A stretch of DNA of 32,000 bases from Alkanindiges illinoisensis DSM 15370 (GTDB lineage Bacteria; Pseudomonadota; Gammaproteobacteria; Pseudomonadales; Moraxellaceae): assembly GCF_000619845.1 (NCBI RefSeq), contig NZ_JHUX01000003.1, forward strand, positions 940,064 through 972,063, in the 5' to 3' direction. Positions within the stretch are counted from its first letter, which is position 1. Every line of letters begins with the position of its first letter. This document shows positions 1 through 32,000 of the stretch, piece by piece. The notes under the pieces were generated by a model that had not been told where the DNA came from, searched no databases, and worked only from the letters and a program-made list of their open reading frames with translations. The translations under genes and the position numbers were made by a program.

Positions 1-21
1 CCTTTTGAATTTTGACGAAAT

Positions 22-1599
22 ATGACTGTCTCACGCGCTTTAATTTCTGTATCCGATAAAACCGGTATTGTTGAATTTGCCAGAAAGCTTAATGAGCTTG
101 GCATTGAGCTGCTGTCTACGGGTGGCACTTATAAACTATTAAAGGAAAATAATATTCCTGTGGTTGAAGTTTCTGAACACACAGGTTTCCCGGAAATGAT
201 GGATGGCCGGGTTAAAACCCTGCACCCCAAAATTCATGGGGGTATTTTAGCGCGTCGAGGGCTGGATGAAGCCGTCATGCAGGAACATGGCATTGCGCCC
301 ATTGATCTGGTTATTGTTAACCTGTATCCCTTTGCACAGACCGTAGCAAAACCGGGCTGCTCACTTGAAGATGCAATCGAGAACATTGATATTGGCGGCC
401 CAACCATGGTGCGTGCAGCAGCCAAAAACCACGCATCTGTAGGTATTGTGGTTAATGCCAGTGATTACAGCACTGTAGTTAGCGAGCTACAAGCCAGTAA
501 AACCCTGTCGCATGCTACCCGTTTTGACCTGGCGGTAAAAGCATTTGAACATACTGCCCAATATGATGGCATGATCGCCCAGTATCTTGGTGCACGCGTT
601 AACAAGCAGGCCGATGAAGCTGCTGATCGCTATGCCCGTACCTTTAACCTGCAACTGGTTAAGGCGCAAGATCTGCGCTATGGTGAAAATCCGCATCAAA
701 CCGCTGCTTTCTATGTGGAAAGTACTGCCAAAGAGGCTTCTGTTTCTACTGCCAAGCAATTGCAGGGCAAAGAGCTGTCGTATAACAATATTGCTGACAC
801 TGATGCCGCGCTGGAATGTGTTAAATCATTTGCCAAGCCAGCCTGTGTGATCGTTAAGCATGCCAATCCGTGTGGCGTGGCAGTATCACTGGATGGTATT
901 CAGACAGCATATGATCTGGCCTATGCCACTGATCCTGAATCTGCATTTGGCGGGATCATTGCCTTTAACCGCATGCTGGATAAAGCAACTGCCAAAGCCA
1001 TTATTGATCGCCAGTTTGTTGAAGTGATTATTGCTCCAGCCATTGAAGACGGTGTGCTGGAAATTACCGCAGCCAAGCAAAACGTACGTGTGCTGGTGTG
1101 TGGCGAATTACCTGCACTTGAACAGCGTGCCAGCCAGTTGGACTTTAAACGTGTGACTGGTGGCTTGCTGGTACAGGATCAGGATTTGGCTATTATTAGT
1201 GAAGCTGACTTAAAGGTTGTGACCAAGCGCGCACCGACCGAAGCTGAAATCCATGACCTGATTTTTGCCTGGAAAGTTGCCAAGTACGTGAAGTCCAATG
1301 CCATTGTGTATGCCAAAGGGCGTCAAACTATTGGTATTGGTGCAGGTCAGATGAGCCGTGTTAACTCTGCCCGTATTGCTGCCATTAAAGCCGAACATGC
1401 TGGTTTAAATGTTCAGGGCGCAGTTATGGCATCTGATGCATTTTTCCCGTTCCGTGATGGCATCGATAATGCAGCAGCCGTAGGAATTTCCTGCATTATC
1501 CAACCGGGTGGTTCAATGCGTGATTCTGAAACCATTGCAGCAGCTGATGAGCATGGCATTGCCATGGTATTTACCGGCGTGCGCCATTTCCGTCATTAA
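22..1599 (+). CDS. purH: bifunctional AICAR formyltransferase / IMP cyclohydrolase
   Basis: 525-aa ORF that looks collinear with PurH. The N-terminal MGS-like region has SVSDKTG and LLSTGGT. The C-terminal AICARFT region has [15 protein letters not shown] and QPGGSMRD. Confidence 0.97.
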
Positions 1600-1757
1600 T
1601 TTATAGTCAATCATATTTAAAATCCCTTAACTCCCCCCTCTCAAGGGGGACTTGCCATAAATTCTATGATTTTATTAGAATTTTGATGCTTCTCCCTTTT
1701 TAAAGAGAGTGTAGCGTTGATACAGCAGGAAGGGATTTAAAGTTAAGGATAAATAAA

Positions 1758-3050
1758 GTGAATATTCTGATTTTAGGCGGTGGTGGACGTGAACATGCTC
1801 TGGCATGGAAATGTGCGCAGGATGAGCGTGTTAGCAAGATTTTTATTGCGCCGGGCAATGCTGGAACCGCATTTGAAAATAAATGCAAAAACGTAGATTT
1901 AAATATTCTGGATAATGCGGCTATTGTTGAGTTTGCTAAAACCAGCAAGGTTGATCTGATTATTGTTGGCCCGGAAGCGCCACTAGTCAATGGCGTGGTA
2001 GATGCCTGCCGTGCAGCAAATTTAAAAATCTGGGGACCAACCCAGTATGCCGCACAACTCGAAGGCTCCAAAGCCTTTGCCAAGCATTTCTTAAAGCGCC
2101 ACAATATTCCTACCGCATTTTATGATGTGTTTACCGAAGTAGAGGCTGCCAAGGCTTTCATTCAAAAAAATGGTGCGCCCATTGTCATTAAGGCGGATGG
2201 TCTGGCTGCCGGTAAAGGCGTGATTGTTGCAATGACCGAACAGGAAGCCTTCGACGCAGTTGATGACATGCTGGCAGGCAACAAGTTCGGCGACGCAGGT
2301 TCCCGTGTAGTGATTGAGCAGTTTCTGGACGGTGAAGAAGCCAGCTTTATCTGCATGATTGATGGCAACAATATTTTGCCAATGGCCACCAGTCAGGATC
2401 ACAAGCGTATTTTTGAACAGGATCAAGGGCCAAACACTGGTGGTATGGGTGCGTATTCCCCAGCGCCTGTGGTTACACCAGATGTGTTTGAACGGGTAAT
2501 GACCCAAGTGATGCGGCCAACCGTGGATGGCATGGCAGCAGATGGCCATGTTTACACCGGCTTTTTATATGCCGGCCTGATGATTGACGAGCAAGGCCAG
2601 CCGCGTGTGATTGAGTTTAACTGCCGTTTTGGTGATCCCGAAACCCAGCCGATCATGATGCGCTTGCAATCATCTTTGGTAGAGCTGGTGGAAGCTGGTA
2701 TTGCCGGTAATTTGCCAAAAGACGCCCAGTGGGATGAACGCCGTGCCTTAGGGATTGTGCTGGCAGCCAAAGGCTATCCCGGCGATATCCAAACTAACGA
2801 TATCATTGCTGGTCTGGATCAGTCACCTGAAGATACCAAGATCTTCCATGCGGGTACCAAACTTAGCGAAGATGGTCATGTGCTCACCAGCGGTGGCCGT
2901 GTACTGTGTGTGACTGCACTGGGCGATAATGTATTGGAAGCACAGATTGCCGCGCTGGAAGTGTGTGGACAGGTCACTTTTGATGGTATGCAGTATCGTA
3001 GTGATATTGGTTATCGTGCGATTGAGCGTGAACAAAATGCCAGCGCTTAA
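1758..3050 (+). CDS. purD: phosphoribosylamine-glycine ligase (GAR synthetase)
   Basis: 430-aa ORF with a GTG start and AAGGA 8 nt upstream. ATP-grasp GARS signatures are present: ILILGGGGREHALAWK, GPNTGGMGAYSP and EFNCRFGDPE. Confidence 0.96.
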   Translation: MNILILGGGGREHALAWKCAQDERVSKIFIAPGNAGTAFENKCKNVDLNILDNAAIVEFAKTSKVDLIIVGPEAPLVNGVVDACRAANLKIWGPTQYAAQLEGSKAFAKHFLKRHNIPTAFYDVFTEVEAAKAFIQKNGAPIVIKADGLAAGKGVIVAMTEQEAFDAVDDMLAGNKFGDAGSRVVIEQFLDGEEASFICMIDGNNILPMATSQDHKRIFEQDQGPNTGGMGAYSPAPVVTPDVFERVMTQVMRPTVDGMAADGHVYTGFLYAGLMIDEQGQPRVIEFNCRFGDPETQPIMMRLQSSLVELVEAGIAGNLPKDAQWDERRALGIVLAAKGYPGDIQTNDIIAGLDQSPEDTKIFHAGTKLSEDGHVLTSGGRVLCVTALGDNVLEAQIAALEVCGQVTFDGMQYRSDIGYRAIEREQNASA

Positions 3051-3119
3051 TGCAAATAAGTCTTAAAATATAAAGTCGTAGACTGCCAATTTTGACTTAA
3101 ACTTTTGTTACAATAGTAC

Positions 3120-3159
3120 AACCGCTTTTGACTTACCGTGTTAAAAGCGGTTTCTTTTT
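3120..3159 (+). terminator. rho-independent terminator after purD
   Basis: Perfect 10-bp stem aaccgctttt (3120-3129) / aaaagcggtt (3143-3152), followed by tcttttt. Confidence 0.8.
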
Positions 3160-3321
3160 GCCGTGCTGTTATTGCAAAAAATGGTTAAATCAATTACTTG
3201 AAAACACCAAAGCGCTTTAACAGACACTGATTTGTTACTGAAGGGTTCTGCTTCTTTCACTAAAATAACAAGTCTTTGAAATGAGCACTACATCCCATTT
3301 TAGTTTGAGGATAACGCAAAT

Positions 3322-4695
3322 ATGTCTGATCGTTCAGATAAACTTGACCAGCTAAAAACGTCTGCTTTTGATCGCCGTTTTTCAATTGCCAAAGCCTCGT
3401 TTGTTGCTGGAACCCGCTGGGCGACTGCCAATGCCAGCAGCATGTTTGCCAATGAAGAAACCAAAAGTAAAAAACGCAAACAAGCCATGAGCGAACAAGC
3501 CAATTATCTGGTACAGGAAATTGGCAAGCTCAAAGGTTCGATTGTTAAAATTGGCCAGATGATGGCTCTGTACGGTGAGCATTTCTTGCCAGAAGAAATT
3601 ACAGAAGCGCTGCATACCTTAAATAATAATACCGTTGCCCTATCCTGGCCTGCTATCAAGACGCAGTTGCGCCATGAACTGGGTGTCAAGCTGGATGACT
3701 TAACCATTGACCATGAACCATTAGGCACTGCCTCACTGGCACAAGTACATCGTGCTATTCGCAAATCTGATGGGCTTGAAGTAGTACTAAAAATTCAATA
3801 TCCCGGTGTGGCGGAAGCTATTGATTCAGACATGAGCCTGTTTCGCAATATGCTCAAGCTCACCCGCATGGTGCCGCAAACCCGTGAGTTTGACGAGTGG
3901 TTTGAAGAAGTGCGCGAGATGATGCACCGCGAAGTCAACTATCACATGGAAGCAGATACCACCCGGCGTTTTTATGAGCGTCTAAAAGATGACGGCCGTT
4001 ATATTGTTCCGCAGATTATTGATGAATACTGCACTGACCGTGTGCTGTGCATGACCTTTGAACGTGGCGTACCTGTCAACAGTCCTGTGATGTTGTCCTT
4101 GCCGCAAGCACGTCGTGACAAGCTGGGTGAAGCATCCCTTGAAGTGACCATTCGTGAAATCTTTGAATGGGGCGAAATGCAAACCGACCCCAACTTTGGC
4201 AATTATCTGGTTCGTCTGGGTAATGGTAAGGAGATTGAAGACAAGATTGTGCTGCTGGATTTTGGGGCTATTCGCCAGTTTGACCAGAATTTATTAAATG
4301 TGGCACGCGGCTTGATCGTGGCAGGTTATCACCATGATCTGAATAAAATGGTTGATGCCATGCAGGGTTACAGTTTCTTTGACCAGATGCCAGCCAGCGT
4401 TAAACCCGGTATGGCCAAAGTATTTCTGCTGGCGACAGAAAGCTTTAGTTCACTCCAAAACAACCCTGACCTTCCGCCGGGTATTATGGATGCCGATGGC
4501 AAATATAACTGGCGTAAGAGCCAGTTGCATGCCCGTGTGATCAAGCAGGCTGGAGAATCCATGGCTTCACGCTATTTTAGTGTGCCGCCCAAGGAGTTCA
4601 TGTTTATTAGTCGCAAATTTATTGGTGCCTATACCTTTATGACGGTAATTGATGCGCATACCAACATGCGCAAAATGCTGGAAGCGCATTTATAA
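3322..4695 (+). CDS. ABC1/UbiB-family atypical protein kinase (short, soluble type)
   Basis: 457-aa ORF with ABC1 motifs: VKIGQMMAL (KxGQ), the Ala-rich loop LGTASLAQVHRA followed by VVLKIQYPGV, MQTDPNFGNYLV, and LLDFG. Confidence 0.85.
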   Translation: MSDRSDKLDQLKTSAFDRRFSIAKASFVAGTRWATANASSMFANEETKSKKRKQAMSEQANYLVQEIGKLKGSIVKIGQMMALYGEHFLPEEITEALHTLNNNTVALSWPAIKTQLRHELGVKLDDLTIDHEPLGTASLAQVHRAIRKSDGLEVVLKIQYPGVAEAIDSDMSLFRNMLKLTRMVPQTREFDEWFEEVREMMHREVNYHMEADTTRRFYERLKDDGRYIVPQIIDEYCTDRVLCMTFERGVPVNSPVMLSLPQARRDKLGEASLEVTIREIFEWGEMQTDPNFGNYLVRLGNGKEIEDKIVLLDFGAIRQFDQNLLNVARGLIVAGYHHDLNKMVDAMQGYSFFDQMPASVKPGMAKVFLLATESFSSLQNNPDLPPGIMDADGKYNWRKSQLHARVIKQAGESMASRYFSVPPKEFMFISRKFIGAYTFMTVIDAHTNMRKMLEAHL

Positions 4696-4711
4696 GCTTT
4701 TGAATATTTAT

Positions 4712-4747
4712 AAAAAAACCGCACATTAACTGCGGTTTTTTATTTTT
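4712..4747. terminator. bidirectional terminator between convergent genes
   Basis: Stem aaaaaaaccgca (4712-4723) / tgcggttttttt (4731-4742) around a 7-nt loop, with an A-run upstream and a T-run downstream. It lies between the stops at 4695 (+) and 4784 (-). Confidence 0.8.
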
Positions 4748-4783
4748 CCTAAGGCTTAAATTTTTTCAAAGCCACTGAAAAAT

Positions 4784-6313
4784 TTATACTTTGGCCAGCA
4801 ATCGCTTGATCGGATTTAGCCGTGGCAGTTTTTTCTCACTGGTGTATCTGGCAGGATCAAAACTACGGGTTTTTAGCCAGTACATAAAAGTAAAGCTGGG
4901 CCATAAAGTGGTATTGCGTCCGGTTTCATCCAAGTACCAGCTATTACAACCGGATTTCCAGACCGATTTATCGCTTTGCTTTTGCATATCCTGCACAAAT
5001 TCATCTTCAGCCTCCTGCTTGACTTCCAGCGTATTGAGCTTGTGCTTTTTCATGTACTTTAAAGCCTGCGCAATATAGCTGGCCTGCGATTCAATCATAA
5101 AAATAATTGAGTTATGGCCAAGACCAGTGTTTGGCCCTAACAGGAAAAACGCATTGGGGAAGTCATAGCTGCTAATGCCCAAGTACGCATGCATGCCATT
5201 TTTCCAGTGGGTTTGAATGCTTTTGCCATGCTTGCCAGTAATATCAAACTGGTTGGCCTGATTGGTTACATCAAAACCGGTGCAGTAAATAATCACATCA
5301 ACCGGGTAATCCTGACCATTTGCCATTACACTGTTTTCACTAATTTCAGTTACCCCGCCACCCACCAGATGCACATTGTCCTGATTAAAGGCTGGATAAT
5401 AGCTGTTGGACAGCAGCACGCGTTTACAGCCCATGGTGTAGTTAGGCGTTAATGCTGCACGGGTCTTTTCATCTTTGACCCGTTGCAGGTTTTTATAGGC
5501 TAGCTTCTGGCCATATTTCATGATGCGTGGATCAATCACAAAACCGGCGGCGCTGGCTTCCAGAATCCAGTAAATCTTGTTGCGATACCACTTGCGCGCC
5601 AGCAGGCTTTTTTCATATTTGTCCTTGGTTTCTTCCTTGAAGGCAAAATCTGCCTTGGGCAATACCCAAGCTGGCGTGCGCTGGAATACATACAGTTCGC
5701 TGGCTACTTTGGCCATTTCCGGCACCACCTGAATTGCACTTGCCCCTGTCCCAATCACAGCAATACGCTTGCCCTGTAAATCAACCGAATGATCCCATTT
5801 GGCAGAGTGCATGGTTACACCTTTAAAGTCATGCAGGCCCTTGATATTGGGATAAGATGGAATATGCAAGGCACCACGCGCTGATACCACGGCACGCGCA
5901 CGGAATTGCTGACCACTGGCAGTATCTACCTGCCATGTGCAGTTATCATCGTTATAATGCGCACCGGTGACTTCAACATTAAAGCGGATATGCGGATACA
6001 ACTGATATTTTTGTGCTACATTTTTGGTGTAATCAAAAATCTCCGGCTGTGCAGCAAACGAGCGTGACCAGCGGTTTGGCTCAAAGGAATAGCAATACAT
6101 ATGGGAAGGCACATCGCAGGCTGCACCCGGATACACGTTATCACGCCATGTCCCGCCCACATCATTGCCTTTTTCCAGAATAATAAAATCAACACCTGCC
6201 TTTTGCAGGGCAATGGCCATTGCCATTCCACTAAAACCAGCGCCGACTATTAATACAGAAGCGTCTAGTCCGGTGGTGCTATTGGCTAAAACTTGGGTCG
6301 CAGGCTGACTCAT
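4784..6313 (-). CDS. flavin-dependent Baeyer-Villiger-type monooxygenase (EthA/AlmA-like class B FMO)
   Basis: FAD GxGxxG motif (VLIVGAGFSGMAMA), the exact BVMO fingerprint FxGxxxHxxxW[PD] (FKGVTMHSAKWD), and a second Rossmann motif (IAVIGTGASAIQ). I trimmed the start from the ORF-track position 6442 to the ATG at 6313, which has AGGA 7 nt upstream. The extra 43 N-terminal residues look non-native. Confidence 0.85.
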   Translation of the reverse strand: MSQPATQVLANSTTGLDASVLIVGAGFSGMAMAIALQKAGVDFIILEKGNDVGGTWRDNVYPGAACDVPSHMYCYSFEPNRWSRSFAAQPEIFDYTKNVAQKYQLYPHIRFNVEVTGAHYNDDNCTWQVDTASGQQFRARAVVSARGALHIPSYPNIKGLHDFKGVTMHSAKWDHSVDLQGKRIAVIGTGASAIQVVPEMAKVASELYVFQRTPAWVLPKADFAFKEETKDKYEKSLLARKWYRNKIYWILEASAAGFVIDPRIMKYGQKLAYKNLQRVKDEKTRAALTPNYTMGCKRVLLSNSYYPAFNQDNVHLVGGGVTEISENSVMANGQDYPVDVIIYCTGFDVTNQANQFDITGKHGKSIQTHWKNGMHAYLGISSYDFPNAFFLLGPNTGLGHNSIIFMIESQASYIAQALKYMKKHKLNTLEVKQEAEDEFVQDMQKQSDKSVWKSGCNSWYLDETGRNTTLWPSFTFMYWLKTRSFDPARYTSEKKLPRLNPIKRLLAKV

Positions 6314-6655
6314 GTAAACATCCTTTTTGCTTTCAATCGCTGGGTAAGTCTTATAAATGACAACGCATATTGTCAAAAACAATTTAATTGCGCAAGTGGC
6401 CAGTGTTCGCTTTTCCATGAATACTGTCAACACACCAGTCACTTTTAAAAATTTTTGTCATTTAGGCCAATTCATAAATTTTCTTCTGATAATATTTTTA
6501 AAATTTAACATTAAAAATCAATATATTGAATATTTATAAAAGAAACAAAAAAGGTAATTTTTAAATTTTAGTGCCAGTCATTTCAGCAATGGGGCTTCGG
6601 CTTTTTTTGTGTCAGGATTTTAAGCATCCTACAGGTACGAAGGAATATCTGCCGC

Positions 6656-7957
6656 ATGACTACAAATACAACCATGAACAAGGCTCAGGGCTTTGGTCTT
6701 AACCTGCTCACCCGTTTTGCTGCCAGTGATCTGATAGATCAGCTAAAAATGCGCAAATTACTGGAAAAAACCCTGTATCACGGCAGTAAATCCGGTTTTA
6801 AATTACTCGACAGCGCTTCACGCCAGTTTAAACCTGCTTCGGGTACAGGCAAGCAACGCCTGCCTGCCACTGCCAAAAACCTGTTTGATTTAAGTCTTAC
6901 CGAAGAACAGCAAATGATGCGCGATACGGTGCAACGGTTTGCTGCCGATGTATTACGTCCAGCTGCCCATCATGCAGATGATCAGGCCAGTTATCCTGCT
7001 GAAATTGCCACACAGGCACAGGAGCTGGGGCTGCTGTTTTATGCCTTACCGGAAAGCTATGGTGGTGTGGCCAGTGAACAATCTGTAGTAAGTAATGTGT
7101 TAATTGCAGAAGACCTGGGTCATGGTGACTTTAGCCTCGCGGCCAATATCCTAACGCCATTAAGTGCCGCCAATGCCATTACTCGCTGGGGCACAACTGA
7201 AATGCAGGAAAAATACCTGCCTGCCTTTGCCGAAGAAACACCGCTACTGGCCACTTTTGCCATACTGGAAGCAACGCCTGCATTTAATCCCAACGAATTA
7301 AAAACCCAGGCACGCCAGACTGAACAAGGCTATCTGATTACTGGTGAAAAAACGCTGGTGATACTGGGCGAACAAGCCGATATTTTTTTAGTAGCCGCCA
7401 TGTTAAACGGCAAGCCTAATATTTTTGTGGTGGAAAAACATGACAGTATTGGCGTACGCCAGAATCCGGCCATGGGCTTAAAAGCCTGCCAGACGGTGAA
7501 CCTGAAATTTGGCAATACGCCTGCTGCCCTGCTTAACGATGATGATTTTGACTATCAGGCATTTCTGGATTTGGGTGCCTTAAGCTGGTGTGCTCTGGCT
7601 GTTGGCACCTGTCAGGCGGTGAAAGAATATTGCATCAATTATGCCAATGAACGCACTGCCTTTGGTGAACCAATCTCCCACCGCCAAAGCGTGGCGTTCA
7701 TGATTGCTGACATGGCCATTGAAATTGATGCCATGCGCATGCTGGTGTGGAACGCAGCCAGTCTTGCTGAAGCTGGCAAGCCGTTTCATCGCGAAGCCTA
7801 TTTAGCACGTTTATTATGCAATGAGAAATCCATGAAAATTGGTAATGATGGGGTTCAGATTGTAGGCGGCCATGGCTATACCAAAGAGCATCCGGTAGAG
7901 CGCTGGTATCGTGATTTACGAGCCACAGCTATTATGCATTCTGGCCTGCATGCCTGA
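6656..7957 (+). CDS. acyl-CoA dehydrogenase-fold protein, apparently non-catalytic partner subunit
   Basis: 433-aa ORF with the ACAD fold (GGHGYTKEHPVERWYRDLRA). The position of the usual I-Y-E-G-T catalytic-base motif reads AIMHSG, and the protein ends 3 residues later. The TEPxxGSD motif is replaced by ILEATPAFNPNE. There is an N-terminal extension of about 80 aa. Confidence 0.8.
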   Translation: MTTNTTMNKAQGFGLNLLTRFAASDLIDQLKMRKLLEKTLYHGSKSGFKLLDSASRQFKPASGTGKQRLPATAKNLFDLSLTEEQQMMRDTVQRFAADVLRPAAHHADDQASYPAEIATQAQELGLLFYALPESYGGVASEQSVVSNVLIAEDLGHGDFSLAANILTPLSAANAITRWGTTEMQEKYLPAFAEETPLLATFAILEATPAFNPNELKTQARQTEQGYLITGEKTLVILGEQADIFLVAAMLNGKPNIFVVEKHDSIGVRQNPAMGLKACQTVNLKFGNTPAALLNDDDFDYQAFLDLGALSWCALAVGTCQAVKEYCINYANERTAFGEPISHRQSVAFMIADMAIEIDAMRMLVWNAASLAEAGKPFHREAYLARLLCNEKSMKIGNDGVQIVGGHGYTKEHPVERWYRDLRATAIMHSGLHA

Positions 7958-7985
7958 TTTACGCCAAGATTAAAGGAACACGACA

Positions 7986-9188
7986 ATGAATTTACAAAAT
8001 CCCAAAAAGTTCAAAATGATGGTGGATCAGGCACACGAAGTGGCCCTGAATGTGCTGCGTCCGATTTCGCGGAAATATGACAAAGCCGAACATGCTTACC
8101 CTAAAGAACTGGATATGCTGGCTTCACTGCTTGACGGCATGAATGATAGTGGTGGTTCGGAAACTGGCGCAGCTACGGCCGGAAAACGCGGTGAAACCCA
8201 ACAGCAAGGCATTCGTAATGGCTCCAATATGTCCACAGCCTTGGGTATTATTGAAATGTGCTATGGCGATACGGGTCTGCTGCTGAGTATGCCAAGGCAA
8301 GGCTTGGGTAACTCGGCTATTGCAGCAGTTGCCAATGACGAACAACTGGAACGGTTTAAAGGTAAGTGGGCCGCCATGGCCATTACTGAGCCGGGCTGTG
8401 GTTCTGATTCAGCAGCCATTCGTACCACAGCTGTAAAAGACGGCGATGACTATATTTTAAACGGCGAAAAAATCTTTGTTACCAGTGGCGAGCGAGCCGA
8501 CTGTGTGGTGGTCTGGGCGACACTGGACAAAAAATTGGGTCGAGCGGCCATTAAATCCTTTGTGGTAGAAAAAGGTATACCCGGCATGACTGTGGAGCGA
8601 CTGGAACACAAGCTGGGAATTAAGGCATCAGATACGGCTGCTATTAGCTTCATTGATTGCCGCGTACCGGCTGCCAATCTTTTGGGCAATGCAGAAATTG
8701 ATGTGGCCAAAGGGTTTGCTGGCGTCATGGAAACCTTTGACAATACCCGTCCACTGGTTGCTGCCATGGCTGTGGGTTGTGCCAAAGCGTCGCTGGAGCG
8801 CATCAAGGAAATTTTCAAGGACCAGCTAGATCCCAATTATGCAACGCCAGTGCTAAATACCAGCAATATTGCAGCCACCATTTATCGGCTGGAAGCGGAA
8901 TGGGAAGCTACCCGTTTGCTGACCATCAAAGCATGCTGGATGGCCGATAACAAAATGCCAAACTCCAAGGAAGCCTCCATTGCCAAAGCCAAGGCTGGAC
9001 GGATTGGCAGTGAGATTACCTTAAAATGCGTGGAACTGGCTGCCAGCGTAGGTTATGGTGAGGATGAGTTACTGGAAAAATGGGCACGTGATTCCAAAAT
9101 TCTGGATATTTTTGAAGGTACCCAACAGATTCAGCAATTAATTATTGCCCGCCGCGAACTGGGTAAATCTTCCAGTGAATTGAAGTAA
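7986..9188 (+). CDS. acyl-CoA dehydrogenase (catalytic-type)
   Basis: 400-aa ORF with ITEPGCGSD, ILNGEKIFVTSG, and the catalytic-base motif ILDIFEGTQQIQQLIIAR. It starts 28 nt after the upstream ACAD-fold gene. Confidence 0.9.
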   Translation: MNLQNPKKFKMMVDQAHEVALNVLRPISRKYDKAEHAYPKELDMLASLLDGMNDSGGSETGAATAGKRGETQQQGIRNGSNMSTALGIIEMCYGDTGLLLSMPRQGLGNSAIAAVANDEQLERFKGKWAAMAITEPGCGSDSAAIRTTAVKDGDDYILNGEKIFVTSGERADCVVVWATLDKKLGRAAIKSFVVEKGIPGMTVERLEHKLGIKASDTAAISFIDCRVPAANLLGNAEIDVAKGFAGVMETFDNTRPLVAAMAVGCAKASLERIKEIFKDQLDPNYATPVLNTSNIAATIYRLEAEWEATRLLTIKACWMADNKMPNSKEASIAKAKAGRIGSEITLKCVELAASVGYGEDELLEKWARDSKILDIFEGTQQIQQLIIARRELGKSSSELK

Positions 9189-9220
9189 ATTACACCAGCA
9201 TCCTTAGCTTTTATTTTAAA

Positions 9221-9249
9221 AGCGTAACCTGATCCGTTACACTTTTTAT
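9221..9249. terminator. probable bidirectional terminator between the ACAD operon and galE
   Basis: Stem agcgtaac (9221-9228) / gttacact (9236-9243), 7 of 8 bp paired. T-rich (ttttt) downstream and aaaa upstream. The genes on either side are convergent. Confidence 0.55.
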
Positions 9250-9272
9250 CTCTCTACAGGACTAATATTTGG

Positions 9273-10298
9273 TCAATTTTCGCCATAGCCTTCCGGATTA
9301 TTTTCCTGCCAGCGCCAGGCATCCTTTAGCATGTCTTCCAGCGTATGTTCAGCTTGCCAGTCCAAGCCCTGTTGGGCCTTGGACGGGTCTGCCCAGAATG
9401 CAGTCAAATCTCCTACCCGCCTTGGCGCAACAGTATACGGTACTGCCTTAGCCGTTACATTCTCAAAAGTCTCTACAATTTCCTTTACCGATATGCCACG
9501 CCCTGTACCCAGATTGTAAATGTGTACCTGTCCATCCTGTTGCCTGACTGAAGCCTGCAATGCCTTCACATGCCCCTTCGCCAAATCCACCACATGCAGA
9601 TAATCCCGAATGCATGTACCATCTGGCGTGGGATAGTCACCCCCAAATATTGACAGTTGGGCACGCTTACCCACCGCAACCTGAGTCACAAAAGGCAATA
9701 GATTATTGGGAATTCCCTTAGGGTCTTCACCAATCAAGCCTGAACAATGCGCACCAATCGGATTAAAATAGCGCAATAAAGTCACAGTAAAATTGTTTAC
9801 TGCTGCACTTGTACTGGACAGTATTTGCTCAACCATGATTTTGCTTTGTCCATAAGGATTAGATGCCGTGCCCAAAGGCATCGTTTCCTGATAAGGGACT
9901 GGCGCTTCTGGCCCATACACGGTTGCGGAAGAGCTAAATACAAAATGCGGAACATGGGCAGCTACAGCCGCCTTAATCAGGCAAAGAGAACCGGTCACAT
10001 TATTATCAAAATATTCCAGTGGTTTTTCGGCGCTTTCTCCCACAGCCTTTAACCCTGCAAAATGGATAATTCCATCAATATGATAATTGGCAAATATTTT
10101 TTTCAGTAATGCTTTATCCCTGATATCTCCTTCAATAAATTCAACCGTTTTATGCGTAATATGTGCAATCCGTTCAAACGCCTTTCTGGAACTATTGACC
10201 AGATTATCCAGTGCAATGACGGTATAGCCTGCGTTCAATAACTCTACAATCGTATGTGATCCAATATAACCTGCACCACCAGTAACCAAAATATTCAT
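9273..10298 (-). CDS. galE: UDP-glucose 4-epimerase
   Basis: 341-aa ORF with NILVTGGAGYIGSH (GxxGxxG) and the catalytic YGQSK (YxxxK). It looks collinear with GalE-type short-chain dehydrogenases. Confidence 0.93.
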   Translation of the reverse strand: MNILVTGGAGYIGSHTIVELLNAGYTVIALDNLVNSSRKAFERIAHITHKTVEFIEGDIRDKALLKKIFANYHIDGIIHFAGLKAVGESAEKPLEYFDNNVTGSLCLIKAAVAAHVPHFVFSSSATVYGPEAPVPYQETMPLGTASNPYGQSKIMVEQILSSTSAAVNNFTVTLLRYFNPIGAHCSGLIGEDPKGIPNNLLPFVTQVAVGKRAQLSIFGGDYPTPDGTCIRDYLHVVDLAKGHVKALQASVRQQDGQVHIYNLGTGRGISVKEIVETFENVTAKAVPYTVAPRRVGDLTAFWADPSKAQQGLDWQAEHTLEDMLKDAWRWQENNPEGYGEN

Positions 10299-10394
10299 GC
10301 TTTAAATTTAACCTGCTTACCTTAAAAGGCTTTAATATTCTTTAGTAAATGTATCGCCAATCATAGCCTGATTAACTTTAAACCCCACCATTTT

Positions 10395-11390
10395 TTATAT
10401 AGGTTTCTTAATGATTAGTGCCTGAATTTCCAATCTTTTTTGGGCAGTTTCAGGAAAAGAAAAACTTTCAAAACGGCTTGATTCTGTTTCGACCTGTTCA
10501 GTAGCGGCAAGACTGATAAACAGCTGATTAGATTGATGGACCAAGCAATTTCCAGTTATAGGCACCATAAACAGCAATAATGCTTTATCCTGCGATACAT
10601 ACCTGGTCGTCAGGTCTTTCACCACTGGTTGATCAGAATTGATATAGAGCGAACCTACTGTCTTTGCTGCATTATAGGCAATACCTACGATTGAGATATT
10701 AGGCTTGATTGGTATGCTAATCTGATCGTTACTCTCCAGACAGGCAAATTCACACTGAAGCATCGAAGTTTTTCTATGAATAGTTTTACGGCTATAAAAC
10801 GCCAGGTCAATTACCTCGTAATGATATTTATAGACAGGCGTCAAGGGTTTAATATCTCTTTTTTCATTTAATATTTCAGCGATTTTTAAACCTAATTCGC
10901 AAGCAATCGGTTTTTGAATATGAAAATCAGCTATAAAACAATCAGCTATGGTTATATTGTTTTGTTTGGCGTATTGCTGAATATATTCAAATCCACTTAA
11001 TATAGGGATATTTAACTCATTGGCAATTTTTTTATAAATCAGACCAGAGATAGTTTCTTTATCAAAAGCTTTGCGTGATGGCATAATAAATAAAAAAGGC
11101 AGGCATCCTTTTTCTAATGCACGTGCTATCCCGTATTCAATGAATTCTCTGATTTGTTTTTTAGTAATTGAACCATATTTATAATAATTACGATCATTTA
11201 TCGCTGTTTCCAGGATGAGCCAGTCAAACTGGAAAAAATCAATCTGACTGGCAAAATAAGGAATAATAATGGATGGCGAAGCACCAATACTATTTCTGGC
11301 TACATGAGAAATATAAGGACTTTGTTCAAGGCCACCAGCGTAACCATCCTTATAAATAGAATTGGAAGTGCCAATTAAACAAATATTCAT
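10395..11390 (-). CDS. hypothetical protein; possible degenerate SGNH/GDSL-like esterase or acyltransferase domain plus an unknown C-terminal domain
   Basis: 331-aa ORF. Block-I-like ICLIGTSNS, block-III-like ETAINDRN, and ADFH where block V is normally DxxH. Residues from about 190 to 331 have no motif I recognise. The start lies 9 nt after the pyruvyltransferase stop. Confidence 0.35.
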   Translation of the reverse strand: MNICLIGTSNSIYKDGYAGGLEQSPYISHVARNSIGASPSIIIPYFASQIDFFQFDWLILETAINDRNYYKYGSITKKQIREFIEYGIARALEKGCLPFLFIMPSRKAFDKETISGLIYKKIANELNIPILSGFEYIQQYAKQNNITIADCFIADFHIQKPIACELGLKIAEILNEKRDIKPLTPVYKYHYEVIDLAFYSRKTIHRKTSMLQCEFACLESNDQISIPIKPNISIVGIAYNAAKTVGSLYINSDQPVVKDLTTRYVSQDKALLLFMVPITGNCLVHQSNQLFISLAATEQVETESSRFESFSFPETAQKRLEIQALIIKKPI

Positions 11391-11399
11391 GTAAATTAC

Positions 11400-12494
11400 T
11401 TAGAGTGCGGCAGTATTATGAATACAGAGAATTTTTGCCACTTTGTCGGCCACCTTTCTTTTTTCAGCCACTCTTAAATAGTCCGATAATATGATTTGAT
11501 CATCATTAGTAGTGAAAAGCCTGGGGCTTGCTATAAGCGGCTTGAATGGAGAACCTAAGGCTAGCACCATTCCATGTTTGGCGTCATAGAATCTGGAGTT
11601 GGTAGAATAATAACCCGTAGCACCACATCTGGCTGCTAACAAATGGGGATGAAATCTGCCAGTGATCATAAAATCTCCCTGCTGTACGGGTAAGCCCATG
11701 TTTAATAACATATGATTGCTCCAGCGTATGATGTTGGGAAATTGCTCAAGCAAAGTTTTATAGACCAGATTATCCTTATGGCTACAGGTCCAGAAGGTAA
11801 CCTGATCAAATTCCTGAAAAAAATCTCTGGTAATCTGGGGTGATTGGCCGGTTACTGAGGCTTCAGTGAAACCGGATAAATGCAGCCAGCGGCCGGTATG
11901 CGACTTTGTATTTACCGGATATAAGAAAGCATCATCCAGCCCTGCAACCAGCATTGAGCAGGAATTTCCTACAATAGTTTGCAGGTCATTGATACTTTGC
12001 TCATCGCGACATTCAAAAAAGTCAAAACCCTGAATAATATTTTTCCATGCCAATTTGTCATGTTGGTCCATAGACTTGAACGGTGAAATTCCCATACCTG
12101 TAGCAACAACGGGAACATCCAGTAATTGTCCAAGCCGGACAACAGTAGAGAGTAACCGTGTGGCATTTACCCAGTTGGCAGAAGTATAGCCACCACCTAG
12201 AAAATGAAAGCCGGTAACTTTATCGAATTCTACTACCGTGGACTCTGCATACTGAGTTCCCAATCGATAAAAATCACTATAGCTGCTGCCTTCATTTTGG
12301 GAGTGACGGGGAATACGGCTGACAAAATGGACATTATCGAATTCTTTAAGCAATCTCGCTGTTGCCTCGTGGCCTTTACCATCTACAGTAATTGGGCCGT
12401 CATAGCCTGCTTCCCGATAGTAACGTAACCAGTACAGCACCAATAGCTCATCACCAAAATTTGGTGCACCATTTCCAGCTAATAAATACAACAT
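11400..12494 (-). CDS. polysaccharide pyruvyltransferase family protein (CsaB/WcaK-like)
   Basis: 364-aa ORF. N-terminal GNGAPNFGDELL (the family's G-x-N-x-GD-E motif) and C-terminal ITGRFHPHLLAARCG (R-x-H ... A). Translationally coupled to the upstream gene: GGGAGAG-TAA-TA-ATG. Confidence 0.75.
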   Translation of the reverse strand: MLYLLAGNGAPNFGDELLVLYWLRYYREAGYDGPITVDGKGHEATARLLKEFDNVHFVSRIPRHSQNEGSSYSDFYRLGTQYAESTVVEFDKVTGFHFLGGGYTSANWVNATRLLSTVVRLGQLLDVPVVATGMGISPFKSMDQHDKLAWKNIIQGFDFFECRDEQSINDLQTIVGNSCSMLVAGLDDAFLYPVNTKSHTGRWLHLSGFTEASVTGQSPQITRDFFQEFDQVTFWTCSHKDNLVYKTLLEQFPNIIRWSNHMLLNMGLPVQQGDFMITGRFHPHLLAARCGATGYYSTNSRFYDAKHGMVLALGSPFKPLIASPRLFTTNDDQIILSDYLRVAEKRKVADKVAKILCIHNTAAL

Positions 12495-12496
12495 TA

Positions 12497-13561
12497 TTAC
12501 TCTCCCGCTTTAAATATTTTATTTTCATGAATACTGTTGTTGGAATTAACAGTCGGATTATTGGTTTTAATGGCATTTATTAACGACGCATTATGTATTT
12601 TATTATTTTTAATAATATTAAACTGTGCATGATCGAGATTACTTAAACTGCTACCAAAGGTATAAGTAGTTTTTCCACTCGCCTGGTCCGCTTTACACCA
12701 GCTTGAATGTCCATCTCTGGAGCCAACATATACTGCTGGTTTATTTGAAATACCGGTGTCATAGTAAAAATCATTGGCAATAATCTGATTATAACTTGGC
12801 ATGGTATGCCTTATTTGCTGCCGCTCCCCACAGTTTCTATACAAATAAATTCCACCTTTGGTTCCTACATGATAAAACTTATTATTGGTAATAGTATTTT
12901 TTTCAGAACCATCTATTGCAATTAATTCCCTGCCCGTGTCCAGCTTAAATATATTACCTTGAATCACATTATTGATGGATTCGGCATCCAGATAAACTGC
13001 GGCGCTTTTGGCTTTGCCACTAATCATTGAATCGATTAACTGGACATGATTAACACCAGGAAATACATATAAAGGCGTTGCTCCTTTAGACTGTATATTT
13101 AGATTTTTCAGTGTAATATTACTGGGTGCTATGCTACGAATCATACTGACATAGTCCTGCTGTCTGGATGCTTTCACAATTTCATCACTTGAAAGCCCAT
13201 TTCGTATGCTGATACTCCCCAAAACCGTACAACCCTGAATGGTAATATTTTCAGGTTTACTGTAGTTAATATTGCCTGTCGCCGGATCAATTACTTTTTC
13301 GCTTTTTATTTGCACATCAGAAATTTGTGCTGAATTACAGTTAATAGTTGTTCCACTGGCACCTGAACCTTTGATAACGATCTTTTTGCTAACTATTTGA
13401 CCCTTGTTTAAGGTAAGATCACAGTCAACAGCTACATCCTGTTTTAGCGGATGGGTGCTCGATAAAATGTTAGCCAGTTTGGCAGCGCTACACACCTGTG
13501 CAAAAGCCTCATGGCTTAAAGTCAATAAAATAACAGCCGTTATTAATTTACCAGAATACAT
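12497..13561 (-). CDS. secreted right-handed parallel beta-helix repeat protein (polysaccharide lyase, hydrolase or epimerase-like)
   Basis: 354-aa ORF with the signal peptide MYSGKLITAVILLTLSHEAFA/QV. Repeated beta-helix rungs of about 22-25 aa rich in I/V-x-G/N (ITIQGCTVLGSISIRNG, ITLKNLNIQSKG, VIQGNIFKL, NTITNNKFYH, IIKNNKIHN). AGGTGA lies 7 nt upstream of the ATG. Confidence 0.7.
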   Translation of the reverse strand: MYSGKLITAVILLTLSHEAFAQVCSAAKLANILSSTHPLKQDVAVDCDLTLNKGQIVSKKIVIKGSGASGTTINCNSAQISDVQIKSEKVIDPATGNINYSKPENITIQGCTVLGSISIRNGLSSDEIVKASRQQDYVSMIRSIAPSNITLKNLNIQSKGATPLYVFPGVNHVQLIDSMISGKAKSAAVYLDAESINNVIQGNIFKLDTGRELIAIDGSEKNTITNNKFYHVGTKGGIYLYRNCGERQQIRHTMPSYNQIIANDFYYDTGISNKPAVYVGSRDGHSSWCKADQASGKTTYTFGSSLSNLDHAQFNIIKNNKIHNASLINAIKTNNPTVNSNNSIHENKIFKAGE

Positions 13562-13581
13562 CTTGTACTCACCTGAAAAGT

Positions 13582-13608
13582 GATAAGTAGTGGATCAAAC
13601 TACTTATC
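13582..13608 (-). promoter_or_regulatory. intercistronic hairpin between the GT fusion gene and the beta-helix gene
   Basis: Perfect 10-bp inverted repeat gataagtagt (13582-13591) / actacttatc (13599-13608) with a 7-nt loop, inside the 87-nt gap. On the transcribed strand it is followed by acTTTT. Confidence 0.5.
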
Positions 13609-13648
13609 TTTAATTTAATGCTTAAAATGCCCTATTTATCTGTCGAAT

Positions 13649-16099
13649 TTATTTTCTTAAGGTTCCTAAAAATACCTGTTTTAAGATTGGCGCACCGAAT
13701 ACATGTGAATCGGCAAAAAATGCTTCCGGATTGCTTAATAATTTATATTGTTTTTTTTCAGGCAAGGTGCTCATGAACAACCGATGCATTAGCATAAGCT
13801 GCTTATCCTGAATCATCTTGTTGGAAGATTTATTATGCGATTTAGCAGATGCAGCAGGCTTTTTTTGTCCTTCTACTGGTGGTTTTGTTATAGCCTGATG
13901 TTTGGCAACAGATTGAGTAATAGGTTTTGGAGGTGTTTTAGTCTCTTCAGTAATAGGCTGCGACGTCTCTAACATCATTCTTGAGCGCCAGCCCAGATAG
14001 CTTTTTTCTGAAAACTTGTATCTGGAATTCAGGCCAATATTATATGACCTGCCACGCCAGCAAATACGCTCTACAATAATTTTGTCATAGCCATGCGCTT
14101 TCCGGGATTCAAACTCACGAATGACATCCTCTGCGCTAAACCAGCTATATTTTTCAAAAATCAGCCAGTCAAGCATCTTCAGCACAGCATTCTCGTCAGG
14201 ATGCCACCATGCCTGAAGATTAAGTACATCGATTAGCTCATCAGCTGAAGATATGGCTGTAGCCAATGTACCCCCTAAGCCATAATAAGCATTACCAAAA
14301 TGGTAGACTGGCTTTTGATGCAATAAGGCTAATAAGCCTACCCCTGAGTTATAGGTAACAACCAGATCACAACAATCAATAATGGCATGCACATTATCGC
14401 CTGAGTGAGCCAGAATCACATTGGATGCTGCTTTTAACCACTCTGGATTTTCTTTGCTGAGTGGATGTTGCTTAATCACAAATAGGCAATCTGGTCTGGT
14501 TTCTACCAGTAATTTGATTTGCTGTTCATAACTTTCATAATTGATATAACCCTCAGTAAAGTAGTTGACCGCCATATCATCCCGAAGCTGTAGCGGAATA
14601 AAGACCTTATTTAGGGTACTTGTCCTAAACAGGGTATACTGAAATGACTGCCAGGTCTTAATATACTCATCGCTGGCTTCCAGACTGGCTTCACCAGCAA
14701 TGATATAATCGCGGTATTTTCTGGCCAGCTCCAGATTCACTGGTTGCCGTTCCTGCAAAATTGCATTGGCTTCCCGATAATCAGAATCGCCATAGGCCAC
14801 TTCATCAGCATAATAAATAGTATTGGGCAAGCCACCGCGCTCAATAATCGTTACTTTGGTTCCTGTGCGGCGTGCATATTCAATCAACCCTCTAAACCTT
14901 ACATGACTTTTCATGTAGGGATTAAAGATAAAGATTTCATCAATCTGTGAATTTTCCAGTAAATGATAAGCATTTTTCAGGCTTTCATCATCACCATTGC
15001 TCAGGGTTTTAAGCTTAAAGCCCAGATTGCGTAATGGCAGAAAATAGCCCCAGTGCTTTTTATCACTAAAAATACATAATGCAGTTTTTTCACGCGGAAG
15101 ATAATCAATCTCCAGTATGTTTTCCCGCTTATTCAGATATTGCTGAATAATTTGATTAAAACGATTTCTTTTCCAGTCATTCTCCGCAGTCCAGTATCCC
15201 TGTCCAGCAGGTTTTTCATGATACATATGAAATGCTTTTAATCCCATTGCCTCTGATGGCATGGTAAACACTTCAATAAAACGTCGAAAACCTAAATAAT
15301 CATTGCCTGTCCAAAAAGAATCTTTAAGTGGGCCATAAAAATCCTTATCCATTGAATCACTTTCTGGAATAGTTGATGCAAACAGACCCAAGCGAATAAA
15401 AAATTCAAAATCTTCTGAGCCATGACCCCGAAACGCATCACAGTAACCACCGGCCAGATTAAATAAATCCTTGTGGATAAACATAGCATTACTATAAGGG
15501 GCAACAAACTCAAATTCCTGTCCAAACGCCGTACCTAAAGCTAGCCAGGACAGATCAGCAATAAAATGGTCTTTATCTTCGGCGGTATTTAATGCAAAAA
15601 ACTGTGCTGTTGCTTCTTTGCCAACATGAAATATGGGCATGGTTAGCATTCGGCGTGGGTATCGTGCAATTTCCAGCCGGTTCGCCATATTGGCTAATTT
15701 CAAGAAAATATCCCGGTCATAGACATAGTCAATGTCTGATAACAGTACCAGATCGGTAGGTGCCAACTGAACCGAGATATTTCTGGCTTTTGCCAGCGCA
15801 AAAGTATTCTTATCGTCTACATAGTGGTAGTGTGCCCCTAAAGCCTGACACTTTTCACGAATAATGGTGGCATAAGGTTCTTCTGAACCAAAATCTACAA
15901 TCTGGATATAAGGCTGGGGATTATAGTAGTTGAGTACAAATTCCAGTCGCTCTAGTACCCAAGGATTGATGGCACTGGCACGTATACAAATACAAAAAGC
16001 AATATCTGTGGGGCTGTACTTCTTTTTATCCAGTGAAGTAACAATTTCCAACCCAGAAAGACTAGGAGATTTATAGGTTAACGCTGCCAAATGTGTCAT
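13649..16099 (-). CDS. two-domain glycosyltransferase: N-terminal GT-A (GT2 / beta-4-GalT-like) fused to a KpsC/KpsS-like capsule-biosynthesis (beta-Kdo-transferase-type) domain, with a Lys/Pro-rich tail
   Basis: 816-aa ORF. GT-A part (about aa 30-300): IQIVDFGSEEP, the DxD motif in LLSDIDYVYD, and FRGHGSEDFEFFIRLG, which resembles the GWGGEDxxL motif of the GalT C-terminal region. KpsC/S-like part (about aa 335-700): ERGGLPNTIYYAD, IPLQLRDD, VIKQHPL and VVTYNSGVGLLALLHQKPVYHFGNAYYG. Tail: TKTPPKPITQSVAKHQAITKPPVEGQKKPAASAKSHNK. Confidence 0.75.
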   Translation of the reverse strand: MTHLAALTYKSPSLSGLEIVTSLDKKKYSPTDIAFCICIRASAINPWVLERLEFVLNYYNPQPYIQIVDFGSEEPYATIIREKCQALGAHYHYVDDKNTFALAKARNISVQLAPTDLVLLSDIDYVYDRDIFLKLANMANRLEIARYPRRMLTMPIFHVGKEATAQFFALNTAEDKDHFIADLSWLALGTAFGQEFEFVAPYSNAMFIHKDLFNLAGGYCDAFRGHGSEDFEFFIRLGLFASTIPESDSMDKDFYGPLKDSFWTGNDYLGFRRFIEVFTMPSEAMGLKAFHMYHEKPAGQGYWTAENDWKRNRFNQIIQQYLNKRENILEIDYLPREKTALCIFSDKKHWGYFLPLRNLGFKLKTLSNGDDESLKNAYHLLENSQIDEIFIFNPYMKSHVRFRGLIEYARRTGTKVTIIERGGLPNTIYYADEVAYGDSDYREANAILQERQPVNLELARKYRDYIIAGEASLEASDEYIKTWQSFQYTLFRTSTLNKVFIPLQLRDDMAVNYFTEGYINYESYEQQIKLLVETRPDCLFVIKQHPLSKENPEWLKAASNVILAHSGDNVHAIIDCCDLVVTYNSGVGLLALLHQKPVYHFGNAYYGLGGTLATAISSADELIDVLNLQAWWHPDENAVLKMLDWLIFEKYSWFSAEDVIREFESRKAHGYDKIIVERICWRGRSYNIGLNSRYKFSEKSYLGWRSRMMLETSQPITEETKTPPKPITQSVAKHQAITKPPVEGQKKPAASAKSHNKSSNKMIQDKQLMLMHRLFMSTLPEKKQYKLLSNPEAFFADSHVFGAPILKQVFLGTLRK

Positions 16100-16195
16100 T
16101 AAAAACCACCAACTATTTAATTATTTATATAGAAAGTGTGCGTCGTTTTTATGACAAAACCATTACAAGAAAACAAAAAGAGGCCGTTATAGTCC

Positions 16196-16214
16196 ATCTA
16201 TTAACTTAATAGAT
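16196..16214. promoter_or_regulatory. candidate operator: 9-1-9 perfect palindrome upstream of the glycan cluster
   Basis: atctattaa-c-ttaatagat at 16196-16214, in the AT-rich 182-nt gap upstream of the GT start at 16099. A third copy of the half-site (atctatta) lies at 16234-16241. Confidence 0.4.
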
Positions 16215-16281
16215 ACAGATGTCATTTAGATGAATCTATTATTTTTAATTAGGAATAATTTTATAAGCTAAAAATATCATT

Positions 16282-17046
16282 TTATGAAGTAGCAGGTTTG
16301 AGAGAATATAAAAAATTCATTATATCCCGAAACACCTGTTGATGATCAGCTTCCTGCATCAGCATGTGGCCAGAGTTAGGATAATTTTTGATTTCCTTGA
16401 CTGTTGAACCAGCCTGATCATAAATAATTTTTGCACTTTCCTGATAACAAACATCATCAAGCTCACCTTGCAATACCTGCACAGGACATTCGATACTTGG
16501 CAAGTGCTGGCCTGTTATTTGCGTAAACTTACTCAATTCTTCTAACATCGAAAAATCCAGCTGGGCAAATTCCACCAACTCCTGCTCAATTTGAAAGGCC
16601 GATTTTTGCTCAAACTTTTTATACTCTTCAGCATAACTGATCAGGCGACGCCGTAAATCATCAACCGGACGTTTTTGAATCGGTGAGCATAAGGCTGTCA
16701 CACTGGCTAATGCGTGCTGCTGAGCCAGTCGCAAGGCAAATACACCACCCATCGAATGACCTACAATACTGATTTTTCCATACTGATAACTTTGTAGAAA
16801 CTCTAATGCATTGACAGCATCCTGCCACCACAAGTCAACACTGCTATGCACAATGGCTTCAGCACCTATACCATGTCCATGATAAATTGGTGCACAACAG
16901 GCAAAACCACAATTTTTTAGAAATGTGATGAGCTTTTTTAAATCCTGCGGTGTACCAGTGAAACCATGTAATAGCAAAATGGCATGCGAATCAGCCGGAT
17001 GGCTGGTCGGATGAAAAATCGGCTTGGGGCGTGCAATTTTAAACAT
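16282..17046 (-). CDS. alpha/beta-hydrolase, carboxylesterase-like
   Basis: LLLHGFTG (oxyanion region), the nucleophile elbow VGHSMGG (GxSxG), and a C-terminal GH (NSGHML). I chose the ATG at 17046. The ORF-track start at 17085 is a TTG, and the 13 residues it adds precede MFKIARPKP, which already looks like the protein's N-terminus. Confidence 0.8.
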   Translation of the reverse strand: MFKIARPKPIFHPTSHPADSHAILLLHGFTGTPQDLKKLITFLKNCGFACCAPIYHGHGIGAEAIVHSSVDLWWQDAVNALEFLQSYQYGKISIVGHSMGGVFALRLAQQHALASVTALCSPIQKRPVDDLRRRLISYAEEYKKFEQKSAFQIEQELVEFAQLDFSMLEELSKFTQITGQHLPSIECPVQVLQGELDDVCYQESAKIIYDQAGSTVKEIKNYPNSGHMLMQEADHQQVFRDIMNFLYSLKPATS

Positions 17047-17126
17047 GCGAATATTGAAGTACTGGCAGAGTATCCAGTCTAGCAATACAAGCCTAAGATT
17101 CAGTAACTGTCTGGTTAATCAATGAG

Positions 17127-17570
17127 TTATTGATTGATAATCTGGTAAGGCATTGTCACATCAGCCGAAGGACAATCTGGCCATAATTCAGATAACGGTT
17201 TAACAGCATCAAACGGCAAAGGCAAGCGTGATGTTATAGGCTGAAGTAAGCTTAAGGTTTCCCCATAGGCCACAATATCCATATCCAGCGGAATATGATG
17301 TGATGGACGGGTTCGGCCAGCCTGTTTTTCCAGTTGCTTTAAAAATGCATCAAGCTGCTCAAAACTTAGATCTGTTTGCAGGAGTACAGCCAAATTATAG
17401 TAATCAGCACCTTTACCTTGCCTACACGGAATCTGGTAAGTTTTTGAGAACTGGCATTTGCCCAGAGTTTCGAGCTGCTGCACCGCATAGCGTGTCCAGT
17501 GCTCGCGATTCTGGTTGCTACTAATGGCGAGTGCGAAGACTGTCACGATTGCGCTCAATGCAAATGCCAA
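17127..17570 (-). CDS. folK: divergent HPPK-like protein (2-amino-4-hydroxy-6-hydroxymethyldihydropteridine diphosphokinase family)
   Basis: Aligns by eye to E. coli HPPK: LAISSNQ vs IAIGSNL, DYYNLAVLLQT vs DYLNAAVALET, GRTR...LDMDIV vs GRVR...LDLDIM. The start is uncertain. Position 17570 is a TTG, and a GTG at 17546 gives VTVFALAISSN. Either start overlaps the end of folB. Confidence 0.6.
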   Translation of the reverse strand: MAFALSAIVTVFALAISSNQNREHWTRYAVQQLETLGKCQFSKTYQIPCRQGKGADYYNLAVLLQTDLSFEQLDAFLKQLEKQAGRTRPSHHIPLDMDIVAYGETLSLLQPITSRLPLPFDAVKPLSELWPDCPSADVTMPYQIINQ

Positions 17571-17895
17571 CGGCTGTGGTATTGGTAATCGCAGTAGGCT
17601 TGCGTACTGTGACTTTAATATGCTGAACAGCAGAAAAATCAGCCAATATTTTATTGCAAATCAGGACAGCCAGCCGCTCAATCAGCTTTGCTTTAGTATC
17701 TATGATTAAAGCACTGACAAGATCACAGACGGCCTTATAGTTGACTGCATCCTCAATATTATCGGTTTGTGCAGCACGACAAATATCGCAACCTAGTTCC
17801 AGGTCAACAATAACGGGCTGAAGAATCTGGCGCTCCCAATCAAACACACCAATGACTGCATCAACCTGCAAGCCTTCAATAATGACTTTATCCAC
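17521..17895 (-). CDS. folB: dihydroneopterin aldolase
   Basis: 124-aa ORF with DKVIIEGLQVDAVIGVFDWER and a C-terminal ...VGICIER. Size and motifs are typical of FolB, and it sits next to an HPPK-like gene. Confidence 0.85.
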   Translation of the reverse strand: MDKVIIEGLQVDAVIGVFDWERQILQPVIVDLELGCDICRAAQTDNIEDAVNYKAVCDLVSALIIDTKAKLIERLAVLICNKILADFSAVQHIKVTVRKPTAITNTTAVGICIERNRDSLRTRH

Positions 17896-17945
17896 GTAAT
17901 CCCATTTGGCCTGATTTTATAACCAGCAACTATTCTACTTTAGTT

Positions 17946-18005
17946 TTAATAAAAACAGGCAAAGTCATTGTTTAGGAAAACAACGAATTCGCCTGTAGTT
18001 TTTTC
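17946..18005 (-). terminator. probable terminator after the ABC1 kinase gene
   Basis: Outer stem acaggc (17955-17960) / gcctgt (17991-17996) enclosing a partly paired interior (cattgttt ... aaacaacg). T/A runs on both sides: ttttat on the minus strand, agtttttt on the plus strand. Confidence 0.5.
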
Positions 18006-18063
18006 ACCATAAGCTGCTAAATATTCAGCGACTAAGGTTATATGCCTTTTTGCCTACACATAA

Positions 18064-19425
18064 TTAATGAATGAGTTTAGAGCCTGGCTCAGCTTCCTGT
18101 AAAAGCTGCAGGCGTGAATCACTAAACACGTCCATATAAGGGGTCAGAACACGCATAAAACGGTCAAAGTACAGCATTTGCTTCATCAGTAAGGCAAAAT
18201 CGCGCGGGAAGTGAATACCGTGACGCTCACCCACGCCCACCATATCCAGCATGATGGCATTTAAATCGGCCACATCGCCTGACATCACTTTTTGCGGATC
18301 AGCCATCAAGACCCCGGAAAACAGTTTTTCCATATCCTGGGCCAAACGGTCAACATCAACTTTGGTATGGGTCATCCCCATATTCACCATATGCTTGGCC
18401 ATTTCCTGATAATTGGTATGCTGCAAGGCATCCATAAAACCAATGGTTGCGCCCCATACTTCAGGCTTAAGCTGCCCCACGATACCAAAGTCAATAAAAC
18501 CTATGCGGCCATCTTTTAACAGTAATAAATTGCCCGCATGCAAATCAGCATGGAAACTCTTACACATCATCAGGCTGGCAAACCAGGTATTCATGGCACT
18601 AATCAGTACCTGCGCCGGGTCTTTGGCATATTGCTTGACTACTTCCAGATCGGTAAGTGGCAGGCCGTATAAGCGTTGCATGGTGAGCACACGACGAGTA
18701 GAAGCCTGATGATAAACCTTTGGTGCAATGGCTTGCGTGTTCTGGGTAGCGTCCAGAAATTGCTGGAAATCTTCAATATTTTGCGCTTCAGCCACAAAAT
18801 CGACTTCTTTCACCATACGACTACGGATTTCGTCAACAATTTCAGACAGTGAGGCAAACTTGAGCTTTGGCACCACTTTCTCAAACAGTTTGGTCACGCC
18901 ATACACGACATTAAGATCAGTATGCAAAATGGTTTGCACACCCGGTTTTTGCACCTTAATGACTACATCTTCACCAGTAACTAAAGTAGCGGCATGTACC
19001 TGTGCAATCGATGCAGAAGCCAGTGGTGTCTGTTCAATATGCTGAAAAATGCTATTGAGGGGTGTATCGCCAAACTCTTCTTTTAAGGTTTGTTCAATAT
19101 AGCTATAAGGCAAGGCTGGGGTTTGATCCAGACAGCGCTGGAATTCCTCAACATATTCACGTGGAAACAGTGAGGGCGAGCTGGCAATAAACTGCCCCAG
19201 CTTGATATAGGTTGCCCCAAGTTGCTCAAAGGTTTCACGCAGCAATTGTGGCGTTGGTGCGCCATCGGTTGCATGCCGGATACCTGCACGAAGCACCACA
19301 CCAGCAGTTTCGCCAAGACGGGCAACTGAACGTAAGCTATTGAGTAGCTGCTTTTTAGCTGTGGGGTTTTTAATCATGGAAAGTCCTTCAATTTCAGGCA
19401 AAACGCTAATGATTTTTGCCATCAT
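18064..19425 (-). CDS. ABC1/UbiB-family atypical protein kinase (second paralogue)
   Basis: IKLGQFIAS, PLASASIAQVHAA followed by VVIKVQKPGV, FHADLHAGNLLL, and FIDFGIVG. An alternative start at 19377 (ATG with GAAGGA 6 nt upstream) is at least as likely as the ATGATG at 19425. Confidence 0.85.
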   Translation of the reverse strand: MMAKIISVLPEIEGLSMIKNPTAKKQLLNSLRSVARLGETAGVVLRAGIRHATDGAPTPQLLRETFEQLGATYIKLGQFIASSPSLFPREYVEEFQRCLDQTPALPYSYIEQTLKEEFGDTPLNSIFQHIEQTPLASASIAQVHAATLVTGEDVVIKVQKPGVQTILHTDLNVVYGVTKLFEKVVPKLKFASLSEIVDEIRSRMVKEVDFVAEAQNIEDFQQFLDATQNTQAIAPKVYHQASTRRVLTMQRLYGLPLTDLEVVKQYAKDPAQVLISAMNTWFASLMMCKSFHADLHAGNLLLLKDGRIGFIDFGIVGQLKPEVWGATIGFMDALQHTNYQEMAKHMVNMGMTHTKVDVDRLAQDMEKLFSGVLMADPQKVMSGDVADLNAIMLDMVGVGERHGIHFPRDFALLMKQMLYFDRFMRVLTPYMDVFSDSRLQLLQEAEPGSKLIH

Positions 19426-19509
19426 GAGAAATAATAATTTGAGTATAAATTATCGGTTGTTATCTTGCTGTAATTTATCTTACTCGCATTTGTGCTGCTT
19501 GATGTTGAC

Positions 19510-20271
19510 CTAACCGCCTGAACTCTTACAAATTGGGCAATTGTCGTCTTTGTCAAATTTGAGTATTCGCTGCTGCATGGTGAGGCCATTCCAGAGCAAC
19601 AAACGATTGGCCAGCGGAACCTGATTTAAACCCAGATATAGCAAGGCATGATGCGCTTGTAGGCTGGCAATTACAGCAGTGGTTGAAGCCAGCACACCCG
19701 ATTCAGCACATTGACGAGTGTCGTCATTTAGACCATTGCCAAACAGGCAGCGATAGCAACCCTGCGCCGGCATAAAAAAAGCAATCTGCCCTTCCAGTCC
19801 AATCGCAGCAGCAGATAGCAATGGTACATTAGCCTCTACACAAGCCTGATTGATCAGGTCTCTTGTGGCAAAGTTGTCTGAACCATCCATAACCAGATCA
19901 ATATCATTTAATAATTCAGGCAGATTAGTTAAATCAACTTTTAGGTTAATGGCTTCAAGTTGCGTCCACGGATTAATTTTTTGCAGTTCGCGTATTGCCA
20001 CTTCAACTTTTGGCAGGCCAACATCACTGGACTGAAACAAGAATTGCCGTTGTAAGTTGCTTTCTTCAATGCTGTCAAAATCAACCAATCGCAAAAAGCC
20101 AAGACCAGCACGCACCAGAATTTGGGCAGCGGGATTACCCAAACCACCTGCCCCAATCATTAATACACGGGCATTAGCTAATTTAAGCTGCGCGTCCATG
20201 TCCCATTCGGGCAGCAGGATTTGGCGGCTATAGCGTAGGAGTTCAGAGTCAGAGAGTTGGGTTTTGATCAT
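19510..20271 (-). CDS. moeB: ThiF/MoeB/HesA-family adenylyltransferase (MoeB-like)
   Basis: 253-aa ORF with RYSRQILL, VLMIGAGGLGNPAAQ (GxGxxG), and two CxxC pairs (CYRC, CPIC) for structural zinc. I cannot separate MoeB from ThiF by eye. Confidence 0.75.
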   Translation of the reverse strand: MIKTQLSDSELLRYSRQILLPEWDMDAQLKLANARVLMIGAGGLGNPAAQILVRAGLGFLRLVDFDSIEESNLQRQFLFQSSDVGLPKVEVAIRELQKINPWTQLEAINLKVDLTNLPELLNDIDLVMDGSDNFATRDLINQACVEANVPLLSAAAIGLEGQIAFFMPAQGCYRCLFGNGLNDDTRQCAESGVLASTTAVIASLQAHHALLYLGLNQVPLANRLLLWNGLTMQQRILKFDKDDNCPICKSSGG

Positions 20272-20496
20272 CAGAAAATATTTAATTAATGAATCAGACT
20301 TTCATAATGAAGCTTCAACCCATTATGCAATTTTTTGATCATATTTAAAATTATATTTCGCTTTCTATTTAAAAATTCCGATATCTTATCAACAATCCCT
20401 AGATAGGTTTTCACATCCTTTTACTGCAAATTAAACAGTTCCATCTAAAAAACAATCGCATCGACACGAGCACCAGACTCCTTAGGCCAAATAGTT

Positions 20497-21096
20497 TTAG
20501 CTACAATTGAATTCCAGCATTCTATTAATTTGCTTTAAAATATCGGCACGCGCACTTTTCTTTTTAAATATAGTTGGAACATGTAATAGAAAACTTGCCC
20601 ATTTATAGCTTTCTGTATTTCTGTCATTTGACTCTATAAAATCTCTAAGGTCTATAAGAGACTCACGATTAAATGCCCAAAGAGACTTTCCTTTATAACT
20701 CAATGAATAGAACGCATCACTTGGCCAATTTAAAACATAGACTTTCCTCGTCTGACATATCTCGCAAGTAAATGCCCCATTATCAGTATTATTGCTTCTT
20801 ATTAAATAATTGGAATGATCCCAATCTTCTGGTTTATAGCCATCAGGTAAGTTGGTTATAGTTGCGGTTGAACCACCATTCAAACTTGCATAATAAGTTG
20901 CACTATGCCATTTATGCCCACAGTAATCCTCGTGTGTTTGGTATTCAAAAAATTTGCTCGCTTTAAAATAAGGAATATCTTTCTTCAACTCAATTTTAAC
21001 TACTTCGGCAAATTCAAAAACTGTGTGTTCACCACATAAAGGACAATTTATATCTACTTTATGCGGCATAGGATTCCAGGCATATTTGCCAGTCAT
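20497..21096 (-). CDS. hypothetical protein with a split zinc-ribbon (CxxC ... CxxC)
   Basis: 199-aa ORF that is markedly AT-rich. It contains CPLC (aa 18-21) and CEIC (aa 111-114). There is no signal peptide or TM segment, and I recognise no family. It starts 45 nt downstream of the prmC stop. Confidence 0.55.
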   Translation of the reverse strand: MTGKYAWNPMPHKVDINCPLCGEHTVFEFAEVVKIELKKDIPYFKASKFFEYQTHEDYCGHKWHSATYYASLNGGSTATITNLPDGYKPEDWDHSNYLIRSNNTDNGAFTCEICQTRKVYVLNWPSDAFYSLSYKGKSLWAFNRESLIDLRDFIESNDRNTESYKWASFLLHVPTIFKKKSARADILKQINRMLEFNCS

Positions 21097-21141
21097 TTTG
21101 GTCTCTCTAAACTATAATAGATTATCCTGTGAGACTTAACT

Positions 21142-21960
21142 CTATAATTGCCCCAATGTCACCCGATCATTACCACCATAATCTTTTACCGTCTTTACCT
21201 GATTAAAGCCAGCTTGACTAAACAATTGCTGCACGGCCTGCCCTTGATCATAGCCATGCTCTACCAGCAACCATCCAGCAGGTTTTAACCATTGTAGCGC
21301 CTGTCCAATAATCACTTCCAGATCAGCCAGTCCCTGATTTTTTGCGGTTAGCGCGGTTATAGGTTCATGCGTTAAATCTATTAAATGCTGGTCATGCTCA
21401 TCAATATACGGTGGATTGGAAACAATGACATCAAATTGATGGCTGCTATTTAAAGCCTGATACCAGCTGCCCTGCAAAAACCGTATATTACTAATCTGGT
21501 TTAACGTTGCATTGTGCTGGGCAACCTGCAAAGCCGTACTGGAAAAATCAGTAGCGATGACATTTGATAGCGGACGTTCTTTGGCAATAGACAAGGCAAT
21601 TGCCCCGCTACCCGTTCCTAAATCCAAAATTTGTAAATCCTGATTAGGCTGAATAAGCGCTAAGGCTTGCTCTACCAGAATTTCGGTATCTGGCCGGGGA
21701 ATTAAGGTATCCGGCGTGACTTTTAAAGTTAAGCTCCAAAACGCTTGCTCTCCGATGACATACGCTAACGGTTCACCCTGTTTTAACCGCTCAATTCCCT
21801 GCAAAAATTGTTGATGCTGCTCAAAAGTTAATAATTGATCAGACTTATATTTTAAGGTGAGATGATTAATTTTCAGAATATGCTCAAGCAGCCAGGCATA
21901 TTCACGGCGCTCAAAACTATCTAGCTCACCGTAATACTCCAGTGCCTGTGCAATGTTCAT
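21142..21960 (-). CDS. prmC: release-factor glutamine N5-methyltransferase
   Basis: 272-aa ORF with the SAM motif ILDLGTGSGAIAL and the catalytic VSNPPYI (NPPY). It lies directly downstream of prfA. Confidence 0.93.
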   Translation of the reverse strand: MNIAQALEYYGELDSFERREYAWLLEHILKINHLTLKYKSDQLLTFEQHQQFLQGIERLKQGEPLAYVIGEQAFWSLTLKVTPDTLIPRPDTEILVEQALALIQPNQDLQILDLGTGSGAIALSIAKERPLSNVIATDFSSTALQVAQHNATLNQISNIRFLQGSWYQALNSSHQFDVIVSNPPYIDEHDQHLIDLTHEPITALTAKNQGLADLEVIIGQALQWLKPAGWLLVEHGYDQGQAVQQLFSQAGFNQVKTVKDYGGNDRVTLGQL

Positions 21961-22032
21961 TTAATAAGGTGCCTCTACTATAGCCAGACGCTGAGATTTT
22001 CGAAAAAGTCACTTAATTTTCGAAATGGTCGC

Positions 22033-22056
22033 TGAGCTTGTAGTTCGACAAGCTCA
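22033..22056 (-). promoter_or_regulatory. hairpin in the prfA-prmC spacer
   Basis: 9-bp perfect stem tgagcttgt (22033-22041) / acaagctca (22048-22056) with a 6-nt loop. No U-tract follows on the transcribed strand. Confidence 0.4.
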
Positions 22057-22069
22057 CTAACCCTCGAAG

Positions 22070-23158
22070 CTAGCCGCCATTCTGCTGGGCCAGCATTGCC
22101 AGCTGATCCGCCTGATATTCGCGGTGCAAATTATCCAGTAACTCATTTAAGTCACCCTCCATAACGGCATCCAGCTTATATAAAGTCAGGTTAATCCGGT
22201 GATCGGTAATACGGCCTTGCGAGTAGTTATAAGTGCGAATGCGCTCGGAACGGTCACCCGAGCCCACTAAATCACGCCGTGCTTCAGAAGTTGCCGTTTG
22301 CTGCGCAGAACGCTTGGCATCTTCAATACGCGACACCAGCAATGCCATTGCCTTGGCCTTGTTTTTATGCTGGCTGCGTTCATCCTGACAGGCCACCACA
22401 GTCCCGGTTGGAATATGGGTAATCCGAACTGCCGAATCGGTTTTATTAATGTGCTGCCCCCCCGCACCCGATGCACGGTAAGTATCAATGCGCAAGTCAG
22501 CCGGGTTAATTTCTACCGTATGATCGGTATCCACTTCTGGCAAAATGGCCACCGTACAGGCAGAAGTATGCACGCGTCCCTGTGATTCTGTAGCTGGCAC
22601 GCGCTGTACCCGATGCGCACCACTTTCAAATTTCAGGCGGCCATATACGCCTTCACCTTCAACCCGGCAAATGATTTCCTTGTAACCGCCGTGCTCCCCT
22701 TCATTTTCAGACAGCACTTCTACCCGCCAGCCTACACTTTGTGCATAGCGCTCATACATGCGAAACAGGTCACCAGAAAAAATAGCAGCTTCGTCACCGC
22801 CTGTTCCTGCACGAATTTCTAGAAATGCCGAGTTGGCATCATTGGGGTCCTTGGGAATCATCAGGACGTTTAAATCACTTTCCAGTGCTTCAAGGCGGGC
22901 TTTGGCTTCCTGAATTTCTTCTTCTGCCATGTCACGAAATTCAGGGTCTGCACGCATCGCTTCAGCCGTTTCACGGTCTTTTTCTGCCTGACGATAAGCA
23001 CCCCAGACCTGGGTAATTTCTTCCAGTTCACTGTGTTCGCGAGACAGCTTGCGAAACCGCTGGTTATCAGAAATCACTTCTGCATCAGACAGCAGGGCAT
23101 TTAATTCTTCATACCGGTCAGACAGTTGATCCAGACGCAAACGGAGTGATGACTTCAT
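22070..23158 (-). CDS. prfA: peptide chain release factor 1
   Basis: The RF1 discriminator PAT (QRVPATES) and GGQ ([10 protein letters not shown]) are present. I moved the start to [12 protein letters not shown] at 23158. The 23 extra residues in the ORF track are not RF1-like. Confidence 0.96.
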
Positions 23159-23515
23159 AACCTTGAATAATCTCGCAAAACAGTACAAAAATAACTTAGG
23201 GACTGGCGCAGTGACAGCCCGATGCAAACTAATTTTTTAAGCGGCATAGTGTAAGTCATTCAATGCCTAAAATCCAAAAGACTGCAAAAATATTGCGTTT
23301 GCCCTATTCAATTGCCTTAAGCAAATGGAAAATTGCGAAACCAATGTGTGTTTTATCGGCAATTAATGGCCAAAATCCATGATTAGTTCTTTAAGTAAAC
23401 GGGATTTTACGTGATGCACCCAAAGTTATTACTAAATATTACAGTGAAACATTTGAGAACAATTAACATTTATTTAATGAGCAGCTCAGTCGTAGCTGGG
23501 AGGAGGAGAAAAATT

Positions 23516-24031
23516 ATGAAATTTACGTCCATTTTATTAGCCGGTGTGCTGTCAGCCACCAGTTTAATCGGAATGAATACGATTGCCTACGCTGACAATA
23601 CAGGGCGGGTTGCAGCAGCAGGTGCTTTGGGTAGTGTGGTTGGGGCAACTGTTGGCCGTCAATTGGGTGGTGAATCAGGTGCCATGATCGGCGCAACCAT
23701 TGGCGGTGCTGGTGGTTCAGCAGCAGCCAGTGATAAACGCAGCCGCACTGAAAGTGCAGTTGGCGGTGGCTTGGGTGCTGCGGGTGGCTACACCGTAGGA
23801 CGTAATACCGGTGTCCGTAATGGCGACCTGATTGGAGCTGCTGTAGGCGCCGCTGGTGGTGCTGCGCTGGGCAACAAGATTGCTAAGGACAAAGCCGAAG
23901 AAAAAGCTGAAAAAGCACGTCGTGACCGGATTGCTGCGCGTAATGCCCGCTATAACAAGTGGAATGACCGCAACTGGCAACGTGTGAATTACAAGCCAAA
24001 ACATCATCACAAACACTACTATCGTGACTAA
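23516..24031 (+). CDS. secreted glycine-zipper protein with a basic, His-rich C-terminal tail
   Basis: Start at the ATG at 23516, preceded by GGGAGGAGGAG. Signal peptide MKFTSILLAGVLSATSLIGMNTIAYA with no lipobox Cys. Repeated GxxxG/GAxxG zippers (GALGSVVGATVG, GAMIGATIGGAGG, GAAVGAAGGAALG). Tail: KAEEKAEKARRDR...KPKHHHKHYYRD. Confidence 0.75.
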   Translation: MKFTSILLAGVLSATSLIGMNTIAYADNTGRVAAAGALGSVVGATVGRQLGGESGAMIGATIGGAGGSAAASDKRSRTESAVGGGLGAAGGYTVGRNTGVRNGDLIGAAVGAAGGAALGNKIAKDKAEEKAEKARRDRIAARNARYNKWNDRNWQRVNYKPKHHHKHYYRD

Positions 24032-24067
24032 GCTAGTTAATTAAGCTGTCTTAAGATACTGAGTAAA

Positions 24068-24100
24068 CAAAAGGCCACCTCATTTAGGGTGGTCTTTTTC
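24068..24100. terminator. bidirectional terminator between convergent genes
   Basis: Stem aggccacc (24072-24079) / ggtggtct (24088-24095), including one G-U pair. aaaa upstream and ttttt downstream. Confidence 0.75.
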
Positions 24101-24116
24101 ATGGCTGATATAAATG

Positions 24117-24830
24117 CTAGCGAATAATGAACTGCATAAACTGTTCACGTTCCTGCTTGCTGGCGTTTTGCCACAGTTGCTTAAGCTGTTCAAGGTTGCC
24201 AGTTGCCCCCGTTGCTAAACCAGTCGTTGTCGTTAAAGCCTTTGCACTGCTTGTAACGGCTTGATTGTTATTGCCAGTCTGGCTGGTGGTTAGGTCTTTT
24301 TGCATTCCCGGCTTGTTTCTAAAATCCATCACCCGGTTAAAAAAGCTGCTGCCGAGCATAGGCTTTGGTGCGTTATCCAGTCCCTGTTGCTGGGCAATAA
24401 CCTTACCCTGCTCATCAAGCACGGCAATAATGGGCTGCTTGACATAGTCCTTTGCCACATCATAATTTTTGGGAGGATTAACAAGGCTTAAACGGTATGT
24501 CTTGTTGTCTTCCAAATTGGCCCGTACGCTCACCACTGCCGACTTTAAAATATCATGCTCGCCATTGGTTAAATTAAACAGTTGCTCATAGCGAACTGCT
24601 ATGTCATGCATGCCGGGATCAAGCTTATAGGTTGTTTTGCTGGAGCGAAAAAAACTACCGCTTACTTCCTGCTGGTCCAGCGCCAGTACTGGAATTTCTT
24701 CAGGTGTCACTAGCGTTACAGCAGCCTGTGCAGAAGTAGCCATAGCCACAACCATGAGTGATAAAACAACCTTGGATAAGGTAACCACATGCTGACCTTT
24801 TGATTTTGATTTCAAATTACAAACTTCCAT
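24117..24830 (-). CDS. DUF2057 / YccT-like periplasmic protein
   Basis: 237-aa ORF with a signal peptide ending ATSAQA/AV. The body resembles the YccT (UPF0319) family (GMHDIAVRYEQLF...). The Thr/Asn-rich linker is followed by a C-terminal LEQLKQLWQNASKQEREQFMQFI motif. Assigned from memory of the family. Confidence 0.55.
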   Translation of the reverse strand: MEVCNLKSKSKGQHVVTLSKVVLSLMVVAMATSAQAAVTLVTPEEIPVLALDQQEVSGSFFRSSKTTYKLDPGMHDIAVRYEQLFNLTNGEHDILKSAVVSVRANLEDNKTYRLSLVNPPKNYDVAKDYVKQPIIAVLDEQGKVIAQQQGLDNAPKPMLGSSFFNRVMDFRNKPGMQKDLTTSQTGNNNQAVTSSAKALTTTTGLATGATGNLEQLKQLWQNASKQEREQFMQFIIR

Positions 24831-25158
24831 TCATAAAAAAAGTGCTACAAATATTGATGCTCACCCATAGGTATGACTGATGCCAAGCATAATAAGCATC
24901 ACAAATGCTAGGAATAATGGGCGCTAGTCTTTCAAACATAACATAATTATTTCAGTAAAGCCCAAACTGGTACATTCAATTTTGTGATATCAGTATCATA
25001 TTTTATGACATCACACTGCATCAATATTAGTGGTTTAAGATGACAATGTAATGACAATTAACCAGTAAACTGTATTATCTTAAATCACTTATTTTAAACA
25101 AAATAACCTTGTCAGCCTGAGATATAATGCCTTTGAGGCAATAACCGTGAGATGACGT

Positions 25159-27339
25159 GTGCAAAAGCTGGCAGCAAAAATTATCAGGGTTAGTTATAAC
25201 TCTGCCTATATGTATGCCTTGCGCATGATGATTGCTTTTGCAGGTACGGCTTTTTTCCCTTATTTGATTGATCGGCAGATTTTAACCATTCCTTTAACAT
25301 TGGGGGTGGTTGCTGCGGGGATCAGCAATATTGATGACCGTTTTTCGGTGCATTTGCGCAATCTGTCTTATACCTATATTGGCTTTTTCGTGGCAGCCAG
25401 TTCGGTACAGCTGTTATTTCCCTATCCGGTGCTGTTTGCCCTTGGCCTGATTGCCTCCTGTATTGTATTTATTTTGCTGGGCTCACTTGGCCCGCGCTAT
25501 GCCACGATTTCCTATGGTTCACTGGTAGTAGCGGTATATGCCATGCTGGGTGTTCACCTGTTTGACACCTGGTATGAGCAACCCCTGTATCTGGTCGCAG
25601 GCGCAATATGGTATGGCGTATTAACCTCAATTAGCTATCTGGTGTTTCCGGTACGCAATCTGGATGACAATTTAAGTGCCTGCTATAACAAGCTGGGTGC
25701 TTTTTTATATGCAAAATCCAATTTGTTTGATGCTGATCTGGATGCGCAGGAATTTGATCAGGCGCTGATTGATTTATCCCTGTGTAATAGCAAGCTGGTT
25801 ACCACGCTCAATGCAACCCGGATTTCCCTGCTCACCCGGCTTAAGGGAGACCGGGGCCAGAAAGATACCCGGCGCAACCTGCACTATTATTTTGTGGCGC
25901 AGGATATTCACGAACGCGGTGATTCCGCGCATATTGACTACCAGACACTGGCGCGTGAATTTCGTTATAGCGATATTTTGTTCCGTTTTCAGCGTCTGAT
26001 TAGCACACAATCCAGAGCATGTATGGAACTGGCAAAATGCATTCGCTTGCATCGCCCGTATAAACATAATCCACGCTTTGCCCGTGCTTTTGAGCGTTTA
26101 AAGCTATCGATTCATTCACAATATGATCAGGGTCGTAACTTAATTCACTTAAATGCTTTAACGCTAATTCTAAGCAACTTAAAAGAAATAGACGCCCAGC
26201 TTGCCAATATGGAAACCGAGCGTTCGTTCCTACAGAAAAATTTTGACCGTAATGATATTAACCAGCAGTTACGCGATGACAGCCTGCAAGGCTTTGCTGA
26301 TATCTGGCAACGCATTCGGCAAAACCTGAGTCCTGAATCTGTATTGTTCCGCCATGCAGTACGCCTGTCACTAGTATTGCTGCTGGCTTATATTTTTATT
26401 CAGGTAACTCGGCTTGAATATGGTTACTGGATTTTGCTCACGGCGCTGTTTGTCAGCCAGCCCAACTTTAATGCGACCCAGCGACGCCTAAAATTGCGGA
26501 TTACCGGTACATTGGCTGGTGTGCTGATTGGCCTGCCGATTTTATATTTTGTGCCCAGTGTGGAAGGCCAGCTGGTGGTACTGATCATTGCTGGCGTGCT
26601 GTTTTTTGAACTGCGTAGCCGCCAATATGCACAGGCTACGGCATTTATTACCCTGCTGGCGCTAATTAATTTTAATCTGGATGGTTCGGGTTTTGATGCT
26701 GCCCTACCGCGCATTACTGATACGATTCTAGGCTGTTTTTTTGCATGGCTTGGCGTGAGCTTTATCTGGCCGGACTGGAAGTTTCGCCGCCTGCCGCGAC
26801 TGGTAAACCGGGCCTTAACCGCACAATGTAACTATCTAGCGGCTGTGGTTCGGCAATATCATGCAGGCAAAAGCAATGACATGGATTACCGGATCAAACG
26901 ACGGGCGGCTCATAATACCGATGCAGAACTGGCCTCTTTTATTTCAACACTGGCCACTGAACCGGATCAGGATGCCATTCAGGTTAGCCAGTGCTTCCGG
27001 TTTTTATGCTTAAACCATACTTTTTTAAGCTATATTTCTGCGCTGGGTGCCCATCGGGAAGAACTTGAGGATAAAGAAGTGCTGTCGCTACTGGATCAAG
27101 TGCTGGTGAATATTCAGGGCGCATTATTATATGCGCAAACACCCAAGCCGGCACTCCAGCACACCACTGAACTACTCACCCTGCGCCTGCAAAACATGAG
27201 TGCCCAAGCGGGTAGCCGCGAGCAACTAGTTTTGCAGCAAATTCGCTTGCTGATGAGTGTCTTGCCAGAATTTGCTACTTTAAATCAAAGCCTGAGTTAT
27301 GACGATCATTCCGATGCCAGTGCGCTTGCACCATTGTAA
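25159..27339 (+). CDS. yccS: YccS/YhfK-family (FUSC-like) integral membrane protein
   Basis: 726-aa ORF with a GTG start. The N-terminus aligns by eye with E. coli YccS: ...TIPLTLGVVAAGISNIDDR..LRNL...LLFPYP...LGPRYATISYGSLVVAVY. There are two multi-TM blocks separated by a large soluble region. Confidence 0.85.
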   Translation: MQKLAAKIIRVSYNSAYMYALRMMIAFAGTAFFPYLIDRQILTIPLTLGVVAAGISNIDDRFSVHLRNLSYTYIGFFVAASSVQLLFPYPVLFALGLIASCIVFILLGSLGPRYATISYGSLVVAVYAMLGVHLFDTWYEQPLYLVAGAIWYGVLTSISYLVFPVRNLDDNLSACYNKLGAFLYAKSNLFDADLDAQEFDQALIDLSLCNSKLVTTLNATRISLLTRLKGDRGQKDTRRNLHYYFVAQDIHERGDSAHIDYQTLAREFRYSDILFRFQRLISTQSRACMELAKCIRLHRPYKHNPRFARAFERLKLSIHSQYDQGRNLIHLNALTLILSNLKEIDAQLANMETERSFLQKNFDRNDINQQLRDDSLQGFADIWQRIRQNLSPESVLFRHAVRLSLVLLLAYIFIQVTRLEYGYWILLTALFVSQPNFNATQRRLKLRITGTLAGVLIGLPILYFVPSVEGQLVVLIIAGVLFFELRSRQYAQATAFITLLALINFNLDGSGFDAALPRITDTILGCFFAWLGVSFIWPDWKFRRLPRLVNRALTAQCNYLAAVVRQYHAGKSNDMDYRIKRRAAHNTDAELASFISTLATEPDQDAIQVSQCFRFLCLNHTFLSYISALGAHREELEDKEVLSLLDQVLVNIQGALLYAQTPKPALQHTTELLTLRLQNMSAQAGSREQLVLQQIRLLMSVLPEFATLNQSLSYDDHSDASALAPL

Positions 27340-27343
27340 TACC

Positions 27344-27392
27344 GCTGAGTTGGTTAGAACACCACCTTGACATGGTGGGGGTCGCTGGTTCG
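27344..27392 (+). pseudogene. tRNA-Val(GAC) central fragment (D-arm to T-loop), non-functional
   Basis: GCTGAGTTGGTTAGAACACCACCTTGACATGGTGGGGGTCGCTGGTTCG. Anticodon stem-loop CCACC-TTGACAT-GGTGG, with the anticodon GAC at 27369-27371. The D-stem is broken (GCTG/GAAC), there is no acceptor stem on either side, and the 3' half of the T-stem is absent. Confidence 0.7.
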
Positions 27393-27550
27393 CGGAAAGT
27401 GATGCGGAATATGAGATATATCATACAGAGCCGAAAGTATTTTTCCAATAATAAAGCACGCAAAAACCAAGCAAGAAAACAACAGTGTAATTGCAAGCCA
27501 GCATGCCTAAATAGACATTCATTTCTATCCGGTAGCGAGGTTGATTGCAC

Positions 27551-28381
27551 ATGACTTCTTGGCTTAAAGATGCATTTTTTCAGGTGGCCACTCATCCCAA
27601 GCAAATCAGTACAGGCCCAATGCATGTACCTGTACGTTATTTTGATGCATCCAGCCTGATTGCCTTTTTTATGGTGGACTATGCCAAGGCCAGTGCGCTG
27701 GTTGATGTAACAGGCATTGAAGTGGTTCCTGTTACTGAAAACAAGGCGTTGTTTGCGCTGGCTTTCTATGAATATCGCAGCTTGACGGATGGTGCGCCCT
27801 ATAATGAGGTGGGCGCCTGCGTGGTGGTGCAACCCAAAGGCATGAAACCTGCCAAGCATCCCCTGATGGAATTATCACTACCGCCAGATCGCCGCCAGAC
27901 TGGAATGCATATCCTGCATTTACCAGTGACAACAGAAGAAGCCTGCGCAGGCGGCAAGGAAATCTGGGGCTATCCCAAGTTTGTTACGCCCATTAATTTT
28001 AGTTTAAGTGACAAGGAATTTAGCGGTCAGGTAATGCATCCGGATCATCCCCAATCACCTTTGCTTAACTTAACCGGAAAACTGGGTATGGGCTTGCCTG
28101 CACCGTGGGCTGACTTGGTACTTTATTCCAGTTTGAATGACCAGTTGATCCGTGCGACTGCCAATACACGTACGCTGGATGGTGCCACCTTTGCCACAGC
28201 AGGTAGCCTGAAGTTATCGCTTGATCTGGTGAGTGGACATCCGATGGCAGAAGCATTAAATCAGTTAGACCTTGATGGCGCCTCGCCGATTTCAGCCACT
28301 TATACGCAAAGCCTGCAATTGCGTTTAAATGAAGGTGTGGTGGTGGAAACTGAAGAAGCTCCCACTAACATTGCTGTTTAA
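27551..28381 (+). CDS. acetoacetate decarboxylase (ADC)-family protein
   Basis: I prefer the ATG at 27551 (GAGG 10 nt upstream) over the TTG at 27545. ADC-like beta-cone features: YFDASSLIAFFMVDY, ALFALAFYEYRS...PYNEVG, and LHLPVTTEEACAGGKEIWGYPKF. Confidence 0.6.
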   Translation: MTSWLKDAFFQVATHPKQISTGPMHVPVRYFDASSLIAFFMVDYAKASALVDVTGIEVVPVTENKALFALAFYEYRSLTDGAPYNEVGACVVVQPKGMKPAKHPLMELSLPPDRRQTGMHILHLPVTTEEACAGGKEIWGYPKFVTPINFSLSDKEFSGQVMHPDHPQSPLLNLTGKLGMGLPAPWADLVLYSSLNDQLIRATANTRTLDGATFATAGSLKLSLDLVSGHPMAEALNQLDLDGASPISATYTQSLQLRLNEGVVVETEEAPTNIAV

Positions 28382-28407
28382 TCAAATAATCTTAATTCAT
28401 TTAATGG

Positions 28408-28450
28408 TAAAAAAGGACAGTTCTAATAATCAGAAACTGTCCTTTTTTTA
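28408..28450. terminator. bidirectional terminator between the ADC-like gene and ftsY
   Basis: Stem ggacagtt (28415-28422) / aactgtcc (28435-28442), flanked by aaaaaa upstream and ttttttt downstream. Confidence 0.8.
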
Positions 28451-28477
28451 TTGTTAATTGCAGCAGTGAGCTACTCA

Positions 28478-29653
28478 TTAACGCTCATCGGTCTGGAATA
28501 ACGCCGCCACAAAGGACTTGGCAGAAAACGGACGCAGGTCGTCAATTTTCTCACCCACACCAATAAAGCGAATAGGTACATTGGTGCGGCTGGCAATATT
28601 AAACAGCACCCCGCCCTTGGCCGTACCATCCAGCTTGGTAATGGTTAAGCCCGTCAGGCCAACGGCACTGTCAAATTCCTGCACCTGATTAATGGCATTC
28701 TGGCCAGTACCGGCGTCCACCACCAGCATGATTTCATGCGGCGCAGTCGCATCAATTTTCTGCATCACGCGCTTAACTTTTTTTAGCTCTTCCATCAGGT
28801 TGCTTTTGGTATGCAGACGGCCAGCAGTATCGGCAATTAATACATCAATGCCACGTGCACGCGCACTTTCAAATGCATCAAAAATCACTGAGGCACTATC
28901 GGCGCCATGACCCTGTGCCACTACCGGAATATTGTTGCGCTCGCCCCAGATCTGCAATTGCTCGGTGGCCGCCGCACGGAAGGTATCACCCGCAGCCAGC
29001 ATGACTTTTTTGCCTTCGCCCTGCAAACGCTTGGCCAGCTTGCCAATGGTGGTGGTTTTGCCAACCCCATTTACGCCAACCATTAAAATCACAAACGGTC
29101 TTTTGTTGCTATCAATATGCAATGGCTTAACCCGTGGGGCCAGCAAGGTCACCAGTTCTTCCTGCAATGCCTTATACAGTGCATTGGAATAAATCAGCTC
29201 TTTACGTTCGGTGCGTTCGGTCAGGTTTTGAATAATAGTGCGGGTTGCATCAACACCAATATCAGCCACCAGTAACTGGGTTTCGACTTCTTCCAAAAGC
29301 TCGTCATCAATTTCCTTGCCACCAATAAGAATATTGACCATGCCTTCGGTAAAGTTTTTGCGTGATTTGCTTAAGCCTGCTTTCATGCGGCCAAAAAAAC
29401 CACCGCTTTCTGCATTGTTATCAGTGTCAGACGGTGGCGCTGTTACTGGTGATGCTGCAGGCACTGATGACGATGCTACTGACTGTGATGTTACGGCTGC
29501 ACGCTCTGCAATACGCGGTGTTTCAATCACAGGAATATCGACTGTGGGCAGGCTGGGCAAGGTAACGTCATCATCACCAATGTCGGCATCAATAACGAAA
29601 GTTTTCTGATCGGGTTGCTGAGGTTGCATACTTGCTCCGGCGCCTTTATTCAC
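28478..29653 (-). CDS. ftsY: signal recognition particle receptor
   Basis: 391-aa ORF. NG domain motifs MVGVNGVGKTTTIGKLA (G1), LIADTAGRLH (G3) and TKLDGTAKGG (G4). The N-terminal region is acidic and Ser/Ala-rich. Confidence 0.95.
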   Translation of the reverse strand: MNKGAGASMQPQQPDQKTFVIDADIGDDDVTLPSLPTVDIPVIETPRIAERAAVTSQSVASSSVPAASPVTAPPSDTDNNAESGGFFGRMKAGLSKSRKNFTEGMVNILIGGKEIDDELLEEVETQLLVADIGVDATRTIIQNLTERTERKELIYSNALYKALQEELVTLLAPRVKPLHIDSNKRPFVILMVGVNGVGKTTTIGKLAKRLQGEGKKVMLAAGDTFRAAATEQLQIWGERNNIPVVAQGHGADSASVIFDAFESARARGIDVLIADTAGRLHTKSNLMEELKKVKRVMQKIDATAPHEIMLVVDAGTGQNAINQVQEFDSAVGLTGLTITKLDGTAKGGVLFNIASRTNVPIRFIGVGEKIDDLRPFSAKSFVAALFQTDER

Positions 29654-29964
29654 AACTTTTAAATGCGGTGTATCCTAGCATATCGTATGGATTTTTATGG
29701 AAGCATTGTGAATTTTCTTCACGTTAAATAACAAACAAATTGTACTTTTTGCTACAAAAAAGCTGGCAAGTTTGGTGGGCAAGAGTATGCTTGATTTCTG
29801 CTGTCAGCACGCTGGTTTACTACTGTAAGACAAGCACCAAATTTGGGAACAGTAGGTTGATTTCAACAAGAATTTTTTAAGAAATTTAAAAAAAGCATGG
29901 CGATTTCAACCCAAAATTTTGACTTTTTAGCACATACTGGACGGATACAGGTTTAGCAAAATAT

Positions 29965-31575
29965 ATGATTACGCGCATGCAACAGGCCGCCTTACCTTCT
30001 TCCTTTTATTTAAAACACATTGAGCAGTTATTCACTCTCAAGAAATTGTCCAGGTTAAGCCAGTGTAGCTTGATTGGATTAAGCGTTGGATTGTCAATGC
30101 CTGTACTGGCCAAATCAAAACCAGCAAGTACAGGCATTACCCCAGCGCCAATTCAGGTGAAAGCCAAAACCTATGAAGAAACCTTACCAAATGGCCTCAA
30201 AGTCATTATCCGTGAAGATCACCGCGCGCCAGTTGCCATGACCCAGATCTGGTACAAGGTGGGTTCTACCGATGAAACAGGTGATGAGCTTGGCCTGTCA
30301 CATGCACTGGAACACATGATGTTCAAAGGCACCAGCAAGGTTCCGGGTGAGGAACTGTCGCGCATTAGCGGTAAGTTTGGCGGCTCAACCAATGCGTTTA
30401 CCTCCAACAATTACACGGGTTATTACCAGCTTTATCCCGCGCAATATGTACCGCTAGCGCTGGAACTCGAAGCCGACCGCATGCAAAACCTACAGTTGCG
30501 CCAACAGGATTTTGAACCGGAAATGCGGGTGATTATGGAAGAGCGCCGCCAGCGTACCGATGACAATCCAAAGGCACTGGCCTATGAAAAATTCCGCTGG
30601 ATGGCCTATCCCACCAGTCCGCTACGCCAACCAACGATCGGCCATATGAAAAACCTGGAAGGCCTGAAACTGGATTCACTGAAACGCTGGTATCAAAAAT
30701 GGTACACGCCCAATAATGCAACCCTGATTATTGTGGGTGACGTTGATCCGCAAAAAACCATGTATGACGTGCGCCGCTACTTTGGCGATATGCCGCGTCG
30801 TGCGACGCCGATTCGTCCTGATGTGAGCGAGTTCCAGCATATTGGCGAGCGGCAAATGGATGTAAGTGTGCCTGTACAAATTCCGGCGCTTTATCTGGCA
30901 TGGAATGTCGATTCGCTACAAAGTGCAGACAACCCGGATAAAGCCTATGCACTAGCATTGTTGCAATCCGTTCTGGATGGTGGCCTGTCTGCCCGCTTTG
31001 AAACCCGCCTGATTCGCGAACAACGTATACTTGCCTCGGTTAGTTGCAACTATGATCTGTTTAACCGGGGCAGCAGCCTGTTTACTATTACTGCCATTCC
31101 AGAACAGGGTGTAACCCTCGAACAAGCCCGCGCTGCAATTCTGGCTGAAGTGGAAAAACTTAAAACCGATCCAATAACCCCTACTGAACTCGAACGGGTG
31201 AAAACCAGTTATCTGGCAGAACTGGTATATAGTCAGGACAGTATTGAAGGTCAGGCACAACTAATTGGCATGCTGGAAAGTGCTAATTTGAGCTACAAGA
31301 TTATTGATGCGCTGCCACAAAAACTAAACCAGCTCTCAGTACCTTATATGCAGCAAATTGCCCAGCAATATCTAGTACCCGATAACCTCAGTACCATGTA
31401 TTTGCGGGTTGCGGATAACAAAACACAGGCCAAGTCAGATCCTAATACACAAAATCCGGTGCAAGCGGTTCCGCAGCCCAGCACACAGTCCACGATAAAG
31501 CCAGTATCAAGCGATACAGCCACCTCTGCAACCACAAATCCTGTTAGCAGCACTAATACAGGAAGCAATCCCTAA
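29965..31575 (+). CDS. M16-family zinc metallopeptidase (active-type subunit)
   Basis: Inverted zinc motif HALEHMMFKGT (HxxEH) and an N-terminal signal-like segment (LIGLSVGLSMPVLA). The C-terminal 60 aa or so are a Ser/Thr/Pro/Gln-rich low-complexity tail. The exact start is uncertain. Confidence 0.85.
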   Translation: MITRMQQAALPSSFYLKHIEQLFTLKKLSRLSQCSLIGLSVGLSMPVLAKSKPASTGITPAPIQVKAKTYEETLPNGLKVIIREDHRAPVAMTQIWYKVGSTDETGDELGLSHALEHMMFKGTSKVPGEELSRISGKFGGSTNAFTSNNYTGYYQLYPAQYVPLALELEADRMQNLQLRQQDFEPEMRVIMEERRQRTDDNPKALAYEKFRWMAYPTSPLRQPTIGHMKNLEGLKLDSLKRWYQKWYTPNNATLIIVGDVDPQKTMYDVRRYFGDMPRRATPIRPDVSEFQHIGERQMDVSVPVQIPALYLAWNVDSLQSADNPDKAYALALLQSVLDGGLSARFETRLIREQRILASVSCNYDLFNRGSSLFTITAIPEQGVTLEQARAAILAEVEKLKTDPITPTELERVKTSYLAELVYSQDSIEGQAQLIGMLESANLSYKIIDALPQKLNQLSVPYMQQIAQQYLVPDNLSTMYLRVADNKTQAKSDPNTQNPVQAVPQPSTQSTIKPVSSDTATSATTNPVSSTNTGSNP

Positions 31576-32000
31576 TGAATCAACTTATAAATAACACCAT
31601 GTTCTGTTCCCGTACCTTGATAGCGCGTTTTAGCGCCAGCTTTTTAAGCGTTGCCATGGCTGCTACCACAATTTCTCCTTTGGCTATTTCCAATGTCTGG
31701 GCCGAGGAATCCCATCAGGCCGAACCCAGCGATGCACCGATTACTTCACTGGCAACCTTAAGCAGCTTGCGCAATATTGCAGCGTCAGGGGCTGTGGCAA
31801 TCAAGACCCCAGCAATTGAGAGCCTGAGCACTAAAACCGGCACGCCCACCCTGTTTGTGGCAGCGCCCGAATTGCCGATTGTTGATATTCGCCTTACCTT
31901 TGATGCCGGCTCTGCACGTGATAGCGAATTTCGCGATGGCTTGTATGGCTTGGCATCCTTAACCTCGCAACTTTTGGATGAAGGCACTTCTACCCAGAGC
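31575..32000 (+). CDS. M16-family peptidase, second subunit (5' part, runs off the window)
   Basis: The ATG overlaps the upstream stop (TAATG at 31573-31577), and I translated the frame by hand and found it open to the window end: MNQLINNTMFCSRTLIARFSASFLSVAMAATT...DIRLTFDAGSARDSEF...LLDEGTSTQS. It has a signal peptide and the M16 N-terminal core pattern. It is missing from the ORF track because no stop falls inside the window. Confidence 0.75.
   Translation, partial: MNQLINNTMFCSRTLIARFSASFLSVAMAATTISPLAISNVWAEESHQAEPSDAPITSLATLSSLRNIAASGAVAIKTPAIESLSTKTGTPTLFVAAPELPIVDIRLTFDAGSARDSEFRDGLYGLASLTSQLLDEGTSTQS

Follow-up and report, generated by a model that had tools for sequence, protein, structure and literature searches.

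A strain-variable glycan segment of Alkanindiges illinoisensis as a probable capsule synthesis cassette set apart from export genes

Four open reading frames are packed on the minus strand of Alkanindiges illinoisensis DSM 15370 (10395..16099, with gaps of 87, 2 and 9 nt), and they raise the question of what glycan they make and how it would leave the cell, as no kps gene was found among the genes of the whole 32-kb stretch analysed here (the window). A preliminary description of this DNA, whose coordinates and gaps were re-derived here with the same result, saw either a self-contained decoration module or a new glycoconjugate pathway, with the acceptor and export route encoded elsewhere or unconventional. 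Our results point to another reading, which we hold to be probable: positions 9189..16321 correspond to the serotype-specific part (‘region 2’) of a group-2-like, ABC-transporter-dependent capsule system, present here as a detached cassette whose most likely role is the synthesis and decoration of a capsular sugar chain containing Kdo.

The limits of the locus were drawn by comparison with relatives. Indeed, in the empty-site contigs L002–L006, the blastn alignment ends at window position 16322 and picks up again at 9188, the hydrolase and ACAD genes are directly joined at 71 bp from each other (~92–93% nucleotide identity to the window), and window 9189–16321 is missing. This strain-variable segment of ~7.13 kb contains the genes of the glycosyltransferase (the putative polymerase), beta-helix protein, pyruvyltransferase, SGNH-like protein and GalE. 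Its left junction cuts into the alpha/beta-hydrolase gene at the 3′ end, and the window-specific end of this gene (16282..16321, minus strand) is replaced at this junction in the empty-site alignment. In a second Alkanindiges lineage (L074), the segment occupies the same site with 94.8% nucleotide identity. The UDP-glucose 4-epimerase gene galE, last of the segment (9273..10298, minus strand; NCBIfam TIGR01179, 442 bits for a cut-off of 262), had been counted among the housekeeping flanks; since L002–L006 lack it together with the four genes, and L074 carries it together with them, the flanks stand as housekeeping except for galE, and the variable segment is larger than the block first outlined. 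The segment has a G+C content of 0.393 vs 0.456 in the remaining window (0.390 for the four ORFs, 0.452 for galE), in line with the AT-richness first seen by eye. As also stated before, no integrase or transposase was found among the window genes, no tRNA in the window scan and no repeats in a search of the block flanks.

The low G+C content suggests a foreign origin and, together with the presence of the segment in some Alkanindiges lineages and its absence from others, would suit an orphan cassette, acquired or kept by a genome that lacks the kps export and linker genes, yielding no useful product and heading for decay. The KpsC searches go in the same direction: the best 120 matches were all from Acinetobacter (at least 58% identity), and no Alkanindiges name appeared in the best 10 of 150 representative KpsC proteins. 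However, two lineages ~5% apart in nucleotides both have the five genes intact, with dN/dS values of 0.12–0.22, which indicates purifying selection, and the tight packing (the 2- and 9-nt gaps) has been kept. An orphan state on its way to decay thus appears improbable.

The gene at 13649..16099 (minus strand, as for all features below) encodes a two-domain glycosyltransferase of 816 aa, composed of a GT-A domain (aa 36–317, 15149..15994; PF10111, E = 5e-48) and a retaining beta-Kdo-transferase-like domain (~aa 340–700, 14000..15082; PF05159, E = 7e-12 over aa 497–610). The latter match to Capsule_synth is partial (profile positions 146–270 of 310), but both scores exceed the Pfam cut-offs, and the GT-A and KpsC/S-like fusion recognized earlier is therefore retained. 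In an alignment of 22 homologues (A2, 34–47% identity), the DxD (D122/D124, nt 15728–15736), QxxxD (Q504...D508, nt 14576–14590) and HP (H545-P546, nt 14462–14467) motifs were invariant, and the FRGHGSEDFEF stretch (aa 223–233, nt 15401–15433) occupied invariant columns. QxxxD and HP are conserved catalytic/CMP-binding motifs of retaining Kdo transferases, and the related family GT118 transfers pseudaminic acid, not Kdo (PMC12887879). Profile comparison gave weak matches of the GT-A domain to the GT-A enzymes LARGE1, SunS and B4GalT7. The family profile of the C-terminal domain matched WbbB GT99 (5fa0, E = 1.3e-5, best among solved structures) over both the QxxxD and HP motifs, and KpsC (6mgd, E = 5e-4); the resemblance to Kdo transferases of solved structure is weak, and an Acinetobacter KpsS matched the protein pairwise over the QxxxD/HP region (E = 1e-4). 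From these motifs and profiles, the 816-aa protein is predicted to be a bifunctional hexose/beta-Kdo capsule polymerase.

The genomic contexts of its homologues, 147 of which share its architecture, also speak for this prediction. The closest ones (45–51% identity, loci L064–L070) lie after kpsM-kpsT and adjoin kpsS, kpsC, kpsD, kpsE and kpsF. Considering 37 species-representative genome loci with flanks of at least 8 kb, kpsM/T/E/D/C/S genes are adjacent to the fusion glycosyltransferase in 24 and no kps gene is adjacent in 13. In a Rhizobium sullae-like contig (L073), all four protein families occur in one kps locus with its exporter adjacent. A conserved part of a capsule locus with an adjacent exporter, the arrangement that the preliminary description had set against its own reading, is thus largely what was found, in these 24 loci and in L073. 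In addition, fusion homologues (38% identity) lie in an rkp-3-like region of S. meliloti pSymB among rkpZ-like, rkpT/S/R, kpsF and O-acetyltransferase genes, and wherever the context of one of the four families is informative, it is a kps or rkp locus. At the DNA level, an enterobacterial member of the fusion family had no match among E. coli complete genomes.

These contexts bear directly on the decoration reading, according to which one hexose and one beta-Kdo would be added, without polymerization, to lipooligosaccharide or another envelope glycan and then receive pyruvate and acyl groups, with no need of the kps machinery. The lack of an exporter in the window and of adjacent kps genes at the 13 loci would agree with it, as would the match to WbbB, which adds a single terminal beta-Kdo cap to an O antigen (PMC9587256, PMC12887879). 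However, WbbB-type capping belongs to an ABC-transporter O-antigen pathway, of which no gene lies nearby, and in most genomes members of the fusion family lie within kps loci. Moreover, a minimal kps locus on a Citrobacter IncX5 plasmid has no glycosyltransferase other than the fusion homologue, which must therefore polymerize there. Since complete kps loci have homologues of the 816-aa protein as their region-2 polymerase gene, a self-contained decoration module is disfavoured, and we regard it as unlikely.

The next two proteins would modify the chain. The 364-aa protein (11400..12494) is a polysaccharide pyruvyltransferase family member, as first proposed (PF04230, E = 3e-9, 37.5 bits for a Pfam cut-off of 25.3), and its homologues adjoin the fusion glycosyltransferase in L020 (54%), L073 (50.6%), L045 (36%) and L036 (35%). 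The 331-aa protein (10395..11390) combines an N-terminal SGNH domain (~aa 1–176, with Ser9, Gly36, Asn65 and His157) and a C-terminal beta-sandwich (~aa 185–331). Its family retains SGNH blocks I, II, III and V (alignment A3), with an Ala replacing the block V Asp in the window copy. Its AlphaFold2 model (pLDDT 91.6, pTM 0.90) has as top Foldseek match the two-domain acetyl-mannan esterase RiCEX (6HFZ, E = 9e-13, TM 0.61–0.65), with which the predicted fold agrees over the full length, SGNH domain and beta-sandwich included; motif blocks and fold thus uphold the SGNH assignment. Unlike two-domain SGNH esterases such as RiCEX, to which it is only 14–15% identical, the protein has no signal peptide, which places it in the cytoplasm. 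It is predicted from this model to be a glycan O-acyl transferase or esterase. Note that only 26 homologues, none of them annotated, were found among 5.8 billion proteins; the protein is the founding member of a rare SGNH family that lacks annotation and of which prophages carry members too.

The 354-aa protein (12497..13561) starts with a visible Sec signal peptide (aa 1–21, …HEAFA|Q, nt 13499–13561) and is of the exported right-handed beta-helix type. It has no Pfam match of its own, and no similarity to VexL or any solved structure was detected, but it shares 39.5% identity with a Sinorhizobium neighbour of the fusion glycosyltransferase that matches PF13229 Beta_helix/NosD, which sustains the initial assignment. 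Beta-helix genes of the kps loci L069, L070 and L073 encode proteins 23–26% identical to it (E = 1e-9 to 2e-13), almost over the full length for L069; a signal-peptide beta-helix protein is a recurring partner of the fusion polymerase. The single-sequence structure model (pLDDT 43.7) was too low for use. VexL, encoded in viaB loci of Burkholderiales, is a periplasmic lyase of the Vi antigen with a beta-helix fold and a PL1 pectate-lyase homologue (PMC6003464); it is likewise a signal-peptide right-handed beta-helix protein, sits in an ABC-transporter-dependent capsule locus and acts on periplasmic polymer, but relatives of the 354-aa protein match PF13229/NosD rather than PL1. The 354-aa protein is predicted to be a periplasmic enzyme processing the capsule glycan, and could be a lyase, hydrolase or epimerase. 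Such an exported partner is more readily understood with a long polymer that passes through the periplasm than with a decorated lipooligosaccharide, which further argues against decoration.

Two hairpins were read from the sequence. The 87-nt spacer that separates the beta-helix gene from that of the polymerase contains one with a 10-bp stem followed by a short T-run (13582..13608), possibly an attenuator or mRNA-stabilizing element. The other (9218..9242), with a 7-bp stem including one G-U pair followed by TTTT, lies 30 nt past the galE stop codon; it scores under the terminator-scan threshold and is likely the end of the transcription unit.

Taken as a capsule cassette, the segment would operate as follows. 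The GT-A domain would use a UDP-sugar to add a hexose. This is probably galactose, with GalE, inherited together with the other genes, as its source; such a donor role had been suggested earlier and gains weight from the place of galE in the variable segment. The C-terminal domain would add beta-Kdo from CMP-Kdo by the GT99/GT107 double-displacement mechanism, with D508 as nucleophile, and the two activities in turn would build a [hexose-Kdo]n chain on a poly-Kdo-lipid primer. The pyruvyltransferase would then add a pyruvate ketal and the cytoplasmic SGNH enzyme an O-acyl group, while the beta-helix protein would trim or modify the polymer in the periplasm. The KpsS/KpsC primer, CMP-Kdo supply and KpsMTED export would depend on genes outside the window. 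The product would be a pyruvylated and probably acylated hexose-Kdo capsule.

The preferred capsule reading has precedents. The closest is CsaA of K. kingae, an 811-aa bifunctional polymerase whose N-terminal part is a GalNAc transferase and whose mid/C-terminal part is a beta-Kdo transferase; it makes a [sugar-Kdo]n capsule, and its csa locus is flanked by arg and hemB, is unlinked to ctrABCD, lipA and lipB, and holds one of four alternative cassettes in nearly all typed Kingella strains (PMC9592894, PMC5070880). Compared by description, both proteins have a similar size (~811–816 aa) and the same order of hexos(amin)yl and beta-Kdo transferases, and both loci place synthesis genes between housekeeping genes away from an exporter. 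Unlike csa, which consists of csaA only, the window also encodes a pyruvyltransferase, an SGNH enzyme, an exported beta-helix protein and galE, and the Alkanindiges relatives have an empty site instead of alternative cassettes. In E. coli, the presence of GT99/GT107-like domains in K-specific genes is correlated with capsules that contain Kdo (PMC13171606), and a companion O-acetyltransferase is often adjacent to the region 2 polymerases (PMC13171606, PMC12887879). As in these group 2/3 polymerases, a Kdo transferase bearing QxxxD and HP is paired here with a second glycosyltransferase, and the predicted SGNH-like protein offers a possible acyl-modifying partner nearby. KrkA (GT140, K13) has an N-terminal Kdo-transferase module with a ribosyltransferase partner and negligible sequence similarity to GT99 and GT107 enzymes (PMC13171606, PMC12887879); by contrast, members of the window family match PF05159 directly, and their partner domain is of the GT-A type. 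Rhizobial rkp-3 regions likewise contain homologues of the fusion, and the R. sullae-like contig all four families, but with the exporter adjacent. The K antigens of rhizobia are typically built of hexose-Kdo disaccharide repeats. The reported KPS of S. meliloti 1021 is a Kdo homopolymer (PMC5539429).

The Kingella precedent also weighs on the idea of a new pathway, in which a pyruvylated Kdo-containing glycan would be built on an unconventional acceptor and exported without KpsMTED. A window without kps genes would allow it, as would other detached triads such as L036, where the order glycosyltransferase, pyruvyltransferase, SGNH protein is seen again between PhoX, TelA, a GntR regulator and DNA ligase. 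However, neither the segment nor its neighbourhood encodes a candidate transporter, flippase or priming enzyme, all informative contexts are of the kps/rkp kind, and an exporter-less synthesis cassette between housekeeping genes is already known from Kingella kingae (PMC9592894, PMC5070880). We consider such a pathway very improbable; of the earlier proposal, the conservative half, an acceptor and export encoded elsewhere, is supported, and nothing points to an unconventional route. Altogether, the segment would be a commonplace capsule ‘serotype’ module that stands away from the export genes.

Re-analysis of the window returned the same four minus-strand ORFs that the preliminary description had placed at 10395-16099, with the same coordinates and the same intergenic gaps of 87, 2 and 9 nt. 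These encode an 816-aa fusion glycosyltransferase (13649-16099), a 354-aa putative beta-helix protein (12497-13561), a 364-aa pyruvyltransferase (11400-12494) and a 331-aa SGNH-like protein (10395-11390), which NCBI names LipB/KpsS-family protein (also plain glycosyltransferase), hypothetical protein, pyruvyl transferase family protein and hypothetical protein, respectively. The AT-richness that had been noticed for this block was also recovered, with a G+C content of 0.390 for the four genes (gene by gene 0.348, 0.430, 0.365 and 0.404) compared to 0.456 for the remainder of the window, and so was the lack of an integrase, a tRNA gene or flanking repeats. The boundary itself had to be moved, since galE (9273-10298, minus strand, G+C 0.452), formerly regarded as a flank, is part of the variable DNA. 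Indeed, five contigs from Alkanindiges relatives (L002-L006), with flanks ~92-93% identical to the window, carry an empty site in which 71 bp separate an alpha/beta-hydrolase gene from the convergent acyl-CoA dehydrogenase (ACAD) gene that comes next. Their alignment to the window breaks off at 16322 and picks up again at 9188, and thus delimits a variable segment of 7.13 kb (9189-16321; G+C 0.393 vs 0.456 outside) containing the four genes and galE. At the left junction (16282-16321), the hydrolase gene (16282-17085) has had its last codons replaced, so that the C-terminal tail of the window copy is unlike that of the 249-aa protein encoded by the empty-site relatives. Presence/absence polymorphism combined with deviant composition is a hallmark of genomic islands, and both are found here. 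Note that a 199-aa ORF located between thiF/moeB and prmC (20497-21096), without Pfam match and with a G+C content of 0.342 (0.270 at the third codon position), is also found in several relatives (e.g., L002 and L004) and consequently lies outside the variable segment.

In a second lineage (contig L074), the segment occupies the same site and is collinear with window positions 8793-14648 at 94.8% identity and with all ORFs intact. Comparison of the two copies gave dN/dS values of 0.12-0.22 across all five genes and 0.03 for the neighbouring ACAD gene, so that the segment genes appear to be under purifying selection, weaker than that acting on the ACAD gene. We consider it unlikely that the segment is a decaying remnant given these values, which speak in the same way against decay if the segment is read as an orphan cassette, itself a very unlikely explanation. 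An origin from a mobile element or a phage was rejected, as neither a tRNA gene nor border repeats were found at the segment, and neither an integrase nor a transposase (nor any kps-type gene) was detected across the 32-kb window. No terminator-like site was found on the minus strand within the block, and a short hairpin followed by TTTT (9218-9242) is located 3′ of galE; together, these suggest that the genes from the polymerase through galE may be transcribed as a single five-gene unit. A perfect 10-bp inverted repeat (13582-13608) was also observed within the 87 nt that separate the polymerase and beta-helix genes, and could allow the polymerase to be expressed independently of the three tailoring genes.

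The 816-aa protein combines a GT-A domain (PF10111, aa 36-317, E 5e-48) with a Kdo-transferase-like domain (~aa 340-700), the latter being recognized by PF05159 (Capsule_synth) at aa 497-610 with 45.9 bits for a cut-off of 20 (E 7e-12), a match that spans only positions 146-270 of the 310 of the profile. A total of 147 homologues, detected in Gamma- and Alphaproteobacteria, Verrucomicrobia and myxobacteria, displayed the same two-domain architecture. In an alignment of 22 sequences that are 34-47% identical to the window protein, the DxD motif of the GT-A part (D122, D124) is invariant and the FRGHGSEDFEF motif is kept, and in the C-terminal part both Q504...D508 (PLQLxDD) and H545-P546 are invariant. 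These two latter motifs are known as the signature that families GT99, GT107 and GT140 of retaining beta-Kdo transferases have in common, in which QxxxD provides the nucleophilic Asp together with a Gln for binding the Kdo carboxylate, and HP takes part in CMP binding (PMC12887879). While direct sequence searches of solved structures with each of the four single proteins gave no match, the family profile of the fusion glycosyltransferase matched WbbB (GT99, E 1.3e-5), over a region spanning the QxxxD and HP motifs, and KpsC (E 5e-4). Specifically, the Q504/D508 motif lines up with LQVEDD of WbbB and LQVHND of KpsS, H545-P546 line up with the HP of both proteins, and the window protein aligns over both motifs with an Acinetobacter KpsS. 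The C-terminal domain thus combines the profile match with both motifs, QxxxD and HP, of the retaining beta-Kdo glycosyltransferases (PF05159; GT99/GT107 superfamily), and its assignment to them on this sequence basis is a predicted one. The N-terminal part gave weak profile matches to the GT-A enzymes LARGE1, SunS and B4GalT7.

Several features of this family lie outside the two catalytic domains. The C-terminal end of the polymerase (aa ~715-816; 13649-13960) contains a low-complexity linker with many Lys, Pro and Gln residues, followed by a short motif, KLxxxPxxFFxDS, that is kept in many of the 22 aligned sequences and could represent a membrane- or complex-association tail. Some family members (~976-985 aa) have in addition a sulfotransferase domain (PF03567), which points to possible sulfated forms of the polymer, and others have TPR repeats or an extra domain at the N terminus (variant architectures in P0076, P0084, P0087 and P0103).

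The closest precedent for such an enzyme is CsaA, the GalNAc/Kdo capsule polymerase of Kingella kingae, an 811-aa protein in which an N-terminal GalNAc transferase precedes a mid/C-terminal beta-Kdo transferase, and whose gene is flanked by arg and hemB and is unlinked to ctrABCD, lipA and lipB (PMC9592894, PMC5070880). Likened by size and domain layout, the two proteins share the arrangement of an N-terminal sugar transferase and a beta-Kdo transferase part, the latter a predicted one in the window protein, and by this analogy CsaA appears to be an exact precedent in layout. A scan of metagenomes with a published csaA primer produced seven hits attributable to chance; none of them was accompanied by the reverse primer or resembled the window protein.

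The genomic context of the homologues points in the same direction as the domains. The closest ones (45-51% identity) all occupied the K-specific site in canonical ABC-transporter capsule loci, with the typical order kpsM-kpsT-[fusion GT]-[O-acetyltransferase or GT-D]-[beta-helix protein]-kpsS-kpsC-(kdsB)-kpsD-kpsE-kpsF, in Acinetobacter-like, Aeromonas and enterobacterial contigs. As an example, a conjugative IncX5 plasmid from Citrobacter freundii encodes a single glycosyltransferase between kpsMT and kpsSCDE, a homologue with 44% identity; judged from this context, it would be the polymerase there, and this minimal locus, together with the clear catalytic motifs of the family, makes the family a tractable candidate polymerase. 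No DNA match was found for an enterobacterial family member among the complete E. coli genomes. Rhizobial homologues are located in the rkp-3-like K-antigen region of pSymB, where that of Sinorhizobium meliloti 1021 (38% identity, ~613.7-615.7 kb, loci L075/L077) adjoins an O-acetyltransferase gene, and the reported KPS of this strain is a Kdo homopolymer (PMC5539429). Among the 37 species-representative loci with at least 8 kb on both sides, kps genes adjoin the fusion glycosyltransferase in 24, and the 13 others may be overcounted since the kps queries were gammaproteobacterial.

Two further observations concern the taxonomic spread of these loci. In Shinella (L020 and L022 on the same contig of Shinella yambaruensis, L025 and L027), two full-length fusion glycosyltransferases are found ~15 kb apart, with a third, distant paralogue (~23% identity) just upstream of one copy, suggesting either several Kdo-containing polymers or a multi-enzyme polymerase. 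Complete group-2-type kps loci also seem widespread in non-baumannii Acinetobacter, in contrast to the known Wzy-type K locus of A. baumannii. KpsC is present in A. terrae, A. guillouiae, A. lwoffii, A. towneri, A. equi and others, and a full kpsM-T-E-D-[fusion GT]-kpsC-kpsS locus was found in A. pecorum, A. lwoffii and several other Acinetobacter (L012-L016 and L064, the last one beside riboflavin/glmU-glmS genes).

The partner genes recur with the polymerase as well. The 364-aa protein matches PF04230 (37.5 bits vs 25.3, profile positions 1-270 of 280), and is a pyruvyltransferase at the family level only, since its match to the CsaB equivalog is far under the cut-off. Its homologues are found beside fusion glycosyltransferases in Shinella (54%), a Polyangiales MAG (36%) and Pseudoroseomonas (35%). 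Neither the 354-aa nor the 331-aa protein has a Pfam match, even at E 10. A single-sequence structure model of the former was poor (pLDDT 43.7), and its putative relationship to beta-helix proteins comes through homologues, located beside fusion glycosyltransferases in Sinorhizobium (39.5%) and Rhizobium (38%). PF13229 is matched by the 39.5%-identical protein of L024 (2.6e-10) and by the homologue of L069 (2.9e-15). The beta-helix genes of two kps loci (L069/L070) encode proteins with PF13229/NosD matches and signal-peptide-like N termini, which share 23-24% identity with the 354-aa protein (E ~1e-13, nearly full length for L069). By analogy, the 354-aa protein would work on the polymer within the periplasm. 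A periplasmic beta-helix lyase, VexL, is known from the Vi loci of Burkholderiales; it was described as lacking from all other ABC-transporter capsule systems known (PMC6003464), and as the sole periplasmic glycanase among such systems; the 354-aa protein differs from it in having no sequence relationship. Exported beta-helix proteins that recur beside the polymerase may thus represent a second class of periplasmic glycanase in ABC-transporter capsule systems.

All four families come together in a Rhizobium sullae-like locus (L073), where homologues of the fusion glycosyltransferase (39%), the beta-helix protein (26%), the pyruvyltransferase (50.6%) and the SGNH-like protein (43.6%) share a 21-kb stretch with KpsM, KpsT, a KpsE-like protein, KpsC, KpsS and a Poly_export protein. 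The glycosyltransferase, pyruvyltransferase and SGNH-like genes occur again in that order in Pseudoroseomonas aerophila (L036), where they are surrounded by unrelated genes (PhoX, TelA and P450 on one flank, GntR and DNA ligase on the opposite one), and this locus is a second detached module.

The 331-aa protein belongs to a very small family, with 26 matches among 5.8 billion proteins, none of which is annotated or has a Pfam domain. In the family alignment, the SGNH blocks I (G7-T8-S9-N10), II (G36), III (N65-D66) and V (H157) are all invariant, and D154 of block V, conserved in at least 90% of the family, is Ala in the window copy. An AlphaFold2 model built from this alignment (pLDDT 91.6, pTM 0.90) matched in Foldseek the two-domain acetyl-mannan esterase RiCEX (6HFZ) over its full length (E 9e-13, TM 0.61-0.65), with further matches to SGNH-bearing phage tail fibres, TesA/TAP and rhamnogalacturonan acetylesterase; the E values for RiCEX, TesA/TAP and rhamnogalacturonan acetylesterase span 9e-13 to 1e-5. 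According to this model, the protein is predicted to adopt the SGNH alpha/beta/alpha fold. No signal peptide was found in the 331-aa protein, and we infer a cytoplasmic O-acyl transferase or esterase acting on the nascent polymer, with either direction of the reaction. Two members of the family are prophage genes, one (L071, 4838-5821; 48% identity) located between lysozyme/holin genes and a tailspike gene (PF12708 + Peptidase_S74) near an integrase, and the other (L072, 10001-11005) within a block of tail genes with a tape-measure gene, a position that is typical of lysogenic-conversion genes. A tblastn search of a collection of cultured-phage genomes with the SGNH protein gave no match. The occurrence of the family both in capsule loci and beside prophage tailspikes hints at a capsule-modifying phage conversion enzyme.

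Altogether, the segment is probably a detached region-2 capsule cassette, an already known kind of arrangement. The identities first proposed for its products are borne out by the matches to PF10111, PF05159 and PF04230 for the GT-A::KpsC/S-like and pyruvyltransferase proteins, and by the conserved blocks and the AlphaFold2/Foldseek fold matches for the SGNH-like protein. The preliminary description had also stated that finding these genes in capsule loci with an adjacent exporter in related genomes would count against its reading, as would a failure of the profile searches; the Pfam support held, and the genes are essentially so placed, with kps genes adjacent in the above majority of loci and in the Rhizobium locus carrying all four families. 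Its view of the exporter and acceptor is supported in the conservative form only, namely that both are encoded elsewhere. Neither kpsM/kpsT nor kpsD/kpsE was found beside the synthesis genes in the 32-kb window. The best 120 matches listed for a KpsC query were all from Acinetobacter, with at least 58% identity, and no Alkanindiges name appeared in the best 10 of 150 listed representative KpsC proteins, neither result being evidence of absence from A. illinoisensis. It appears unlikely that the cassette decorates lipooligosaccharide, and a new export route is highly improbable. In a broader version, A. illinoisensis would have neither kpsMTED nor kpsCS, and the cassette, like other detached copies of the glycosyltransferase, pyruvyltransferase and SGNH triad such as that of P. 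aerophila, would build and export a pyruvylated Kdo-containing glycan on another acceptor and by another route, with the exported beta-helix protein and the rare, prophage-shared SGNH family as dedicated parts; we regard this as quite unlikely.

Within the capsule reading, the 816-aa protein would function as a CsaA-like bifunctional polymerase, alternating the transfer of hexose from a UDP-sugar by its GT-A domain with that of Kdo from CMP-Kdo through the nucleophile D508. The hexose would be supplied by GalE, in which the position that we take to be equivalent to the gatekeeper Tyr299 of the E. coli enzyme is a Phe (…DLTAFWAD…), a lead that may favour UDP-Gal over UDP-GalNAc. The chain would be decorated by the pyruvyltransferase and the SGNH enzyme and processed in the periplasm by the beta-helix enzyme, with priming by KpsS/KpsC, export by KpsMTED and the supply of CMP-Kdo provided from elsewhere in the genome. 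In E. coli kps clusters, GT99/GT107-like domains in K-specific genes correlate with Kdo-containing capsules (PMC13171606).

As a capsule cassette, the segment is routine. Kdo transferases of capsule variable regions are only just being characterised (KrkA, 2026), and the family combining GT-A and PF05159-like domains is widespread; the prophage-shared SGNH family and the recurring exported beta-helix partner provide side leads. Alkanindiges are environmental hydrocarbon degraders related to Acinetobacter, and some of their lineages are predicted to make a pyruvylated hexose-Kdo capsule and others not.

Follow-up and report, generated by a model that had tools for sequence, protein, structure and literature searches.

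A GT-A domain fused to a single KpsC/KpsS-type module in Alkanindiges illinoisensis, a candidate polymerase for a hexose-Kdo capsule

What is made by a protein that carries two different glycosyltransferase modules in one chain? This question is raised by a gene of the soil bacterium Alkanindiges illinoisensis, which encodes 816 amino acid residues and lies in a stretch of 32,000 nucleotides that was analysed as a whole and is referred to hereafter as the window. Capsules with Kdo are often virulence factors and vaccine antigens, and the enzymes that put Kdo into the repeat unit are only just beginning to be characterised (KrkA, 2026). Here, we propose, with a probability of roughly two in three, that this fusion is a bifunctional polysaccharide polymerase of the ABC-transporter-dependent ('group 2-like') capsule type, using a hexose and Kdo. 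The most likely product is an acidic surface polysaccharide in which the two sugars alternate. A one-protein hexose/Kdo polymerase, if read correctly, would allow better capsule typing and would offer a compact enzyme for the production of defined Kdo copolymers. The design of the enzyme is already known from the Kingella kingae capsule, and the Alkanindiges protein is an ordinary, unstudied member of a fusion family.

Domains, fold and C-terminal tail

The initial annotation, made from the sequence, described an 816-residue open reading frame in which a 'GalT-like' GT-A domain is fused to a single KpsC/KpsS-like domain and a Lys/Pro-rich tail. Its coordinates, strand and length are exact, and all the motifs that it quoted are found in the translation. 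The N-terminal half contains VDFGSEEP (aa 68-75), LLSDIDYV (aa 119-126) and HGSEDFEFFIRLG (aa 226-238). The C-terminal half contains ERGG (aa 420-423), IYYAD (aa 428-432), PLQLRDD (aa 502-508), VIKQHPL (aa 541-547), TYNSGVGLLALL (aa 582-593) and PVYHFGNAYYG (aa 597-607), which are followed by the Lys/Pro-rich stretch (aa 720-757) and by KLLSNPEAFFADSHVFGAPILKQVF (aa 786-810). In a family alignment of 96 sequences, residues D69, G71, S72, D122, D124 and G225-F231 are invariant, as are E420-G422, P502, Q504, D508, K543, H545-L547, N584-G586 and G602. Since the quoted motifs fall on invariant columns, they are far from chance. The features are listed in Table 1.

Table 1 Positions of the fusion gene, its modules and motifs, and the genes downstream of it in the window.
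Feature	Position	Strand	Basis
Bifunctional glycosyltransferase gene, 816 aa, WP_084494712.1, A. illinoisensis	13649..16099	-	ORF listing, ATG start; identical protein in NCBI; >120 full-length homologues
GT-A glycosyltransferase domain PF10111, aa ~30-330	15110..16012	-	Pfam E=5e-48; Foldseek; profile matches
DxD motif D122-I-D124	15728..15736	-	Invariant in 96 sequences
E229-D230 of GHGSEDF motif	15410..15415	-	Invariant in 96 sequences; weak alignment with GT7 'GWGGEDDD' region
Single KpsC/KpsS-like (GT107/GT99-like) module of retaining beta-Kdo-transferase type, aa ~335-715	13955..15097	-	PF05159, Foldseek, profiles, hhalign
FNPYMKSH, aa 392-399	14903..14926	-	hhalign opposite KpsC 'PYWQLEDGF', which holds general base Glu66
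QxxxD motif Q504-L-R-D-D508	14576..14590	-	Q504, D508 invariant; aligned with QVEDD (WbbB), QVESD (KpsC)
HP motif H545-P546	14462..14467	-	Invariant; aligned with HP of WbbB, KpsC, KpsS
Disordered Lys/Pro/Thr/Ser-rich linker, aa 716-760	13820..13954	-	pLDDT <50 for aa 718-761; composition
C-terminal helical bundle, aa 761-816	13652..13819	-	AF2 model; conserved motif KLxxxPxxFFxDS
Right-handed beta-helix protein, 354 aa, downstream gene	12497..13561	-	AF2 pLDDT 91.6; weak Foldseek matches
Polysaccharide pyruvyl transferase, 364 aa, downstream gene	11400..12494	-	PF04230 E=3.4e-9; weak CsaB match
331-aa protein, downstream gene	10395..11390	-	No family match
UDP-glucose 4-epimerase GalE, last gene of same-strand run	9273..10298	-	TIGR01179 442 bits vs cut-off 262

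Two Pfam families exceed their curated cut-offs in the protein. PF10111 (Glyco_tranf_2_2) matches aa 36-317 over model positions 3-273 of 276, with 164.4 bits against a cut-off of 27.3. PF05159 (Capsule_synth) matches aa 497-610 with 45.9 bits against a cut-off of 20; it covers model positions 146-270 of 310 only, and this match spans just the C-terminal Rossmann half of the Kdo-transferase module. Both matches are significant and the catalytic acidic residues are intact, which supports the claimed fusion of a GT-A domain with a single KpsC/KpsS-type module. The findings that had been named in advance as speaking against it, a lack of significant Pfam matches or of catalytic acidic residues in one half, or a C-terminal half modelled as an unrelated Rossmann enzyme such as a CDP-glycerol phosphotransferase, did not come up.

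The AF2 model of the protein has a pLDDT of 89.3. The initial annotation had suggested a comparison with KpsC, and the best PDB matches of the model in Foldseek are indeed the KpsC structures 8fuw, 8fux, 6mgc, 6mgd and 6mgb, with E-values from 8e-11 to 8e-9 and target-normalised TM-scores of 0.61-0.69. The C-terminal module has the modified GT-B fold with a helical insert that is seen in KpsC and WbbB. Foldseek also matches WbbB and KrkA, the latter only distantly (rank 37, E=3e-6). When profiles were searched against the PDB, the best match was the GT99 module of WbbB from Raoultella terrigena (E=1.2e-6), KpsC was matched at E=1.6e-4, and hhalign aligned the module to KpsS with 97% probability. 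The PDB search with the single sequence gave no match; only the profile and fold searches did. The NCBIfam model for KpsS equivalogs, NF050054, scored 13.6 bits against a cut-off of 600.

The N-terminal half is matched in Foldseek by the chondroitin polymerase K4CP, PmHS2 and LARGE1, and with the whole model K4CP and PmHS2 rank after the KpsC structures. The family profile of this domain matches LARGE1 and beta4GalT7, the latter (structure 3lw6) only at E=0.012. The resemblance that suggested a 'GalT-like' domain thus exists, but it remains below threshold (Glyco_transf_7C, 13 bits against a cut-off of 23, E=0.08), and the domain is a GT-A of the PF10111/GT2 type.

Beyond the two modules, the protein ends with a linker, whose sequence and length differ between homologues, and a helical bundle. 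The model places helices at aa 759-778, 781-789, 791-797 and 803-815, and the block-mean pLDDT rises from 69 (aa 761-770) to 78-91 (aa 771-816). The motif KLxxxPxxFFxDS (aa 786-798, nt 13706-13744) is conserved in the family and is also found at the termini of unrelated capsule polymerases. It was rejected as a general feature of KpsE, being present in just 1 of 28 KpsE ORFs. The tail helices have a modest hydrophobic moment, with a maximum of 0.28, so that membrane insertion is not evident from the sequence and a classical amphipathic helix is unsupported. Our preferred reading is that the tail forms a helical bundle for association with the membrane or with a complex; the basic disordered linker and the bundle would then tether the enzyme to the membrane or export complex. 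The earlier suggestion of an anchoring tail agrees with the disordered linker and helices of the model, and with the tails described for KpsC (PMC10148158) and for the Hib polymerase Bcs3 (PMC10299916).

Catalytic motifs and predicted reactions

In the GT-A domain, D122, D124, E229 and D230 are conserved across the family, which gives it the DxD motif and the downstream acidic residues expected of a metal-dependent inverting GT-A enzyme. From general knowledge of GT-A enzymes, we take D122-I-D124 to be the metal and nucleotide-sugar binding site, and E229-D230 is a candidate for the catalytic base. With a UDP-sugar as donor, the domain would attach a hexose or N-acetylhexosamine in beta linkage to a Kdo acceptor, in a metal-dependent and inverting manner. 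Because galE lies next door and a pyruvyltransferase is encoded in the operon, galactose is the best guess for the hexose.

In the C-terminal module, Q504, D508, H545 and P546 are invariant and align to WbbB, KpsC and KpsS, and the module therefore has the motif set of GT107, GT99 and GT140. Q504 is predicted to be the Gln that binds the Kdo carboxylate and D508 to be the nucleophilic Asp, by comparison with the role of the QxxxD motif in retaining Kdo transferases (PMC10148158, PMC12887879). H545-P546 are predicted to bind CMP and to protonate the leaving group. The module would thus transfer Kdo from CMP-beta-Kdo onto Asp508 to form a covalent intermediate, while His545 would protonate the departing CMP, and Kdo would then be handed, with net retention, to the newly added hexose. 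KpsC and KpsS, the retaining beta-Kdo transferases of CAZy family GT107, build the poly-Kdo linker; the acceptor there is Kdo, while here it is presumably the hexose.

The general base is less clear. The Glu66-Asp67 pair of KpsC ('EDGF') is not conserved in place, and hhalign puts H399-V400 opposite to it. In the alignment of 96 sequences, H399 shows at least 90% conservation and follows an invariant S398, and the invariant residues E420 and E474 stand elsewhere than the aligned base position. Trp42 of KpsC is also absolutely conserved (PMC10148158), and the hhalign match to KpsC begins after this residue. The replacement of the base pair by His399-Val400 at the aligned position suggests that the second half-reaction may differ. 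In KrkA, which works by double displacement with the Asp of QxxxD as the nucleophile, the general base is likewise shifted relative to KpsC and WbbB (PMC12887879).

The absence of a KpsC-type Glu from the aligned place would also suit a module of the same architecture that transfers another CMP-ulosonic acid, such as pseudaminic, legionaminic or sialic acid or Kdn. The matches in NCBIfam point the same way, as they are weak and are to the BFO_1060 and TIGR04396 'surface carbohydrate biosynthesis' models and not to KpsS or KpsC. Relatives of KpsC/KpsS that transfer pseudaminic acid do exist in family GT118, with the KpsS homologue KpsS1 of A. baumannii (PMC12887879). We nevertheless consider such a donor improbable. 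The nearest folds are those of Kdo transferases, and no gene for nonulosonic acid synthesis was seen in the window. None was seen in the annotated relatives either, and their neighbours are the dedicated Kdo-pathway paralogues kpsF, kdsA and kdsB. Moreover, retaining Kdo-type enzymes have been argued to adapt poorly to most nonulosonic acids (PMC12887879). We infer that Kdo is the donor of the C-terminal module.

Homologues and known capsule polymerases

The PF10111+PF05159 fusion family has 354 clusters at 50% identity (E<=1e-30), and more than 120 full-length homologues were found at E<1e-140. Members occur in Bilophila wadsworthia and Acinetobacter, and in E. coli, Citrobacter and Enterobacter they are carried by plasmids or short contigs. 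Their database label, 'capsular polysaccharide export protein, LipB/KpsS family', is misleading. Of 54 genome loci, 34 have kpsM/T/E/D/C/S genes no more than 10 kb from the fusion gene. On a Citrobacter IncX5 plasmid, only the fusion gene and an O-acetyltransferase make up the type-specific region, and in Acinetobacter pecorum this region consists of the fusion gene and one 440-aa ORF that has no Pfam match. Paralogues of kpsF, kdsA and kdsB and an acetyltransferase gene surround the fusion gene in Aeromonas veronii and Pseudomonas putida. The initial annotation had supposed that one polypeptide lays down two different sugars, for example a Kdo-like residue and a hexose, as an alternating polymer or as a primer plus first repeat. 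Relatives of the protein are often the sole glycosyltransferase of a kps type-specific region and often adjoin kdsA, kdsB or kpsF, so the idea of a polymerase for two sugars is well supported, albeit indirectly. An acidic [hexose-Kdo]n chain would arise as the two sites act in turn, and CsaA suggests by analogy that its growth begins on the poly-Kdo glycolipid that KpsS and KpsC produce.

In Kingella kingae, the type a capsule is polymerised by CsaA (Starr et al. 2016). This 811-residue protein has an N-terminal GalNAc-transferase and a C-terminal beta-Kdo-transferase, and its product is [3)-beta-GalNAc-(1-5)-beta-Kdo-(2-] (PMC5070880, PMC9592894). Genetic work has established that CsaA makes the GalNAc-Kdo capsule, and the Alkanindiges protein agrees with it in domain order and almost in size; contrary to what had been thought, the architecture is thus not uncharacterised (PMC5070880, PMC9592894). 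The likeness, by description, extends to a hexosaminyl/hexosyl transferase followed by a beta-Kdo-transferase, to 811 against 816 residues, and, on the reading preferred here, to a single enzyme sufficing for a [sugar-Kdo]n capsule. The capsule genes of K. kingae are scattered (PMC5070880, PMC9592894), csaA is unlinked to the export genes, and these are likewise missing from the window. However, the csa locus lacks the pyruvyltransferase, beta-helix and unknown genes that follow the Alkanindiges fusion. No Kingella protein was found in the scan of genome contigs, among the names of 20 clusters or among the best 120 matches.

The K14 capsule is a GalNAc-Kdo polymer. K14_8 of E. coli, with 761 residues and an N-terminal GT2 domain, is 27% identical to K12_12, which dbCAN puts in GT99, and GT99- or GT107-like domains have been attributed to Kdo-containing K-types including K14 (PMC13171606). 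By description, K14_8 resembles the Alkanindiges fusion. Megablast and blastn searches with the Atlantibacter and Citrobacter fusion genes gave no match in complete E. coli genomes. E. coli K132_13 was rejected as a counterpart; it is a fusion of a GT-B (TagF-like) and a KpsC-like module, although dbCAN assigns GT107 to residues 268-798.

Other known enzymes share parts of this design. KpsC and KpsS have in common with the fusion the fold, the QxxxD and HP motifs, PF05159 and a disordered basic linker followed by C-terminal helices, but KpsC has two tandem modules instead of one module fused to a GT-A domain. KrkA, the polymerase of E. coli K13/K20/K23, combines GT140 with a ribofuranosyltransferase (PMC12887879). 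Its domain order is reversed, with the Kdo-transferase at the N-terminus, and the partner is a ribosyltransferase-phosphatase instead of a GT-A domain. K4CP (KfoC) and the heparosan synthase PmHS2 are dual-site capsule polymerases that follow the same logic of an alternating copolymer, and their GT-A domains best match the N-terminal half. At their second site, however, there is a further glycosyltransferase that uses a UDP-sugar (in K4CP, another GT-A) and not a CMP-Kdo-dependent GT-B-like module.

The fusion might instead stop after a single hexose-Kdo unit. Such a unit could prime the chain or form a transition on the poly-Kdo linker, or it could terminate the chain as in WbbB, and the bulk polymer would be left to other enzymes. 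In WbbB, the GT99 module is joined to other modules and ends the O-antigen with one beta-Kdo (PMC9587256), and transition transferases are part of capsule systems (PMC11666461). In some loci (e.g. L007 and L051) further large polymerase-like ORFs lie near the fusion gene. Sinorhizobium meliloti 1021 carries a homologue on pSymB, where it belongs to the rkp-3 K-antigen region and has rkpZ1 and rkpT1 as neighbours (PMC5429615), and yet the K-antigen of this strain is reported to be a Kdo homopolymer (PMC5539429), which counts against a two-sugar polymerase. On the other hand, CsaA by itself suffices for polymer synthesis (PMC5070880), and the type-specific regions of the Citrobacter plasmid, Acinetobacter, Aeromonas and P. 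putida hold no other glycosyltransferase. A role limited to one unit thus seems quite unlikely to us, and a polymerase is preferred.

The Alkanindiges locus

The fusion gene heads a block of low GC content (0.35-0.43, while the remainder of the window has 0.457), which comprises the fusion, beta-helix, pyruvyltransferase and 331-aa genes and lies between housekeeping genes. Scans for tRNA and Rfam elements found none at the borders of the block, and scans for promoters and terminators gave fewer sites than in shuffled controls. It is uncertain whether galE belongs to the unit. With a GC content of 0.452, it resembles the remainder of the window and not the block, and other loci show no consistent linkage between galE and the fusion gene.

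No kps export, kpsC/kpsS or Kdo-synthesis gene is present in the 32-kb window. In Alkanindiges, the gene could accordingly act outside a Kps-type pathway, on lipooligosaccharide or another glycoconjugate or on an otherwise exported polymer, or it could be the orphan remnant of a horizontally acquired island. This would agree with the low-GC block between housekeeping genes and with the unusual partners (secreted beta-helix, pyruvyltransferase, unknown ORF) that recur at loci L027 and L036, and kps genes are also missing within 10 kb at 20 of the 54 homologue loci. But the ORF is intact with every catalytic motif conserved, a 92%-identical orthologue occurs in metagenomes, and the protein has kept the helical C-terminal tail and the motif typical of Gram-negative capsule polymerases. 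Scattered capsule genes are moreover found in K. kingae (PMC9592894). We regard a function outside the Kps-type pathway as very unlikely, and on the preferred reading of a Kps-type capsule polymerase the kps export genes would lie elsewhere in the A. illinoisensis genome. When an Acinetobacter KpsC was used as the query, all named sequences among the best 120 matches were from Acinetobacter.

A bolder proposal, which we think unlikely, is that the PF10111+PF05159 fusions form a distinct clade of Kdo-polymer synthases with an exchanged or relocated general base, His399 standing in the KpsC Glu position and the invariant Glu420 or Glu474 being alternatives. In Alkanindiges and a few others (L027, L036), these synthases would be coupled to the pyruvyltransferase, the 331-aa protein and a secreted beta-helix enzyme instead of kps, to make a pyruvylated Kdo heteropolysaccharide by an undescribed route, and capsule polymerases that are otherwise unrelated would share KLxxxPxxFFxDS as a signal for docking.

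The three genes that follow the fusion may encode proteins that decorate or trim the polymer. Homologues of all three recur next to fusion genes in distant taxa. Those of the pyruvyltransferase come immediately after the fusion genes in L027 and L036, and one is nearby in L011. The 331-aa protein has no match in Pfam, NCBIfam or the PDB sequences, and a 42%-identical homologue comes after the pyruvyltransferase in L027. The 354-aa beta-helix protein, which has no Pfam match, looks like a secreted protein, as its hydrophobic N-terminus resembles a signal peptide by inspection. Its weak Foldseek matches are to PL6 lyases and to the epimerases AlgG and AlgE4, and beta-helix homologues lie near the fusion genes in loci L015 and L021.

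Family assignment and fold of the fusion protein

The open reading frame proposed in the initial annotation is real. It begins with ATG, encodes 816 residues and corresponds exactly to WP_084494712.1 of Alkanindiges illinoisensis (Moraxellaceae) in NCBI, in which all the motifs quoted in that annotation are found at their expected positions. Databases label this protein 'capsular polysaccharide export protein, LipB/KpsS family' and 'glycosyltransferase'. Both predicted domains score above the Pfam cut-offs: a GT-A domain, PF10111 (Glyco_tranf_2_2), covers residues 36-317 (E=5e-48, 164 bits, cut-off 27.3), and PF05159 (Capsule_synth) covers residues 497-610 (E=6.6e-12, 45.9 bits, cut-off 20). 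The GT-A half had been described as GalT-like; a weak resemblance exists, but the domain is not a member of GT7 (Glyco_transf_7C, 13 bits versus a cut-off of 23). No NCBIfam model fits the protein; that for KpsS requires 600 bits and gives 13.6.

At E<1e-140, more than 120 full-length proteins with both Pfam domains were found, and when 1.84 billion representatives were scanned exhaustively with HMMER, 354 clusters (50% identity) reached E<=1e-30. Named members include Aeromonas veronii, Atlantibacter, Pseudocitrobacter, E. coli, Enterobacter, Rahnella, Acinetobacter, Pseudomonas putida, Bilophila wadsworthia, Shinella, Rhizobium, Sinorhizobium and Luteolibacter. Members of about 980 residues (P0076, P0084, P0087 and P0103) have an additional carbohydrate sulfotransferase domain, PF03567, at the C-terminus, a hint that some Kdo-containing polymers are sulfated; TPR repeats are found in others (P0057, P0059, P0068 and P0108).

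An alignment of 96 full-length homologues, of 33-49% identity except for a single orthologue at 94%, was used for an AlphaFold2 model (mean pLDDT 89.3, pTM 0.84), which is confident except for residues 1-10 and 718-761. The best Foldseek matches of this model in the PDB are KpsC Kdo-transferases (8fuw, the ternary complex 8fux, 6mgc, 6mgd and 6mgb; E 8e-11 to 8e-9; target-normalised TM 0.61-0.69). They are followed by the GT-A polymerases K4CP (2z86, 2z87) and PmHS2, and then by the GT99 module of Raoultella terrigena WbbB, LARGE1 and the GT140 module of KrkA.

Predicted catalytic residues and proposed polymerization

The residues invariant among the 96 sequences in the N-terminal half are D69, G71, S72, D122 and D124 of the DxD motif, H158 and G225-H-G-S-E-D-F231. 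Further invariant residues are F392-N-P-Y-M396, S398, E420-R-G422, L473 and E474 in region 392-474, and P502, Q504, D508, K543, H545-P-L547, N584-S-G586 and G602 in region 502-602. All retaining beta-Kdo transferases share a conserved core, made up of the Gln and Asp of QxxxD plus HP, in which the Asp acts as nucleophile and becomes covalently linked to Kdo (PMC10148158, PMC12887879). A profile of the C-terminal half matched WbbB (E=1.2e-6) and KpsC (E=1.6e-4); in the profile alignments, PLQLxDD of the fusion protein pairs with LQVEDD or GQVESD, and KxHP with RAHP or KPHP. With hhalign, the family matched an Aeromonas KpsS with 97% probability and the KpsC of the same Aeromonas with 91%. The general-base segment of KpsC, PYWQLEDGF (Glu66-Asp67 in E. 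coli), differs: hhalign places it on FNPYMKSHV, and His399-Val400 therefore occupy the place of the Glu-Asp pair. Judging from sequence, the candidates for the general base of the Kdo-transferase module are H399 and two invariant residues, E420 and E474. There is precedent for a relocated base in KrkA (PMC12887879).

Most likely, the fusion protein builds an alternating polymer by itself. Its GT-A site has a DxD and an E-D base region like those of GT2 and GT7 enzymes and is on that ground predicted to be inverting; with a UDP-sugar as donor, it would add a beta-hexose or N-acetylhexosamine to Kdo. The KpsC-like site would then transfer beta-Kdo from CMP-Kdo to the newly added sugar, by double displacement via Asp508. 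The poly-Kdo glycolipid is the probable starting point of the chain, as a terminal beta-Kdo would already be recognised by the GT-A site; the same initiation has been proposed for CsaA, the Kingella kingae type a capsule polymerase (PMC5070880).

By its description, CsaA is the closest system to the fusion protein. It suffices alone for the [3)-beta-GalNAc-(1-5)-beta-Kdo-(2-] capsule, and the capsule genes of K. kingae are scattered (PMC5070880, PMC9592894). E. coli K14_8, of 761 residues, carries a GT2 at its N-terminus and shares 27% identity with K12_12, which is assigned to GT99 (PMC13171606 supplement), and KrkA, the E. coli K13/K20/K23 polymerase, is another single-protein [sugar-Kdo] polymerase, composed of GT140 and a ribosyltransferase (PMC12887879). 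Both the architecture and the logic behind it are therefore already known from CsaA, K14_8 and KrkA, whereas the initial annotation was aware of no characterised example. What is new is limited to a large PF10111+PF05159 family without an identifiable characterised member, the changed position of the base, and the unusual set of linked accessory genes found here.

Capsule loci of the fusion family

Homologues of kpsM/T/E/D/C/S lie within 10 kb of the fusion gene in 34 of the 54 loci from species-representative genomes. The order is kpsM-kpsT-kpsE-kpsD-kpsF-acetyltransferase-FUSION-kdsA-kdsB-x-kpsC-kpsS in Aeromonas veronii, with a similar order in P. putida, and kpsMTED-FUSION-one 440-aa ORF-kpsC-kpsS in Acinetobacter pecorum. 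In Citrobacter freundii, one strand of an IncX5 plasmid carries kpsM-kpsT-FUSION-O-acetyltransferase and the other kpsS-kpsC-kpsD-kpsE. In these four loci, the type-specific region holds no glycosyltransferase besides the fusion protein, which makes a role as primer or terminator, instead of polymerase, unlikely. Extra CMP-Kdo pathway genes accompany the fusion gene in about ten loci. Pse-transferring relatives of KpsS are known, and the C-terminal module might use another ulosonic acid as donor; as the context genes of the family indicate Kdo, we give this little credence.

The Citrobacter plasmid is conjugative and 48 kb in size; short contigs of E. coli and Enterobacter carry close relatives. 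The S. meliloti 1021 homologue is located in the rkp-3 K-antigen region of pSymB, between a hexapeptide acetyltransferase and rkpZ1/rkpT1 (gene names from PMC5429615). The reported K-antigen of this strain is a Kdo homopolymer despite the intact family member; either the product of this gene was missed or the gene is silent.

C-terminal tail and the Alkanindiges neighbourhood

Residues 716-760 are disordered in the model, rich in Lys/Pro/Thr/Ser and not conserved among homologues. Residues 761-816 are helical, with four helices modelled across 759-815. These terminal helices carry a motif conserved in the family, KLxxxPxxFFxDS (residues 786-798), which is also found at the termini of catalytically unrelated capsule polymerases in the loci examined (Caps_synth+TagF-like, GT2, Stealth hexose-phosphate transferase and GT2+TagF-like+TPR) and might target all these proteins to the membrane or to a complex. 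It was also found once in a KpsE N-terminus. Published descriptions of two other tails agree with this linker and helices: KpsC has a disordered basic tether and a C-terminal amphipathic helix (PMC10148158), and Bcs3 ends in a helical bundle, reportedly confined to Gram-negative capsule systems and not needed for catalysis (PMC10299916). The hydrophobic moment of the helices in the fusion protein is modest.

Features of the Alkanindiges window and of loci around fusion-family genes
Feature	Locus	Coordinates	Strand	Remarks
Fusion gene	window	13649-16099	-	WP_084494712.1
Tail motif KLxxxPxxFFxDS	window	13706-13744
Beta-helix protein	window	12497-13561	-	probable signal peptide; no Pfam match; directly downstream of fusion gene
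Polysaccharide pyruvyltransferase	window	11400-12494	-	PF04230
331-aa ORF	window	10395-11390	-	no match in Pfam, NCBIfam, PDB sequences
GalE	window	9273-10298	-	true equivalog, 442 bits, cut-off 262
ABC1/UbiB-type atypical kinase	window	3322-4695	+
ABC1/UbiB-type atypical kinase	window	18064-19425	-
Motif [KR]KLxKLxxxPxxFFxDS	L007	within 1239-6086
Motif [KR]KLxKLxxxPxxFFxDS	L046	within 3886-5475
Motif [KR]KLxKLxxxPxxFFxDS	L049	within 263-2008
Motif [KR]KLxKLxxxPxxFFxDS	L051	within 10202-14569
Motif [KR]KLxKLxxxPxxFFxDS	L056	within 4720-5994
S. meliloti 1021 pSymB region	L061	601729-627735
Fusion match	L061	11872-14214		intact; PF10111 432 bits
C. freundii plasmid pRHBSTW-00985_4	L062	8697-20249		complete eight-gene kps cluster beside IS1

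The fusion gene is the first of a same-strand run of five genes through GalE. The four genes in 10395-16099 have a GC content of 0.35-0.43, lowest in the 331-aa ORF (0.348), compared with 0.457 in the rest of the window; the mean over 9273-17085 is 0.397, and GalE has 0.452. This low GC suggests that a block of about 10395-16099 was horizontally acquired, by insertion between housekeeping genes, those of the folK/folB side and those for acyl-CoA dehydrogenases. Scans for tRNA and Rfam elements found none at its borders. No kps or Kdo-pathway gene is present in the 32-kb window; for a non-capsule or orphan role in Alkanindiges, we see a slim chance.

The accessory genes are not random neighbours, because their homologues recur near fusion genes. 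In Pseudoroseomonas (L027) and a Polyangiales genome (L036), the gene directly after the fusion gene encodes a pyruvyltransferase homologue, and another lies near the fusion gene in Shinella (L011). The Pseudoroseomonas pyruvyltransferase is followed by a homologue of the 331-aa ORF (42% identical), and beta-helix homologues are located near fusion genes in Sinorhizobium sp. (L015) and Rhizobium sp. (L021). The beta-helix protein, modelled as a right-handed beta-helix (pLDDT 91.6), shows a weak likeness to PL6 lyases and to two epimerases, AlgG and AlgE4 (Foldseek, TM at most 0.46); we interpret it as an enzyme that is secreted and acts on an acidic polysaccharide. Its relatives are common in Neisseria, Wielerella and Sinorhizobium. 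In the adjacent GalE, Phe (GDLTAFWAD) occupies the position of Tyr299 in E. coli GalE. Because of this Phe and the pyruvyltransferase, our tentative guess for the hexose is galactose. The two kinase genes that flank the region are paralogues, 26% identical.
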